Positions 1 through 64,000 are shown, counted from the stretch's first letter. The stretch is DNA of 64,000 nt from Candidatus Latescibacterota bacterium (GCA_965215195.1 CBDCDC010000002.1:4640001-4704000); one strand, 5' to 3'. The notes: a model not told the origin generated them from the letters alone. Program-made: numbers and translations.

Positions 1-1
1 C

Positions 2-223
2 GTCAACCCGGAAAACCGCCCAACCCATTCCCGCGAATTCTGCGTCTGGTGCAGCCAGCGCGACGCCGCGCAGATGATCGAAAAGTGCCTTGCCGCCCCC
101 CTCGACTTGCCCTTCGACACCTTCTTCGTCAACTCGGACAACAAATGGGGTTACCGCGACTTGCAACACGCTCGCCACGCGGTGGGCTTTGTGCCCGCGG
201 ACCGAGCCGAAGACTACCGCTGA
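2..223 (+). CDS. 3' end of NAD-dependent epimerase/uronate dehydrogenase-like protein (truncated by window)
   Basis: Frame 2 reads VNPENRP...WCSQRDAAQMIEKCL...FFVNSDNKWGYRDLQHARHAVGFVPADRAEDYR*, typical C-terminus of Udh-like extended SDRs. Confidence 0.7.
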   Translation, partial: VNPENRPTHSREFCVWCSQRDAAQMIEKCLAAPLDLPFDTFFVNSDNKWGYRDLQHARHAVGFVPADRAEDYR

Positions 224-234
224 GGAGAAAACCC

Positions 235-1050
235 ATGCTGCTTTTGTGCGCGATTTTGCTCGCCGCCTCGGCCGCGTGCGCGGACGTGAACATCAACGCC
301 CCCTTGTTGGAGGCGGCCCCGACCATTGACGGCGACCTCGCCGAGTGGAAGGACCGCGCCCACAACGACGGCGTCTGGGACATGCGCCGCATCAGCGAGG
401 CCAGCTTCTACCGCCTCGATCGCGGCGCCCGCAACCGCCTCACTGACCACGGCCACGAGCCGCCCCTCGAAGACGACTTGAGGGCCCGCTATTACATTGC
501 TTGGGACGCGCAAAATTTCTACTTCGGGGCCGAGGTGTGGGACAATGTCAACGACCTCGACGACCCGGAGCCGGCGGACAAGCGCTGGTATTTTAAGGAT
601 GCGATTTGCTGGTTTATGGAAGGCCCGCGCGACCGGGCCAACGAGCGCTTTGGCCAAGGCGACAATGCCTTCTGCTTTGTGGCCGACCCGCAGCGCACCC
701 CGCAAAACGCTTGGTGGAGGCACGGCGCACCCGGCCAGAGCTACGTGGAAGAGCCGATCCCCGAGGCCGCTTGCGACTACGTCGTGCGCCTAGATCCTTG
801 GGGCCGGAGCGCGGCCGATTTCATCTTGGAAGCTCGCGTCGAGATGGCGCCGACGTTTGGCCAGAGCGACCCCCGCTGGCAGCCGCCGCAAGTGGGGGAC
901 GAATACAGCATGGAAATCGTCCACACCGACCCGGATGGCGGCGCGTACGGCGGGCACTTCATGATCTACGGCAATGGCGATGACGACAACACGTGGGGGC
1001 GGATGATCTTGGTCGGTCCGCGGACGCCGATTGGGCGGCTCGCCGAGTAG
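235..1050 (+). CDS. Secreted CBM9/DOMON-like sugar-binding domain protein
   Basis: GAGGAG RBS then ATG 235; signal peptide; APTIDGDLAEW and AWDAQNFYFGAEVWD motifs typical of CBM9_1-like domains. Confidence 0.65.
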   Translation: MLLLCAILLAASAACADVNINAPLLEAAPTIDGDLAEWKDRAHNDGVWDMRRISEASFYRLDRGARNRLTDHGHEPPLEDDLRARYYIAWDAQNFYFGAEVWDNVNDLDDPEPADKRWYFKDAICWFMEGPRDRANERFGQGDNAFCFVADPQRTPQNAWWRHGAPGQSYVEEPIPEAACDYVVRLDPWGRSAADFILEARVEMAPTFGQSDPRWQPPQVGDEYSMEIVHTDPDGGAYGGHFMIYGNGDDDNTWGRMILVGPRTPIGRLAE

Positions 1051-1091
1051 GCCCAATAGATCGTTCACTACACCAGAGAAAGGAGGGTGCT

Positions 1092-1628
1092 ATGCTCAGC
1101 CCCAATCCAGCCGTCAAGTTCACCTACGAGGACTACCAGCACACCCCGGAGGACCAGCGCTACGAGTTATTGGATGGAGAGTTGATTATGGTTCCCGCGC
1201 CCAATCTAGGACATCAGAGAATTGGTATCCGGCTAGGAGCGTTACTCCACAGCTTCGTACAGAAGAGGGGGTTAGGCGAGGTCTTCCACGCGCCCTGCGA
1301 CGTGGTGCTGTCGAATACGGATGTGGTACAGCCGGACCTATTGTTCGTTTCCAATGCTCGAGCGCACCTGCTGCGCGGCGGCGCGAGTGTCCTCGGTGCA
1401 CCGGATTTGGTCGTCGAAATCCTGTCTCCCTCTACTGCCGGGCGGGATCGGACTCTCAAACGCGCCCTGTACGCCGAGCACGGCGTGCAGGAATACTGGT
1501 TGGTCGATCCAGACGCTCGGACGGTGACGGTGCTGCGGCTCGGAGAGGAGGCCATTTACGGCGAGGGGCAAACGATGACCTCGCCCATGCTTGCAGGTTT
1601 CGCCGTTGACTTAAACGAGATTTTCTAG
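1092..1628 (+). CDS. Uma2 family (DUF820) endonuclease-fold protein
   Basis: AGGAGG RBS; YELLDGEL, HQ, VQPDL, APDLVVEILSPST, YAEHGVQEYWLVDP motifs. Confidence 0.9.
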   Translation: MLSPNPAVKFTYEDYQHTPEDQRYELLDGELIMVPAPNLGHQRIGIRLGALLHSFVQKRGLGEVFHAPCDVVLSNTDVVQPDLLFVSNARAHLLRGGASVLGAPDLVVEILSPSTAGRDRTLKRALYAEHGVQEYWLVDPDARTVTVLRLGEEAIYGEGQTMTSPMLAGFAVDLNEIF

Positions 1629-2152
1629 TGTTTCTGTCCTTGGCAATCGCGGCCCTCATCGCCCTCGCCGGTTGCAAGTCCCATGTGGTCTCCGTGGACG
1701 TTGGTCGAGCGCCGGCGTTCACCGTACCTGCGGCGGATGGGACTTCTGTTTCCCTGGCCGACTTACTCGACGACCGCACGGCCGCGGTCCTGCTGTTTTA
1801 CAGAGGATTCTTCTGAGGTATCTGTAGGAACCAACTAGGTGAGTTGGCAGATATGTATCCCGAGTTTCTAAAGCGAAATGTGTCGCTTGCGGCGATCAGC
1901 ACGGATGACACCACCGACGCCCTGAAAATGGTAGAGCTCACCGGCGCTGAATTCGCCATTCTGTCAGACAAGGACGCCGAGGTAGCCAAGGGCTACGGAG
2001 TGTACAACCTGTTAGGTGACGGCCTCGCGACGCCGTCCGCCTTCATCGTCTCGCCCGAGGGCGACATCAAATGGCAATACGTAGGGAGAAACATCTCCGC
2101 CCGTCCGCCGCCCGATGCAATTTTGGCGCAAATCGATCGCTTGACAGAGTGA
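1628..2152 (+). CDS. Selenocysteine-containing AhpC/TSA (peroxiredoxin-like) lipoprotein; UGA at 1814-1816 read as Sec
   Basis: ORFs 1628-1816 and 1844-2152 are in one frame: LFYRGFF-U-GICRNQLGEL (UxxC at the CxxC position); lipobox LAGC; AP-F, AISTD, LSD, PSAFIV thioredoxin-fold motifs. Confidence 0.85.
1814..1853 (+). promoter_or_regulatory. Bacterial SECIS-like stem-loop
   Basis: Directly after UGA: TATCTG(1819-24)/CAGATA(1848-53) lower stem, CCAACT(1831-36)/AGTTGG(1842-47) upper stem, loop AGGTG. Confidence 0.75.
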
Positions 2153-2238
2153 ATCGCCCCGCCCGGTTCGCTTGCTCAACACGTCCAGCTCGAGCTGCTT
2201 TGCAAGGCGGTCCAGCGACCTCGGCGTCCGGCGTTTTT

Positions 2239-2262
2239 CGCGGGCGAGACGCCCTCGATCCC
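2239..2262. repeat. REP-like hairpin singlet
   Basis: CGCGGGCGAGACGCCCTCGATCCC resembles the GAGGGCGGGACGCCCTCGATCC unit inside the MITEs; lies between convergent genes. Confidence 0.55.
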
Positions 2263-2301
2263 AGCGGCTTGGAGTCAAGGCCGAGAGCGAAACCCTAGTT
2301 T

Positions 2302-4155
2302 TCAGACCGCTTCTAAACGATCTCTTGGCGTATTGAGCACAAAACCGGAGCGCTCGCTATCAGGGACGATGAATTCTTTTTTTGTCAATCGCTCAAAAGC
2401 GTCCATTACTTGGCGGACGTGGTCGGCGAATGTATCGGGGTCTTGCACAGCGCCGAGTTCGTGCCAAAGGGCTAAGATGATCTCTGGGGCCGCCATGGCC
2501 TTGCGGGATGCGAACTTTTCGCATCGCCACATCACATTAAGGCACCTCCGCGACAGGGAATCCAGACCGCTGAGGTCGCCAAATAGTGCTTCCAGTTCTG
2601 TGCGGTAATCCATTTGCATTAGTACGCGATCGGCGACGAAAATGGGCTGCGTCGGTGTGCTGCGCTCGTGTTGGTAGATTAGGCCGGCGCGTTCTAGCAC
2701 TATGAGCTGTTCAAAGTGATTGTTGTCTGGCGTCAGCAGAATGGTGTAGTGATGTTTTTCATTCGCCCATTCCGTCTTCATCAGGTAGGAGAGTACGCGC
2801 GTTTGTTGGGCAGAGAGCGGCCCAGCGAGTTTGCCGGCAATATAGGCGTCAAACGAAGCAAGCCGCGCTTTCATGCGCTTGTCGACTAAAGGACCGGCGT
2901 TGAGAAAGAGGGTTACTTCTTCGCTGTAAATGCGATAGGTCGGCAGGCCGAGCTGATTTTCCAAGCACAGGTTTACCAACGTGGCCATGCCAATGCCCCG
3001 GCCTTCCCATTTCCGATACACCCGCAGCACATCCGCTAGCTTGGGGTTGCGCGCTCGGGCCTCGGGGATGATGCGGCGCAGTGGAATGGCATCTCTTGGA
3101 TGCTCAATGAGCAAGTGCGGGCGGAACGATCCCGGATTGCGAATGGAAATGTGTTGCCCCGGCTTGATGGAAATGATGACTTGCTTGTTGATGGAATAAT
3201 CGCGGTGGGCGAGGGCATTGTTTACTGTTTCGCGCAGCACTTCCTCGGGATATTGCGGCACGGCCGTGCCGCCCTCGGCAATGGAAATGCCGATCTGAAT
3301 GTTGCGCAGGATGTAGGCGAGGCTTTGCTCCATCAGCGGCAGGATGTTGTCGATTAGGTCCTGCTTATCTTGGGCGACTTCTTGCGGCGCATCTACATAG
3401 CCGTGGACGTGGCAGCGGAAGCCGAGTTGGTCGCCTATGTGCTGCCCGCATACTAACATGCCGAGGGTGGTGACGGTTGCGTCCTTGATAAACAGTTTGC
3501 GGGCGAGAAATCCGCGTGCAGCTTCCAGATCCGCCTTGATGGTTTCCACTTTGCCAAGACTGTTGAGCTGTTGGATGTAGCCATTGAGCGCGTCGAGGTT
3601 GAGGTCGGCGAGGGTCGCGCCCGGCACGGGCTGTACTTCGCGGGCGTCCCGCACCTGCTCCTTGTAGTCTTCTTGGCGAGCGATCTCTGCTTCGGTGAGC
3701 TTGTGGTCGCCGGTCAAGACGCGCTTCCACGCCTGTCCATTGTAAAAGACGAACTTGCGGTCGGCGGGTAGTTCATCTACGTAGAGCACGGCCACGCGAC
3801 CATTTTGAAAGTGGCGGATTTGCGGCGGTGGGAAGGCTGCACTCAGGTTGAGCGGCGTTCCGTTTTGGTCCGTAAAGAGGCGGGGGAATTCCTTTAGCTG
3901 TGCCTCGGCGTCCTCTCGGTAGCCGGTGAAGACCCAGTGGCGCTGCGGGCCTTGGCCTTCTTCCTTGAAGCCGAAGAGGAGGAGGCCGCCGCGGGTGTTG
4001 AGAAAGGCGTTGGCAGACTTGTGGCTTTCGCGCCAAGAAGAGGTAGCGGACGGAGTGGGTTTGATCTCCAAGCCATCGTCCTCCACGTCCTCAAAGCGTC
4101 CTGCCGCGATGAGGGCCGCTAGCTTCTTCAGGACCTTGTCTATTCTATCGGGCAT
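2302..4155 (-). CDS. AlbA_2 (Schlafen-like) + HATPase_c_4 (RecG C-terminal-like) ATP-binding protein
   Basis: ANAFLNTRGGLLLFG, LRETVNNALAHRDY, NPG, RNPKLA, EGRGIGM motifs; probable start MPDRIDK at 4155. Confidence 0.8.
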   Translation of the reverse strand: MPDRIDKVLKKLAALIAAGRFEDVEDDGLEIKPTPSATSSWRESHKSANAFLNTRGGLLLFGFKEEGQGPQRHWVFTGYREDAEAQLKEFPRLFTDQNGTPLNLSAAFPPPQIRHFQNGRVAVLYVDELPADRKFVFYNGQAWKRVLTGDHKLTEAEIARQEDYKEQVRDAREVQPVPGATLADLNLDALNGYIQQLNSLGKVETIKADLEAARGFLARKLFIKDATVTTLGMLVCGQHIGDQLGFRCHVHGYVDAPQEVAQDKQDLIDNILPLMEQSLAYILRNIQIGISIAEGGTAVPQYPEEVLRETVNNALAHRDYSINKQVIISIKPGQHISIRNPGSFRPHLLIEHPRDAIPLRRIIPEARARNPKLADVLRVYRKWEGRGIGMATLVNLCLENQLGLPTYRIYSEEVTLFLNAGPLVDKRMKARLASFDAYIAGKLAGPLSAQQTRVLSYLMKTEWANEKHHYTILLTPDNNHFEQLIVLERAGLIYQHERSTPTQPIFVADRVLMQMDYRTELEALFGDLSGLDSLSRRCLNVMWRCEKFASRKAMAAPEIILALWHELGAVQDPDTFADHVRQVMDAFERLTKKEFIVPDSERSGFVLNTPRDRLEAV

Positions 4156-4358
4156 TTTTGCAAGTTGCGGCAATGGATAGTGGGTGGCGCTGCGGCACAG
4201 GGCTGCAGCGGGCCTGTAAAGATAACGGGATGTTGAAGAATAATCGAATTTTACCCTCTTCGGGCAGAATGTCGCGCCCGCAACGCCATCCTCGACAGAC
4301 CGCCCCCGCAAAGCGATATTAAACGCGGCACATCTTCTTTTTAATAAGGAGCAATACA

Positions 4359-5957
4359 ATGAGTAGGGTAGATCAGATCGGCTGGCACGCCGAGAGCAAA
4401 ACCGGCGTCATTGCGGCCGGTGGGGCCGGGGCCGTAGCCGCCGGCATTGAAATTCTCGGCGCGGGCGGCAATGCAGCCGATGCCGCAGCCGGCGCGATTC
4501 TCGCGCTCAACGTCACCGATCACGGAGCCTGTTCCATCGGCGGGGAAGTGCCGGTGCTCATCTGGGACGGAAACGCGGTCAAGTCGCTGTCCGGTCAGGG
4601 ACGTGCGCCCCTGTCGCCGGCGGCCATTGCTTGGTACATGGAACACGGCATCCCAGACCACGACATCAAGATGGCCCCGGTGCCTTCAGTCGTGGATTTG
4701 TGCATTACCCTGTTGCAGCACTACGGTACGCAGAGTTTTGCCGCGATTGTCGCGCCGACCTTGGCCCTGCTCGACGAAGGCGAGGAGGCGTGGCACCCCG
4801 ACTTGGCGCGGACGCTGCGGCGCATGGTGGAGGAGGAGCATTGCGCCGCTGGCAATCGCCGAGAGAAGCTGCAAGCAGCCGGCGATCACTTCTATGGCCG
4901 TCGCGCCGAGCACGGCGATATAGCCGAGGATCTGGAGGCGTTTTACGTGGAGCAGGGCGGGTTCTTGCGCCGCGCGGATCTGGCCGCCCACAGGACCTTG
5001 ATCGAAGAGCCGGTGGCCGTCGATTACCGAGGCTACCAAGTGTACAAGTGCGGCCCGTGGACCCAAGGCCCGTATCTGTGCCAAGCCCTGCGCCTGCTCG
5101 AAGGGTTTGATCTCAAAGGCATGGGGCATTGCTCGGCCGACTACGTCCACGCGGTCGTCGAAGCCATCAAGCTGGCCATGGCCGACCGCGACGCGCACTA
5201 CGGCGACCCCCTGTTCGTGGATGTGCCCATGAACGCCTTGCTGTCCGACGACTACACCCAACTCCGGCGGCCCCTGATCGACATGGGCCAAGCCGCGCTG
5301 GACGCCCGCCCCGGCGACCCGCTCGGCATGAGGGCGGTGCAGGAGGGGGGCGCGTTCCGGCCCGGAGTCGGCGGCACCACCACGTGCGTGGTGGCCGACC
5401 GCTGGGGCATGGTCGTATCGGCCACGCCGAGCGCGAATGTCTATCGCGCTGGCGGCAGCGGCAGCACGGGCGTCTCCTACGGCAACCGCCTGCGCAGCCT
5501 CAACACGACCCCCGGACACCCCAACTGCATCGCCCCGGGCAAGCGGCCCCGCATCACCCTGACCCCCACGCTGGTGCTCAAAGACGGCGCTCCCGTGTTA
5601 GCTATCAGCGTGGCTGGCGGCGATCTGCAAGACCAAGCCACCTTGAACCTGTTGCTCGACTTTGTGGAATTTGGGATGCGACCAGCCGAAGCGGTCGTGG
5701 TGCCGCGCTTTGCCACGGACCACCACGAGGACTCGTTTGACCCCAACCCAGTGCGCGAGCAGACATTCATCGAGGCCGGCTCGCTGGCTATCAGCGCGGC
5801 TGTTGATGGGCAAGTGCGGGGCGAACTGGCGCGGCGCGGCCACCAAGTTGAGGCCCGCAACGGCCCCATCGCCACCCCGGTCATGCTGTGGGCCGACGCG
5901 GGCACGTACTACGCGGCCGGCGATCCGGCTGCGGGCCGCCACGCGGCCGGGCTGTGA
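4359..5957 (+). CDS. ggt: Gamma-glutamyltransferase family protein
   Basis: GGNAADAA, PVPS, AIKLAMADRDAHYGDP, GTT nucleophile, PGKRP, GGDLQ motifs; AAGGAG RBS. Confidence 0.88.
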   Translation: MSRVDQIGWHAESKTGVIAAGGAGAVAAGIEILGAGGNAADAAAGAILALNVTDHGACSIGGEVPVLIWDGNAVKSLSGQGRAPLSPAAIAWYMEHGIPDHDIKMAPVPSVVDLCITLLQHYGTQSFAAIVAPTLALLDEGEEAWHPDLARTLRRMVEEEHCAAGNRREKLQAAGDHFYGRRAEHGDIAEDLEAFYVEQGGFLRRADLAAHRTLIEEPVAVDYRGYQVYKCGPWTQGPYLCQALRLLEGFDLKGMGHCSADYVHAVVEAIKLAMADRDAHYGDPLFVDVPMNALLSDDYTQLRRPLIDMGQAALDARPGDPLGMRAVQEGGAFRPGVGGTTTCVVADRWGMVVSATPSANVYRAGGSGSTGVSYGNRLRSLNTTPGHPNCIAPGKRPRITLTPTLVLKDGAPVLAISVAGGDLQDQATLNLLLDFVEFGMRPAEAVVVPRFATDHHEDSFDPNPVREQTFIEAGSLAISAAVDGQVRGELARRGHQVEARNGPIATPVMLWADAGTYYAAGDPAAGRHAAGL

Positions 5958-6120
5958 GCCACGGGTTAGTGGCCAGTCCCCGCACATAACTTAGGGGCGC
6001 AAACGGACCACTAACCACTCAATAGACGGGGACTAGCGCGGCAGGATTGCGGCTGCGGTGTCTTGAAACCATATTGTCCGCTTTGAATCCCGCTAGAATC
6101 GCCTCTGAAGCTGGCTTTTG

Positions 6121-8118
6121 ATGACGTCGCCGACTGCGGCCCCTACATACCGAGAAACGCACGCTCGCCAAGGTGCGGCCAGCGGGCTCACGCTCCGCTC
6201 CTTGGTGCTCGGCGTCATCCAAGTCCTCGTGGTGTGCTTGGGCGCGCCCTACGCCATTTGGGTCTTGGGGTCGTCCGAAATCACGTGGTCGTTCTTTCCG
6301 ATTGCCGTCGGCTTCTCGTTTTGCTGCCTCATCCTGCTCAACATCTTGCTCAAGACGATCAACCCCGGCTGGGCCTTGCGGCCGGCCGAGATGATCACAG
6401 TCGTGGTCATGGGCTTGGTGACGACCGGCATTCCCATCTTTATGATGGGCTACGTGCTGTCGATCCCCACCACGCCCTATTACTTTGCCTCGGCTGAAAA
6501 CCAGTGGGGCACGTACGTGTTGCCCTACCTGCCGACGTGGCTGTTGCCGAGCAACGAGGGCTTGGCCATGACGTGGTTTTTCGAGGGGCTGCCGCTCGGG
6601 GAGCCCATGCCTTGGGGCACCCTGCTCGATGCGTGGGCCATGCCGCTGTTTTGGTGGCTGAGCTTTATCTGGACCTTGTACGCGGTCTGTTTTTGCCTCG
6701 TCGTCGTATTGCGCAAGCAGTGGGTTGAGCGCGAGCGGCTGGCCTATCCCCTGATGGAGGTGCCGCAAGCTCTCGTGGCGGATGCCGATGGCCCTGCGCG
6801 CGTACCGGCCGTCTTGCGCAACAAGGTCTTTTGGCTGGGGGCGGCCCTCCCCTTGTGCATCGTCTTGTGGAACATCGTCGGCTTTTTCTTTCACTTCTTC
6901 CCCAAGATCGAATGGCATCATCCCATCCAAATCGCGCACGGCTTTCCGACCATTAACATCCGCTTGTACTTCCCGGTCGTGGGCTTCATGTACTTCGCCA
7001 ACCTCAACGTCACCTTCAGCATCTGGTTTTTCTTTTTACTACTGCTGCTCGAAGAGGGCCTGTTTAACCGCTTTGGCATTGGCGTTACCGAGGCCGACAA
7101 CTTTGTGTGGGGCTTGCCGTCGACGTCTTGGCAGTGCTGGGGGGCGTTTGTGGTGCTGGTGCTGTGGGGGTTGTGGATGGCGCGCGATCACCTAAAAGAC
7201 GTGGTGCGCAAAGCCTATAACCCGGCTCATCCGGTTGACGACAGCCGCGAGCTCATGTCCTACCGCAGCGCGGTCATCGGCCTCTTGGTCGGGGTCGTCT
7301 ATATGCTAACTTGGCTCAACAAGGCCGGCATGGAATGGCCGGTGGCGGCGTTTTTTTTGGGCGGTGTGCTCATCGCCTACTTGGGCATCACCCGCTTGGT
7401 GGTGCAGGCCGGCGTCTTTTACCTGACGACGCCCGTGGTCAGCCAAGCCATGACCATGATGACCTTTGGCACGAGTGCGATTTCGCCGACGGGCTTGGCG
7501 GCCTTGGGGATGAGCTATGGGTTCTTCAGCGATGTGCAGTCGATTTTCATGCCGTCGGCCGCCCATGCCACCCGGCTGCACGACGCCATGCGCATGAGCC
7601 GCCGCGGCCTGTGCTTGGCCATTGCGCTGGCCCTGTTGGTCGGCTTTGTCGCCGCCATTGCGTACGTCATTGCCATGGCCTATGAGCAGGGGGCCTCCAA
7701 CTTCAACTCTTGGTTTTTCCGCGTTTCCTCGGGCGCGGGGGTGCGCTCCTTTGACGACGCGATGAGCAAGATAAAAACCCCGGCCGATTTCCACGCGCAA
7801 AAGCTCAGCTTCTTCGGCGCGGGCGCGGGCGCCATGGCGGTTTTGACGTTTATGCAGTATCGCTTCCCGTGGTGGCCCCTACACCCGGTGGGCTTGGCCA
7901 TCTCCGCGATCTGGATGGTGCGCAACCAAGCCCCGGCCATCTTTGTGGCGTGGGCGGCCAAGAGCCTGATCATGCGCTTTGGCGGCATTGAGCTATACCG
8001 CAAGGCCGCGCCCTTCTTCATCGGCCTGATCCTCGGGCACTTCTTCGGGGTGGGGATCTCGTTTATCGTCGATATGATTTTCTTTCCCGGCAACGGCCAC
8101 CCCATCCTGCACGGCTGA
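6121..8118 (+). CDS. Polytopic membrane protein, DUF6785/DUF6784 family (putative transporter), copy 1
   Basis: Many TM helices; LRKQWVERERLAYPL, RFPWWPLHPVG, RFGG..LYRKAAPFFIGLILG family motifs. Confidence 0.8.
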   Translation: MTSPTAAPTYRETHARQGAASGLTLRSLVLGVIQVLVVCLGAPYAIWVLGSSEITWSFFPIAVGFSFCCLILLNILLKTINPGWALRPAEMITVVVMGLVTTGIPIFMMGYVLSIPTTPYYFASAENQWGTYVLPYLPTWLLPSNEGLAMTWFFEGLPLGEPMPWGTLLDAWAMPLFWWLSFIWTLYAVCFCLVVVLRKQWVERERLAYPLMEVPQALVADADGPARVPAVLRNKVFWLGAALPLCIVLWNIVGFFFHFFPKIEWHHPIQIAHGFPTINIRLYFPVVGFMYFANLNVTFSIWFFFLLLLLEEGLFNRFGIGVTEADNFVWGLPSTSWQCWGAFVVLVLWGLWMARDHLKDVVRKAYNPAHPVDDSRELMSYRSAVIGLLVGVVYMLTWLNKAGMEWPVAAFFLGGVLIAYLGITRLVVQAGVFYLTTPVVSQAMTMMTFGTSAISPTGLAALGMSYGFFSDVQSIFMPSAAHATRLHDAMRMSRRGLCLAIALALLVGFVAAIAYVIAMAYEQGASNFNSWFFRVSSGAGVRSFDDAMSKIKTPADFHAQKLSFFGAGAGAMAVLTFMQYRFPWWPLHPVGLAISAIWMVRNQAPAIFVAWAAKSLIMRFGGIELYRKAAPFFIGLILGHFFGVGISFIVDMIFFPGNGHPILHG

Positions 8119-8125
8119 GGCCGCG

Positions 8126-10093
8126 TTGTCAACCCATCCCGCACAGCAAGAGGGCACAGGCGTCACCGTGCGCTCCTTGGTCGTGGGCTGCGGAGTGGTG
8201 GCGTTGATCAGCTTGGGGGCACCGCACTCGATCTGGACGTTTGGCTCGTCCGAGATGACGTGGTCGTTCTTTCCGCTCGGGGTGGGGTTTCTCTTTGTCG
8301 GCCTCATCTTCGCCAACGCCCTGCTCAAGACCTTCAACCCCAACTGGGCCCTGCGCCCGGCCGAGATGATCACCGCTGTCGTCATGGGTTTGGTCTGCAC
8401 TGGCATCCCGGTTTTCCTCATCGGCTACTTCCTAGCCATACCGACTACGCCTTATTACTTTGCGTCGGCCGAGAACCAATGGGGCACCTACGTACTGCCC
8501 TACCTGCCCGCTTGGCTGTTGCCGAGCAACGACGGCTTGGCCATGACGTGGTTTTTCGAGGGCCTACCCATCGGCGAACCTACCCCTTGGCACACCTTGC
8601 TAGCCGCTTGGGCTATGCCGCTGTTTTGGTGGCTGAGCTTTATATGGACTTTGTACCTAGTCTGCTTCTGCGTGGTGGTCATCCTGCGCAAGCAGTGGGT
8701 CGAGCGCGAGCGGCTGGCCTATCCCTTGATGGAAGTGCCGCAAGCCCTCGTCGCCAACGCCGACCGCTCCCGCAGGCTGCCAGCGGTCATGTACAGCAAA
8801 GTCTTCTGGGCGGGAGCGGCCATTCCGCTTTGCATTGTCTTGTGGAACATCGTCGGCTTTTTCTTACACTTCTTTCCCAAAATTGAGTGGCATCACCCCA
8901 TTCAGGTTGCGCCCGGTTTTCCGACCATTAACATCCGCTTCTACTTTCCAGTCATCGGCTTCATGTACTTCGCCAATCTCAACGTCACCTTCAGCATTTG
9001 GTTCTTCTTTTTGCTGATGCTGATCGAGGAGGGTTTGTTCAACCGCTTTGGCCTCGGCGTCACCGAGGCGGATAAGTTCGTTTGGGGGCTGCCGTCGACG
9101 TCTTGGCAGTGTTGGGGGGCGTTTGTGGTGCTGGTGCTGTGGGGGCTGTGGATGGCGCGCGACCACCTCAAGGACGTGGTCCGCAAGGCGTGGAATCCAG
9201 CCTACCCGATTGACGATCGCCGCGAGTTGATGTCCTATCGCGCCGCCGTGCTGGGCCTCTTGCTGGGCACCTTCTACATGCTAACTTGGCTGCACAAGGC
9301 CGGCATGGAATGGTCGGTGGCCGTGCTCTTTTTGGCCGGCGTCCTCATCGCCTATTTGGGTATTACGCGCCTAGTGGTCCAGACCGGCGCGTTCTACCTG
9401 ACCACGCCCGTCGTCAGTCAGGCGATGACCATGATGACGCTGGGCACCAGTGCCATTTCGCCGACCGGGTTGGCGGCCTTGGGGTTGACCTATTCCTTTT
9501 TCGGCGACGTGCAGTCCATCTTCATGCCCTCGGCCGCGCACGCCGCCAAGCTGCACAACAGCCTGCACATTGCCCGCCGCGGCTTTGTCTTGGCCATCGC
9601 CTTGGCCGTGGTCCTGTCCTTCGCCGTTTCCCTGACCAACCTCATCGCCATGGCCTACGAGCAGGGGGCTTCCAACTTCAACTCCTGGATCTTCCGCGTC
9701 TCCTCGGGCGCGGGCGTGATGGCCTTTGGCGATGTCGTCGCCAAGATCAAGGCCCCGGCCGATTTCCACGCGCAAAAGCTCAGCTTCTTCGGCATTGGCG
9801 CGGCCGCCATGGCGGTTTTGACCTTTATGCAGTACCGCTTCCCGTGGTGGCCCCTGCACCCGGTGGGCTTGGCTATCTCCGCGATCTGGATGGTGAGGAA
9901 CCAAGCCGCGGCCATTTTTGTGGCGTGGGCGGCCAAGAGCCTGATCATGCGCTTTGGCGGCATCGAACTGTATCGCAAGGCCGCGCCCTTCTTCATCGGC
10001 CTCATCGCCGGCTACTTCCTCGGCGTTGGCCTCTCCTTCCTCGTCGATGTGGCGTTCTTCCCCGGCAACGGGCATCCGATTCTGCACGGCTGA
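8126..10093 (+). CDS. Polytopic membrane protein, DUF6785/DUF6784 family, copy 2
   Basis: Closely similar paralogue of 6121-8118 with long identical stretches. Confidence 0.8.
   Translation: MSTHPAQQEGTGVTVRSLVVGCGVVALISLGAPHSIWTFGSSEMTWSFFPLGVGFLFVGLIFANALLKTFNPNWALRPAEMITAVVMGLVCTGIPVFLIGYFLAIPTTPYYFASAENQWGTYVLPYLPAWLLPSNDGLAMTWFFEGLPIGEPTPWHTLLAAWAMPLFWWLSFIWTLYLVCFCVVVILRKQWVERERLAYPLMEVPQALVANADRSRRLPAVMYSKVFWAGAAIPLCIVLWNIVGFFLHFFPKIEWHHPIQVAPGFPTINIRFYFPVIGFMYFANLNVTFSIWFFFLLMLIEEGLFNRFGLGVTEADKFVWGLPSTSWQCWGAFVVLVLWGLWMARDHLKDVVRKAWNPAYPIDDRRELMSYRAAVLGLLLGTFYMLTWLHKAGMEWSVAVLFLAGVLIAYLGITRLVVQTGAFYLTTPVVSQAMTMMTLGTSAISPTGLAALGLTYSFFGDVQSIFMPSAAHAAKLHNSLHIARRGFVLAIALAVVLSFAVSLTNLIAMAYEQGASNFNSWIFRVSSGAGVMAFGDVVAKIKAPADFHAQKLSFFGIGAAAMAVLTFMQYRFPWWPLHPVGLAISAIWMVRNQAAAIFVAWAAKSLIMRFGGIELYRKAAPFFIGLIAGYFLGVGLSFLVDVAFFPGNGHPILHG
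9982..10022 (+). repeat. Direct repeat 1a (DUF6785 3' region; partner 14391-14431)
   Basis: CGCGCCCTTCTTCATCGGCCTCATCGCCGGCTACTTCCTCG; 39/41 match to partner. Confidence 0.85.
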
Positions 10094-10128
10094 GGATTTT
10101 GGCTTTAATGGGTTGATTTTTTAGATTC
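10077..10128 (+). repeat. Direct repeat 2a (DUF6785 stop plus downstream; partner 13861-13912)
   Basis: CGATTCTGCACGGCTGAGGATTTTGG...TTC; 49/52 match to partner. Confidence 0.9.
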
Positions 10129-10213
10129 CCAACGAGCAAAATCGACGCAGTCGCGAATGCCTGCCAAGCACCATGGCACAACCCGGTTGGACCTCTTTAT
10201 CTTTGGATTGACA

Positions 10214-12393
10214 ATGTTCAATAATTGCCATAAGTCGTTAAAAAACAATAATTTACCCCCCCCCCCCGAAAATTCTCCAGGTTTTGGATTGCTGTCTTGC
10301 TGGCATCCGCTCCATGCTATTCCAACAACGACGCCGGCATTGAGTTACCTACGCCCGGTGCGCCAACCGGAGTCGCCGTTAGTGCCTCCAACAGACGAAT
10401 TACCGCCGTTTGGAACGCGGTCCCCAACGCGACGAGTTACGCGATTGCCGTCAGACTGAAAAACGGACTTGACCTCGCATGGCGCGAATACCCGACGCCC
10501 TCCTCGCCCTACACCATCGCGGATATGTATGCGATGAGCGGGATGCCGTATGAGGTTCGGGTTGCTGCGGTCAACGCCGACGGGCACTCCGAGTGGTCAC
10601 GTGTCGTCTCAATAACAGCTCCCACGCTCCAAGCAGCTCCGGCCGACGCGATTATAAGTTCCCTACCTCCCCCTTTTGTGGGAGAAACCATACGTGCGAG
10701 CTTGGACAGCCAGCGTCCATTTGCGAACAGGTCGGCGTGGCATTGGTCTATTTGCAACGCCGACGGGTCCGGGTGCAAGGTGCTGCCGCAAAGTTCCCCG
10801 ACGTATGAGTACTTAATGCAGGGCGACATGCAAGGAAAGCGCGTGTCGGTTCAGGTGGATTATGACAAAGAGGGCGTGTCGTACTCCGCGACAGCGGTGT
10901 TGGGCGTCGTCTGCGCGGCCCGGGAGCCTCCGACGCAGACGCACTTGTATGATCTACACTCGGCGTGGGTTGAGCTCCAATGGGACAGTGCGAGGGGCGG
11001 TGCCATCGCGCCTCTGTCCAACGACTTGCTCGTCGCAACGCCGTGGGGACGGATCGCGCTGGTGCGCCCAAACGGAGAGGTGGCCGATCTCGAGGGGACC
11101 GTTCCGATGGAGGTGGCGGAATACCTAGCGCACCCGGACCAAGCAAATTTCCGCTTGGCCCGGTTTCGCGTTGCCGACATTTTGTTGAAACAGCATTCGG
11201 CGGGGCGTTATGAACTGTTTGTGACGCATCACTATTTCACCGGCGCGTGCATCCGGTTCAGGTTGTCATCTACGACGCTGCTGCAACAAGGAGCGAGCGT
11301 TTCGGTATCGTCGGCGTGGAGAACGATATTCGACGCGGAACCTTGCCTGCCAATCGACAGTTCCGATCTACACCAAGCGGGGGGAAGGATGTTGACGGAC
11401 GGGCCCGATCACTTGTTGGTCGTTATAGGAGATCATCAGAGTAGTGGTAGGTTTGCTCAAGCCGCGGACTCGCACTTGGGCAAGCTCGTCCGCATCGAAA
11501 TCGAGACCGGCACCGCGGAGACGCTGGCCGTCGGCCTGCGCAATCCGCAGGGGTTCGCCCGGGACGAGGACGGCAACTTGTGGGAAACCGAGCACGGACC
11601 GCAGGGCGGCGATGAACTCAACGGGCTGGAAGCGGGCGGCAATTACGGTTGGCCGTTGGTTAGTTATGGCGTCAAGTATGGAGGAAAGGTCAACGTGCCC
11701 CGCGCCGAAGAGGTAGGCCGGCACGAGGGCTTCACAAAGCCCGTTTTCGCTTGGGTGCCGTCAATCGGCATCTCCAGCATCGTCGTAAATGACGAGCGCT
11801 TGTTCCCGCTGTGGGGAGACGATCTGTTGATCGGTTCGCTTAGGAGCCACTCGCTCTTTCGAGTCCGCCGCGATGGCCCGGACGTGCAATACGTCGAACG
11901 CATCCGCGTTGGCTACCGGATACGGGATCTCGCGCAAATGCCGGACAGGCGTATCGCGCTATTGGCCGATGGGGGAAAGGTCCATTTCCTGAGCCGATCC
12001 TACTACGCCCACTGCGACGCTGAGTCTAAGAAGGAACGCCGCGTCTATGCGATCGACTGTAGATCGGGGATTGATCATACGGAGGCGGTGGGTGGGGTCG
12101 CGGCTAGCGGTGCTCAGCTATACGGTGCGCATTGCAGCGGTTGTCATAGCCTGAGTGCCGAGGAGCACGGCCTTGGTCCGCATCTCGTCGGTGTGCTGGG
12201 TCGGCGCATCGGCTCGGTTAGCGGCTACCTGTTCTCAGACGCACTCAAGTCGCTGGACATGGCGTGGACGCCGACCCGCTTGGAACGGTTCTTAGCTAAT
12301 CCCAAGCAGTTTGCCCCGGGCACCTTCAAGGCGTCGTTGTCCATCACCCCAGCGGAAGCCCGTGCCATCGCGGACTTTATCGGGGGCGATTGA
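10214..12393 (+). CDS. FN3 + PQQ-dependent glucose/sorbosone dehydrogenase + class I cytochrome c fusion; frameshifted at C12 tract
   Basis: FN3 (PGAPTGV, YEVRVAAVNADG.SEWS), GSDH (GLRNPQG, EHGPQGGDELN, NYGWP), heme motif CSGCH; ATG 10214 joins the main frame only with C13 or C10. Confidence 0.75.
10256..10267 (+). repeat. Poly(C)12 homopolymer tract
   Basis: Twelve consecutive C inside the predicted signal-peptide coding region. Confidence 0.9.
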
Positions 12394-12400
12394 CCTTTTT

Positions 12401-12551
12401 CTTACTACACGACATCAGCCCTCAGCCTGCCAAGGATCGAGGGCATCTTGCCCTCGTCGAGGGGGGACGCCCTCGAGCCCGCACCCAGCGGAAACCGCAG
12501 AAAAGGCGTACTCAAAGTAAGGGGCACCTACTTTAGGTGTCGTGTACTAAG
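12401..12551 (+). mobile_element. MITE copy A (151 bp)
   Basis: TIRs CTTACTACACGAC / GTCGTGTACTAAG; 9-bp target duplication GACCTTTTT (12392-12400, 12552-12560). Confidence 0.9.
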
Positions 12552-12621
12552 GACCTTTTTATGAAAATCCCTGCGTACGGTCCGTTAATGATACCATCAT
12601 CAGCGTACAAGCTCGCCCCCC

Positions 12622-13773
12622 TCACGGCCACAAGGCATCGTTGGCCAGCAGCGCACAGAAGCGGGCAAACGGCACAACCTCAATGCCATCGGCTGTTTGC
12701 AAGGACGGCCCGTCGGGATAGACGATAAAGCGCCGACGCAGGCCCTTTAGGCCGGCGAGTACCCGCAAGCCCTTGCACCAAGTTTTCGCAAAGGTCCTAC
12801 CCGCCTTCACTTCAACGGCGACAAATTCTCCTTGGCGCTTGAGCAGGAAATCCACTTCGGTTTGGCTCGGCGCGGCACTGGCCCAGTAGAAAAACTCCTC
12901 ACACACCCCGCGATAGTCTTTGTAGGCCCGAATGAGCTGGGCAACCAACCCTTCAAAGAGAGGGCCGCGCTCTTCCGGGGCGAGCGGACCGACGACCCGC
13001 TTGAGGGTGCGCACGATCCCAGGGTCGCACCAGTACCACTTGGGCAAGGTGCGTTCGCGGACGCGCAGCTTGGCTTGGTAGGCTGGTAGTTGGAAGCAGA
13101 GGAGGGTTTCCTGCAAAATTTCCAAGTAGCCAGTCGCCGTGGTGCGGGCAACGCCGGCCTCGCGGGCGATGTTGGTCGCATTGACCGTCTGGCCGTGGAA
13201 CAGGGCGGCAATGGGCAGAAAGCGCGCAAATCCAGGCAGATTGCGCACGAGGCCCTCGGCTTGGATTTCTTCTCGGAGATACATCTGGGCGTAGGCGGCC
13301 AAGGTCTCGTCTTTGGCCGCGGAAGCCCAGACGATGGGCAGCAGGCCATAGCGCATGGCTTCCTCGAGGTCGAAGGCGGCGGCTAGTTCGGCCGGGACAA
13401 AAGGGTGCATGGCGCGATACAAGGCCCGTCCGGCGAGCAGGTTGACGCCCGCTCGCTTGAGTTTGCGGGCACTCGACCCACACAACACAAAGCGCAGCCC
13501 TCGTTCTTCAATGAAGCGATGGACCTCGTTGAGTAGGCTGGGCAGCCGCTGCATTTCGTCTAACACCACCCAGCGGTCTCTGTCAACAGCTCTTAATTCG
13601 GCGGCGAAGAGGCCGGGATGGGCCAACAGGCGCTGGTAGGTCTCTTCGGCGAGCAAGTTGACCATGTGGGCGTCGGGAAAGGCCGAGCGGAGATAGGTGC
13701 TCTTGCCAACGCCGCGGGGCCCCATCAGGAAGAAGCTCTGGCCGGGTATTTGGAGGATGCGGGGAAGGATCAT
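12622..13773 (-). CDS. AAA_14 ATPase with DUF4143 domain
   Basis: GPRGVGKS Walker A, LDEMQ Walker B, GSS, LAGR, PKWYWCDPG, EVDF..AVEVK. Confidence 0.9.
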   Translation of the reverse strand: MILPRILQIPGQSFFLMGPRGVGKSTYLRSAFPDAHMVNLLAEETYQRLLAHPGLFAAELRAVDRDRWVVLDEMQRLPSLLNEVHRFIEERGLRFVLCGSSARKLKRAGVNLLAGRALYRAMHPFVPAELAAAFDLEEAMRYGLLPIVWASAAKDETLAAYAQMYLREEIQAEGLVRNLPGFARFLPIAALFHGQTVNATNIAREAGVARTTATGYLEILQETLLCFQLPAYQAKLRVRERTLPKWYWCDPGIVRTLKRVVGPLAPEERGPLFEGLVAQLIRAYKDYRGVCEEFFYWASAAPSQTEVDFLLKRQGEFVAVEVKAGRTFAKTWCKGLRVLAGLKGLRRRFIVYPDGPSLQTADGIEVVPFARFCALLANDALWP

Positions 13774-13785
13774 TTGCCTACCTCG

Positions 13786-13812
13786 TCGTCGTTTTTCGCG
13801 GTAAAATGACGA
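13786..13812. promoter_or_regulatory. Inverted repeat (putative operator) upstream of AAA-DUF4143 gene
   Basis: TCGTCGTTTT-N7-AAAATGACGA, one mismatch. Confidence 0.4.
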
Positions 13813-13860
13813 GAAGATAGGCAAATAGGGCGATGGTCAACAGTCGTGGTTCGAGGATGG

Positions 13861-13912
13861 CGATTCTGCACGGCTGAGGATTTTGGATTTAATGGGTTGA
13901 TTCTTTAGGTTC
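13861..13912 (+). repeat. Direct repeat 2b
   Basis: Copy of 10077-10128 with 3 mismatches, directly upstream of the MNT start. Confidence 0.9.
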
Positions 13913-13918
13913 TACACT

Positions 13919-14413
13919 ATGACCACAGAGACAACCAAAAAGATCAACCAAACGCTCGAACTCGTCGTAGAGACCCTCGTCCGCTCACACCCCTTCGAGC
14001 GGATCGTTCTATTCGGCTCCCATGCTACAGGTCATAGCCAATGGGACAGTGATTTGGACTTACTCGTAGTCTGGCAGACGGGTTTGCCTCCGTTGGAGCG
14101 CACCCTTGAAACGCGCCGTCTGCTCGAAGGCATTGATTGCCCCTTGGATATTGTCGTGTACACCCCCGCCGAATTGGACTATTGGAAAGAAGCTCCGTCT
14201 TCATTCGCGTCCCAGATATTGGCCGAGGGCATCACTTTATATGAGCGAAACTCCGCAAGAACTTCAGTTGTGAATGAGCCTCAAGGTCGGCGTTCACTGG
14301 ATATTGCCCAAGCTATTCGCCGGGATTGCCGGGCCTACCTGATGGAGTTGGAGCCAACGCTTTTTGACCAATTGACCGCTACTCCCGCATCGCGCCCTTC
14401 TTCATCGGCCTAA
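13919..14413 (+). CDS. Minimal nucleotidyltransferase (MNT) antitoxin-type protein with aberrant C-terminal tail
   Basis: LFGSHATG...SDLDLLVV, DIVVYTP, EGITLYER; tail beyond LYER looks like read-through into a HEPN remnant. Confidence 0.8.
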   Translation: MTTETTKKINQTLELVVETLVRSHPFERIVLFGSHATGHSQWDSDLDLLVVWQTGLPPLERTLETRRLLEGIDCPLDIVVYTPAELDYWKEAPSSFASQILAEGITLYERNSARTSVVNEPQGRRSLDIAQAIRRDCRAYLMELEPTLFDQLTATPASRPSSSA

Positions 14414-14431
14414 TCGCTGGCTACTTCCTCG
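14391..14431 (+). repeat. Direct repeat 1b
   Basis: Copy of 9982-10022; both differences (CTC>CTA, GCC>GCT) are synonymous in the DUF6785 frame. Confidence 0.85.
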
Positions 14432-14527
14432 TCGGATCGAGGGCATCTTGCCCTCGTCGAGGGCGGGACGCCCTCGATCCCGGACTCATCGCCCATCAAC
14501 GACAAGTTATTGGTGTCGTGTAGTTAG
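14432..14527 (-). mobile_element. Truncated MITE copy D (subfamily 2)
   Basis: Reverse-complement match to 55225-55328; retains one TIR (GTCGTGTAGTTAG) and two REP-type hairpins. Confidence 0.8.
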
Positions 14528-14613
14528 GCGATGGTGTTAAAGTGGGGAATGCTGAAAGGGACTACGCGAGTTTTTAGCGAATTTTCATCTATTCAAGGAG
14601 ACAGAAAGGTACA

Positions 14614-17076
14614 ATGAAAAACCACCAGAGCTTACTTAGTTCCGCGCTTATAGCGTTCCTTTTGGCCGTCCATCCAACGTTTGGCGCTGCGGACTCCCTC
14701 CATCCCAGCGACCCCTACTTTGCCCTCGCTCGCGTACTCGACGTGAACATTGAGATGGCATCCGAGGATTGGGATCGTCTGCGCGGGCAAACGCGGACCC
14801 TTGCAGATATACTCGTCGGTGCCGACTGCCTCGACAGCCCTGCGGATGATATCTTCACTTGGTTTGAGGCGACCGTAACTGTCGATGGCGAAACCCACAC
14901 CCAAGTCGGCGTCCGCAAGAAAGGGTTCCTCGGATCGCTGAGTAAGGTTAAACCCTCGCTCAAGGTCCGCTTTGACAAGTTCGTCGATGGGCAGGTCCTC
15001 GGCGGCGCGATGAAGCGCCTGACCCTGAACAATGCCCAGCAAGACCCGTCGCTGATTAATACCTGTATGGCCTACCACGTCTTTGCTGCCGCTGGCCTAC
15101 CGGCACCGCGCTGCAACTTTGCCACCGTTGCGGTAAATGGCGAAAACTTGGGCTTGTACGCACACGTCGAGAGCATGAAAACCGCCTTTTTGGAACGCAA
15201 TTTTTCCGATCCAAGCGGCAATTTTTACGAAGGGACCGTCAGCGACTTCCGCCCCAAGTGGCGCGGTACTTTGCAAAAGAAAACCAACGAAGCGGAAGCG
15301 GACTGGTCGGATATCGACGCGGTCGTCGCCGCGCTGCAAGATCCCTCCCCGGCCGGCCTCGAAGCCCTTGCCGACATCATCGACATCGACCGCTTCCTCA
15401 CCTTCTGGGCTGTCGAGGTGCTCATTGGGCATTGGGATGGGTACGCTGGCAACCGCAATAACTTTTACGTGTATCGCGAGCCGGATGCGCCTTTTGTGTT
15501 CATACCTTGGGGCGCGGATCAAGTTTTTACCTCGATAGATGGCCCCTTCGACGATTTTGTGTCGCCGCCTTCAGTGACGGCGCACGGGGCCATCGCCCAC
15601 CGTTTATACCGCGACGACGCGATGCGAGCCGCCTATGCAGGCCGCCTCAAGCAACTGCTCGACACGGTCTGGAGTGAAGAAGAACTGCTCGCCCTCGCCA
15701 ACGAGATGGCGGCGATTGTCCAGCAACATGTGCTGGCCAAAAGGCGTGCGGATGCCGCCAGCGACGCAGACCGAGTGCGTCAATTCATCCGCGAGCGGCG
15801 GGCAGCGGTTTTGGCTGATCTCGACCCGGAGCCGGCTGCTTGGCCTTGGCCGCTGGCCTCGGCCGACATTTGCTGGCCGGAAAGAGGCGCGTTTGATCTG
15901 CGCTTTGAGACGACATGGGGATCGAGTGGGAGTGAGAATCCGCTGGGGGAAGGGACGGTCGCGTTCAGTAATTATCAGCTAGGAGGAGAAGAGCAACGCT
16001 TTGAGCTTTCGGGTGCCATTGCCGGCTTTGAAGAAGACGACGGACGCACGAACAAAAACAGGGCGTCTGTATCCATTACTAGCCTTGGAAAAAACTTTGC
16101 CACAGACGTTCTCACTGTGTCGCTGCCGATTGGCTGGGTGGAGAGCGGTGCCAGTTTGCCCATCGACATGAATGCAGTCCGTGGCTATCGCTTGTCGTTG
16201 CCGTCCCCTGATAGTTTCCCGGACCAGTTTGAACTAATCGCCAAGGGAGGACTTGAATTCAGCGAGGCGAGCACGGAGCTGGGCGCAAAAATTTCGGGTC
16301 GGTTCTACGGCACCTTATTCAGCTTTGGCGGGGGAGAGGATATGGCATCAGAAGCCGTAGCAGCGATCGGATTGGTTATCAACGAAGTCGCCGCTCAAGG
16401 CGATCCCCTTGATTGGTTTGAACTCTACAATGTCTCGGGTGGGCCGATAGATCTCGCGGACTTTGTGATGGCCGACGATCTGACGGACGAGAGTAAGCGC
16501 ACCCCCTTTCCGGACGGCACGATCATCGAGGCGGGTGAGTTTCTACAGATCGAGTTGGATAAAGACGGATGGCCCGGCTTTGCCCTTGGCCGCGACGAAG
16601 AGTTGGGCATCTGGACGGCAGACGGGACCTTGGTCGCTCAGGTCGACTGGGAAAAGGGACAGGCCGATGAGGGAACGAGTTGGGCGCGCCGGCCCGACAT
16701 TACGGGCGATTTTCAGACTGTAGATACCCCTACGCCGGGTGCTCCGAATGAGATTCCGACGGCGATTGCCGAGCAGGCCGCAGGAGTGCCCGAGGCATTT
16801 CGGTTGCACGGCAACTGGCCCAATCCGTTCAATGCTAGCACGACCATTGCTTTCGATGTGGAGAGGGCCGTACCCGTGCATCTCGTGTTGTACGACGTGC
16901 TGGGCCGCCGCGTCCGCACCCTGTACGGCGGCGAGACCCTGACGGCTGGCCACTATCGCACTTCTTGGAACGGCCGCGATGACGAGGGGCGTCTGGCTGC
17001 CAGTGGCGTCTATCTGTACCGACTTACCGCCGGGGCGGATTTTACTGTGGTGGGGCGGATGGCCTTGGTCCGCTAG
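14614..17076 (+). CDS. CotH kinase + lamin-tail domain + FlgD/T9SS-like CTD secreted protein
   Basis: Signal peptide; VRKKG, KPSLKVRFD, WDGY..NRNNFYVY, IPWGAD (CotH); INEV..DWFELYN (LTD); NWPNPFN..WNGRDD..ASGVYLY (CTD). Confidence 0.85.
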   Translation: MKNHQSLLSSALIAFLLAVHPTFGAADSLHPSDPYFALARVLDVNIEMASEDWDRLRGQTRTLADILVGADCLDSPADDIFTWFEATVTVDGETHTQVGVRKKGFLGSLSKVKPSLKVRFDKFVDGQVLGGAMKRLTLNNAQQDPSLINTCMAYHVFAAAGLPAPRCNFATVAVNGENLGLYAHVESMKTAFLERNFSDPSGNFYEGTVSDFRPKWRGTLQKKTNEAEADWSDIDAVVAALQDPSPAGLEALADIIDIDRFLTFWAVEVLIGHWDGYAGNRNNFYVYREPDAPFVFIPWGADQVFTSIDGPFDDFVSPPSVTAHGAIAHRLYRDDAMRAAYAGRLKQLLDTVWSEEELLALANEMAAIVQQHVLAKRRADAASDADRVRQFIRERRAAVLADLDPEPAAWPWPLASADICWPERGAFDLRFETTWGSSGSENPLGEGTVAFSNYQLGGEEQRFELSGAIAGFEEDDGRTNKNRASVSITSLGKNFATDVLTVSLPIGWVESGASLPIDMNAVRGYRLSLPSPDSFPDQFELIAKGGLEFSEASTELGAKISGRFYGTLFSFGGGEDMASEAVAAIGLVINEVAAQGDPLDWFELYNVSGGPIDLADFVMADDLTDESKRTPFPDGTIIEAGEFLQIELDKDGWPGFALGRDEELGIWTADGTLVAQVDWEKGQADEGTSWARRPDITGDFQTVDTPTPGAPNEIPTAIAEQAAGVPEAFRLHGNWPNPFNASTTIAFDVERAVPVHLVLYDVLGRRVRTLYGGETLTAGHYRTSWNGRDDEGRLAASGVYLYRLTAGADFTVVGRMALVR

Positions 17077-17156
17077 GACATCTGCACGGGTAACACATCG
17101 ACGCTAGATGTGGTCCCATCCGAGGGAACGCGCTTCACTGGGCCTTTGGGCGCGAG

Positions 17157-17308
17157 CTTAGTACACGACCCCTAAAGTAGGCGACCCTTACTTTGAGTAT
17201 GCCTTTTCTGCGGTTTCCGCTGGGTGCGGGATCGAGGGCGTCCCGCCCTCGACGAGGGCAAGATGCCCTCGATCCTTGGCAGGCTGAGGGCTGGTGTCGT
17301 GTAGTAAG
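17157..17308 (-). mobile_element. MITE copy B (152 bp)
   Basis: Inverted near-copy of A; TIRs CTTAGTACACGAC / GTCGTGTAGTAAG; flanks GGGCGCGAG / GGGCGCGAC. Confidence 0.9.
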
Positions 17309-17363
17309 GGGCGCGACATACATTGACGGTGCTGATTGCCTGCTGAGCAAAGAGAGCTACTCA

Positions 17364-17942
17364 ATGAAAACAATCAGAAAGCGGCTCATTTATCTCCTTG
17401 GGTTTGTGGTGCCCGGAAGCCTTTTCGCAGAGGAGGAGAACGAGCGCGATCTTCGCATCCAGATGGTGGTGGGTGGTTTATCCAGTTTTAACCAATCCAC
17501 GGGTCAATCCCCTACGATCGAATTCAGTGTGTGGAAACCTCTCGCCATCGGGGATAGGATTACCACAGGTGTCTATCTTGGCCATGGCGCAGCCCAAACT
17601 TCGGTTCGCCAAAATAGCCTGATCAGGGAAGGCGACACACCGATTCTGCTAACACACCTCCTCGTTTATCATTCCTTTGAACTAGCAGATTCCTGGACCA
17701 GTTTTCTCGAATACGGATTTTCTATCATAGGCTTTGATCACAAGGAAACTTCTCTTTCGCTTGCCGGCCTAGGTTTCGGCGTGGGGATTGGCTACAATCT
17801 GTGGAAAGACTGGCTGCTGACTTTCAAGACAAGATACGTTACAGTGAACCAGTCATATCTTGGCGACCCTATCCGGCATAAACAACTTTCTGGCTCGGTT
17901 GGGTTAGCTATTCCTGTGGACTTACCAAGACTCTCCTTATAG
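17364..17942 (+). CDS. Small outer-membrane beta-barrel-like protein
   Basis: Signal peptide MKTIRKRLIYLLG; amphipathic strands such as GFGVGIGYNL and LSGSVGLAIP. Confidence 0.5.
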   Translation: MKTIRKRLIYLLGFVVPGSLFAEEENERDLRIQMVVGGLSSFNQSTGQSPTIEFSVWKPLAIGDRITTGVYLGHGAAQTSVRQNSLIREGDTPILLTHLLVYHSFELADSWTSFLEYGFSIIGFDHKETSLSLAGLGFGVGIGYNLWKDWLLTFKTRYVTVNQSYLGDPIRHKQLSGSVGLAIPVDLPRLSL

Positions 17943-19556
17943 ATGAAGTACCTATTCCCCCTACTGGTTTTTGGGGTATTTCTGGTAGGATGGGCAACGT
18001 CTGCCGCCGCGCAACTCAGTAGCGACCTCTTTGAGCAGTACGAGGTCGTCATCGGCGCGGCGGAACGCCAGACCGTTCTGACGGGATTCCTGCTCGGTGG
18101 TCCTGTCGCGGACCTTGCCGTGGTGAATATCGACGAGAACGACGACCGCTGCTTGCGCATGTACGCATTCGGCGACAGCACTTGGGTGCCGCTACTCGCC
18201 GCTACGCTGCGGCCCGAAGTGTTGTTCGTCGATGTGGCCAATATCGGCGGACGCGACCACTTGATTGCGTACGAGCCCGGTCGCCTAAACTGGTTCGATC
18301 CCGACTCGGCGACGGAATGCGCACTAGTGGTGGTTACTGCCAACTTCAATCCGCCTCGCAGCGGTGAAATCCCCCACGTAGACATCACGCAGGACGTGAA
18401 CGGCGACGGGCGCGACGACTTGGTCGTGCCGGACGTCGCTGGCTTCTCGGTATTCGTCCAGATGAGCGATGGCGCGTTCGCCGATCCCGTGAAGATCGGC
18501 CCCTCCACCGATATGAGCAGGATCTACGGAGCCGACGGCTATCGATACGATCCTTGGTCGCAGAGCCGCGTTCACGAGGTGGACTACAATCGAGATGGTC
18601 GCCGCGACTTGGTGTGCTGGAACGAGGATCACTTCGAGGTTCATCTCCAGGACGAGCGCGGGCTGTTTGCGTCGGTGGCGGAGACCTTCACGACCGACGT
18701 GGCATTCGACAAGTTCTCCGCGCTCGCCACCGGAGACATGACCGGGAAGGTGCTGCACTCGTTAAGCGACATGAACGGCGACGGGGTCGCCGACTTGGTG
18801 ATCTTCTCGCTGGAGGGCCGGAGCATTGCCAGCAAGCGTTCCGCCTATGAGGTGCATCTTGGGACGCCAACACCCGATGGCGGCACCGCGTTTGCGCCAG
18901 AGGTCGGAGCCACGTTCAAGGCGGATGGCAGCATCCAACTCGGGATGGACCGGCACGACCTAGATCGCGACGGCCAAGTCGAATTGATGTTCACAACGAT
19001 CGCGGTCGAGTACCTCAAGGGCAGCCTTTGGAAGAGCATCAAGGGGTTCATGGGCGATGACATCCGGTTGGATCTCGAGTTCTACCACATGGAAGGGGGC
19101 CGCTATCCCGACAAACCCAACGCCACCCGCAGAATTGCGTTAGACGGCGTACCTAGCCATAAGGAGCCGGGATGGGTGTCCCTCGACATCGTGCTGCGAG
19201 GGGCGACGCACGAACGCCGCAAGACGCAAAAGAGTTGGCCGCGCGCATTCAACTCGACTTTGCTCATCGGGGATGTGACCGGCGACGGCCTCTCCGACCT
19301 GCTCATCGGGCAGCACCCGAGGCACTTGGAGGTCTTTGTCGGCGCACCGGGGCCGGACCTGTTTTCCCAGCGGCCTCAGACAGTGGCGGTCGCCGTGCCC
19401 AACGACGAGGAATACACCTCGCTAGTGGACCTCAACAAGGACGGCAAGCAGGATATCCTCATGCACCACCCGTTCGCGCTACGAGATGCTCACGGGGCCC
19501 GGAGACTGCCGCCGGGAACCGAGCCGCAGCGGGTGGCGGTGCTGATCGCCCGCTAA
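17943..19556 (+). CDS. FG-GAP/VCBS repeat protein
   Basis: Signal peptide; repeated DxNGDGxxDL motifs (DVNGDGRDDL, DMNGDGVADL, DVTGDGLSDL, DLNKDGKQDI). Confidence 0.85.
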   Translation: MKYLFPLLVFGVFLVGWATSAAAQLSSDLFEQYEVVIGAAERQTVLTGFLLGGPVADLAVVNIDENDDRCLRMYAFGDSTWVPLLAATLRPEVLFVDVANIGGRDHLIAYEPGRLNWFDPDSATECALVVVTANFNPPRSGEIPHVDITQDVNGDGRDDLVVPDVAGFSVFVQMSDGAFADPVKIGPSTDMSRIYGADGYRYDPWSQSRVHEVDYNRDGRRDLVCWNEDHFEVHLQDERGLFASVAETFTTDVAFDKFSALATGDMTGKVLHSLSDMNGDGVADLVIFSLEGRSIASKRSAYEVHLGTPTPDGGTAFAPEVGATFKADGSIQLGMDRHDLDRDGQVELMFTTIAVEYLKGSLWKSIKGFMGDDIRLDLEFYHMEGGRYPDKPNATRRIALDGVPSHKEPGWVSLDIVLRGATHERRKTQKSWPRAFNSTLLIGDVTGDGLSDLLIGQHPRHLEVFVGAPGPDLFSQRPQTVAVAVPNDEEYTSLVDLNKDGKQDILMHHPFALRDAHGARRLPPGTEPQRVAVLIAR

Positions 19557-20761
19557 GGCCGCACCACGCTGCCGTCGGCCCGGCGATCCTCGGCCGCGTA
19601 AAAGGCGCACACCTGATCCCCCACCAACAAACTCTTCGCCCTCTCCTCGTCGATGTCGATCCCCAATCCCGGCTGGTCGTTGGGATACATGTACCCCCCT
19701 TCCATGGTCGCGTGTCCGGGAAACGCCTCCAGCTCTTCTGGCCGGAAGCCGTTCTCCTCTTGGATCCCGAAGCTGTAGCTCGCCATGTCTAAGTGCATGG
19801 CCGCCGCTTGGTTGACCGGATCGTTGTCCCCGCCTTCCTGCCAAGCGGTCTGCACCCCGTAGAATTCGCAGAGCGCGGCGATTTTGCGGCAGGGGGTGAT
19901 GCCGCCGCCTTTGGCTACCCGCACGCGGATGTAGTCGATGAGGCGCTCGCTGATCAGGGGCAGGTATTCGTGGACATTGACGAATAGCTCGCCCATGGCC
20001 TGCGGCGTGGTGCATTGCTGGCGCATGAGCCGAAACCAGCCAATCTGCTCCGGCGCGAGCGCGTCTTCGAGAAAGAAAAGCCGGTAGGGCTCCAGCCGCT
20101 TGGCCAGTGCCACCGCGACTTGGGGTTTGAGGTGCTCGTGGACGTCGTGGGTGAGCTTGGGGCCAAATCCGAGGTGCTTGCGGAGGTAGTCGAACATGGC
20201 CGGGATGGCTTCGAGATAGGCTTCGTCGTCAAAGGCCGGTGCCGCCGACCACGGGTTGCGCGGCTTGATCGCGTCTTCCACGAACCCGCCGCCGCCATAG
20301 CCGCCGAGTTGGCAGCGGATCACTGGCCAGCCCTCGTCGATGTAGCGCTGGATGTCATCGACGAGCGCTTCGTGGTCGCTGCCGCCGGCGTGGGCGTAGC
20401 AAGGCACGGCCGCGCGGCAGGCCCCGCCCAGCAATTCGTACACGGGCATCCCGGCCTCTTTGCCCTTGATGTCCCACAAGGCCATGTCGATGCCGCCCAG
20501 CGCGGCGTTGAGGATGGAGCCGCTGCGCCAGTAGCCGCTGGTGTAGAGGCACTGCCAGATGTCTTCGATGCGGCTGGCCTCGCGGCCAATCAGCAGCGGT
20601 CCTAGGCTCTCTTCGAGGGCCGTGGCGACCGTGGCCGCGTGGTTGTGCTCGCTAGCCGAGCCGATGCCGTAGAGACCGGGCTGGTCGGTGATGATTTTGA
20701 CGATGACCCACGTGCCGTTCTGGCGGGTGCGGATGCAGCGGACTTCCTCGATCTTGGCCAT
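19553..20761 (-). CDS. Enolase superfamily D-mannonate dehydratase/RspA-like protein
   Basis: GIDMALWDIKGK.AGMPVYELLGG, HDVHE, FFLED, AMGE, GGITP, PGLGIDIDE. Confidence 0.88.
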   Translation of the reverse strand: MAKIEEVRCIRTRQNGTWVIVKIITDQPGLYGIGSASEHNHAATVATALEESLGPLLIGREASRIEDIWQCLYTSGYWRSGSILNAALGGIDMALWDIKGKEAGMPVYELLGGACRAAVPCYAHAGGSDHEALVDDIQRYIDEGWPVIRCQLGGYGGGGFVEDAIKPRNPWSAAPAFDDEAYLEAIPAMFDYLRKHLGFGPKLTHDVHEHLKPQVAVALAKRLEPYRLFFLEDALAPEQIGWFRLMRQQCTTPQAMGELFVNVHEYLPLISERLIDYIRVRVAKGGGITPCRKIAALCEFYGVQTAWQEGGDNDPVNQAAAMHLDMASYSFGIQEENGFRPEELEAFPGHATMEGGYMYPNDQPGLGIDIDEERAKSLLVGDQVCAFYAAEDRRADGSVVRP

Positions 20762-20830
20762 TGGCCTCCTCCTTGCGTAAGTTTGAGCTTAAAAATAGTA
20801 AGCTCCCCGTCAGCCAAAAAGAGAACGCAG

Positions 20831-22528
20831 ATGAATTTCAACGCCACCAACAGCACGTTTCGCCAACTTATGGGCAATGGGCTGAGTTATCGCGTACCGC
20901 TGTTCCAACGCGACTATTCTTGGGGGGCCGACGAGTGGGATGACCTGTGGCAGGACCTTGTTGCGCTGTTCGGCGAGGATCCAGAACCCGCTCATTACAT
21001 GGGCTATCTAGTACTGCAATCGGCGGACAACAGGGCGTTCGACATCATCGATGGACAGCAGCGCATGACCACGCTGAGTCTGTTGATGCTGGCGGCGGTG
21101 GCGCATCTGACGGACTTGGCCGCGCCGGGTGACTTAGCTGACCCACAACGTCGGCGCGCCGAGCAGTTGCGTCTCACGTACATCGGTTATTTGGACCCCG
21201 TGAGCCTAGTACCGCGCTCCAAGCTGACGTTAAATCGGCACAACGATCGCTTTTACCAGAATTACCTAGTTCCCCTAGAGAGTCTGCCGCAGAGGGGATT
21301 GAACGCATCGGAACATCTCCTGCGCCGGGCGTTTCTCTGGTTCAAGGATTGCATCAAGGAACGATCCGGTGACGATGGTGAGTCGGTGGCGCGCTTTGTC
21401 GATGGCGCGGTGGATAAGCTGTTTTTTACGATCATCAGCGTTACAGACGAATTGAATGCCTTCAAGGTGTTTGAGACCCTGAACGCTCGCGGCGTGCGCT
21501 TGTCCGCTACCGATTTGCTGAAGAATTACCTGTTTTCCGTCGTCTCGCGTGGTAAGGCGCACGAATCGGAGCTCAACACTTTGGAAGACCGCTGGGAGAG
21601 TATCGTCGGGCTGCTGGGCAGTGAGAGCTTTCCCGAGTTCTTGCGGGTCTTCTGGAACAGCCGCAACAGGCTGGTGCGCAAGGCGGACTTGTTCAAAACC
21701 ATGCGCAGCGCCATCAGCGATAGGTCTAGGGTGTTTCGGTTGATCCGCGATATGGACCGGCACGCCCGGGTGTATTCGGCTCTGCGCCGCCCCGAGGACG
21801 GCTCTTGGACAGCAGCGGAGCGCACAAGTCTAGCCCAGTTGCAGATGTTCAACGTGCGTCAGCCATTGGCGTTATTGCTGGCGGCATTTGAGCGATTCGA
21901 GGAACGCGACCGCGCCGGCTTTGGACGCTTTTTGCAGGCTATCGCGGTAGTATCCTTTCGCTACAACGTGATTTGTGGCCGCCAAAGCAACGAGCAGGAG
22001 GTTGTGTATAACCAGATTGCCCGCGAGCTATCGGCAGGCAAAATTGTCAGTGCGAAAGCAGCGATTGCCAAGCTGCGGCCAGTCTATCCCGAGGATGCAG
22101 AATTCAGGGCGGCGTTTGTACAAAAGGCGCTGCGCACAACTAGCCCCCGCAACAACAAAGTCGTGCGCTTTATACTGTTCCGGCTCGAAGCGCAGTTGTC
22201 GGGACAGCGCTTTGAATTTGAGAGCGCGAAATACGGCATTGAGCACGTGTTGCCGGAAAATCCGAGTGCCGACTGGCACCAGTTCGATGACCAACAGCGG
22301 GAGGCTTCTACGTATCGTCTAGGCAACATGACTCTCTTGACGACCGCAGACAATCGCGATGTGGGCAACTCGGGATATGCCGAAAAGCGATTGGCCTACC
22401 AAGAGAGCGGCTTCGCAATAACGCGCAAGCTGGCAGAGGACTTTGATACTTGGACCGTGGAGAAGCTCCGCTCACACCAAATTTGGATGGCAAGGCAAGC
22501 TACGGGCATCTGGCGAGTCAGTTTCTGA
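20831..22528 (+). CDS. GmrSD-type (DUF262 + DUF1524 HNH) modification-dependent restriction endonuclease
   Basis: VPLFQRDYSW, DGQQR, FETLNARG, EHVLP, LGNMTLL..N motifs. Confidence 0.85.
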   Translation: MNFNATNSTFRQLMGNGLSYRVPLFQRDYSWGADEWDDLWQDLVALFGEDPEPAHYMGYLVLQSADNRAFDIIDGQQRMTTLSLLMLAAVAHLTDLAAPGDLADPQRRRAEQLRLTYIGYLDPVSLVPRSKLTLNRHNDRFYQNYLVPLESLPQRGLNASEHLLRRAFLWFKDCIKERSGDDGESVARFVDGAVDKLFFTIISVTDELNAFKVFETLNARGVRLSATDLLKNYLFSVVSRGKAHESELNTLEDRWESIVGLLGSESFPEFLRVFWNSRNRLVRKADLFKTMRSAISDRSRVFRLIRDMDRHARVYSALRRPEDGSWTAAERTSLAQLQMFNVRQPLALLLAAFERFEERDRAGFGRFLQAIAVVSFRYNVICGRQSNEQEVVYNQIARELSAGKIVSAKAAIAKLRPVYPEDAEFRAAFVQKALRTTSPRNNKVVRFILFRLEAQLSGQRFEFESAKYGIEHVLPENPSADWHQFDDQQREASTYRLGNMTLLTTADNRDVGNSGYAEKRLAYQESGFAITRKLAEDFDTWTVEKLRSHQIWMARQATGIWRVSF

Positions 22529-22613
22529 GAGGGCAATGCCGTTCCGTGCTCGTTTGAGCGTAGAGTCCGGTGCCTCCACGTATCTCGCATCCATTATAAA
22601 GGATATAAGCGCA

Positions 22614-24251
22614 ATGTCAGCCTATTTGCATACAATGTCTTTCTCATTAGCGCTTTTGGCCTCCGTGCTCTGGCCAGCCGCTCCAGCCCATGCTTGGGGT
22701 ATTCTACTCAGCCGCGACGGCGTTCCGGTCGAAATGACCGAGGTCAAAGCGTTGTTTCTCGTGGGGGAAGACAGCACGACGGTTCACCTGAAAGCGTATT
22801 TTACCGGAGCGTCACAGGACTTCGTCTGGCTCGTACCTGTACCTTCCACATCGACAGCCGAGCTCAGCCATAACAAGATATTTGAGCGGTTGGATGAAGA
22901 TACACGACCTCGCTACGTTTTGTTACCTGAGGTATCTGCATTTCCCAATGAGACGTGGAGTGATAAAAAAATAAAAGAACGGTTTGGATTCGTCCCGGAC
23001 CTGCCAGAACTCACTTTTGAGAACGAGCGCAATGAAGCGTGTTTCAATCTGGCTTATGAGTGGTTTTTTCCAATTGCTGACTCCTTTGGTTGTGGCGGCT
23101 GCCCTACCGTAATTTTGGCATACGTGGAAGAAAGAGAGATGCGCTCCGCTACCATCATCAAGGCCCAGTCTCCGAGCGAGATTGCAGCTTGAGTGGAATT
23201 GAGCATTGACCTCGAATCACTACGCAATCCCGAAAACCTCGGTGCTTTCATGAGAGACCTTTGGCGTATCGGTAATCCCGGGGGGCAATTAGATCTGAAA
23301 CTTCTACAGTTGCTTAGGCAACATATACCCATACCGGATGCGGTACTCGAAGAGATCAAGCGAGAAGGTATGGACGGAATGGCCCCCCTAGGCGCGATCT
23401 ACAGCGCGACCTACTCGAAGATGGATTGGAGTGCCTGGAGTGCCGCAGAGTTCCACACGTATGCCGAGTCCCAGTTTTACAGCTTTCCCGATCAGTATGA
23501 AGACTTCTACGACAACGAGTGGTTCGATTTTTCGGGGTTTGTCGATGACTGGGTAACTTATATCCACGAGCCCAATACCAAGACGCAACAGGCACTCGTG
23601 GCCCGCCCCTATCTGACGCGACTCGCCACCTTCGTTTTTCCCGACAAAACAGAAATTGATCCCGTTTTCAACTTCAATCCAGACTTGGGTCAGGTCAACC
23701 ATCTCTACAATTTGGGTCGTCTGGGCTTTGAGTGCCGCGGAGGTGAGGATGGAGGATACGATATTTCGGATCTCATAGCTGTGGTCGGCTTGGAAGGTGG
23801 CCATATACTCCGCTACGGATTTAGTTGGGACGGAATCAATCGCTACGAAGATTCTGAAATTCCACCTGCCGCCGCGCACCGCATCGAGCAACTGAGCACG
23901 TCAGGACCGCCCGTGGTGCTATTCCGTGAGACGGCGGTTTTAGATGCTGGTGAACAGCCTGTCGCGGCCCGCTTGACGCTCTCTGCCAACCGTCCCAATC
24001 CGTTCAATTCCAGTACAAGTGTCTCTTATACCATTCCCGCAGGCACAATGCGGGTTGCCCTGCGAGTCTATAACGTTCTCGGACAATCCGTGCGTACGCT
24101 CGTGGAGCAGAGCACCCCCACGGCCAGTTTCCACACTATTAGCTGGGACGGCCAAACGGATGCAGGAACTCCCGTCACCAGTGGCATCTACCTGTTGGCA
24201 TTACAGGCAGATGACAAGTTGCTGACGCGCAAAATTATGCTCATACGATAG
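22614..24251 (+). pseudogene. DUF2330-like secreted protein with FlgD/T9SS-like CTD, split by in-frame TGA (23190-23192)
   Basis: Signal peptide, FVWLVPVP and F..LD..TRP (DUF2330 N-terminus); same frame continues after TGA to YLTRL..DPVF.FNP and NRPNPFN CTD. Confidence 0.6.
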
Positions 24252-24308
24252 CCAACACCCTAAGCCCATTGCGATGGGCGAAAAACCGCTTTTACCGAAA
24301 GGATACTC

Positions 24309-25073
24309 ATGCGCGCCTTCCAACCCTACGCTTCTTTGGAACACTACATGGGCCGCCGCCTCTTGGCGCTGCTGGCCGCGCTGGCCTTAATCGACATTGC
24401 TATTTTGCTGAGCGCGTCGCTGAGTACCGCCTTGCTGAGCACGGCGTCTGGGGCCGACGTGGTCCGCGCCCGCGCCCTTGAAATCCTCAACGACGCGGGT
24501 CAACCCGTGCTCGTAGCTACGGCCGACGAGCGCCAAAACGGCGCTTTGTGGGTGGGGGCCGGCAAGGGCCAAGGTGGGATTAGCCTCAGTGCCGACGCGG
24601 CCGGCCACGGCTTGCTCGTGGTCAACACAGCGTCCGGCGAGCCGCTGGTCTCAATTGTCAGCAGCGACCAAGAGGGGGGCGCATTGCAGGTGTACAGCGC
24701 GGCCGGCGCACAGTTGGCATACTTGGGCGCGAGCGAGACCGGCAGCGGTCACTTGGCCCTGCAAAGCGCGGCCGGCGGCTTGCTCGTGGCCGTGGGCGAA
24801 GACGAGGGCAGCGGCTTGCTCATGGCCAACAATGCCGCGGGCGTCAACATCTTCCTCGCCAGTGCCGATTCGTCGCAAAACGGCGGCCTGTTGCTCAACA
24901 GCCGCACCGGCGACAACCTGATCTACGCGGGTGCAGGTGCCGGCGGCAACGGCGGCTTGCACGTCAACGCCGCGAATGGAACTCACCTCGTCTTCTTGGG
25001 GGCCGATGGGCAGCGCAACGGCGTGGTGGGGATTTGGGACCGCAACGGCGCCGGCCGAGTTTTGCAGAAGTAG
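24309..25073 (+). CDS. Membrane-anchored protein with ~23-aa Gly-rich beta repeats
   Basis: AAGGA RBS, N-terminal TM, about 8 G.L...N..G..L..L repeats. Confidence 0.65.
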   Translation: MRAFQPYASLEHYMGRRLLALLAALALIDIAILLSASLSTALLSTASGADVVRARALEILNDAGQPVLVATADERQNGALWVGAGKGQGGISLSADAAGHGLLVVNTASGEPLVSIVSSDQEGGALQVYSAAGAQLAYLGASETGSGHLALQSAAGGLLVAVGEDEGSGLLMANNAAGVNIFLASADSSQNGGLLLNSRTGDNLIYAGAGAGGNGGLHVNAANGTHLVFLGADGQRNGVVGIWDRNGAGRVLQK

Positions 25074-25210
25074 CGTTTGCAGGCACCGCGTTACGCACCT
25101 TCTGCCTTCGCGAGGCGTATAGGGCGCGAGGGCGCTGGGCTAGGCGCGGTGAAACCCGCTGACACCGGGCGCGGCCTGAACAAGGCTGCGCAACATCCGA
25201 TGAGCCGCAA

Positions 25211-27556
25211 ATGGACGCAGATGGACGCAGAGTAGAAACGAGGCGATTCGCATCTATATGTGCGGTTGTCTGCGCCGTTTTCAGTGTGCCTCCGGCGAGT
25301 GCCGACGAGCTCCGCTTTGCCACCCGCCGCGACTGGCAGGCTTGGCCGCTGCCCGGCACGGTTGAGCTGACCCCACAAGGTGCCCTCAAGCCCGTCGCGG
25401 TCCGCCGCGACATCAATGCCGCCCGCAATGCCGCGGCCTTTGGCGGCGGCATTCGCCGCGTTGGTTCCAACCCACGCGCCGCGCCGCTGGTCGTGGATGG
25501 CGATCTTTCCACCGGCTGGCACCCCCATATAGACGATCCCCCTGCAAGCTGGACCATTGAGGTCGATTTGGGCCGCGGCGTCTCCGCCCGCCGCGTCAAG
25601 CTGATTTTCGATCCCCAAGGCCCGGCGCCGCCGCTTTTCGACCTGCTGCTCTCCACCGGCGAACACGCCGTCGACGAGGTCGATAACCCCATCGCCGAGA
25701 CCGTTATCTATCGCCAGCGCGAGCGATTCAAGGAGAACACTCGCCACGAGATCACCTATGAACTCGGCCAGTCCTTCCACACGCCAATCCAGTACGTGCG
25801 CTTGGATCTGCTCGCCCTCGAACCGAACACTCGTCTCCTCGAAGTCGAGGTCGAAGCGCTGGGCGACAACCTAGCCTTGGGGATGCTCGCCCGCGGCGGA
25901 AACCTCGAAGTCGTGCTCGATGCGTTCGTCGCTCAAGACCTCATTCCGCTGGGCAACGCCCAAGTGCTCATTGACGGCGACCTCTCCACCCGCTGGTTCG
26001 TGCGGCGCACCATTCAAGCCGAGCGCGACGTGTTTTCGCACATCGTCCTCGACTTGGGTGCCACGTACTTTGTCGATAAGCTCAAAATCGTCGGCGGCGT
26101 AGTTGCCCGGCCCGGCGGTGGCATCACCGCTGGCAGCGGCCGGGTCATCGACTTTTTCATCACCCGGCGCTCCTTTGGGTTCAATTTCTACGAGGTGCTC
26201 GGTTCCGATGGCTCGGTGGCACCCGATGGCACCTTGATTTGGCAGAAGTACTATTCCGGCACCGCCAGCCAACACGTCAAAGAAGTAACCGGCGCGGCCA
26301 GCCACGAGTTCGGGCTAGTGCCTACCCGCTTTATTCGGGTGTTGTGGAAGAGCTGGGACGCGAGCAATCGCTGGGCCTTCCGGGGCTTTGCCGAAGAGCT
26401 TCAGGTGTTCGGCGCGGGCTTCCCGCAGAACCTCGAATTTCGCTCGCACCTCATGGACTTCCAAAGACCCAAAAGCCTCAACGCCGTATCTTGGGAAGCC
26501 GACATTCCATTAGGCACCCGGCTGGAACTACGCAGCCGCTCCGGCAACGAGGTCGAAAATTTACTCACCTACTACGACAAGAACGGCAAGCAAGTCACCA
26601 AGAGGCGCTACGACAAGCTGATCCCCAGCTTCAAAGGGCCTATCGACACCTCCCGGGTCATTGGCGGCGACTGGAGCGCGTGGAGCAAGCTCTACGCTTT
26701 CTCCGGCCAGGAGTTCCAGTCGCCCTCGCCGCGGCGCTACGCTCAGCTTCAGATGCGGATGGTCACCGCAGATCCAGCGGTGGCAGCCCAACTTGACGCG
26801 CTCAGCATTGCCTTCAGCGATCCGCTATCCCAGCGCGCGCTCAGCGAAATTTTTCCGACTCAGGTCTTGCCGGGTGAGGAAACCGAGTTCCGCTTCTTCC
26901 TACGACCGCGCGCGACGAGAGCATCCGGGTTCGACCGCCTCGTCTTGGAGACGCCGACGCCGGTGCGCTTTATTCGCGCCTTGGTCAACGACGCCCCCTT
27001 AGCGGTCGCAGACCAGCCGGTCGAAGCAGGCTTTGCGGTGACTTTCTCCGAGCCGTTGCGCGACGACGATCTCGTCGAGTTGCGCTTTGCCGCCCGGGTC
27101 TTCCAGCAGTCCACTCCCTTCGTCCTTTTCATTCAAGACGCTCGCACTGAGGACGGCAGCCGCCAGCGCGTCGATCCCGGGGACGCTACCGAGCAAGTCG
27201 CCAGCAGCACCAACGTCGTCGGCCTTCCCGTTGCCCGCGATCTCCTGCTCAACGTCGTCTTCGACACGGCGGTGCTAACGCCCAACGGCGACGGCATAAA
27301 CGACGCGCTCGCCATCCGCGCCGACGTGATCAACATCCTCGAGCCGCGCCCTTGGCACCTGCGGCTCTACGACTTGGCCGGCCACGCGCTCGTCGAGCGC
27401 TCCCAAGCCGTCACGGCGGGTGCCCAGCACTTCACTTGGGACGGCCGCGACCAAGCAGGGCAACGGGTGCCGCCCGGCCTCTACCTGCTCGAACTCCACC
27501 TCGACGGAGACGCCCACCAGCAGCGCGTCCGGCGCGTGGTCTCCGTGGTCTATTGA
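25211..27556 (+). CDS. Large secreted protein with discoidin-like domains and FlgD/CHU_C-like CTD
   Basis: VDGDLSTGW, IDGDLSTRW, LDLG motifs; LTPNGDGIND and WDGRDQAG..VPPGLYL CTD; start uncertain. Confidence 0.75.
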   Translation: MDADGRRVETRRFASICAVVCAVFSVPPASADELRFATRRDWQAWPLPGTVELTPQGALKPVAVRRDINAARNAAAFGGGIRRVGSNPRAAPLVVDGDLSTGWHPHIDDPPASWTIEVDLGRGVSARRVKLIFDPQGPAPPLFDLLLSTGEHAVDEVDNPIAETVIYRQRERFKENTRHEITYELGQSFHTPIQYVRLDLLALEPNTRLLEVEVEALGDNLALGMLARGGNLEVVLDAFVAQDLIPLGNAQVLIDGDLSTRWFVRRTIQAERDVFSHIVLDLGATYFVDKLKIVGGVVARPGGGITAGSGRVIDFFITRRSFGFNFYEVLGSDGSVAPDGTLIWQKYYSGTASQHVKEVTGAASHEFGLVPTRFIRVLWKSWDASNRWAFRGFAEELQVFGAGFPQNLEFRSHLMDFQRPKSLNAVSWEADIPLGTRLELRSRSGNEVENLLTYYDKNGKQVTKRRYDKLIPSFKGPIDTSRVIGGDWSAWSKLYAFSGQEFQSPSPRRYAQLQMRMVTADPAVAAQLDALSIAFSDPLSQRALSEIFPTQVLPGEETEFRFFLRPRATRASGFDRLVLETPTPVRFIRALVNDAPLAVADQPVEAGFAVTFSEPLRDDDLVELRFAARVFQQSTPFVLFIQDARTEDGSRQRVDPGDATEQVASSTNVVGLPVARDLLLNVVFDTAVLTPNGDGINDALAIRADVINILEPRPWHLRLYDLAGHALVERSQAVTAGAQHFTWDGRDQAGQRVPPGLYLLELHLDGDAHQQRVRRVVSVVY

Positions 27557-27646
27557 AGCTCTATTCTGGCGCACTAATTGACCTACTACCTTGCTCTACT
27601 CGGATTCGACCGAGTATATTCACGCCCTAAAGGAGAGACCAACGAC

Positions 27647-28678
27647 GTGATCGATTCTATAGACCTCTTCGAGAGCGGGACCCAAGGCTACCACACCTTC
27701 CGCATCCCGTCCCTAATTACCACGCCAACGGGCACGGTGCTCGCCTTTTGCGAGGGCCGCAAAAACGCTCGCGGCGACACTGGCGACATCGACATGCTGC
27801 TGCGGCGCAGCGACGACGGTGGCCAGACGTTTGCTCCCTTTGAGCTAGTGTGGGACGACGGCCCGAACACCTGCGGCAATCCCTGCCCGGTCGTTGATGT
27901 CCGCACCGGGGCGATTTCCCTCCTGATGACCCACAACCTCGGCCGCGACCACGAGCCCGAGATCATCGACCAAACGAGCGAGGGCACTCGCACGGTGTGG
28001 CTGACGCGCAGCGAGGACGACGGACGCACGTGGTCTCCGCCGGTGGAGACCACGGCCGACGCTAAGCAACCTAACTGGACTTGGTACGCCACCGGCCCAG
28101 GCGCTGGCATCCAGTTAGCCACCGGCCGGCTCGTCGTCCCCTGCGACCACATCGAAGCGGGCAGCAAGAAATACTACTCGCACGTTTTGCTCAGCGACGA
28201 CGGCGGCCAAAGCTGGCGGCTCGGCGGCTCAACCCCGCAAGACCAAGTCAACGAGTGCGAAGTGGTTGAGTTGCAGGATGGCCGCCTGCTGCTCAATATG
28301 CGCAACTACGACCCAAGCATCCGCGCCCGCGCCGTTTCCTTTAGCACCGATGGGGGTCAGAGCTGGTCGTCCATAGCGCGCGATCCGGTTCTCGTCGAGC
28401 CAATCTGCCAAGCCAGCATCCGCCGGGTCGGCACCAGCCTGCTCTTTTCCAACCCGGCCAGCCCCGAGACCCGCCAGAACATGACCGTGCGGCGCAGCGA
28501 CGACGATGGCCAAACTTGGGTCTGCGCCCGCGTCTTGCACCCCGGCCCGGCCGCGTACTCCTGTCTGGCTGCTCTGCCCGACGGGCGCGCCGCCTGTCTC
28601 TATGAATGCGGCACTGAGCAGCCCTACGAGCGCCTGACCTTGGCTCGCTTCTCTCTAAACTGGATACGCGACGCATGA
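27647..28678 (+). CDS. Exo-alpha-sialidase (GH33)
   Basis: FRIP motif, multiple Asp boxes (SDDGGQTF, SEDDGRTW, SDDGGQSW, STDGGQSW, SDDDGQTW), NEC, AYS. Confidence 0.9.
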   Translation: MIDSIDLFESGTQGYHTFRIPSLITTPTGTVLAFCEGRKNARGDTGDIDMLLRRSDDGGQTFAPFELVWDDGPNTCGNPCPVVDVRTGAISLLMTHNLGRDHEPEIIDQTSEGTRTVWLTRSEDDGRTWSPPVETTADAKQPNWTWYATGPGAGIQLATGRLVVPCDHIEAGSKKYYSHVLLSDDGGQSWRLGGSTPQDQVNECEVVELQDGRLLLNMRNYDPSIRARAVSFSTDGGQSWSSIARDPVLVEPICQASIRRVGTSLLFSNPASPETRQNMTVRRSDDDGQTWVCARVLHPGPAAYSCLAALPDGRAACLYECGTEQPYERLTLARFSLNWIRDA

Positions 28679-28702
28679 GAATTACTGACGTCCGCACTCT
28701 CT
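28647..28702 (+). repeat. Direct repeat 3a (sialidase-end/enolase-start junction; partner 29412-29467)
   Basis: 45/56 match; contains stub ORF MRITDVRTL* (28675-28704). Confidence 0.8.
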
Positions 28703-28725
28703 AAAATTCATTCTGACCGGAGTTT

Positions 28726-28977
28726 TTGATGATCAAAGTCAACATTGCTGAGGCCAAAACGCATTTTTCGCACTATCTCGATAGCGTTGAGCAGGGCGAG
28801 ACCGTAGTCGTCTGTCGGCACAATGTGCCGATAGCAGAGATCCGTCCGGTGCCCCAACCGCTAGCGAAACTGCGCCCGGTAGGCATTGATCGCGGGATGA
28901 CCCTTCCCCCTAGTTTCTTTGAGCCACTCCCGGATGACTTACTCAACGCCTTTGGGGGCAACAACGAGGCGACGTGA
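28726..28977 (+). CDS. Phd/YefM family antitoxin
   Basis: VNIAEAKTHFS...GETVVVCRHNVPIAEI; overlaps the PIN toxin gene. Confidence 0.9.
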   Translation: MMIKVNIAEAKTHFSHYLDSVEQGETVVVCRHNVPIAEIRPVPQPLAKLRPVGIDRGMTLPPSFFEPLPDDLLNAFGGNNEAT

Positions 28978-29360
28978 AGCTCTTGCTCGACACCTGTACC
29001 TTCCTCTGGCTGGCGGCCGACGCCCCGCAGTTGACCCCCGCAGCGCGCACGAACTGCCGCAGCCCGGAAAACGATGTGTACCTTAGTGCTCTTTCAGCTT
29101 GGGAGATTGCCATCAAGTACCGGTTAGGTCGCTTGCCGTTGCCAGAGCCGCCGACTCGCTACGTGGTCAGCCGCCGAAGCTGGCTACAGCTCGAGCCACT
29201 CCCCTTCAACGAGGCATGCGCCGCGCATGACGCACTCTTGCCACCGCATCATTCCGACCCGTTCGATCGGGGTCTCGTCTCGCAGGCGGTCTTGAACGAC
29301 ATGGCACTTGTAACGCCCGACGAGGATATCGCTCGCTACCCGGTATCGGTTCTCTGGTAG
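28974..29360 (+). CDS. vapC: PIN-domain VapC toxin
   Basis: LLLDTCTFLW, SAWEIAIK, HSDPFDR, LVTPD motifs. Confidence 0.9.
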   Translation: MKLLLDTCTFLWLAADAPQLTPAARTNCRSPENDVYLSALSAWEIAIKYRLGRLPLPEPPTRYVVSRRSWLQLEPLPFNEACAAHDALLPPHHSDPFDRGLVSQAVLNDMALVTPDEDIARYPVSVLW

Positions 29361-29411
29361 TAGTGCAAAGAATCCACGATTCCCCTTGCTCTAGACGACG
29401 ACAGCGTCTGG

Positions 29412-29467
29412 GCTTTCCCCTAAACAGGCGACGCGACGCATGAAAATCACCGACCTCCGCACCCTCT
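29412..29467 (+). repeat. Direct repeat 3b
   Basis: Degenerate sialidase 3' end plus functional enolase start. Confidence 0.8.
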
Positions 29468-30606
29468 GCCTCTCCCGCCCCCACGAACCCGACCGCCAGT
29501 GGTTTAGCGCGGCCTTCCACGTGGAAAAAGCCGACTGTCCCATCGTCATCATCGACACGGACGCCGGCTTGCAGGGCATTGCCGAGCCTTCCACCTATGG
29601 CGACCCGCCGCTCATTCGCCAACAGCTCGACGCGCTCAAGCCCAATCTCATCGGCCGCGACCTGTTCGACCCGGACCTCGTGCCCAAACCCACCGGCGAC
29701 CGCCAGACGCACATTGCCCACGCCGGTCTCGAACTGGTGCTGTGGGATCTGCGCGCCAAGGCGCAAAACAAAAAAGTCTCCGAACTCATCGTCCCCCTCA
29801 TCACGCCCGACACCCCCGAGCGCAAACCGCGCCCCCGCCTGCGCCTCTATGCTTCGGGCGGCGTCCAGTACGACTGGGACGAGCGCCCCACATCGGTCGT
29901 CGATGAAGCACGCGCCCTCGCCGACCGGGGCTTCACCGCCTATAAGATGCGGCTGGGCACTGAGTGGTCGTGGTCGGGCGTCACCGTTGCGCAGATGATC
30001 GCCTTGTTGCGCGCGGTGACCGACGCAGTGGGCGAGCGCATGGAGCTAATGCTGGAAGGCAATTGCCGCCTCCACGAGGCACAGGCCCGCACCATCGGCC
30101 ACTTCCTCGACGAGGCGGGCTGGACTTGGTTTGAGGAGCCGCTGCCCAAGGACCAGATCGACGGCTACGCCCGCCTCAACGCCGAACTGGATCTGCCCAT
30201 CACCGGCGGCGAATCCAACACGACCCTCGACCAGTTTGAGCCGTTCTTCGCGCAAAAAGCGTACGCCAAGGGCCAGCTTGATGTCGGCGTCTGTAGCTTG
30301 GGCGAGGCCATCGGCATCTACCACCGCGCCAAAGAGCACGGCATTGAGCTTTTCACCCAGAACTGGCACAACGGCCTGTTGACCATGGCCAACGCCCACT
30401 TCCTCGCCGCCCTCCCCGAAGAGCATGTGCTGGAAATGTTCATCGGCCAAGGGCCGTTGCAATGGGACATCCTCAAAGACCCGCCCGCGACCGAAGGCTA
30501 CCTCGCCCTGCCCGACGCGCCCGGCTGGGGTGTGGAGCTAGCTGACGACCTCGAAACGCGCTTCCCCTACATCCCCGGGCCTTGGGGCCGCGCCGTGAAA
30601 CGCTGA
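29440..30606 (+). CDS. Mandelate racemase/muconate lactonizing enzyme family protein
   Basis: LWDLRAK, YASGG, KMR, WFEEP, ITGGE, PGWGVEL. Confidence 0.88.
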   Translation: MKITDLRTLCLSRPHEPDRQWFSAAFHVEKADCPIVIIDTDAGLQGIAEPSTYGDPPLIRQQLDALKPNLIGRDLFDPDLVPKPTGDRQTHIAHAGLELVLWDLRAKAQNKKVSELIVPLITPDTPERKPRPRLRLYASGGVQYDWDERPTSVVDEARALADRGFTAYKMRLGTEWSWSGVTVAQMIALLRAVTDAVGERMELMLEGNCRLHEAQARTIGHFLDEAGWTWFEEPLPKDQIDGYARLNAELDLPITGGESNTTLDQFEPFFAQKAYAKGQLDVGVCSLGEAIGIYHRAKEHGIELFTQNWHNGLLTMANAHFLAALPEEHVLEMFIGQGPLQWDILKDPPATEGYLALPDAPGWGVELADDLETRFPYIPGPWGRAVKR

Positions 30607-30607
30607 G

Positions 30608-30687
30608 GTGGCTTATCGAAAAGCCGTCCGGGCGACATCGTTTTCGATGTTGCTGAAAAGCGCATTCAAACTGCGTACCATCGGCCC
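30608..30687 (+). pseudogene. Collapsed remnant of an N4/N6 DNA methyltransferase; also forms a hairpin at 30632-30653
   Basis: Reads WLIEK / SRPGDIVFD-VAEKRIQ, i.e. S.PGD.V.D joined to a C-terminal A..RI motif. Confidence 0.4.
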
Positions 30688-31005
30688 TTATTGAGGATCT
30701 GACGATACAAAATCTACTGACAGCCGCAGACCCATACCGCGCAGGATGGCGGCTAAGGTATGGAGACGGGGATTGCCGCCCGCCGATAAGGTTCGATAGA
30801 TATTGGACCGATTCAAGCCAGTTTTCTCAGCCAGTTTTCTCAGCCCTCCTTGCGCCTCTGCTATATCCCGTAAAGCCAGCAAAAGCGCTCCGTCGTCGTT
30901 ATCGCTCTGATACTCCTCTAAGGCCACATCAATGTACGCTTTAGCCTTGACAGGATCGTTGAGTTCCTGCAAATGGAATTCCTTAAAGGTTCCTAATTTT
31001 CTCAC
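30688..31005 (-). CDS. Addiction module antidote protein (Cro/C1 HTH, HigA-like)
   Basis: AYIDVALEE..LLLALRDIAEAQGG..LAEKTGLNRSNIYRTLS.GGNP. Confidence 0.9.
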   Translation of the reverse strand: MRKLGTFKEFHLQELNDPVKAKAYIDVALEEYQSDNDDGALLLALRDIAEAQGGLRKLAEKTGLNRSNIYRTLSAGGNPRLHTLAAILRGMGLRLSVDFVSSDPQ

Positions 31006-31290
31006 GGCTCTGACTCCTTATACTCAGCCCAATACGCCTTGGCTTGCCTTATATCGTGCTGCTGGGTGGATTTATCTCCTGCCGTAAGCAGAATAAGCCG
31101 ATTTGCCAACTCCGCAAAATACACCCGGTATCCCGGCCCAAAGTCCAACCTAAGCTCGGCAACGCCTCGTCCTACCGGCTTACAGTCGCCTAAATTCCCA
31201 GCTTCGATGCGCCGGAGTCGGTTGCGAATGCGTACTTGAGTACGGACGTCTCGGATCGCCTTGTACCAGTTTGGTAAATGCTTGACAAGC
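31002..31290 (-). pseudogene. Addiction module killer (RelE/HigB-like) toxin lacking its N-terminus
   Basis: RLRRIEAGNLGDCKPVG.GVAELRLDFGPGYRVYF..GDKSTQ; no plausible start or N-terminal segment before WYKAIRD. Confidence 0.7.
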
Positions 31291-31311
31291 CCCCTCGACC
31301 CCTTGTAGAAT
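31282..31311 (+). promoter_or_regulatory. Sigma70-like promoter of the RraA-family gene
   Basis: TTGACA-N18-TAGAAT about 30 bp upstream of ATG 31341. Confidence 0.5.
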
Positions 31312-31340
31312 AGTCCGCCCTCATCACCTTTGGAGCCAAC

Positions 31341-32030
31341 ATGATCAAAGATCCCCCGCTGCTCACCGTCCGCCGCACCTTCCCCCGGCCCCCGGAAGCC
31401 ATCCTGCGCGCCCTCCGCAATGTGCCCACCGGCTTTATCGCCGACTGCATGAACGGCCGCGGCGCACTCGACTATCGCATCAAGCCGCTCGACCCCAACA
31501 ACTGCAAGCTGGTCGCGCCCATCGTCACCTGTCATCCGGGGCCGGGCGACAACCTCGCCGTGTTTGCCGCGCTCGAAATCGCGCAGCGCGGGGACGCGAT
31601 TTTCATTGCCACGGATACGTTCACCCGCACCGCGGTCGCCGGCGACATCATGCTAGCCATGGGGCGCAACCGAGGCATCGCCGGCTTTGTCACCGACGGC
31701 CTGATGCGCGACATCGACGGCATCCTGCCCGTCGGCCTGCCCGCCTTCTGCATGGGCATTACCCCGAACTCCTGCACCCGCAATGGGCCGGGTACTGCCG
31801 GTATGCCAGTGGTCATGGGCGGGACTTGCGTTGATGCGGGCGAGATCGTCGTCGCCGACCGCGACGGGGTGGTGGTCATCCCCCACGACCAGTTCGACCC
31901 TGTCGTGGAAACCTTGCCCAAAGTGCGCGAGGCCGAGGAAAACCTCACTCGCCGAGTCCGGCTGGGGCTGGACAATATCGAGGAAGTGCGCGCGCTGCTC
32001 GACTCCGACCGCACCGAGCACATCGACTAA
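31341..32030 (+). CDS. RraA family / HMG-CHA aldolase
   Basis: IADCM, GDNL, AVAGD, VTDGLMRD, IVVADRDGVVVIP. Confidence 0.88.
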   Translation: MIKDPPLLTVRRTFPRPPEAILRALRNVPTGFIADCMNGRGALDYRIKPLDPNNCKLVAPIVTCHPGPGDNLAVFAALEIAQRGDAIFIATDTFTRTAVAGDIMLAMGRNRGIAGFVTDGLMRDIDGILPVGLPAFCMGITPNSCTRNGPGTAGMPVVMGGTCVDAGEIVVADRDGVVVIPHDQFDPVVETLPKVREAEENLTRRVRLGLDNIEEVRALLDSDRTEHID

Positions 32031-34027
32031 TTTTCGCCGATCGCCAAGCTCGGCTGCTCGAGTGCCACCTCGGACAGCCGCCCTCCCTCCAGCTCTTCTA
32101 CGGTGCCGTCGGCTAGGCCATAGAGCCGCACCAATCCCGCACCCTCCCAAGCCGCTGGGATCGCAGCCCCGGCAACCGCTGGCAACAGCAGGGCCAGTGT
32201 GCGGTTCGGTCCCCGGAGCAGCCGCACGGTCGCGCCATCGCCCTCCACGCTAGTGGCCGCAAAGGGCGCGTGAAAGTGCTGTAGCAGCGCATTGAGGCAG
32301 CGCAGGACGCCAAAGGCGGGCCGGGGGTTGCACAGGGGATCCAGCAGGCCTTGGCCCACATCCATGGTGCGGTCAAGGTCGATAAAAGGCTCGACAAAGA
32401 GCCGCGCCCGCGGCAGCAGTGCCGTTGCAAAGAGCGCCTCCGCGGCCCGCACTGCATCCTCTTGGTCGCTTTGCCCGGGCAACTCAAAGAGCAAATCCAG
32501 CCGGCCCATCGTGGCCAAGGCACTTACCTCGCGCCAAGCCAAGGCATCTTCCCAAGGGGCCGCTGCGTCCAGTCGGCACAGGGCCGCTTCTATCCAAGTA
32601 TCAGCGTCTTGCAAGCGACGGTCGAGTTGGGCCATTTCCTCGGGCCGGTAGCCGATCCGGGTGCGCGGGTGCTGCTTGCCGGCCATCTGCTGGCCGGGGA
32701 TCACCGGGGCCAAGGACAGCCGCAGATTGCGGTGGTAGCTCTTGAACAAATACAGACACGACGAAGAAGGCCAAGGCCCGCCCGGCGTCTGGATCTCCCA
32801 AGTATCCACTTGGTCGCGGCGACGTTCCAGAATGGACTCGTAAGGCGTATCCTCGTCGTCGAGAATGGTCGCCTGCACTTGGACGCCTTGGCGGCGCAAA
32901 AAGCGCAGGCGGTCGCCGGACTGGTCCAAGTCGGTCCAAGGGCAGCGCAGGGTCTGTGCGCCTAGCTCCAGACAGGCCAGTAGGGGATAGTCGTTGCGCA
33001 CCGGCTGGCGCACCACCGAGGGAAAGGTTATGGGGACTTGCGCTGCCCAGCTCAGCGGGTGGGTTGCGGTCAGTCCCAACGGGGCCCCGCCCAAGTCGGC
33101 GGTTGCCGGGGTGAGCAGCCGCCGCGCTCTGGGTGCCCCGGCCGTGCGGATCAGGTGGATGTCGAGTCGGTTGTGGCGCAAGCGGCACAGGTAGAAACCC
33201 AACTTGGGCTGGTCGTCGCGGCCCTGCTCGGATGGTGGTGGGCCGCTGAACAAGTGGCTAAAACCGGGCCGCGTAAAAGAAGTGGAGGGGACGGTGCGAT
33301 AGTCCAAGGCGCCCGCCGAGTCGCAAAAGGCAAAATGCACGTGGGCCGCAAAGAGCCAAGCCACCCGGTGGGCGGCCAACAATTTTAGCAGCCAAGCGCG
33401 GGCTGGTTCGCCGATGTTGTCGTAGTGGCCCAGATGCGGCTCGGCCGGGTTGTGCAGATAGGGCGGCAGGTGCAAAAACACGGCCATGCGCATCCCGGCG
33501 TGCGCGGCCAAGTCGGCTTCTAACCAAGCCCTTTGCTCTTCCTCGGCCGGCAGGCCGGTGTTCAGAATCTGGCTGTTGAGCACGACTAAGTGCAGGTCGC
33601 AATGGTCAAAGCTGTACCAAGATGGGCCAAAGCGCTGGTGGTATGCGGCCAGCCCCTCGGCGGTGACCGGATGGGTCGGCATGGTGGGGTCGGGTTTGTC
33701 GCCCACGTCGTGGTTGCCCGCCACCCAGCGCGGCTGTACGCCGCAGGCGGCCATCTGCGCTAGGGCTTGGTCCAAGGCCGGGCCAAAGCCCGCGCTTCCG
33801 GGGTACTCCTGCACGACATCGCCCATGTGGACGACAAAATCCGGCGCTAAGGCGGCCACCGAGCGCAACGCCGCAGCCACTCGTCGGCTCTGTTGGGCGC
33901 GGGAGGGAAACTCGTCCATCCCAACGCCCCCTTCTAGCGCATAGTGGGTATCGGCGATGACGACGAACTCGCCTAGGGCCTCGGGCAATAGGGTGCGGTC
34001 GAACAGGGTGGGCACAGCGTTATCCAA
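32027..34027 (-). CDS. Calcineurin-like metallophosphoesterase with long C-terminal region
   Basis: ADTH, HMGDVV, GNHD, AHVH motifs. Confidence 0.8.
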   Translation of the reverse strand: MDNAVPTLFDRTLLPEALGEFVVIADTHYALEGGVGMDEFPSRAQQSRRVAAALRSVAALAPDFVVHMGDVVQEYPGSAGFGPALDQALAQMAACGVQPRWVAGNHDVGDKPDPTMPTHPVTAEGLAAYHQRFGPSWYSFDHCDLHLVVLNSQILNTGLPAEEEQRAWLEADLAAHAGMRMAVFLHLPPYLHNPAEPHLGHYDNIGEPARAWLLKLLAAHRVAWLFAAHVHFAFCDSAGALDYRTVPSTSFTRPGFSHLFSGPPPSEQGRDDQPKLGFYLCRLRHNRLDIHLIRTAGAPRARRLLTPATADLGGAPLGLTATHPLSWAAQVPITFPSVVRQPVRNDYPLLACLELGAQTLRCPWTDLDQSGDRLRFLRRQGVQVQATILDDEDTPYESILERRRDQVDTWEIQTPGGPWPSSSCLYLFKSYHRNLRLSLAPVIPGQQMAGKQHPRTRIGYRPEEMAQLDRRLQDADTWIEAALCRLDAAAPWEDALAWREVSALATMGRLDLLFELPGQSDQEDAVRAAEALFATALLPRARLFVEPFIDLDRTMDVGQGLLDPLCNPRPAFGVLRCLNALLQHFHAPFAATSVEGDGATVRLLRGPNRTLALLLPAVAGAAIPAAWEGAGLVRLYGLADGTVEELEGGRLSEVALEQPSLAIGEN

Positions 34028-35771
34028 CCGGGCGCAAATTGAGCAACACCAGCAGCCAAGAACGCGCCCAATACGAAGTGTTCATATAGGGATCTTCCGC
34101 CGAAGGCCACCCGGTCCAGTACGTCTCGTTGACTGGGATCCGGTGCGGCCACTGCACAATTGGAATCGCCGGCAGCTCGGCAAGCCAGAGCGCCATTGCC
34201 CGCCGGTAAATCGCCATCATCGCGGGATCGTCGTTGGGCGTCTGCGCCATGCGATCGACTAGCGAGTCGAACTCGGCGTTCTGCCAGCGCCAGTAGTGCT
34301 CGGCCGTCTCACCTGTCGGCTTAGCGAAACGGCTGTGGTAGTGGCTCAGCACTTGGTAGGGATCGCGCATTGAGCTCAAGTTGCCAAACATAAAAGCGCG
34401 CGCCTCGCCTTGGGCCACCCGCGAAATGTAGTCCGCAGTCATGCGGAACGAGGCATCGAAACCCGCCGCTTGGAGCTGGGCGACCAAAACCGGCGTCAGG
34501 TCTTGAAAATGCGCGAAGATATCGATGACGAGCGAAAATGTCTCGCCGTCCTTCTCCCATAAGTCATCCGGTCCCCGCATCCACCCCTTGCCCGACATGA
34601 TCGCGGCCGTGCGCGCAGTGTCGTGGACGCCGATCTCGTATCGGGCCACTAGATCTGCCGCGGCGGCAAAATAGGGCTGCATCTGCGGCACGTCCGGCAG
34701 CGGCAACAGCGCGTAGTCGCCCGAGTTCTGCCAGCCGATCTCGACCAGTTGTTCGCGATTGATGGCGAAGTTGATCGCCCGTCGGATCTCGGGATCGTCG
34801 AAAGGGGCCTCCATATTGTTAAAGCCCAAGGTAATCGCCCACGGCGTCATGTAGCTGTAGGGCGGCTCGCGCCCCGTCCAAGTGCTCATTTTGTCGTGTT
34901 GTGCGAGCAAGGTGATGATGTTGGATGGCCGGAGTTCCAAACAGGTGTCGAGCTTATTGGCCAGCAGGTTCTGCACCCGCTGGTGCTCTTCCATATAGGG
35001 CAGAAAGATCAACCGCTCAACTTGGGGCAGCGCGTGGAAGCCGGTCTTGGCCGCCCACCAGTCCGGGCGCAGATCCCAGATTCGCTGCGCTGGCTCCGAC
35101 AGCGCAATGCGATACGGCCCGGTGACCACCGGCCAACCGCTGGCCAGATCGTAATTGGCAAACCGCAAGGGATCCCGACCCTCCCAGATGTGTTTGGGGA
35201 CGATGGGTACGCCGTTGCCGTGGTTGTGGGTGAAATAACTGAAGAGAAAGCGCGGGTTAGGCGATTTGAGGACGATTTTTGCCGTCAGGCTGTCGATTGC
35301 CACCGCCTCTTGGACCCAAGTTTCCATATCGGTGGAGAACACCAGTTGCGGCGCGTGTTCTTTGAGCATGTTGACCGTAAAGACAAAGTCGTGCGCCGTC
35401 CACGGCTGCCCGTCGCTCCACTCCACGCCCGGGCGTATATCCACCGCGACTTGAGTGTAGTCCGCGTTGAACCGGTGTCCGGTGGCGATCCACGGCAGCG
35501 GTTCGGCGTCGGCCTTATAGCCATTGAAGAAGTAGAGCGGCTCGTAGAGGAATTGATAGCCGATCCGCGAGATCCCGCCCGGCACGAAGGGGTTGAAGGT
35601 GTTGTAGTCTTGGATCTGGCCGCCGCAGGTGTTGCTCTCGGCGCAATCGACGATCAGCGTGCGGTTGCGCGGCACTTGCTGCAAACCGTCCGTCGCCTGT
35701 TCGCCGCAGGCTATTAGCACCGCGCTGCAGAGGAACGCCCAGTGCCCAGCGGCCCTAGACCATTTTTCCAT
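34020..35771 (-). CDS. ABC transporter substrate-binding lipoprotein, family 5 (oligopeptide/oligosaccharide)
   Basis: Lipobox LIAC; YEPL, WSDGQPWTAHD, GPY, FDDPEIRRAI.FAINRE. Confidence 0.88.
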   Translation of the reverse strand: MEKWSRAAGHWAFLCSAVLIACGEQATDGLQQVPRNRTLIVDCAESNTCGGQIQDYNTFNPFVPGGISRIGYQFLYEPLYFFNGYKADAEPLPWIATGHRFNADYTQVAVDIRPGVEWSDGQPWTAHDFVFTVNMLKEHAPQLVFSTDMETWVQEAVAIDSLTAKIVLKSPNPRFLFSYFTHNHGNGVPIVPKHIWEGRDPLRFANYDLASGWPVVTGPYRIALSEPAQRIWDLRPDWWAAKTGFHALPQVERLIFLPYMEEHQRVQNLLANKLDTCLELRPSNIITLLAQHDKMSTWTGREPPYSYMTPWAITLGFNNMEAPFDDPEIRRAINFAINREQLVEIGWQNSGDYALLPLPDVPQMQPYFAAAADLVARYEIGVHDTARTAAIMSGKGWMRGPDDLWEKDGETFSLVIDIFAHFQDLTPVLVAQLQAAGFDASFRMTADYISRVAQGEARAFMFGNLSSMRDPYQVLSHYHSRFAKPTGETAEHYWRWQNAEFDSLVDRMAQTPNDDPAMMAIYRRAMALWLAELPAIPIVQWPHRIPVNETYWTGWPSAEDPYMNTSYWARSWLLVLLNLRPVG

Positions 35772-36074
35772 ATTCGCCGTACTTTCTTCCGCGTCCAACG
35801 TTTAGGTAATTGACGTTACGCAGCTAGTGGTTCGTTGTGGTTGTCACTCCGCCGCCCTGATAGATGTCAGCGCCCGTGAAGCCTGCTTGCGCAGGAATGA
35901 CCCATTACGCACTACGAGCAGTTTTTTAGCAAAGTGCATAACGTCAGTTGGGTAACATAACGCGCGGAGTTCTCCGTTGTCCACATCCGCTCCCGCGCCG
36001 TCCCTTGAGCGAGCGGGCCATGTGCGCTAATATGGAGAGTGTGCCTGCCCACCCTCACGCCCCGAGGTGACGCC

Positions 36075-36521
36075 ATGAACGCCCTACTCCCCTTCGCCCT
36101 ATTGTCGCTCGCCGCTTGCTCCGACCCTTGCGCCGAAGCCATCGACCAAGCCTTCCTCGACCGCGAGGCCGCCAAAGAAGGGGCCGTGCGCACCGAATCC
36201 GGCCTCATCTATCAGCAGCTAAAGGCCGGTTACGGCCCCCAACCCGGGCCTAAAGCCCGCGTCACCGTCCACTACAAGGGCATGTTTGCCGACGGCAAGG
36301 TCTTCGACAGCTCGTACGAACGGGGCCGCCCCAGTACGCTGTCGCTCAAAAGGGTCATCCCTGGCTGGACCGAGGGTTTGCAGATGATGAAGGGCGGCGG
36401 TCAGGCGCGGCTGGTGCTCCCGCCGGAGTTGGCCTACGGCAAAAAGGGCAAGCCCGGCAGCATTCCCCCGTGCGCGACCTTAATTTTTGAAATTGAGCTA
36501 TACGAGATAAAAGGGAGTTGA
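36075..36521 (+). CDS. FKBP-type peptidyl-prolyl isomerase lipoprotein
   Basis: LAAC lipobox; TESGL, VHYKG..DG.VFDSSY, VIPGWTEGL, LAYG, IPP..TLIFEIEL. Confidence 0.92.
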   Translation: MNALLPFALLSLAACSDPCAEAIDQAFLDREAAKEGAVRTESGLIYQQLKAGYGPQPGPKARVTVHYKGMFADGKVFDSSYERGRPSTLSLKRVIPGWTEGLQMMKGGGQARLVLPPELAYGKKGKPGSIPPCATLIFEIELYEIKGS

Positions 36522-36525
36522 ATCC

Positions 36526-37389
36526 ATGAGTACGCTACCGCGCCGCAAGATGGGGCGCACTGGCATGCAGCCCCGGGCGCTCGGCATGGGCGCAGCCTTT
36601 GTCAGCCACGTCGCCGAGGCCGAGACCATCGCCACCATTGAACGCGCCCTCGATCTAGGCATAGACTACTTCGACAGCTATGCTGGCCGCAACGAGGACC
36701 GCTGGGGCAAGGCACTCGCTGGCGTCGAGCGGTCGAGCTATTACATGCAGGCCAAGGTCGGCCCGCACCCGGAGCGTCCGAAAGACTTTTCGGCGGCCGC
36801 CACGCGCTGGAGCGTCGAACAAAGCCTGCAATCGCTCCGCGTCGATTACCTCGACGCCGTGCTGGTCCACGATCCACCCGACATCGCCGACCCGTTGGGC
36901 ACTGGTCGCGCCTTTGACGAGCTGCAAAAAATGAAGGAAGAGGGTTTGGTGCGCCACATTGGTTTGGGGGTTCGCGAGCACGAATTCCACCGCGCCGCCA
37001 TCGAAGCCGGCCACGCCGAGATCGTCCTCACCTTCCTCGACTACACGCTCCTCGACCAGTCCGTCGCCCGCACCACCATGCCCTTGGCCAAAAAGCACGG
37101 CACCGGCCTGATCTTGGCCAGCGTCTTTGGCATGGGTCGCTTGACCGGCGTTGAGCCAAACCGCGTCGCCGAGCCACGCGCTCACGCCATGTGGCAGTGG
37201 TGCCAAGAGCAAGATGTAGAGATCAAGCACTTGGCCATGCAGTTCTGCCTCGACGCGCCCATCAACGGCATTGTCATGAGCGGCCCCGCCGACCGCCATC
37301 AGCTTCAGGACGCGTACGACGCGGCGACTCGGGAAGTGCCCGCCGAAATTTGGGCCGAGTTTGAGGAGACGTTCGGGGTTGGGGTCTAA
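36526..37389 (+). CDS. Aldo/keto reductase
   Basis: RRKMGRTG, GIDYFD, SL..LRVDYLD, HD, EGLVRHIG. Confidence 0.88.
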   Translation: MSTLPRRKMGRTGMQPRALGMGAAFVSHVAEAETIATIERALDLGIDYFDSYAGRNEDRWGKALAGVERSSYYMQAKVGPHPERPKDFSAAATRWSVEQSLQSLRVDYLDAVLVHDPPDIADPLGTGRAFDELQKMKEEGLVRHIGLGVREHEFHRAAIEAGHAEIVLTFLDYTLLDQSVARTTMPLAKKHGTGLILASVFGMGRLTGVEPNRVAEPRAHAMWQWCQEQDVEIKHLAMQFCLDAPINGIVMSGPADRHQLQDAYDAATREVPAEIWAEFEETFGVGV

Positions 37390-37403
37390 TTATGGAGTAG
37401 AAC

Positions 37404-38168
37404 ATGGATTTCTCATTACCTGAAGGTCGCAGTTACTTTGCAACTGTCGCAGATTCGTATGATCGGCTCCAGCCAGTCCTAAGTCCACCTTACAACAAGG
37501 GCTTGGACATGATTGTGGATCTGATCCCCTTCGATCTCGATGATTCATTCGAGTTTGTGGAACTCGGCTGTGGCACGGCAGAGCCGACTGCGCGCGTGTT
37601 GGAACACTTTTGCCACGCCACTGGCACCTGCATAGACAGCGAACCGGACATGCTTGTGCTCGCTAGGCGGAAACTGACGCCATATTCAGGTCGAATTGAG
37701 GTACGGGAAGCGAACATAATTAGTTGCGATATCCCGCACTGTGACGTGGTGTTCTCGTCCAAGACCATTCATCACGTTCCGCCGGCCGATTTGCCCGAAC
37801 TTTTTGCCCGGATTGTGGATGCACTCCGGCCGGGCGGTTGCTTCGTCCTGTACGACGCCATGTCGGTCGGCCCCCGTTGGGGAGCAAGTGTTCGGCGGCA
37901 GTCATTGTGCTTCCGCCAGCGCCATCTCCAAAACGCAGTTGCTGCCGGGATAGCTAGTTGGCAAGAGATTGATGCTAGGGTGGAGTACAAGCGAGCGATG
38001 AAAGCCGCTGGGAAGGATGTCGAATACGAACATAGTGCCGAGAACATGATCGACGCCCTGAGCGAGGCCGGGTTTGATGAAGTTGCTGTCGTCTGGCGCA
38101 TGTTTGCCGACGCGATCCTGCTGGCTTTCACCCTATCTCCGGTTTCCTCGCCTACGGAGCGCAACTGA
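37404..38168 (+). CDS. Class I SAM-dependent methyltransferase
   Basis: VELGCGT motif I, HHV, LRPGG. Confidence 0.85.
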   Translation: MDFSLPEGRSYFATVADSYDRLQPVLSPPYNKGLDMIVDLIPFDLDDSFEFVELGCGTAEPTARVLEHFCHATGTCIDSEPDMLVLARRKLTPYSGRIEVREANIISCDIPHCDVVFSSKTIHHVPPADLPELFARIVDALRPGGCFVLYDAMSVGPRWGASVRRQSLCFRQRHLQNAVAAGIASWQEIDARVEYKRAMKAAGKDVEYEHSAENMIDALSEAGFDEVAVVWRMFADAILLAFTLSPVSSPTERN

Positions 38169-38172
38169 TTAA

Positions 38173-38772
38173 ATGAGTACGTGGCGTGAATTGACATTTC
38201 CGACCAATTCCTTAAAGGACGCGGTACTCGTTATCGAGGATGAACGTGCGAACGTACTCGCCGATCCACTTCGCTGGCGCATCCTCGAAGTCCTTGGAGA
38301 CGGGAAGTCGGTTGCGGAAATTGCGCAGACCTTGGACGTTACCGATGCTCGGGTGCTATACCACTTGCAACGACTGGTGCAAACGGGTGTCGTACATTGG
38401 GAGGAAGATGGAGCAGAGCCCCAAGGATGGCGTTGTTTGCCAGCAGTAGGTGCGATTCGCGTTCGAGAGAGCCTTGCGGCGAATGACCAAATTGCGGAGG
38501 CCATGCCAACGGATGTCGTAAGCCAGTTCAATCAAGCATTGCGCGAAGCGGCCGAGGGTTTATATGGTTCGACCTTCCAGCAATCCGTCAATCACAATCG
38601 CGCACGACTTTCCGCAGAACAGGCCGCCGAATTTAGTCGTCGATTATTGGTGCTTATAGAAGAATACTTTCCCCCGGGGAAAGGGGATCGACAGGGCATC
38701 AAATACGGTTTCTACGGGATTCTCACGCCGATTGATCTCCATCCACTTGGGGACTCTGAAAGCGGGGAGTAG
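38173..38772 (+). CDS. ArsR-like winged-helix transcriptional regulator
   Basis: LADPLRWRIL..SVAEIA...YHLQRL..GVV. Confidence 0.8.
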   Translation: MSTWRELTFPTNSLKDAVLVIEDERANVLADPLRWRILEVLGDGKSVAEIAQTLDVTDARVLYHLQRLVQTGVVHWEEDGAEPQGWRCLPAVGAIRVRESLAANDQIAEAMPTDVVSQFNQALREAAEGLYGSTFQQSVNHNRARLSAEQAAEFSRRLLVLIEEYFPPGKGDRQGIKYGFYGILTPIDLHPLGDSESGE

Positions 38773-38790
38773 CTGTTAGGAGACTCACGA
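38771..38790 (+). repeat. Direct repeat 4a (partner 39273-39292)
   Basis: AGCTGTTAGGAGACTCACGA vs AGCTGTTAGGAGGCTCGCGA, 18/20. Confidence 0.7.
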
Positions 38791-38865
38791 AACGCTGCAT
38801 CGAAGCATTTCCCCCGCCATGTCTTTTGTTTATTGACAACGGTTGATGTATTAGCGATTTGACGC

Positions 38866-39116
38866 ATGATCAAATCCTTTAAGGACAAGGAAACAGAGAA
38901 GATTTTTCCAAATTGCCGCAGAATATTCAACGAGTAGCTACACGCAAGCTCGAACAACTCAACGCTGCCACGGTCTTTGACACCTTGCGTGTACCGCCTA
39001 ACAACCGGCTCGAAGCGTTGACCGGTGATCGACAAGGGCAGCACAGCATTCGTGTGAACGACCAGTGGCGTGTGTGCTTTGTGTGGCGCGACGATAATGT
39101 TTTTGAGAAGCAATGA
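38866..39116 (+). pseudogene. higB: HigB (plasmid maintenance killer) toxin, frameshifted and truncated
   Basis: MIKSFKDKETEKIF, frame change, then LPQNIQRVATRKL..LRVPPNNRLEAL.GDRQGQHSIRVNDQWRVCF; terminal VEIVDYH-type motif absent. Confidence 0.8.
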
Positions 39117-39205
39117 CCAAGCGCGACTTTTCGCCAATCCATCCGGGTGAGGTTCTATTTTTGGCTGACAGGCTGAATCAAGAAGTTCGGATGCACACGG
39201 CCTAA
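39113..39205 (+). pseudogene. higA: HigA antitoxin remnant, HTH deleted
   Basis: 30-aa ORF MTKRDFSPIHPGEVLF-LADRLNQEVRMHTA retains only the HPGE N-terminus and a C-terminal tail. Confidence 0.75.
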
Positions 39206-39272
39206 GAAGCGGTCTGAAAACTCTTGGCGGTCTTCGCGTAGATGATGTATTAGGACGAAACGACAACCTGCA

Positions 39273-39292
39273 AGCTGTTAGGAGGCTCGCGA
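39273..39292 (+). repeat. Direct repeat 4b (includes the DUF433 RBS)
   Basis: Match to 38771-38790. Confidence 0.7.
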
Positions 39293-39294
39293 CA

Positions 39295-39519
39295 ATGCAT
39301 AGGGCGTGGAAAGACTACATTGAGAGCACTGCGGACGTGCTGCGCGGGAAACCGCGTATCAAGAATACGCGAATACCTGTGGCTTTGGTGCTCGGCTACT
39401 TGGCGGATGGTTATTCCGCCGACCAAATCATAGCCGAATTTCCGGATCTGACGACCGAGAGCGTCGCCGCCTGCTTGGATTATGCCCGTGAATTGGCGAA
39501 TTTTGAAGTAGCTGCCTGA
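39295..39519 (+). CDS. DUF433 antitoxin-like protein
   Basis: GKPRIKNTRIPV..LA.G...I..EFP.LT...V.ACL.YA. Confidence 0.9.
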   Translation: MHRAWKDYIESTADVLRGKPRIKNTRIPVALVLGYLADGYSADQIIAEFPDLTTESVAACLDYARELANFEVAA

Positions 39520-39881
39520 TGGCGGCCGTTTTCTTTGCTGACCATTGCGTACCGACGGTGGCCATAGATGATCTAAGACAAGCAGGCTATGAAGTACTTG
39601 TATTAAAGGATCACCTCCCGACTGCATCGCCTGATGAGGTCGTCATCGCTGAAGCCGGGAGGCTTGGAGCGGTGCTGCTATCGCTTGATGGAGACTTCGC
39701 AGACATAGTGCGCTTTCCGCCGAGCAACTACCGTGGAATTATTGGACTACAGGTCAAAAATCACCCAAGAGTCATCCCACACATCATGTCCCGTCTCCTC
39801 GATTTCCTTTCGAGTCAGGAAGGGTCCGATATCAATGGCAAACTGATTCTCGTAGAACCAGACAGAATCAGAATTCGCTGA
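39519..39881 (+). CDS. DUF5615 PIN-like toxin
   Basis: FFADHCVP, D..V..A, LLSLDGDF; overlaps the DUF433 stop. Confidence 0.85.
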   Translation: MAAVFFADHCVPTVAIDDLRQAGYEVLVLKDHLPTASPDEVVIAEAGRLGAVLLSLDGDFADIVRFPPSNYRGIIGLQVKNHPRVIPHIMSRLLDFLSSQEGSDINGKLILVEPDRIRIR

Positions 39882-40024
39882 TATACAAGACTTGAGCTTA
39901 ACCGCCTCGCCGGCTCTGTTCATGTTCGCTGGGATGCGGCCGATTGCGGACATTGTCTCCTTGACACCCTACGATAGTACCTTTCATTCACACCCTCCAT
40001 TCTTCCTTATCTCGCGGGGATACC

Positions 40025-40918
40025 ATGTCGCAGGCAACAGATGATTTGAGGGGCAGCTTGGTCGCCTTGGTGACGCCGATGACCGCATCGGGGGCCATCG
40101 ACTGGGCGGCACTGGATGGCTTGGTGGATTGGCACTTAGCGTCCGGGACCCACGGCATTGTGCCGGTGGGCACCACCGGCGAATCGGCCACCCTGACCCA
40201 CGCCGAACACAAGCAAGTGATCGCATCAGTAGTGCGCCAGGTGGACGGCCGCGTGCCGGTGGTCGCAGGCACCGGTGCCAACGCGACGGCCGAGGCCATC
40301 GAATTCACCCGGGCGGCGCAGGGCGACGGTGCCGACTATTGCCTGTCGGTGACGCCGTACTACAACAAGCCGACTCAGGAGGGCCTTTACCGGCACTATT
40401 GCGCCATCGCCGAGGCCGTGGACTTGCCGATGGTCCTCTACAATGTGCCGCCGCGCACGGCGTGCGACATGCAGGCCGAAACTGTGGCTCGGCTGTCTGC
40501 TGTCGATTCGATCGTCGGCATCAAGGAAGCGTGTGGCGACCCCAGCCGCGTCGCCGAGATCAAGGCGCTGGTGACCGACGACTTTGTCTTGCTGTCCGGC
40601 GAGGACGCACAGACGCTCACTATGGCGGGCCACGGTGCCGTCGGGGCGATTTCAGTGACCGCCAATGTCTTGCCGGCCGCCATGGTCGAATTCTGCCAAG
40701 CGTTCATCGACGGCGATGACGACAAGGCCCGCGAGTTGGATGCCAAGCTCCAGCCGATTCACGAGGCCCTGTTCATGGAGACGAGCCCCATCCCAACGAA
40801 ATGGGCGCTCAATGCCATGGGCAGGATTGACGTCGGTATCCGCCTGCCGCTGGTGGAACTGACGGCTCCCGTGCAGGACGAAGTACGCAAACGACTGGCG
40901 ACTTTGGGCGCACTTTAA
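40025..40918 (+). CDS. dapA: 4-hydroxy-tetrahydrodipicolinate synthase
   Basis: ALVTP, GTTGES, PYYNKPTQEG, LYNVP.RT, GIKEA, LSGED, SPIP.K. Confidence 0.93.
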   Translation: MSQATDDLRGSLVALVTPMTASGAIDWAALDGLVDWHLASGTHGIVPVGTTGESATLTHAEHKQVIASVVRQVDGRVPVVAGTGANATAEAIEFTRAAQGDGADYCLSVTPYYNKPTQEGLYRHYCAIAEAVDLPMVLYNVPPRTACDMQAETVARLSAVDSIVGIKEACGDPSRVAEIKALVTDDFVLLSGEDAQTLTMAGHGAVGAISVTANVLPAAMVEFCQAFIDGDDDKARELDAKLQPIHEALFMETSPIPTKWALNAMGRIDVGIRLPLVELTAPVQDEVRKRLATLGAL

Positions 40919-41008
40919 CGACCGAATCTGAAGGGATTCGGTGAGTGCGCTTTCGACAAGTCTTGCCCGCCCCGCAATTTCGTTCTATTACTTTTATCCG
41001 AGGGAAAA

Positions 41009-42037
41009 ATGAATTTACATAACGAGAGCAATTCTTATTACCAACTCTGGAAAATTAGCGTTGGTGCTGAAGCCCAAGATGTACTGGCTTGTGCCCTTGA
41101 ACTGGGGCTATTCACTCGACTAGCTGACGGTTCCAAGACCATTGCCGAGATCGCCGAACAGATGGGTATCCAGCTACGGCCTGCCGAGGTTCTCGCTGTA
41201 ACCTGTGCAGCAATAGGCGTATTAAAAAAAGATGGGGCTCGCTATGCAAATGTTAGTGCCATGGAGGAATTTCTCGTGGAGGGCAAAGCACTCTACAATC
41301 AATATACTGCTTTTGGGCGAGCTGGTTATGTCGATCCTGAGCGCGGCGCTAAGATCAAAGAAGCCATTCTCACAGATAGACCCCAAAAAGGAGCTGGCTG
41401 GCTGGACACCGCAACGGGTAAGAACCGCCCCTCTATGGCCTTTTATCCCAAACGCCATCATCTGCGCATCATCTGGGGCGACTGTGTGGCGCAAGCGTTC
41501 GATTTTTCTACGTACAGAAAGATAGTCGATCTCGGTGGAGCCACAGGAGGGCATTTAGTGGGCATCGCGAGACGCTACCCCCACTTAGAAGCTATCATCT
41601 TCGACTTGGAATATAATCGTCAGGGGGCAGAAGAAGGTCTTGCTCAGACGGATTCTTCGGGAAAAATCGCATTCCAAACAGGTAATTTCTTTGCAGACAC
41701 CTATCCCCCAAAGACCGATGTATTTTTTATGTCGCATGTTCTACACGACTGGGGACGCGATCGCTGTATGTGTATTCTGCAGCGATGCTATGAAGCTCTA
41801 CCTGAAGGTGGTGTAGCTATTGCAACGGAGTTTCTCCTCAATGAAGAGAAGACGGGTCCTCTGCTAGCCGCATTCCAGGGACTACATGTTTTTTACAACA
41901 ACATTGAGGCCAAACAGTGGACTGGCTCCGAGATTCAACAAATGATGTCAGAAGCAGGTTTTCAAGACCTGGAGATCCGCCCTATAGATCCTGAACAGAG
42001 TATTGTTATCGGATGGAAGAGGGGATGCAGTCCATAA
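41009..42037 (+). CDS. O-methyltransferase (Methyltransf_2 with dimerisation domain)
   Basis: ALELGLF, VDLGGATG, GNFF, SHVLHDW; lower GC than flanks. Confidence 0.87.
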   Translation: MNLHNESNSYYQLWKISVGAEAQDVLACALELGLFTRLADGSKTIAEIAEQMGIQLRPAEVLAVTCAAIGVLKKDGARYANVSAMEEFLVEGKALYNQYTAFGRAGYVDPERGAKIKEAILTDRPQKGAGWLDTATGKNRPSMAFYPKRHHLRIIWGDCVAQAFDFSTYRKIVDLGGATGGHLVGIARRYPHLEAIIFDLEYNRQGAEEGLAQTDSSGKIAFQTGNFFADTYPPKTDVFFMSHVLHDWGRDRCMCILQRCYEALPEGGVAIATEFLLNEEKTGPLLAAFQGLHVFYNNIEAKQWTGSEIQQMMSEAGFQDLEIRPIDPEQSIVIGWKRGCSP

Positions 42038-42041
42038 CGCA

Positions 42042-42093
42042 ATGACACAGGACATAAGAATCTGCTTTATTGGCGATTCATTGGTTAATGGTA
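42042..42093 (+). pseudogene. 5' remnant of GDSL/SGNH hydrolase interrupted by IS701
   Basis: MTQDIRICFIGDSLVNG contains the block I GDSL motif; the IS begins immediately after. Confidence 0.7.
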
Positions 42094-43164
42094 TAGGACT
42101 TACGCAGTTGGATAGTTTAGGATAAGATAAAGGCTATTCCCCCTCCACCGCGAGCCCGTCCGATGAACCCAGCCAAGTGTGCCGACCACGACTACATCCA
42201 CTTCCTGATCGCCGCTCAGAGTGTCTTCAGTTGTACCGAGGCCGCCCGCTGTCATCCGGAGGATGGCCCTCCTGTGTCCCATGACGCTTTCACGCGCCTG
42301 CTGACAAGACAGCCTCCCGATACCGAGGCGTTGTGGCAAGAGACCCAAGGGCTGGTTCGCCTCCAAGGCGGCGTGTTAGTGCTGGACGATTCCACCTTGG
42401 ACAAGCCCTATGCCAAGCGGATCGAACTGGTGACGCGCCATTGGAGTGGCACCCATCACCGGGTAGTCTGGGGCATCAACCTTATAAGTATGGTCTGGTC
42501 GGACGGCCATGCTTGCATTCCCTGCGACTTCCGCGTCTATGACAAGCCTATCGGGGGCCACAATAAGAACGAGCACTTCCGGGCGATGCTGGCCAGCGCC
42601 CAAGCGCGCGGCTTTCAGCCGGCGTGCGTGGTGTTCGATAGCTGGTATGCGTCCCTGGACAACCTCAAGCGGATTCGCTCCTACGAGTGGGCTTGGCTGA
42701 CGCGCCTCAAGGCCAACCGACAGGTCAACCCGGAGGGGAGCGGCAACGTGGCGATCCGCTCGGTGGCTATCGGACCGGAGGGCCGGCGGGTACATCTCAA
42801 AGGCTATGGGTTCATCAAGGTATTTCGGACGGTCTCGGCAAACGGAGACGCGCACTACTGGGCAACCAACGACCTAGAGATGGCAGTCAGCCGGTTTGAG
42901 GCATGGTCCAAGCGGGCGTGGTCCATTGAGACGTATCACCGAGGCCTCAAGCAGTGCTGCGGCGTTGAGCAGGCGCAGGTTCGGTCGGCCCGGGCGCAGA
43001 GAAATCATATCGCGTTGTCGATCCGCGCCTTCGTGCGGTTGGAGGTGCATAGACTCCAAACCGGCGTTAGTTGGTATGAAGCCAAAAGGGACATCATCCG
43101 ACAGGCCGTCCAGCGGTATCTGCAACGACCATTGCACAGGCTCAGTTCAACTGCGTAAGTCCTA
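42094..43164 (+). mobile_element. IS701-family insertion sequence
   Basis: Perfect 17-bp TIRs TAGGACTTACGCAGTTG / CAACTGCGTAAGTCCTA; flanking 5-bp direct repeat TGGTA. Confidence 0.92.
42163..43158 (+). CDS. IS701-family DDE transposase
   Basis: SHDAFTRLL, LDDSTLDKPY, VFDSWY, WSIETYHRGLKQCCG. Confidence 0.92.
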   Translation: MNPAKCADHDYIHFLIAAQSVFSCTEAARCHPEDGPPVSHDAFTRLLTRQPPDTEALWQETQGLVRLQGGVLVLDDSTLDKPYAKRIELVTRHWSGTHHRVVWGINLISMVWSDGHACIPCDFRVYDKPIGGHNKNEHFRAMLASAQARGFQPACVVFDSWYASLDNLKRIRSYEWAWLTRLKANRQVNPEGSGNVAIRSVAIGPEGRRVHLKGYGFIKVFRTVSANGDAHYWATNDLEMAVSRFEAWSKRAWSIETYHRGLKQCCGVEQAQVRSARAQRNHIALSIRAFVRLEVHRLQTGVSWYEAKRDIIRQAVQRYLQRPLHRLSSTA

Positions 43165-43170
43165 TGGTAC

Positions 43171-44334
43171 TTAATCGATCCCCAGCGCTTGGTCAATCTC
43201 GGCTTGGTAGCCCTCCAAGTCGCCGCGCTCGATCTCGGCCAAGCTCACCGGCCGGTTAAACCACTCCGACTCAAAGATCGCCATGCAAATCGCCTGCGAG
43301 CGATAGCCGTTTAGGCCGTCCACTTCGGGCGCACCCTGTCCTCGCACCGCATCGGCGAAATCCTTCAACTCGGTTGCGATGGGATTTTCCACTCCTCTGG
43401 GGAACAGCCGCTCGCGCTCGTCTTCTGCGAGGCTGCTTTGATGCGCCTCGACCAAGGCCTCGTTAGACGTGTTCTCACCGGCGCGCGTCCACAGCCCGCT
43501 CTCCCAGTCGATGCAGCCTTCGCTGCCGTAGAGGACGCGCTTGCTGAAGTCCTGTCCCGGGGCTGAACCTTGCCAAGTCCACTGCACCACCGCACCGCCA
43601 TCAAAGTCAATCAGCGCCATCGCGCAGTCCTCCACATCCACTGGCCAAGCCCCCTCGCGCTCGACTGGCTCGTCGTAGCGATACGGCTCAAAGCCATGTA
43701 CCCGCGCCACTACCTGCCGCGCCTCAGCCCCCAAGTGATAGCGGAACAAATCGGCAAAATGCACGCCCCCGTCGAGTATCCAGCCAGCCCCGGCATCGCG
43801 CTTGAAGTTGCGCCAGCCCCACTTGCCCAACCGCAAGCCCGCTTCCTGCCAATAGAAGGTGCGCGGTCGGCCAATCCGCCCGCTGGCCACGGCCCAAGCT
43901 CTGGCCCGCTCCTGCGGCGAGCGGCGGTAGTTTTCCGCTACCGCGAGCTGACAGCGGTTATCCACGGCGGCATTGAGTATTTTGCGGCCGGCGCGCAGGG
44001 TAATTGCCAGCGGCTTTTCGATTATCACGTGCTTGCCCGCCTCCAAGCAGGCCACGGCGAGGATGTGATGTTGCGAGTGCAAGGCGCAGATGTCCACCGC
44101 GTCGAGATCTTCCATGTGCGCGAGCATCCTCTGCACGTCGGTATAGATGGCCGGCTTGTGCGCTTGGAACTCGGCGATTTCTTTGGCCCGCTGTTGCGCC
44201 TGCGCCTCCACCAAGTCGCAACAGGCCACCACCTGAATGTCGTCAATCCCGGCCTGCGCCAATTCCTGCAAGCCGCGCACGTGCGCCCCGGCCATGCCTC
44301 CACAGCCCACGAGGGCCAACTGCAACTGTTCCAT
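43171..44334 (-). CDS. Gfo/Idh/MocA oxidoreductase
   Basis: VGCGGM, GKHVIIEKP, AENYR, DGGVH. Confidence 0.9.
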   Translation of the reverse strand: MEQLQLALVGCGGMAGAHVRGLQELAQAGIDDIQVVACCDLVEAQAQQRAKEIAEFQAHKPAIYTDVQRMLAHMEDLDAVDICALHSQHHILAVACLEAGKHVIIEKPLAITLRAGRKILNAAVDNRCQLAVAENYRRSPQERARAWAVASGRIGRPRTFYWQEAGLRLGKWGWRNFKRDAGAGWILDGGVHFADLFRYHLGAEARQVVARVHGFEPYRYDEPVEREGAWPVDVEDCAMALIDFDGGAVVQWTWQGSAPGQDFSKRVLYGSEGCIDWESGLWTRAGENTSNEALVEAHQSSLAEDERERLFPRGVENPIATELKDFADAVRGQGAPEVDGLNGYRSQAICMAIFESEWFNRPVSLAEIERGDLEGYQAEIDQALGID

Positions 44335-46235
44335 TATGCGGTTCTCCTAGTTGGAATAATCGGCAACACCACGTGCGAGGCCTGCGCCGCATTGTGGTGA
44401 ATTCTGTTGTCTGCTCCCTGGCGTCGTCGCTCCTGTCCGATGGGGTCGCCGGTGTTGGGATTGACGTCAAAGCGGGGAAAGTTCGAGCTGGAAATGTCGA
44501 GGCGGATCTGATGCCCGGCGGCAAACACATTGCTCGTCGGGTAGAGGGTAATCGTCAGTTTGGCGACCTCGCCCGGCGCTAGCAACTCGCCTCTTTCGCG
44601 CCCGTTGCGGTAGCGCAAGCGCGCGATGCTATCGCTCAGGTTGAGCGCGTAGCCATGCGGATACCAGCGACTCGGTGGATAGCAGTCGATCAGCTTGGCG
44701 GTAAAATCCGTATCCGGCACTGACGACGAGACCCACAACCGCACCTCAATCGGCCCGCTTACCTCCACGTCCTCGGCCAGCAGCTCAGTGGTAAAGACCA
44801 ACACATCCGGCCGCGAGCCTAGCGGTAGATAGGGCGGCGCACAGCCGTAAAACTCCGGCCCTTCCACCTGATCGAACCCGCCCGGCACCATCAATTGCTG
44901 CACCCGCGCCCGCCACGGCGCATTGGCCGCAGTGCCCACGCCCTGTGGCAGCGGGCCGATCGCGGAAAGCGACGAGACATTGCCGCCAATGGAGGGGACC
45001 GGATTGGCCGGATCGAAGCGATAGACCGTATCGCCGCCGTCCGCGGCCGGCCGTTCCTTCGACAAGGTTCCGTCGCCGTGCAGATAGTACTGGGTATAGC
45101 GCGTCCGCGCCAACGGCCACTCGGCCTCGTCGCGCCAATGCCCGCCGTGGAAAAGCCGGCCGCTACTAGTGCGATAGCCCCCGCCGCCACCCATGGCGAA
45201 GATCCGCACGGGCGGCGCGCTCGCCTCGCCGTTATCGACTCCCTTGAGTGCCCAGTCGAAGTAGCGCAGATGCAGGTCGCGGAAGTCGTCCAGCGCCGCG
45301 TCCGCGCCAAACTCCACATCGCCGGCAAAGCTCTGCTCCAGCGTTTGCGTCCCGTGCGTCCACGGCCCCATGAGCATCCGCACCGGCCCCTGCTTGCGCC
45401 CTGCCAGCCCCGCGTAATTTTTGCACGTTGAGCGCGTGTACGAATCGTACCAGCCCCCAATGAGCAAAATCGGCACGTCCGGGAAGTCGTTCCAAAAGAG
45501 CACCGGCGCGTAGCTGGGGTGCTGCCAGTACTCGTCGTAGTCGGCCTTAGTCAGCAAGTCCAGTGCCCACTTCTGGTAGGGCGGCACCAACTTGAGCTGG
45601 GTCTGTCCCTTGCGGATCGGCATCCGCGTAAGCCAGTCGGCAAAGGTCGGCGCACCTATGTTTAGGGCCGCATCAACCGCTGGGTCGGCTTTTAGTGTGC
45701 GCTGCGTGTTGGCCGCTGAATGCCAAAACGCCCACGCCAAAAACCGCAGCTCCAGTGCGCCTCCGTGCCGCACTGAAGACTCGTGCGCGTCGGCCCCACT
45801 CATGTTGACCACCATGGCCTTGAGATTTGTCGGCCCCAACGCCGCCATTGCCGTCTGCGTCCAGCCGGACCACGAGGTCCCCCACGACCCCACCTTGCCG
45901 TTGCTCCACGGCTGCTGGTCGATCCACTGCAAGGCGTCGTACCCGTCTTCGGCTTCGGGCAAGAGGAAGTTCACATCCCCCGCGGACTGGAAGGTTCCCC
46001 GGCAGTCCTGATAGACGGCCACGTACCCGCGCTGGGCGAAAAACCGGCCATAGTTACCATTGCGCTCCACGTCGCTTTTGTCGTAGGGCGTGCGGTGAAA
46101 AATTGCGGGAAATTTTCCGGGCACCGGCTGCCCAGCGCGGCCGGGGAAATACAAGTCGGTCGCTAAGCGGACGCCATCCCGCATTGCTACCATCACGTCT
46201 TTTTCCACTACCACGTCGTAACAATCGTTGGCCAT
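44334..46235 (-). CDS. CocE/NonD family serine hydrolase
   Basis: MRDGVRLATD, RTPY, QDCRG, WSNGKVG..GTSWSG, GWYD, GPWTH, SSSNFPRFD. Confidence 0.92.
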   Translation of the reverse strand: MANDCYDVVVEKDVMVAMRDGVRLATDLYFPGRAGQPVPGKFPAIFHRTPYDKSDVERNGNYGRFFAQRGYVAVYQDCRGTFQSAGDVNFLLPEAEDGYDALQWIDQQPWSNGKVGSWGTSWSGWTQTAMAALGPTNLKAMVVNMSGADAHESSVRHGGALELRFLAWAFWHSAANTQRTLKADPAVDAALNIGAPTFADWLTRMPIRKGQTQLKLVPPYQKWALDLLTKADYDEYWQHPSYAPVLFWNDFPDVPILLIGGWYDSYTRSTCKNYAGLAGRKQGPVRMLMGPWTHGTQTLEQSFAGDVEFGADAALDDFRDLHLRYFDWALKGVDNGEASAPPVRIFAMGGGGGYRTSSGRLFHGGHWRDEAEWPLARTRYTQYYLHGDGTLSKERPAADGGDTVYRFDPANPVPSIGGNVSSLSAIGPLPQGVGTAANAPWRARVQQLMVPGGFDQVEGPEFYGCAPPYLPLGSRPDVLVFTTELLAEDVEVSGPIEVRLWVSSSVPDTDFTAKLIDCYPPSRWYPHGYALNLSDSIARLRYRNGRERGELLAPGEVAKLTITLYPTSNVFAAGHQIRLDISSSNFPRFDVNPNTGDPIGQERRRQGADNRIHHNAAQASHVVLPIIPTRRTA

Positions 46236-46329
46236 GAGGCGATCTCCTGCTGTTTGTTGCCACCGTGAATGAGCGAATAAAACGAAACTTTATCGCGTGG
46301 TGCCGCAATTAAGCCCGCGTCCCTCTAAA

Positions 46330-48486
46330 TTATCCTCTGTCGGTCAAATAGTTGGCCATCTCTGCAAAAAGGACCAACTGCTCAGAGGGGTCTTGTGTAT
46401 ATAGAACCGCTCCTTGGGCTTTAATCACATCGGCTACGTAGTCGTCAATACGTCTTTCAATAGCGGAAAGGAATGTCTCTTCCTCGTCCAGGTTCCCTAG
46501 GCGGTGGGCTTCGCACAGGAAGCGTCCCATGAGAATCACCTTCGCATCTCCGAGTGAGACGGATATATTAGCCGATTTGAGGGCGCGAATCTGGTCCTCT
46601 GCACTGCGGAGAACGCGAGTAGTATTGGCGACGCGGTGGGCAGCACCGTTCTCTTCCTTGCCACAGATGAGTATTAGGTCCAAATGTATCGGCGTCCTAG
46701 CCTGTTTCAGAGGCGTGGAAACGGACATCTCAGCCTTAATCGGATAAGCCTGTTTGCACACAAATCCGGCATGTCGGATAGCTCTGTGGACACAGGTCCA
46801 CCCTTCGTGCCGAGCATGGTGATAGGAGAATACGAGAAGCCCGCTATGCTTGAGAACGCGGTGGCATTCGGCGAATACGGATGTCAGCTTGTTGGCGAAG
46901 AGAACAGAACTCGTATCTTGGACTTCGTCTTTTCGTCTCGTCGTTTTGGCTTTGGAATAGTCCAAAATCTGGTTCAGCCAGTAAAAGAAAAAATCGGCGA
47001 GCTGGGAGTAGTGAACATTGTCGAAGAATGGGGGATCCGTTACAACGACGTCCACACTGCGGTCTGGAATACTAGTGCGACTTGAATTGCCTTGAGTGAG
47101 GTAAACCGCGTCGTTTCCGTTCTCGGACGAGGCAAACTCGTTGGACACTGGAACGGCGAGCGGCCGATTAATTCCTCCAACTTTAGTGCTCTTTCCCGGT
47201 GTCATGTAGAGCTCGGTTGGATCAGCTTTGTAGGCCAGCGCATTTAGGATGCGAGAGCGGAACAAGGTGGAAAACGATCCAGACGACTTACTCGTACCCC
47301 AGACATTTGCTTCAATCGGCATTGCTTCGGGCTTGAGGACATGGTGTGAAAACATGTGCCGCACGGCTCCTGTTCCCTCTCCCTTGAAAGATGCAAATAG
47401 GTTGTTGAACTCGAGCACTCCAGAGAACAGACAGGCAAAGAGGAGTCTGTGATCGGCGTGGTCAATCTGACGAATAGCCTCTTGAAGGTGGTGAATGCAA
47501 ACGAGCTGCCTAGCGGAAAACAGCTCGTGCCAGAAGCGGTAGTTGTGCTTCAAAATCTGGTTTGTATTGTAACCCGGCGCGATTTCAATCTGAGGGAAGG
47601 AGGAGCGGATAGAAGTAAACTCTTGTGCGATGCGTTCTGCAAGGGCGTCATCAAAAGCATTCGTAGAAGCGTATCGTTTTTGCCCATCCGCGGTGAGAAT
47701 CATCTTGGCGTAGCGGCGATAACCAAGAGGACCCGGCATTGATTTCATCCGCTCGACAAGGCGGAATGTATGGCCGCATGTATAGCATTCGACTTTCGCT
47801 CCTTTTATATTGCCCTGTTGTGGGTTGTACGTCGTACCACAATCTGAGCACTGCGCGGAATCGGCATCGTAGAGCGTCGCATTGACAGCACCGCAACTAG
47901 GACAGAGTGCGCGGGCACTGGCGTCTTTGCGCGGCATGGCGTTCTTTGAGAAAATGCGAGACTTGAAGAGATCGATCTGTTTACTGCATTGTGGACACGA
48001 GACAACCTTGACGAGAAAGTAGTACAGTACGGTTGCCCGGCTGCCCTCTTCTGTACGCGTCTCGAAGTAGTTCAATAGTTTGGGACCGACCGTGCGCTCG
48101 AGGAGTTGGTATGTAGCGATGACTGCGGGCGGATCGTACTTAGTGAAGGCAGCGCGACATGCGAGATACGCGACTGGATTGATATCCTGGCCTAAAGCGG
48201 TACAACCAAGCTTAATCGCTTCTCCTATGGTAACTCCGCTTCCCATGAAAGGGTCAAAAATTACAGTTTCAGCAAAATCGTTCCTCCCGTAAAAGCGCTT
48301 CCAGAAGTCCTCTCCGTCGTCGAGACACGCGCCCAGCAAAATACCCCTAAAAACAGAACCCAACCTACGCGCCCACCATTTGTGGATGTAATAGACTGGA
48401 CGGTGGACTTCTTTTCTCCACGATTCGGCTTCTGCGATTGCAGAGAGACGGGCATAGGGAAAATTTTTCTCTATGAGACGTGGCAT
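46330..48486 (-). CDS. Adenine DNA methyltransferase, DUF1156-like, with zinc ribbons
   Basis: HKWWARR, FDPFMGSG, four CxxC pairs, TDPPF.DNV.Y catalytic motif; lower GC. Confidence 0.85.
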   Translation of the reverse strand: MPRLIEKNFPYARLSAIAEAESWRKEVHRPVYYIHKWWARRLGSVFRGILLGACLDDGEDFWKRFYGRNDFAETVIFDPFMGSGVTIGEAIKLGCTALGQDINPVAYLACRAAFTKYDPPAVIATYQLLERTVGPKLLNYFETRTEEGSRATVLYYFLVKVVSCPQCSKQIDLFKSRIFSKNAMPRKDASARALCPSCGAVNATLYDADSAQCSDCGTTYNPQQGNIKGAKVECYTCGHTFRLVERMKSMPGPLGYRRYAKMILTADGQKRYASTNAFDDALAERIAQEFTSIRSSFPQIEIAPGYNTNQILKHNYRFWHELFSARQLVCIHHLQEAIRQIDHADHRLLFACLFSGVLEFNNLFASFKGEGTGAVRHMFSHHVLKPEAMPIEANVWGTSKSSGSFSTLFRSRILNALAYKADPTELYMTPGKSTKVGGINRPLAVPVSNEFASSENGNDAVYLTQGNSSRTSIPDRSVDVVVTDPPFFDNVHYSQLADFFFYWLNQILDYSKAKTTRRKDEVQDTSSVLFANKLTSVFAECHRVLKHSGLLVFSYHHARHEGWTCVHRAIRHAGFVCKQAYPIKAEMSVSTPLKQARTPIHLDLILICGKEENGAAHRVANTTRVLRSAEDQIRALKSANISVSLGDAKVILMGRFLCEAHRLGNLDEEETFLSAIERRIDDYVADVIKAQGAVLYTQDPSEQLVLFAEMANYLTDRG

Positions 48487-48755
48487 TTTCTATTTCGGTA
48501 GATATGGCATGGCTACTGTGCGCCTTTTTGGCTTGCGTTCTTTGCACACTCTGAAAATGTCTTGACGTACTGGGAGTTTTTCCAATGGAAAAGGTCCCCT
48601 CCCTGCGCTCGTACCTTCTATCACAATATAGTGAAAGGAATTTTGATACTTATCGTCGCGAATAATTAAGTCCGTCCAGGGTACCCATCGTGCAGCAAAG
48701 GATGCCAGTTCATGCTGTTTGACAATAAGAGGGGGACTGCCTCCGTCTCACCGCC

Positions 48756-49850
48756 CTACTCCGTCGGCACCAGCCGCAAAATCCGCCCCGGGTCTTCCAC
48801 CGCGAGATAGATCGCGCCGTCCGGCCCGGTCTGCACGTCGCGCATCCGCGACTGGCCGCGATAGACGATCTCCTCGTGTACCACTTCTGTGCCCGCCAAT
48901 CGCAGCCGGTGCAGGCGGTTGAAGCGCAGCGAGGTAGCCAGCAGGTCGTTTTGCCACTTGCCGAAGCACTCGCCGGTGTAAAAGTCAATGCCGCAGACCG
49001 CTATCGACGGCACCCAATAGGTCTGTGGCTGCTCCATGCCCTCGGCGTGGGTTTGGTCGGCAATGACCGGCCAGCCGTAGTTTAGGCCGCGGCGCACGTG
49101 GTTGAGTTCGTCTCCGCCCTTGGGGTCGTGCTCGGCCGCCCACAATTGGCCAGTCTCCGGGTGCAGGGCCATTCCCTGTGGGTTGCGGTGGCCGTAGGAC
49201 CAGATTGACGCAATGGCTCCGTCGTCCCCGACAAAAGGGTTGTCGGCCGGTACGCCGCCGCTGTCGTGTAAGCGGTGGATCTTGCCGTTGGGCAGCTTCA
49301 CGTTCTGAGCGAGGGGCCGCTGACCGCGGTCGCCGATCGCAAAGTACAGGTAGCCCTCGCGGTCGAAGACGATGCGCGAGCCGTAGTGGTGGGAGTGCCG
49401 AGTGTAGAATTGGTCCGGGACGCGATAAACCACTTCCACATCGACCAACCCCTCCTCTTGCAGACGCCCACGACTAATGGCCGTATAGCTCAACATGCCG
49501 CCCAAAGGCCCGGGCAGCGGATCCGAATAACTGAGGTAAATCCAGCCGGTCTCCGCGTACTGGGGGTGCAAGGCCACGTCCATCAGCCCGCCCTGTCCCT
49601 TGGCGCGCACCTTGGGCACGCCGGCGATAGCCGGCGAAACTGCGCCGCCTGTGCCGACGATGCGCAGCCGCCCTTCGCGCTCGGTGACCAACAAGCGCCC
49701 ATCGGGCAGAAAAGCGAGCCCCCACGGTACGCCCAAGCCGGTGGCGAAAGTCTCGACGCGAAAGGTGTATTCCTCGGATTGGACGATCTGTTGGGCCGCG
49801 GCTTTTCCTGTGGCAGTGAGGATGCAAACTAGATAGACGCTGTACTGCAT
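48756..49850 (-). CDS. PQQ-dependent glucose/sorbosone dehydrogenase (YliI-like)
   Basis: PWGLAFLPDG, GQGGLMDV, HYGSR, GHRNPQG, GGDELN, NYGWP. Confidence 0.9.
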   Translation of the reverse strand: MQYSVYLVCILTATGKAAAQQIVQSEEYTFRVETFATGLGVPWGLAFLPDGRLLVTEREGRLRIVGTGGAVSPAIAGVPKVRAKGQGGLMDVALHPQYAETGWIYLSYSDPLPGPLGGMLSYTAISRGRLQEEGLVDVEVVYRVPDQFYTRHSHHYGSRIVFDREGYLYFAIGDRGQRPLAQNVKLPNGKIHRLHDSGGVPADNPFVGDDGAIASIWSYGHRNPQGMALHPETGQLWAAEHDPKGGDELNHVRRGLNYGWPVIADQTHAEGMEQPQTYWVPSIAVCGIDFYTGECFGKWQNDLLATSLRFNRLHRLRLAGTEVVHEEIVYRGQSRMRDVQTGPDGAIYLAVEDPGRILRLVPTE

Positions 49851-49938
49851 GTTTTTTCTTCAGTAATACCCTCGCCGGCTGGGCCTAGGCTTTGCAGTCG
49901 ATGAGGACGCGCTGGTGCGGATGGCCCTCCCCTTGGCA

Positions 49939-50850
49939 CTAGGGTCGGTACGGCTCGCCCGTGCGCCGCAGCTTCTTGGTCACCGCGATCTGACAGGTCG
50001 CGTACCCGCCCATGTAGCCGGTGGCAAAGCCCGGGCGCGCGTCCCCAATGGTGCCGACGATCATGTTGGCGTATTCGTACGTGGTGTCGTAGCGGTCGCA
50101 AAGGAGGGCCACCATTTCGAGCCACGCCGCTTTGAGCGCATCGCCCCACTCGGCTGCGCGCGCACTGGTGAGGTATTCCTCGGCGTCTTCTACGACGCAG
50201 GTGGTCTCGACCACCGGGCTGCTGTTGGGAAACCCGGGCGAGCGATCCACCTTGAGGGTGATGGCCGAGTCGATCTCGACCCCGGCCCCGGTCAACTCGC
50301 CATCGCCCATGCGCGCGTGGACATCGCCCAGCGAGAGCAGACCCCCGGGCTTTTGTGCGCGGATGTGGACGGTGCTGCCGGGCTGGATGGCGTTGAAGTC
50401 CATGTTGCCGCCGTGATCTATGGCGTTGGGTGCCCACGATTCGAGCTGGACGACGCCGATCATGGGCCGCACTGGCACGACAAAATCCGGCGGAAAGTGA
50501 ATCAGCCCGTCGCGCACCGGTGCCACGCAGCGCCAATTGCCCCAATTGGGGCCGCCGTTGCGATAGAAGCCATAGGGGCCGACCTCGATAGCCGCGATCT
50601 CCATGGCCACCCAATCGTCCGGCTCAATGCCCTCGATGAGAAAGGGGCCGCCGGGGCGGGCGTAGCGGCGATGGCTCTCGCCGGAAGTGATCATGCCGGC
50701 GCGGGTCTCCCCGGCCGCTTCAAAGTCGTTGTCCGCTCCGCCAATGGTCTCGATAACGACGGTTTCTCCGAGCGCCAAAGTGCCGCGCACTTGGCCGATT
50801 TCCGGGTCGTCCGGCCCGCTGTAATGGGGGGTGCGGGTAAAGCGACGCAT
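49939..50850 (-). CDS. Acetamidase/formamidase family protein
   Basis: GPF.IEG, PMIGV, HGGNMD, GDVHARMGDGE. Confidence 0.88.
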   Translation of the reverse strand: MRRFTRTPHYSGPDDPEIGQVRGTLALGETVVIETIGGADNDFEAAGETRAGMITSGESHRRYARPGGPFLIEGIEPDDWVAMEIAAIEVGPYGFYRNGGPNWGNWRCVAPVRDGLIHFPPDFVVPVRPMIGVVQLESWAPNAIDHGGNMDFNAIQPGSTVHIRAQKPGGLLSLGDVHARMGDGELTGAGVEIDSAITLKVDRSPGFPNSSPVVETTCVVEDAEEYLTSARAAEWGDALKAAWLEMVALLCDRYDTTYEYANMIVGTIGDARPGFATGYMGGYATCQIAVTKKLRRTGEPYRP

Positions 50851-50865
50851 ACGCGTTCTCCTTTG

Positions 50866-51663
50866 CTAGTGACGCCCCTCGGCAAACGGAAAGGTCCCGT
50901 TGTATCCGAGTGCAGCTATGGCCGGCAGCGGCGAGCTGACAAAGGGAATCCCCGGGAACATCGGCGTCTGCTGGTAGTGCAGCACCACGTTGCAGCGGAT
51001 TGGGGCGTCGGCTTCTTCCTTTAACTTCGCGCCTTGGTGCGGGATGTGGCTGAAAAACACCACTGCGTCGCCGGTCATGGGATGCAGGTGGATGTGCTCC
51101 TGCCGCTCGCACCACTGGTAAAAGGGGTTGTCGGAATTGTACCCGCCTAGGTGGCGGATTTCTTGCGGTAGGGCGTTGTGGCAGAAGTTGTTGATGAAGG
51201 TCAAGCGCCCGGTCTCTGGCGCGTTGTCCGTCAGGTAAAACGTGGTGTTTATACACAGTGGCCGCAGCGCGTGCCGCGCCTCGTCGGGCGCGTCCCAATA
51301 ATAGCCAAAATCCTTGTGCCATTCCTGAGTATAAGCGCCTGGATTGATGTGTGCGCGAAAGCTCCGCAACTGGCATTGCCGCCCGAGCATGGCCCGCAAA
51401 TGCGGCGCGACCGAGGGATGGCCGACCATGGGCCGGGCCAGCTCGGGTTCCTGTTCCAGCAAGTGGTCAAACGCCACATTGCCCACTTCGTTGCTAATGT
51501 CCCATTCCCGGCGCTCGTACTTCCGCACCAAGCACGCCCGCCAAGCCAGCACCACGTCCTCGGGCAGTGCGTTGCGCACCAATAGAAACCCGTGCCGGTC
51601 GAGCGCGTCGAGCTGGTCCTCCAGCTCGGGGATTTGGGCAGTATCGGCGATAATTTCGCTCAT
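50866..51663 (-). CDS. Phytanoyl-CoA dioxygenase (PhyH) family Fe/2OG enzyme
   Basis: GFLLVRNAL, WHKD, YLTD, GDAVVF..H. Confidence 0.85.
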   Translation of the reverse strand: MSEIIADTAQIPELEDQLDALDRHGFLLVRNALPEDVVLAWRACLVRKYERREWDISNEVGNVAFDHLLEQEPELARPMVGHPSVAPHLRAMLGRQCQLRSFRAHINPGAYTQEWHKDFGYYWDAPDEARHALRPLCINTTFYLTDNAPETGRLTFINNFCHNALPQEIRHLGGYNSDNPFYQWCERQEHIHLHPMTGDAVVFFSHIPHQGAKLKEEADAPIRCNVVLHYQQTPMFPGIPFVSSPLPAIAALGYNGTFPFAEGRH

Positions 51664-51770
51664 GGAAAAGCTCCTTGATCGGTGAAAAATTAGCGGCCGT
51701 TTATTGTTTTTCTGCCGGGCTGGATGTTGCGCCTAAAGGCGCGGAATGACAGCGCTCCGGCTTTTGCCTA

Positions 51771-52481
51771 CTACTCACGCCGCGCAAAATACCGCTCCCA
51801 ACGCTCGGTCGGCGCAAAGCCCAAGATGCGCCGGGCCTTATCGACATTGTACTTCCCGTGCCCCTCATAGCTAAGCAAGTTGAACTCCTGAAAGCAGTCT
51901 GGCACTTGTGGAATTTCCAAGGCCAGCCGACAGGCGTGCTGCAAGTCCTCCCACACCAGCGTAAACGGCGGAAAATCCCCGGCCCTTTGCGTCGGCCGCG
52001 GCCCCAAGCCATTGAACAAAAAGCTGATCGTCTGAATGTGGTATGCCCGCGCGTACGTCCGGCAAATCTCGCTCGCCAAGCCCTTCGTCAGGCAGTAATA
52101 ACCCGTGGTCAAAACCGGCGGCACCTCGGCAATGTCAAAGTCGTGATCGTACGTGCGGCGGACGAACTGCGGGCCGGTGTGAATCACCTTTTTGATCCCG
52201 TGCTCGGCCGCGGCCTGCATCACGTGGAGTGCCCCGCGCGTGTTGACGTGAAAGCTCTGTTCGGGATGATCGCGCACGACCGTGAAATTCGCGATCGCGT
52301 CCATGCCCGCGGCCGCGTCCCGCACCTGCGCCCGCGACGACACATCGCAATGCACGACGGCTCTGCCATCCGGGTGAGGGGCAATGTCGGCCAGCGTCAG
52401 ATCGTATATGTCTTCGAGGCCGGGCAGCAGATTGGGGGCGATCATCCCCGAAGCCCCTAACAGCAATACCTTTTTCTTCAA
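51771..52481 (-). CDS. NAD-dependent epimerase/dehydratase
   Basis: LLGASGMI, YCLTK. Confidence 0.85.
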   Translation of the reverse strand: MKKKVLLLGASGMIAPNLLPGLEDIYDLTLADIAPHPDGRAVVHCDVSSRAQVRDAAAGMDAIANFTVVRDHPEQSFHVNTRGALHVMQAAAEHGIKKVIHTGPQFVRRTYDHDFDIAEVPPVLTTGYYCLTKGLASEICRTYARAYHIQTISFLFNGLGPRPTQRAGDFPPFTLVWEDLQHACRLALEIPQVPDCFQEFNLLSYEGHGKYNVDKARRILGFAPTERWERYFARRE

Positions 52482-53215
52482 GACGCGCCTCCGCGAAACT
52501 CGCGCTGCGGCCGATAGCCCATGGACTTAGCACGGTCGAGCAAAAACTTGGGATGGGCGAGGGGCGCGGCAATGTGGTACACGGCCCAGCGCGGCACCCA
52601 ATCTAAGGACGCGCTCGCGTCCCGCGCCAACGCCGCGCAAAACGCCTGCGCCGCATCGCGAATATCGACCCACATCAAATCGCGTTCCCGCCCGGCGACC
52701 TCCTCCTCCCGCACCAGCTTGCCGAGGCGCAACGCCGTGACCGAAATGGGATACTCGCGCGCAAATTCGCGGCACGTGATCTCGCCCAGATACCGCGCCA
52801 GCACCGCCAACTCGGGCGGTGGCAGTGGCTTGTAATGCTCGGTGACGTACACCGCGTCGGGGTACGCGCGGAACACTTCGAGGGTGCTGCCGTATACAAA
52901 CCGCTTGACGCCCGCTTCCACCGCCGCCTGCAACAGCACGTGCGTACCGCGCGTCGCTCGGTCGAGCAGGGCCTCTGCGCTTTCGGGCGCGGGCGGCGGC
53001 TCGCCCGTGTGGACGACGGCATCTACATGGCGCACCGCCTGCCATACCGCGTCCGAATCCGTCAGCCGGGCTTCGATCCATTCGACATCTTGCGGCCGCG
53101 CCGCCCAGTCGTCCAGCAGCCGCAGTTGCGCGTTTTCATTCGCGGCCAGCGCGGCGGCTACCTCTCGGCCCAATGCACTAGCCGCGCCCGTAATCAATAC
53201 CCGCATCAACCGCAT
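52478..53215 (-). CDS. NAD-dependent epimerase/dehydratase-like protein
   Basis: VLITGA, AAVEAGVKRFVYGST; canonical YxxxK degenerate. Confidence 0.8.
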   Translation of the reverse strand: MRLMRVLITGAASALGREVAAALAANENAQLRLLDDWAARPQDVEWIEARLTDSDAVWQAVRHVDAVVHTGEPPPAPESAEALLDRATRGTHVLLQAAVEAGVKRFVYGSTLEVFRAYPDAVYVTEHYKPLPPPELAVLARYLGEITCREFAREYPISVTALRLGKLVREEEVAGRERDLMWVDIRDAAQAFCAALARDASASLDWVPRWAVYHIAAPLAHPKFLLDRAKSMGYRPQREFRGGAS

Positions 53216-53218
53216 CCT

Positions 53219-54361
53219 CTAGCGGAACCAATCGTACGTCAGCGCCAAGCTGCGGTCGGCCAGCGGCAATTCCACCCGCTCGCCGCCCCGAGCGGCCGAC
53301 TGCTTCAGCCCCAGTTCCACCTCCAGCGCGACCGCGACCCGGCGGCCGGAATTTTTCGGCTCGTCCAACCGCCCCTCCATGCAGGCGATCAGGTCGTCGA
53401 GGCAATACACCGTCCGCATGCCCGGCAAAAACTGCGGCGCCGGCCACGGCATTTCCACCCGCCCGGCGGCCGGCGTTTCCACGTCTTGATAGAGCCGCCA
53501 CCGATTGTGCTCAAAGACGACCTCCCCCCGACTCCCGGAAATCCGCACTTCGGGCGCACCAGCGCGGATGTGGACCACCAAGCCATCGCGGCACGCGATC
53601 ATCCCCTGCCCCATGAACTCAGTGCTGCCGCGCTCCCGGCGCGGCTGATCGCCCGTGCCGCACACCCAGATCGGATCGCCGGTCAAAAAGTAGGTCCAGT
53701 CCTGATGCTGAGCCAAAACTGGGACCCGCGCTTCGAGCGACCGCACCTTGCCAATCGCCCCCGCCTGCACCAGCGACTTGGCCCGCGCAAACGACGGATG
53801 CGAGACGCTCGTCGCCCCGCCCACCAGCGGCACGCCGGCCTCGGCGCACGCTCCGACCATGGCGTCGGCCTCGGCCAGCGAGAACGCCATCGGTTTATCT
53901 ACCAACACGCCCCGCACCCCGGCGGCGACCGCTGCCACCGTCAGTGCGGACCGCCCCTCCGTATTCGTGGCAATTGCTGCGATGTCCAGCCGCTCCTCGT
54001 CCAACATCGCCAGCGCATCCGCGTACAAGGCTGCAATGCCGTAGCGCTCCCCGAATAGGACCCGCCGCCGCGGATCTCGGTCGGCCCCGGCCACCAATTC
54101 CACTTCGGGCCGGTCGCAAAGGGCCGCAGCATACGAAGTAGCCAACCCCTCCCGCCCGGGGTGATCGTACAGGTGAAACGTCCGCTTGACATCGAGCCCG
54201 TCCGGCAGGGGTCGGTCGGCACTTTCGACATCGTACACGGGGTTTTCGTGCGGCCCGAGGATGCGCTCGTAATCGCGCTTCCCCAAGTCGTAGAGCATCC
54301 CCATCCACCCCAAGCCAATGACGCCGGCGCGATACTTTTTTGGTTCTGTCGCTAAGGACAC
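53219..54361 (-). CDS. Gfo/Idh/MocA oxidoreductase
   Basis: GVIGLGWMG, LDI..IAT, DKPMA. Confidence 0.82.
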   Translation of the reverse strand: MSLATEPKKYRAGVIGLGWMGMLYDLGKRDYERILGPHENPVYDVESADRPLPDGLDVKRTFHLYDHPGREGLATSYAAALCDRPEVELVAGADRDPRRRVLFGERYGIAALYADALAMLDEERLDIAAIATNTEGRSALTVAAVAAGVRGVLVDKPMAFSLAEADAMVGACAEAGVPLVGGATSVSHPSFARAKSLVQAGAIGKVRSLEARVPVLAQHQDWTYFLTGDPIWVCGTGDQPRRERGSTEFMGQGMIACRDGLVVHIRAGAPEVRISGSRGEVVFEHNRWRLYQDVETPAAGRVEMPWPAPQFLPGMRTVYCLDDLIACMEGRLDEPKNSGRRVAVALEVELGLKQSAARGGERVELPLADRSLALTYDWFR

Positions 54362-54441
54362 GACCCCTCCTGTGGGTACGTTCGTGCTTGATGTAGGACG
54401 CCCTTGAATGCGAATGCGTTATCAATCATATAGGCGTAAAC

Positions 54442-54593
54442 CTTAGTACACGACCCCTAAAGTAAGCGACCCTTACTTTGAGTACGCCTTTTCTGCGGTT
54501 TCCGCTGGGTGCGGGATCGAGGGCGTCCCGTCCTCGCCGAGGGCAAGATGCCCTCGATCCTTGGCCGGCTGAAGGCTGGTGGCGTGTAGTAAG
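54442..54593 (-). mobile_element. MITE copy C (152 bp)
   Basis: Near-identical to copy B; perfect 9-bp target duplication GGCGTAAAC (54433-54441, 54594-54602). Confidence 0.92.
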
Positions 54594-54626
54594 GGCGTAA
54601 ACTATTGATAAAATTGATAAACATTG

Positions 54627-54643
54627 GCGGGCAAGCTGCCCGC
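54627..54643. repeat. REP-like hairpin singlet
   Basis: GCGGGCAAGCTGCCCGC palindrome related to the GAGGGCAAGATGCCCTC MITE core. Confidence 0.5.
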
Positions 54644-54700
54644 GCCCCCGGCGGAAACCTTAGAGTTAGGGCTTTCCACTGGGCTGCGGGTGGGGTGCGG

Positions 54701-54928
54701 TCAGAGTTTGATGACGGCGATGAGGACGCCGGTGATGGCCACCAACGTGCCCATTATCCAAAGGAAATAGGTGTCCATGCGCTTGTTGGTTTCGTCGATG
54801 CGGTCATGTCCGGCTCTTATTTGGACTCGCAGGTCTTGAATGTCGTCGCGCAGGTAGCTAATGACCCAAGGCATTTCTCCGGGGGTGGGGGGGACCGCAC
54901 GGGTTGGAGGATCGGTGCTTTCGCTCAT
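54701..54928 (-). CDS. Small coiled-coil protein with C-terminal membrane anchor
   Basis: AGGAG RBS; LRDDIQDLR..RIDETNKRMD then hydrophobic WIMGTLVAITGVLIAVIKL. Confidence 0.7.
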   Translation of the reverse strand: MSESTDPPTRAVPPTPGEMPWVISYLRDDIQDLRVQIRAGHDRIDETNKRMDTYFLWIMGTLVAITGVLIAVIKL

Positions 54929-55224
54929 GGCGGGGCTCCTGTGTTAGGGGCAATATAAACCGAGTGCTAAAAACCACCAAGCGGCGGCTTTCGTGCGCGT
55001 ACCCTGCAATATCCATCCAGTGCCGACGGTCTGATAGGGCGGCTCGTGGTCGGCGCAAGCTGTGTCGAATAGTACCCATGTGTTACATGGTTGGATAGCA
55101 TATCGCAGCAAGACGAGCTTGCGCGTCAAGACGCCCTCGGCGGAGGTACATGCCGCTGGCCAAGGGGCGGCTCTGTTTCTGTGCAGCCCGATAGATTTGC
55201 TGTCTCAAACCTTTAATGGCTTTT

Positions 55225-55328
55225 CTAACTACACGACACCAATAACTTGTCGTTGATGGGCGATGCGTCCGGGATCGAGGGCAAGATGCCCTCGATCCGA
55301 GGGTAAGGCCCTACTGTCGTGTACTTAG
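55225..55328 (+). mobile_element. MITE copy E (104 bp, subfamily 2)
   Basis: TIRs CTAACTACACGACA / TGTCGTGTACTTAG; flanking TGGCTTTT duplication; central GGATCGAGGGCAAGATGCCCTCGATCC palindrome. Confidence 0.88.
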
Positions 55329-55513
55329 TGGCTTTTTTTAGTTTGACACCAGTCGATGTCTCGCCCATTTTGCCATCTCTCAGGTCTGTTCGCTGTTCGC
55401 ATCGCCTGTCGATTCGGGGTTCTTACAGCTATCCTGTGGCACGTCAGCCCTCTTGATTGCTCATGCGCAACCTGCTCGCCGCCTGTCTAGCTCGCATCTC
55501 GCTCCAGACCGCA

Positions 55514-57160
55514 GTGAAATCCCTCATTGCACTCGTCCTCCTAGCCCTGCTCGGCTGTGCGCCCGACGAGGTGGTCCTCGCCAAGATCGCAGATTCCGAG
55601 ATAACGGAGGCCGAGTTGGCGGAATTTGTCGCCCGGTTGCCCAAACATCTGCGCAGCGACGAGCAGGGAATTGAGGCGGACCGAGAACACCTCGAGTCCA
55701 TGGTTGACCAAGAGTTGCTCCTGCTAGAGGCGAGGAGCCGGGGGCTGGACACGGCCGCAGCGCTAGTCCAGCAAATGGAGGACGCCGTGCGGCGACGCCT
55801 GTCCATGCGCTACCAGCGCGAGGTGATCGCGTCGAAGATAGACATCGGCCCCAAGGAGATTGAACGCGCCTTCCGCGACATGGGCTTCGACCGAGAGCGC
55901 CTGCTGAACCGCATCGTCGTAAGCGGAAGCCAACGGGACGCACAGGCCGTGCTCGAGCAGCTCGAAGCCGGAAGAGAGTTCTCCGACCTAGCGAGAGAGC
56001 ATTCCGCAAACGACGCCAAGGCCGACTCAAACGGCGCGATCGGCTGGATTGGGTTGACCCAGCTCAAGCGCTTCCTGATTCCGCAGCGCGAGTTCCTCTC
56101 GCTCCCGGTCGACAAACCGGCGCTGATGCGCCTTTCGCCCGGGGCCTATCAGATCATCCAGTTCGCAGCAGACCGGGAGGCCCAGATCCAAACCTACCAA
56201 GAGGAGATTCTCAAACTACTTCACATGGAGCAGTGGTGGCGCCGCACCGAAGAGGAGGTCGAACTCCTCGGCCGAGCGCACGGCGTCCAGTTCCATGCGC
56301 AAGGGGTGCAGGCGTTGATCCAACGCGTCGAGAAACGCCAGAGCGAGTTGTCGGAGGAACAAGCGCGGCAACCCCTTTTCACGTTTGCCGACGGAAGCGT
56401 TATTACAGCGGCTGACTTCTTGACGCGGCTGCGAAAACTGGGCCGCAACTCGGCGGTGAAAGATAGTGCGCGGATCGTCGCCATGGCCGAGCAAGAGCTC
56501 CTCCATCCCTATTTGTTTAGCCTCGCGGCTCGCGAACGCGAGTGGCACGAGGAGGAGGGCTTTGTCGACTGGCGATCCCACACCCACACCGGACTGTTGC
56601 TGGACCGTCTGATGCAGCTCGAAGTGGAGGACCACCTTTCTCTTGCGGAAGCCGACTTGCAGGCCTACTACAATGCCAACCGCGAGAGTTTCCGCACGGC
56701 CGAAACGGTCCGCATCGAGGAAGTACACGTGCAGGACGAGGCCGCCGCCATGCAGTTGCGCGACGAAATAGAGCGGGGAGCGGAGTTTGCCGCAATCCTT
56801 CAGCGTCCCGGGGTGGCTTCGCACGGCATCCATAAAAGGGGCGGCGAGATGATCGTTCAGCCCCACCTCACGGGCGGTTTTCCAGAATTGGTTGAGGCTG
56901 CATTCGCCGCGCAAGAGGGCGAGTTGGTTGGTCCGGTTTACCTAGAGAAGCCGGATAGTTATGCCATTCTCCGGGTCCTCGAGCGGCAGCAGAGCCGCAG
57001 CAAATCCTTTGCAGAGGCCCGGAAGTCGGTCGAGTACGCGTTGCGTTTGCAGCAGCGAGACACCCTAATCTCCGGCTTCTTCCGGTCGCTGCGGGAGCAA
57101 TACGAGGACCGCATCGTCATCTTCGCCGACCGCTTGGAGCAGCGGCACCAGGGTCAGTAA
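55514..57160 (+). CDS. SurA/PrsA-like parvulin PPIase lipoprotein (two rotamase domains)
   Basis: Lipobox LLGC; FSDLAREHS..GAIGW and GAEFA..GG..EAAFA..GELVGPV. Confidence 0.8.
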   Translation: MKSLIALVLLALLGCAPDEVVLAKIADSEITEAELAEFVARLPKHLRSDEQGIEADREHLESMVDQELLLLEARSRGLDTAAALVQQMEDAVRRRLSMRYQREVIASKIDIGPKEIERAFRDMGFDRERLLNRIVVSGSQRDAQAVLEQLEAGREFSDLAREHSANDAKADSNGAIGWIGLTQLKRFLIPQREFLSLPVDKPALMRLSPGAYQIIQFAADREAQIQTYQEEILKLLHMEQWWRRTEEEVELLGRAHGVQFHAQGVQALIQRVEKRQSELSEEQARQPLFTFADGSVITAADFLTRLRKLGRNSAVKDSARIVAMAEQELLHPYLFSLAAREREWHEEEGFVDWRSHTHTGLLLDRLMQLEVEDHLSLAEADLQAYYNANRESFRTAETVRIEEVHVQDEAAAMQLRDEIERGAEFAAILQRPGVASHGIHKRGGEMIVQPHLTGGFPELVEAAFAAQEGELVGPVYLEKPDSYAILRVLERQQSRSKSFAEARKSVEYALRLQQRDTLISGFFRSLREQYEDRIVIFADRLEQRHQGQ

Positions 57161-57201
57161 CAGGTGGAGTCCGGCTCGCGCTTCATCAGCGAGGGAGCCA
57201 A

Positions 57202-59877
57202 TTGATAAACCTGCACGACAATACAGCTAAGGGGCTCATCGTCCTAGGGCTTTTGAGCACCAGCCTCCTACCAGCGGCCGGGCAGCAGGACTACGGCGCG
57301 CGCCTGGGCTGGGGCCAAGGGGACGAGTATAGCTATGCCCCCCAAGGGCCGGGGGTGATGCTCAACGCCATTGACCCGGCCATACGCAAGTGGTACGTGC
57401 CCCAAGAGCTCTACCTAGACTACCGCTGGCACCAGTGGGAGTACACGAACTATGCGCGGGATCACTACCAGCGCTACATCGACACCTCGCTAGAGGGCGA
57501 ATACTTCTACGACATCTACGGCAACTCGCTCCCCCGCGGCTGGTTGATCTACAACAATTCGCAGACCACGCCGGGGCAGTTCGGCAACTCCCTGTTCAAA
57601 TCCAATCGCTTCAGAGACTGGTTCTCCGGCGTGGTCGTCACCCACGACCAGAAGGGTCAATACTATTTCTCGCTGACCGTGAGCAATCAGCTATACACGA
57701 CCCTGACGCCCATGGTGTTCTCCAAGCCGCGCTTCGACGGGCTGCAGTTCGACCTAGCCACGGACCGCGTCGAGGCCACGCTGCTCTATTCCCGCATAAG
57801 CAATCCCGGCGCCAGCAGCACCCTCAACAGGGAATCCTTGAGCACCAACAACACGAGCTTGATCGGTGGGCGGCTGACCGGGGAGATCGGCGATTATGCC
57901 AAGGTGGGGCTACACGCCGTCAACGCCCACCAGTCCAACACGTTGCGCGACAGGACGAGCTGGAACCCCTTAGCCGGCGAGCTGACCGTGGCGCAGAACA
58001 AACCCATCGGTTTCATCCAGCTCGTACTGCGCGACGACTCGCCCGAGGACGGCGAGGGGGGCGCGGCGTACTTTCCGGCCGGATCAGACATCTTCATCAC
58101 CTATCAGGACGGCACCCGGGAGCGGGGTAGGGAGATCGGCTTCCTGCCGCTCGTGGAGGGCGGGATTGTCCGCCAGGGCTTCATCGCCGCTGACGGCGCG
58201 GAAGAGGTGCGGCTGGTCTACGACTTCGACAGTCCCGGTTTTCTCGACCAAGCGAAATTTACCAAGGCCGAGATCGTCGAGGTAGAATTCCGGCTGCAGA
58301 TGGGCAACGACTACCAAGTTTGGGTAACCTCCGATCAGCAGACCGATTTCGACGGCCAGCCGGTCCTGCTGCTCGTGGCCCAAGCCGAGGGCAACGTCCG
58401 CGACATCACCAATCTGCGCACGGTGCGCTTCCACTACGGGCTGCCCACCGCAACCCATATCGCCGGAGGCAGTCTCGAGATTCGCGCCCCGTTCGGCTTC
58501 GACTTCTACGGCGAGTACGACCGCAGCTGGACCTACCGCAAATACCCCAACGTCGCAGAGGAAACGCACCACTCCTCCTCTGGCATCCGAGGCGCGGCGA
58601 GCGCGCCGGCCTGGATGGTGAACGTTTCCCAGAGCAGGGCACCGTGGTTTTTCTTCGGCGAAGCCTACAGCATGGACCCGTTCTACAACACGCGCACCTT
58701 CCTCACCTCCGGCGTCGGAGAGATCGACTACGGCGATACGCGCCGCAGCGGGTTTGAACTGGTTGAGGACAACGACGACCACGACCGCGTCCCGGATACG
58801 GTGCGGGCCGATTGGCTGGAAGGCGACAAGGAGGTCTTCCCCAACTGGGACCAGAACAACGACTTCGTGCCCGATTTCAACCAGAACGACAACAGGGTAC
58901 GCGCCAATGCCATCCCCGACTACGAGGAAGCCTTCCTGCGCTTCGGCGTGGACCGCCCCCAGTTCCTCTTCGGCGTCGATATGAACCACAACTTCTGGAT
59001 CGATCAGTATGAGAACGACGAAGCCCCCGACTTCCCGTACCGCCGAGACCACGAGGGGTTCAACCTCTATGCCGGGGCCGCTATCACCCCCGCAGTGAAG
59101 GTGATAGCGGGCGTCCTGCGGGAGGCGTTGATCTCGAGCGACAAGAGGAATCACAGCAACTACGCCTTGCTGACTATTGATTCGGATACGCCCCGTTTTG
59201 GCCGGCTGCGCACCTACTGGATGGCCCAATGGGTTGAGGACGATATCCCCGATCCCCTGTTGCAGTGGGCGCCCGACAACTCCCTGCGCGGCGGGGAGCT
59301 CATCCGCATCGAAGATCCGCTCCTCGCGCGGGACACCTATATCAACCAACTCTTCGTCGGCTACTCCCTGCAAACAGGCCCTTGGCTGGTTGTCAACAAG
59401 GTCCGCCACGTCCTCTACGACCAGCGGATGTCCGACGAGCGCCGGCAGAAACTGGGCCTTTCTAACAAGGACTACTTCTTCGGTTTGACCAACAAGGCGA
59501 GCTACCGTCGCTGGGTCGGGCCTTTCCTGCTGGAACCGCGCTGGAAGAGCGAGTACATCCGCCAGACCCGCGGCCTGTTCGACGCCGGCCGGCGATCGAG
59601 CCTCACCGAGATGGTCGCGGCCATAGCGGAGACTCCGCTCTTGAGTGCATCCAAGGTCCAGACCGGAGTCGAGTACCTATACTTCAATGATCTGGACGAT
59701 GACCAGCGGGATTTCAACGCCCTAACCGTGGCGATACAGTTCACCACCGATTCCACCTATCTGGGTTACGGCCTGCGCTCGCTGCTCGGGGTTTCCGTAG
59801 AACACCGGGACTTCAAGCAGCGGAAGTCGCGGACGACCAATCAGTTTTTCATTACGCTCTACGCCGGTCTGGAGTAG
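57202..59877 (+). CDS. Large secreted/outer-membrane-like protein of unknown function
   Basis: Signal peptide; Asp-rich Ca-binding-like motifs; amphipathic strands ending FFITLYAGLE. Confidence 0.7.
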   Translation: MINLHDNTAKGLIVLGLLSTSLLPAAGQQDYGARLGWGQGDEYSYAPQGPGVMLNAIDPAIRKWYVPQELYLDYRWHQWEYTNYARDHYQRYIDTSLEGEYFYDIYGNSLPRGWLIYNNSQTTPGQFGNSLFKSNRFRDWFSGVVVTHDQKGQYYFSLTVSNQLYTTLTPMVFSKPRFDGLQFDLATDRVEATLLYSRISNPGASSTLNRESLSTNNTSLIGGRLTGEIGDYAKVGLHAVNAHQSNTLRDRTSWNPLAGELTVAQNKPIGFIQLVLRDDSPEDGEGGAAYFPAGSDIFITYQDGTRERGREIGFLPLVEGGIVRQGFIAADGAEEVRLVYDFDSPGFLDQAKFTKAEIVEVEFRLQMGNDYQVWVTSDQQTDFDGQPVLLLVAQAEGNVRDITNLRTVRFHYGLPTATHIAGGSLEIRAPFGFDFYGEYDRSWTYRKYPNVAEETHHSSSGIRGAASAPAWMVNVSQSRAPWFFFGEAYSMDPFYNTRTFLTSGVGEIDYGDTRRSGFELVEDNDDHDRVPDTVRADWLEGDKEVFPNWDQNNDFVPDFNQNDNRVRANAIPDYEEAFLRFGVDRPQFLFGVDMNHNFWIDQYENDEAPDFPYRRDHEGFNLYAGAAITPAVKVIAGVLREALISSDKRNHSNYALLTIDSDTPRFGRLRTYWMAQWVEDDIPDPLLQWAPDNSLRGGELIRIEDPLLARDTYINQLFVGYSLQTGPWLVVNKVRHVLYDQRMSDERRQKLGLSNKDYFFGLTNKASYRRWVGPFLLEPRWKSEYIRQTRGLFDAGRRSSLTEMVAAIAETPLLSASKVQTGVEYLYFNDLDDDQRDFNALTVAIQFTTDSTYLGYGLRSLLGVSVEHRDFKQRKSRTTNQFFITLYAGLE

Positions 59878-59885
59878 AGAGGTCC

Positions 59886-61880
59886 ATGCGGGACAACGGC
59901 TACAGGGCCGTCGGCGAGGCGGCCGCCATCTTTGCACTCGCTTTGTCAACGCGGTGGCTCTACGTCCACCAGACCGGCGACCACCCCCTGCGGGATATTC
60001 CCATTGGTGCCGCCATCGCCCATGTCGAGCGAGCTGCTGGAGAAGCGGCCGGTTTCGCGTCGCTGTACGATGCCTTTCTCGCAGGCACCTTGGGCATGGC
60101 CGGCGGGGACTACCAGCTAGCCCGGGGAGTCCAAGTCGCGCTGGGCACCGCCAACTGCGTCCTCGCTTGGTCGCTGGCGCGGGCCGCCTTCTCGCCCGGA
60201 ATAGCCGTCGCCGCCGGCCTAGCCGCTGCTGTCTACAGTCCGGCGATCTACTTCGCTGGTGCGCTCTTGCCGCCGGTCTTGGCTACGTGTCTAGTGCTGC
60301 TCAGTCTGATCGCCCTAGCGCAAGCCCTAACCGCAACGAGGGCCTCGCTCTTCTCGCTGCCGGGCTTGCTGCTCGGACTGGCCGTGCTGGCCGAATGGTG
60401 GGTGTCGCTGTTCGCCTTAGTCATGCTCGTCTGGTTGCTGCAGCGGAAAAAGCGGGGAGCGGCTGCCTCGCTGGCCTTGGGGATCTGCGCGCTGCTGCTG
60501 CCCGCCCTCCTGTGGTCGGCTTGGACGCCGGGATTTGCAGAGCTTGGGCTGGCCGAGGGCTTCCGCCGGATCTACGCCCTCTGGCAAGGGATTGAGTTCC
60601 TGCCAGACCTCGATCCCTACTATGCGCGCCAGCATTCCAGTCTGCTTGCGGCCTTGTTGTGGAAAGCCGGGCTGGCCTTTCCCTTCGGCCTAGTGGCCCC
60701 GCTGGCCCTAGTGGGCATCCTCTCGCGCCTCCGCGTCGAGCGCCAGCCGCTGGAGACCGCGCTACTCCTGTTCGCTGGATGTTTCGCGGTGCAGGCCCTG
60801 CTCTTCGCGCCGGCCGACTCGGGCACGCGGTCCCCGGCCGCACCGGCCTTGCTGATCTTTGCCGCCGTCGGGGTGGCGGCTATGGGTGCCCGGCCGCGCC
60901 GGCCCGCGCTGGCCCTCGGTGCGGTTGGCCTTCTCCTAGGCGTTGGTCTCAACATGGGCGATATGGGCGCGGCCGGCCGCGCCCGCCAGCACTACTGGCT
61001 CGGCTATGGCTTTGAGCAACTCGGCCTGCGCGCCAATGCGGTGCGGGAGTACGAGTTGGCCCTTGCGCTGGACGCCGGAAGCCTAGAGACCTACTACGCG
61101 CTGGCCGAGCACTACCTAGCCCAGAGCGACAATATCCGCGCCGCTGGCCTCTACGAGAGCCTGCTCCAGCACTGGCCCGATCAGGACCGGGCACGCCGGG
61201 CCCTCGGCGAGGTGTACATGGCCTCCGGGCGTGCTCCCGCAGCAGCGAAGTTGTACCGGGCGCTGCTCAACGCGGAGGCCGATGCGAAGGCCGAGGTGCT
61301 ACCCATGCTGGGCGAGGCGCTGGTCCGCAGCGGCGACATGGAAGGAGGCATCAGGGCCTACCGCGAGGCGCTAGATGTTCTGCCGAGCAACGGCGCGGTA
61401 CGCGGCAAGCTGGCCTTGTTGTACTCGGCGACCGGCCAGCTCGCCGCGGCGGTGGACGCCTACCGCATCCTGTTCGAGGAGGGACAAGTGGCCGAATTCG
61501 GTCCGCCGCTGGCCGAGGTGCTAATCCGCAGTCAGCGGGACGAGGATGCGGCGGCCGTGCTCGAGCGGGTCCTGCAGGTCGCGCCCGAATCAACCGCGGC
61601 CCTAGCGCTGCGGGGCAAGCAACTGTTTGAGCAGGGCCGCCACCGCGCCGCCGCGGTCCACTTCGAGCGGTTGCGCCGGCTTTGGCCGCAGGACTACCGC
61701 GTCTATTTCTACCTAGCCAAGCTCTACGAGCATCTCGGCGAAGATACCAAGGCCGACGATGCCCACGCGCTCTACATCCGCTATCGGCGGCACAAAGCGC
61801 GCGCGGCCATGCAGGGGCACATGCAGCTAGTAGGAGAAACGATGGCGGAGAAGTTGCAATCCCATCTGGAGCAGAGATAG
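59886..61880 (+). CDS. GT-C (PMT-like) membrane domain + TPR repeat protein
   Basis: Multi-TM N-half (LY..FLA, RGVQVALG, AGLAAAVYSPAIYF) followed by several TPR helix pairs. Confidence 0.75.
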   Translation: MRDNGYRAVGEAAAIFALALSTRWLYVHQTGDHPLRDIPIGAAIAHVERAAGEAAGFASLYDAFLAGTLGMAGGDYQLARGVQVALGTANCVLAWSLARAAFSPGIAVAAGLAAAVYSPAIYFAGALLPPVLATCLVLLSLIALAQALTATRASLFSLPGLLLGLAVLAEWWVSLFALVMLVWLLQRKKRGAAASLALGICALLLPALLWSAWTPGFAELGLAEGFRRIYALWQGIEFLPDLDPYYARQHSSLLAALLWKAGLAFPFGLVAPLALVGILSRLRVERQPLETALLLFAGCFAVQALLFAPADSGTRSPAAPALLIFAAVGVAAMGARPRRPALALGAVGLLLGVGLNMGDMGAAGRARQHYWLGYGFEQLGLRANAVREYELALALDAGSLETYYALAEHYLAQSDNIRAAGLYESLLQHWPDQDRARRALGEVYMASGRAPAAAKLYRALLNAEADAKAEVLPMLGEALVRSGDMEGGIRAYREALDVLPSNGAVRGKLALLYSATGQLAAAVDAYRILFEEGQVAEFGPPLAEVLIRSQRDEDAAAVLERVLQVAPESTAALALRGKQLFEQGRHRAAAVHFERLRRLWPQDYRVYFYLAKLYEHLGEDTKADDAHALYIRYRRHKARAAMQGHMQLVGETMAEKLQSHLEQR

Positions 61881-63946
61881 TGCGGAGACCTGTTCTGATT
61901 CTGCTGGCACTCGCTGGGCCGCTCGGGCTTTCCACCGCTAACAGCCAAGAGGTGCGGTTTGGCCAAGGGGGCAACATCACCTGGGAAGGAGAGGTCTCCG
62001 GGTTGCAGGGCGTCTCCACCATCCAGCCCGAATTCCGCCCTTCCCTCAATCCGCACACCACCGCCCTCGGCGTCGCCCCGGACGACCAGATCGAGCTGGC
62101 GCATTCCGACTACCCCGGCGCCATTCTGCCCATCCAGCTAGACGAGGGCGAGAACCTGTCCGCGCGTCTCGTCGCCGAGGGCGGCAGCATCGTCTCGGAA
62201 ACGGCCGTGGAGATCAACAACGACGAGCTGGCGGCGATCCTGCAGGGGCTCCTTTCTCCCAAATCGACGGGCACGGCTTTCGAGCGCAAGGGCACCAATA
62301 TCCTCGGCACGCTGCTGACCGTGGACCTCGGCACCATCGTCGGCGTCAACCGCATCCGCTTCTTTCCGCGCAACACCTTCCTCCCCGCTCCGACCACGCC
62401 GTTTCAGAACGACTTTCTGAGGAACTTTGAACTGCGCATCCACGATGGCTTGCACCTGAACGAAGCCGGGTTGCCGGCCTTGGGGACCTGGGAGTCCTTC
62501 CTGACCGTTAAGGACAGCACCGAGCCAGTGACCGTCGTCGAAATCGATCCGCCCCGCTATCTGCGCTTTGTCCGCCTGCGCGCCTCATCGTCCATACCCT
62601 TCGAGATCGAGAAGCTACAGATTTTCGGCGAAGGCTTTTTTCCGACCGCCCAGTATCTCTCGCCCATCGTCGATTTGGGCACCCCCAGCAACTGGGGACA
62701 GATTCGCTGGACGAGGAACGTGCTGGGCGAGGAGGCCCTTACCGATCTCATCGTCCGCACCCGCACCGGCAGCGACGACACCCCCTTCGTCTATAACCGC
62801 AGGGAGGTGGGCAACCCCAACGCCGAGGATATACCCTTCTCCAGCGAAAACCCGGGCCAACCTCTTTCCCGGGCGGAGTTCCTCGACCTTCCCGTCAAGG
62901 GGACCGCGGCCGATGCCTATGAGCGCGGGTCCATACGGGACGACCTAGACAACTGGAGCCCGTGGTCGCCGCCTTACTCGGGCGCGGACGGCGCCCGCAA
63001 TACTTCTCCGGCACCCCGCACCTATATCCAGTTCCGGGTCGACTTTCTGAGCCGAGGGCTGCACTCTAGCCAAGTCCTCGACGGCGTCGCCTTTGAGTTC
63101 ACTAGGCCGGCTCTGGCCGATGCCCTCATCGCCGAGGTCTTTCCGCGCACCGTGGAGGCCGCTCGGTCCACTGCCTTTGCGTATGCGGTGCGGGCCGAAA
63201 TGGAGCGCAGCGAGCTTCAGGGCTTCAACGGTTTTGAACTATTCACTCAAGGACGGGTCGAGCGGATCGCCCGCCTGGAGATCGTCGCCGCCGACGGCCA
63301 GAGCATCTTAGATCACACCTTTGAGACGCAGGATAGCGTCGCGGATGAGGGCGACGCAGCCATCACTTCCATCACCGACGAGAGTTTCGCCGTGCGCTTC
63401 CCGCGCATTGAAACGCACGGCACCATACTCAAGATCCACTTCGTCAACCGCGTTCTTGCCTACAGCAGCGATTTCGGCGGTCGGGCCCTGGTACAGGGAA
63501 CCGAGGCCTTTCAATGGGTACAAGCCGGCAACGCGGCCGCCTTAGACGAGAGCGATGCCGGCTTCGATTCGGGCATCACCGTCTTGAGTCCGGCCGTGAC
63601 CCGCACCGGACTGATCGGCAACTTCGCCTTGGACACACCCGTTTTCACGCCCAACGGCGACGGCGTACGCGACGGCCTGCGGCTGCGTTTCGAGGTGCTC
63701 ACGGTCGTGGGAGAGGCCGATATCCGGGTGGCCCTGTTCGATGTTAGCGGCCGGCCGCAGGCAACGATCTTCGAACACCGGGGCGGCAACGGCACCTACA
63801 CTGGAGCCCGTTTCTCCCGCCTCCATTGGGACGGCCGCGACGACCGAGGCGAGCTGCTGCCGCCCGGGGTCTATCTCGTGCGCCTGGAGGTGGGCGGCGA
63901 CGCCCGGGCCACCGCGGCCGTCCGCTTAGTGGGGATTGCGTATTAA
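61880..63946 (+). CDS. Large secreted protein with FlgD/CHU_C-like CTD, paralogue of 25211-27556
   Basis: GTG 61880 overlaps previous stop; signal peptide; VDLG, WSPWS, SPAPRTYIQFR, FTPNGDG, WDGRDDRG.LLPPGVYL. Confidence 0.8.
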   Translation: MRRPVLILLALAGPLGLSTANSQEVRFGQGGNITWEGEVSGLQGVSTIQPEFRPSLNPHTTALGVAPDDQIELAHSDYPGAILPIQLDEGENLSARLVAEGGSIVSETAVEINNDELAAILQGLLSPKSTGTAFERKGTNILGTLLTVDLGTIVGVNRIRFFPRNTFLPAPTTPFQNDFLRNFELRIHDGLHLNEAGLPALGTWESFLTVKDSTEPVTVVEIDPPRYLRFVRLRASSSIPFEIEKLQIFGEGFFPTAQYLSPIVDLGTPSNWGQIRWTRNVLGEEALTDLIVRTRTGSDDTPFVYNRREVGNPNAEDIPFSSENPGQPLSRAEFLDLPVKGTAADAYERGSIRDDLDNWSPWSPPYSGADGARNTSPAPRTYIQFRVDFLSRGLHSSQVLDGVAFEFTRPALADALIAEVFPRTVEAARSTAFAYAVRAEMERSELQGFNGFELFTQGRVERIARLEIVAADGQSILDHTFETQDSVADEGDAAITSITDESFAVRFPRIETHGTILKIHFVNRVLAYSSDFGGRALVQGTEAFQWVQAGNAAALDESDAGFDSGITVLSPAVTRTGLIGNFALDTPVFTPNGDGVRDGLRLRFEVLTVVGEADIRVALFDVSGRPQATIFEHRGGNGTYTGARFSRLHWDGRDDRGELLPPGVYLVRLEVGGDARATAAVRLVGIAY

Positions 63947-64000
63947 CAGGCGTTTTATGGGTCATTGCACGAAAAAACGAGGCCGGGGCGGACGCAGAAG

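Follow-up and report, generated by a model that had tools for sequence, protein, structure and literature searches.

The question raised by this locus was whether two short pieces on the plus strand, called with translation table 11 at 1628-1816 (62 aa) and 1844-2152 (102 aa), belong to one gene with an internal TGA, and if so, how that TGA is read and what the product does. The whole stretch of 64,000 nucleotides analysed here is referred to as the window. The frame from GTG 1628 to TGA 2150-2152 was found to be broken only once, by the TGA at 1814-1816, and its read-through translation was AAVLLFYRGFF-U-GIC-RNQLGELADMYPEF (around the TGA: LLFYRGFF-U-GIC-RNQLGEL). The Pfam AhpC-TSA match lay across this TGA (residues 27-149, E 1.7e-28, 99.5 bits against a cut-off of 26), and the Redoxin match likewise bridged 1814-1816. 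The initial annotation had regarded the two ORFs as a single frame split by a TGA, and a single frame with one AhpC-TSA domain over the TGA was indeed obtained. Based on all the evidence, the locus was read, with a probability of about 0.8, as one gene for a 174-residue, membrane-anchored, extracytoplasmic selenoprotein in which UGA is decoded as selenocysteine (Sec) and which acts as a thiol-disulfide oxidoreductase. The features of the locus were as follows.

1628-2152, plus strand: complete putative selenoprotein gene, start GTG 1628, 174 codons and stop TGA 2150-2152 in a single frame.
1628-1675, plus strand: predicted lipoprotein signal peptide MFLSLAIAALIALAG with lipobox L-A-G-C at residues 13-16 and the Cys16 codon at 1673-1675 (sequence and clade conservation).
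1814-1816, plus strand: in-frame TGA, the predicted Sec63, first position of U-G-I-C (TGA in 84/84 copies, Cys in 111/121 spanning representatives).
1818-1854, plus strand: extended hairpin including the lower stem (minimum free energy structure; lower stem present here, not conserved in the family).
1823-1825, plus strand: Cys66 (TGT), putative partner of Sec63 (invariant in 58/58 aligned members; alignment to 2cx3).
1831-1847, plus strand: conserved core of the candidate SECIS, 6-bp stem CCAACU/AGUUGG with apical loop AGGUG (pairing, covariation, bSECIS model).
2033-2035, plus strand: invariant Pro136, in ATPSAFIV (invariant alignment column P110, facing the R of KRAVFIV in 2cx3).

TGA also served as an ordinary stop in this region, terminating 19 of the 49 ORFs called in the window as well as this gene itself. 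A changed genetic code was rejected on this ground, and the internal TGA pointed to local recoding.

To what extent the TGA is shared was revealed by the relatives of the gene. The search of a 5.8-billion-protein collection returned 95 relatives of the window protein, and 92 of them were 96-112 aa in length, comprised the part after the TGA only and mostly began at Met76. Their storage as C-terminal pieces indicated that gene callers cut the gene alike everywhere, as had been claimed for the window gene. Genomes were scanned as well, one per species, with peptide patterns taken from the C-terminal half, and the redox motif thus played no part in the selection. This gave 80 loci, in MAGs with the labels Latescibacterota, Gemmatimonadota, Dehalococcoidia, Anaerolineae, Caldilineaceae and Spirochaetia; these held 83 copies (three extra ones being tandem or fused), which together with the window made 84. 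The homologous codon was TGA in all 84 copies, whose proteins were 39-83% identical to that of the window, and the TGA-bearing copies spanned four phylum-level labels (Latescibacterota, Gemmatimonadota, Chloroflexota classes and Spirochaetia). Both U63 and C66 of the UxxC motif were invariant in the 58 aligned family members (58/58). Two broken copies were seen, one with an IS630 insertion (L048) and one with an upstream frameshift (L022).

The residue at this position in distant homologues was determined with HMMER against 1.84 billion cluster representatives. The search gave 5404 matches and the best 150 were analysed, including 29 post-TGA fragments and 121 sequences that span residue 63. 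Among these 121 from the best 150 of 5404, residue 63 was Cys in 111 (110 of them as CxxC), Ser in 7, Trp in 2 and Asn in 1. The TGA had been placed by the initial annotation at the first Cys of a CxxC motif, in FYRGFF-U-GIC, with Cys expected in homologues, and the 111 of 121 agreed well with this, Trp being found in two only. Cys forms also occurred inside the family: P0098 (FYRGFFCGIC) was 58% identical to L033, and P0099 was 53% identical to L029. The two Trp representatives carried the motif F[FY]RGHFWGIC, were lipoproteins and showed 45-56% identity to TGA-bearing copies; most simply, they would represent TGA codons translated by a gene caller under a Trp-reading code.

The N-terminus of the window protein, MFLSLAIAALIALAG followed by Cys16, formed a hydrophobic stretch closing in a lipobox (LIALAG/C, residues 10-16). 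A lipobox has the consensus [LVI][ASTVI][GAS]C after a hydrophobic h-region, and by motif match the window protein possessed both. In the window's clade, consisting of the window, L001-L023 and L048, the form L-[AVTP]-G-C was kept in 23 of 24 copies, the exception being the copy frameshifted upstream (L022). Overall, a regular expression for a strict lipobox preceded by a hydrophobic segment matched 54 of the 84 copies. The remaining copies, inspected by eye, showed looser lipoboxes (e.g. LSAAC), signal anchors or plain signal peptides, and some had a long N-terminal extension opening with a transmembrane segment. The lipobox (LAGC) proposed earlier was thus present and conserved in the window's clade, with other export signals elsewhere in the family. 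Given that an export or anchor signal was found in every copy read, the Sec domain seems to function outside the cytoplasm in the whole family. The start GTG 1628 shares one base with the stop of an upstream Uma2-family gene (993-1628). With this start a positively charged n-region was missing (M-F-L-S, no Lys or Arg), and relatives without the upstream Uma2 gene begin M-H-R-S or K-K-M-H-R.

The fold was modelled with AlphaFold2 for residues 27-174 using 58 family sequences, and a single domain with a mean pLDDT of 97.6 was obtained, with Sec63 just ahead of helix 1. The best Foldseek matches were peroxiredoxins, namely Bcp4 (3hjp, TM 0.90), followed by AhpE and PrxQ, with TM 0.81-0.90 for the three. 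Within the thioredoxin fold, CxxC with a facing cis-Pro marks thioredoxin, ResA and TlpA, and TxxC with Arg marks peroxiredoxins, whose catalytic set is PxxxT/SxxC with the peroxidatic Cys plus a conserved Arg. In the profile alignment, F-F-P-A-A-F-S-P-V-C of Bcp 2cx3 stood opposite F-Y-R-G-F-F-U-G-I-C, so that compared with 2cx3 the Pro is replaced by Arg59 and the Ser/Thr by Sec63, and the peroxidatic Cys corresponds to Cys66. Further on, K-R-A-V-F-I-V of 2cx3 stood opposite T-P-S-A-F-I-V, with the invariant Pro136 in place of the catalytic Arg; Pro136 would then correspond to the cis-Pro seen in thioredoxin-like oxidoreductases. Of Pro, Thr/Ser, Cys and Arg, only the Cys (Cys66) remained in the window protein, and true membership among the peroxiredoxins was rejected, the other three all being replaced. 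The description "peroxiredoxin-like" given by the initial annotation was correct for the fold (pLDDT 97.6, TM 0.90) but not for the active site, which was of the thioredoxin/ResA type (U-x-x-C with Pro136). Because UxxC was combined with Pro136 in place of Arg, the protein was read as a UxxC thiol-disulfide oxidoreductase on a peroxiredoxin-like scaffold.

Genes around and fused to the Sec domain were surveyed for hints of its partners. In the window's clade, a CBM9-like secreted protein was encoded upstream and a gamma-glutamyltransferase downstream; the latter followed directly in L017 and lay at 4359-5957 in the window, past an inserted minus-strand gene. Uma2, DUF2442 or AAA genes were variably inserted near the gene in this clade. 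Long upstream open frames with a WCPxC stretch were found in nine copies, at loci labelled Caldilineaceae, Anaerolineae/Anaerolineales or Chloroflexota, and Pfam, run on two of them (L040 and L046), recognised a Redoxin/Thioredoxin domain ahead of the Sec domain in both, with a SurA-N-like region in L046. One frame contained two Sec domains (L075) and two loci had two tandem genes (L038 and L044). In L043 the Sec domain was fused to a cytochrome c domain according to Pfam. The neighbour scan (40 loci, 83 ORFs) revealed an adjoining CopC-CopD gene in 6 of the 40 loci, all Dehalococcoidia (L024, L025, L027, L028, L032 and L043), and in five of the six (not L043) this gene was itself fused to cytochrome c. 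A cytochrome c gene was located next door in L025 and L061. Links to cytochrome c or copper were absent from the scanned neighbours of the window's clade, and the connection is therefore a lead from relatives only.

These contexts bear on what a Sec-containing domain of this kind would do. It might act as a peroxidase, Sec63 being oxidised by peroxide to a selenenic acid that is resolved by Cys66, in the manner of GPx-like or Prx-like enzymes, with protection of the cell envelope as its task and no role as a protein-disulfide reductase. The backbone is nearest to the peroxiredoxins Bcp4, AhpE and PrxQ, both in structure (TM 0.81-0.90) and by sequence profile, an OsmC-domain gene lies upstream in L067, and Sec at the first motif position parallels the UxxT of GPx-like selenoproteins listed in the table of a review (PMC13188914). 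However, the peroxiredoxin triad is missing, with Arg for the Pro of PxxxT, Sec for the Thr/Ser and an invariant Pro for the Arg, and the fusion partners, a TlpA-like thioredoxin domain and cytochrome c, are in keeping with an electron relay between proteins. A peroxidase was thus considered unlikely, and a thiol-disulfide oxidoreductase was preferred. For this oxidoreductase, the redox centre would consist of Sec63 at the N-terminus of helix 1, Cys66 three residues on and the facing Pro136, and as a centre of the thioredoxin/ResA/TlpA type it would cycle between selenol/thiol and selenenylsulfide. The enzyme would most likely be a reductant for substrates outside the cytoplasm, and the fusions and neighbours of the relatives suggest possible partners in the extracytoplasmic reducing pathway and in the maturation of cytochrome c or copper proteins. 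On account of the cytochrome c fusion in L043, the TlpA-like fusions and the six CopC-CopD-cytochrome c loci of Dehalococcoidia, we tentatively propose that the family might represent ResA/TlpA in a selenium-dependent version, an anchored reductant outside the cytoplasm by which Cys pairs in apocytochromes c or in copper-handling proteins (CopC/CopD, Sco, CoxB) would be kept reduced, a speculative assignment that is doubtful at present. If true, selenium would be tied to the assembly of the respiratory chain in Chloroflexota, Latescibacterota and Gemmatimonadota.

Decoding of UGA as Sec calls attention to the RNA just downstream of it. The upper stem (1831-1836 paired with 1842-1847) closes the loop AGGUG at 1837-1841, which begins 20 nt past the UGA, and a lower stem (1818-1824 with 1848-1854) adds seven pairs including one G-U, both stems being separated by a 6-nt bulge. 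The 67 nt from the UGA folded at -14.3 kcal/mol, which was ordinary against shuffled sequences (z -1.09), and the 6-bp stem alone in the window was weak at -5.4 kcal/mol. As the fold energy of the single sequence was ordinary, evidence for more than a chance structure had to come from comparison of the relatives. The 84 copies aligned without gaps over 48 nt. On this alignment RNAalifold returned the inner four pairs only, with weak energy, and pairs were therefore counted explicitly for each column. The upper helix was paired in 92.1% of cells across the 84 copies, with compensatory changes in 4 of 7 pairs: columns 18-34 (CG 33, GC 24, UA 7), columns 21-31 (AU 34, GC 30, GU 7), columns 22-30 (CG 65, AU 5) and columns 24-28 (CG 32, GC 11). 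The covariation score was 0.280 compared with 0.168 +/- 0.010 in shuffles that ignore relatedness, none of 500 reaching the observed value, and it dropped to 0.06-0.11 when the partners were slid by 1-3 columns. A-U, G-C and G-U at columns 21-31 alternated even between close Dehalococcoidia relatives, and some compensatory changes were accompanied by an amino-acid change, such as CUC..GAG (Leu, Glu) to AUC..GAU (Ile, Asp) and CUC..GAG to CUG..CAG (Glu to Gln). The lower helix was paired in only 55.8% of cells across the 84 copies and is thus no family feature. Of the two-part hairpin with an AGGTG loop that had been described initially, the upper half was well supported, whereas the lower half was not conserved.

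Protein coding could by itself preserve part of such a structure. The peptide Q-L-x-E-L favours part of the palindrome, and most Cys homologues share its Q and L; the constraints were therefore compared between the Sec and Cys forms. In the 58 Sec forms, the loop codon was Val or Gly (GUN/GGN) in 56, and Q7 and L11 were invariant. In the 111 Cys forms, the loop position was free, with Q7 in 95/111 and L11 in 71/111. Among the 21 closest sequences, synonymous diversity was 0.02 per codon at the hairpin compared with 0.21 at 69 other single-residue codons, and the 7-codon segment at the hairpin ranked second lowest of 142 such segments. The bSECIS model, as given in the legend of Fig. 2 of PMC13188914, comprises a loop of 3-9 nt, a stem of 4-16 bp, G in the first two loop positions, a distance of 16-37 nt from the UGA and an MFE of at most -7.5 kcal/mol. 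The window hairpin agreed with this model (6-bp stem; AGGUG, with G at position 2 and then G-U; 20 nt; MFE -11.7 kcal/mol), and so did 79 of the 84 copies in all four respects; the five that failed were the IS-broken L048 and four AT-richer Dehalococcoidia copies. Together with the covariation, these results upheld the SECIS proposed for this gene.

The surroundings were also searched for the decoding machinery and for further cases. The NCBIfam scan of the 64-kb window showed no match to selA, selB or selD among 45 ORFs, and ARAGORN showed no tRNA-Sec in the 64-kb window or in the flanks of 60 loci. No Rfam family was matched at gathering thresholds in the whole window, and the scan for promoters and terminators gave nothing useful. 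Of 68 frames bridged by a TGA and extending 50 codons or more to either side of it, no other one in the window had a Pfam domain over the TGA; an in-frame pair at 22443-23192 and 23193-24251 was inspected and set aside.

Such a gene might also be translated through the UGA without selenium, by insertion of Trp, Cys or a near-cognate residue, or by reinitiation, with the hairpin acting as a stimulator of read-through or having no role. This would agree with the lack of Sec machinery in the 64-kb window and of tRNA-Sec in the flanks of 60 loci, and with the two database relatives bearing Trp at the Sec position. It was nevertheless judged very improbable, since the codon falls exactly at the catalytic Cys of CxxC (84/84 TGA, 111/121 Cys), the hairpin resembles SelB-dependent elements in its spacing and its G-[G/U] loop, and a redox centre with Trp in place of the Cys would be inactive. 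A dead gene or two unrelated small ORFs, with the TGA as a nonsense mutation and the rest decaying, can hardly be credited and was rejected, for although gene callers report only the C-terminal piece of 99-102 aa and truly broken copies exist, both halves are conserved as protein around the same TGA in all 84 copies, distant lineages included, the structure prediction joins the two halves with confidence into a single domain, and the relatives are free of stops at scattered positions.

Taken together, the initial annotation, in which 1628-2152 was one selenoprotein gene cut in two by annotation and its product an anchored, exported UxxC redox protein, appears on sequence grounds to be essentially right. 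In translation, the UGA at 1814-1816 would be decoded as Sec, and the match to the bSECIS model and the covariation suggest that the hairpin at 1831-1847 would bring SelB with Sec-tRNA(Sec) to the ribosome. Judged by its conserved motif, the signal peptide with the lipobox LAG/C would direct export and lipidation at Cys16. The retention of Sec in every copy fetched suggests that a selenol is needed outside the cytoplasm, for example to reach a low redox potential or to withstand over-oxidation where the surroundings are oxidising. The knowledge of Sec encoding is unchanged by this gene. It is a clear further example of a selenoprotein for which export and anchoring outside the cytoplasm are predicted. 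With 92 of 95 relatives stored as C-terminal stumps and no NCBIfam model reaching its cut-off, genome annotations overlook the family, and the selenoproteome counts of Latescibacterota, Gemmatimonadota and Chloroflexota probably do so too.

Several known systems resemble the window protein to different degrees. The peroxiredoxins Bcp/PrxQ and AhpE (2cx3, 3hjp, 1xxu) are its best matches among solved structures in both structure and sequence, but it retains neither the Pro nor the Thr/Ser nor the Arg of their catalytic set. Known peroxiredoxin selenoproteins carry Sec at the peroxidatic position, as TxxU, according to the table in PMC13188914, whereas Sec in the window protein sits three residues earlier. 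ResA, TlpA and CcmG are likewise anchored outside the cytoplasm and have an xxC-x-x-C centre with a facing Pro, and a WCPxC thioredoxin-like domain precedes the Sec domain in-frame at nine loci; in contrast, the backbone of the window family is nearer to peroxiredoxins and Sec replaces the first Cys. ResA was the second-best NCBIfam match, at 46.6-49.3 bits against a cut-off of 170, and ResA structures scored 65-69 bits with the family profile, so the window protein may work like the ResA/TlpA enzymes though it is no member.

The top NCBIfam match of the window protein was NF040769, a SelL-related redox protein, which shares the FYRGxxUxxC-type centre and the peroxiredoxin-like fold. This model matched all 58 members scanned (58/58; best family E 7e-26), and the window protein scored 54.1-54.9 bits against the curated cut-off of 120; by the NCBI threshold, the window family is placed as a sister group of NF040769 and not as a member. 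The closest counterpart by description was the Prx-like UxxC class of selenoproteins. Table 2 of the GOS survey (PMC2398784) gives Prx-like 1 (pfam00578, UxxC) with 225 sequences, a comparative study of 2016 (PMC5029168) reports a Prx-like thiol:disulfide oxidoreductase in 28 organisms, and the 2026 review (PMC13188914) describes the Prx-like thiol:disulfide oxidoreductase (PF00578, UxxC/UxxU) as "predicted with high confidence", with WP_010940744.1 as an example, and names Sec/Cys pairs at a homologous position as a selenoprotein signature. Compared by class description, the window gene fits this class by both defining features, PF00578 and UxxC, and it shares the Pfam domain, the position of Sec in UxxC and the prediction logic of Sec/Cys pairs and bSECIS. 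The full-text literature search brought up no paper dealing with selenoproteins that are lipoproteins or with those of Latescibacterota, although supplements of the surveys may list such sequences. The window subfamily differs from the class in being a lipoprotein or otherwise anchored outside, in having Sec in every copy fetched, and in its occurrence in Latescibacterota, Gemmatimonadota and Chloroflexota, lineages that go unmentioned in the cited parts of PMC2398784 and PMC13188914. These comparisons indicated that proteins of this type were already known in the 2000s, about twenty years ago, and that what is new is a widespread, unannotated subfamily of it.

The AhpC/TSA domain with its U-x-x-C centre (Sec domain) was found duplicated, in tandem genes and fused to other domains among the loci with relatives of the selenoprotein gene (L handles):

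L075 3587-5077, double Sec-domain protein, two AhpC/TSA domains with Sec in a single reading frame
L038 2700-4474, tandem paralogous selenoprotein genes
L044 2718-4426, tandem paralogous selenoprotein genes
L043 3926-4855, in-frame fusion of the Sec domain with a cytochrome c domain (CxxCH)

The two TGAs of the double protein were located at 4124 and 4751, and its Sec domains were connected by a Pro/Thr-rich linker. The motifs FYRGFWUTFC and FYRTYRUGIC were displayed by the tandem paralogues of L038 and L044. Long fusion proteins, in which about 430-500 aa precede Sec, were identified in nine loci (L040, L045, L046, L047, L056, L059, L063, L073 and L076), all with an apparent transmembrane segment at the start and a WCPxC stretch ahead of the Sec domain. 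A thioredoxin-like domain was confirmed by Pfam in the L040 and L046 fusions, the latter of which also contained a SurA-N-like region according to Pfam.

A CopC-CopD gene adjoined the selenoprotein gene in six Dehalococcoidia loci. Its product was about 730-770 aa with a fused cytochrome c in five of them (L024, L025, L027, L028 and L032), and 692 aa without the cytochrome c fusion in L043.

Two copies of the selenoprotein gene were split or out of frame:

L048 2746-4309, copy split by an insertion sequence, with the break inside the SECIS region (the hairpin just 3' of the Sec TGA)
L022 4045-4518, copy with its N-terminal part out of frame

The interrupter in L048 was a transposase gene of the IS630 family, located on the minus strand at 2775-4001, and the C-terminal part of the selenoprotein picked up again at 4001. 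In L022 the match length was 518 nt and the peptide upstream was unrelated. For this copy there are two readings, a pseudogene carrying a frameshift or a mistake in the assembly. Furthermore, Trp stood at the Sec position in the database relatives P0101 and P0103 (motif F[FY]RGHFWGIC), and this Trp is likely a TGA translated by a gene caller under a Trp-reading table.

At its 5' side, the selenoprotein gene was adjoined by another gene:

993-1628, + strand, Uma2-family gene (putative restriction endonuclease)

The TAG stop of this gene overlapped the selenoprotein GTG start by one base. Among relatives it was a variable insert: about nine copies (those reading LKRDFLVFL...) have it upstream, L010 and L016 have it downstream, and copies with the selenoprotein start MHRS lack it.

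A further pair of ORFs in one frame was separated by TGA alone, with GTG directly after:

22443-23192, + strand, ORF with a partial DUF2330 match
23193-24251, + strand, ORF with a T9SS C-terminal sorting domain

These are probably two coupled genes, because no SECIS-like hairpin was found in a search of this pair and no domain spans the separating TGA.

Elsewhere in the window, two large membrane-protein genes adjoined each other, and defence and mobile genes lay scattered:

6118-8118, + strand, large membrane-protein gene, DUF6785 and DUF6784 match
8126-10093, + strand, large membrane-protein gene
13919-14413, MntA-like antitoxin
20639-22528, GmrSD-type restriction endonuclease
30688-31005, HigA-like antidote protein
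42163-43158, IS701-family transposase
46330-48486, DUF1156 anti-phage-associated protein

Judging from similar peptide stretches, the two membrane-protein genes look like paralogues.
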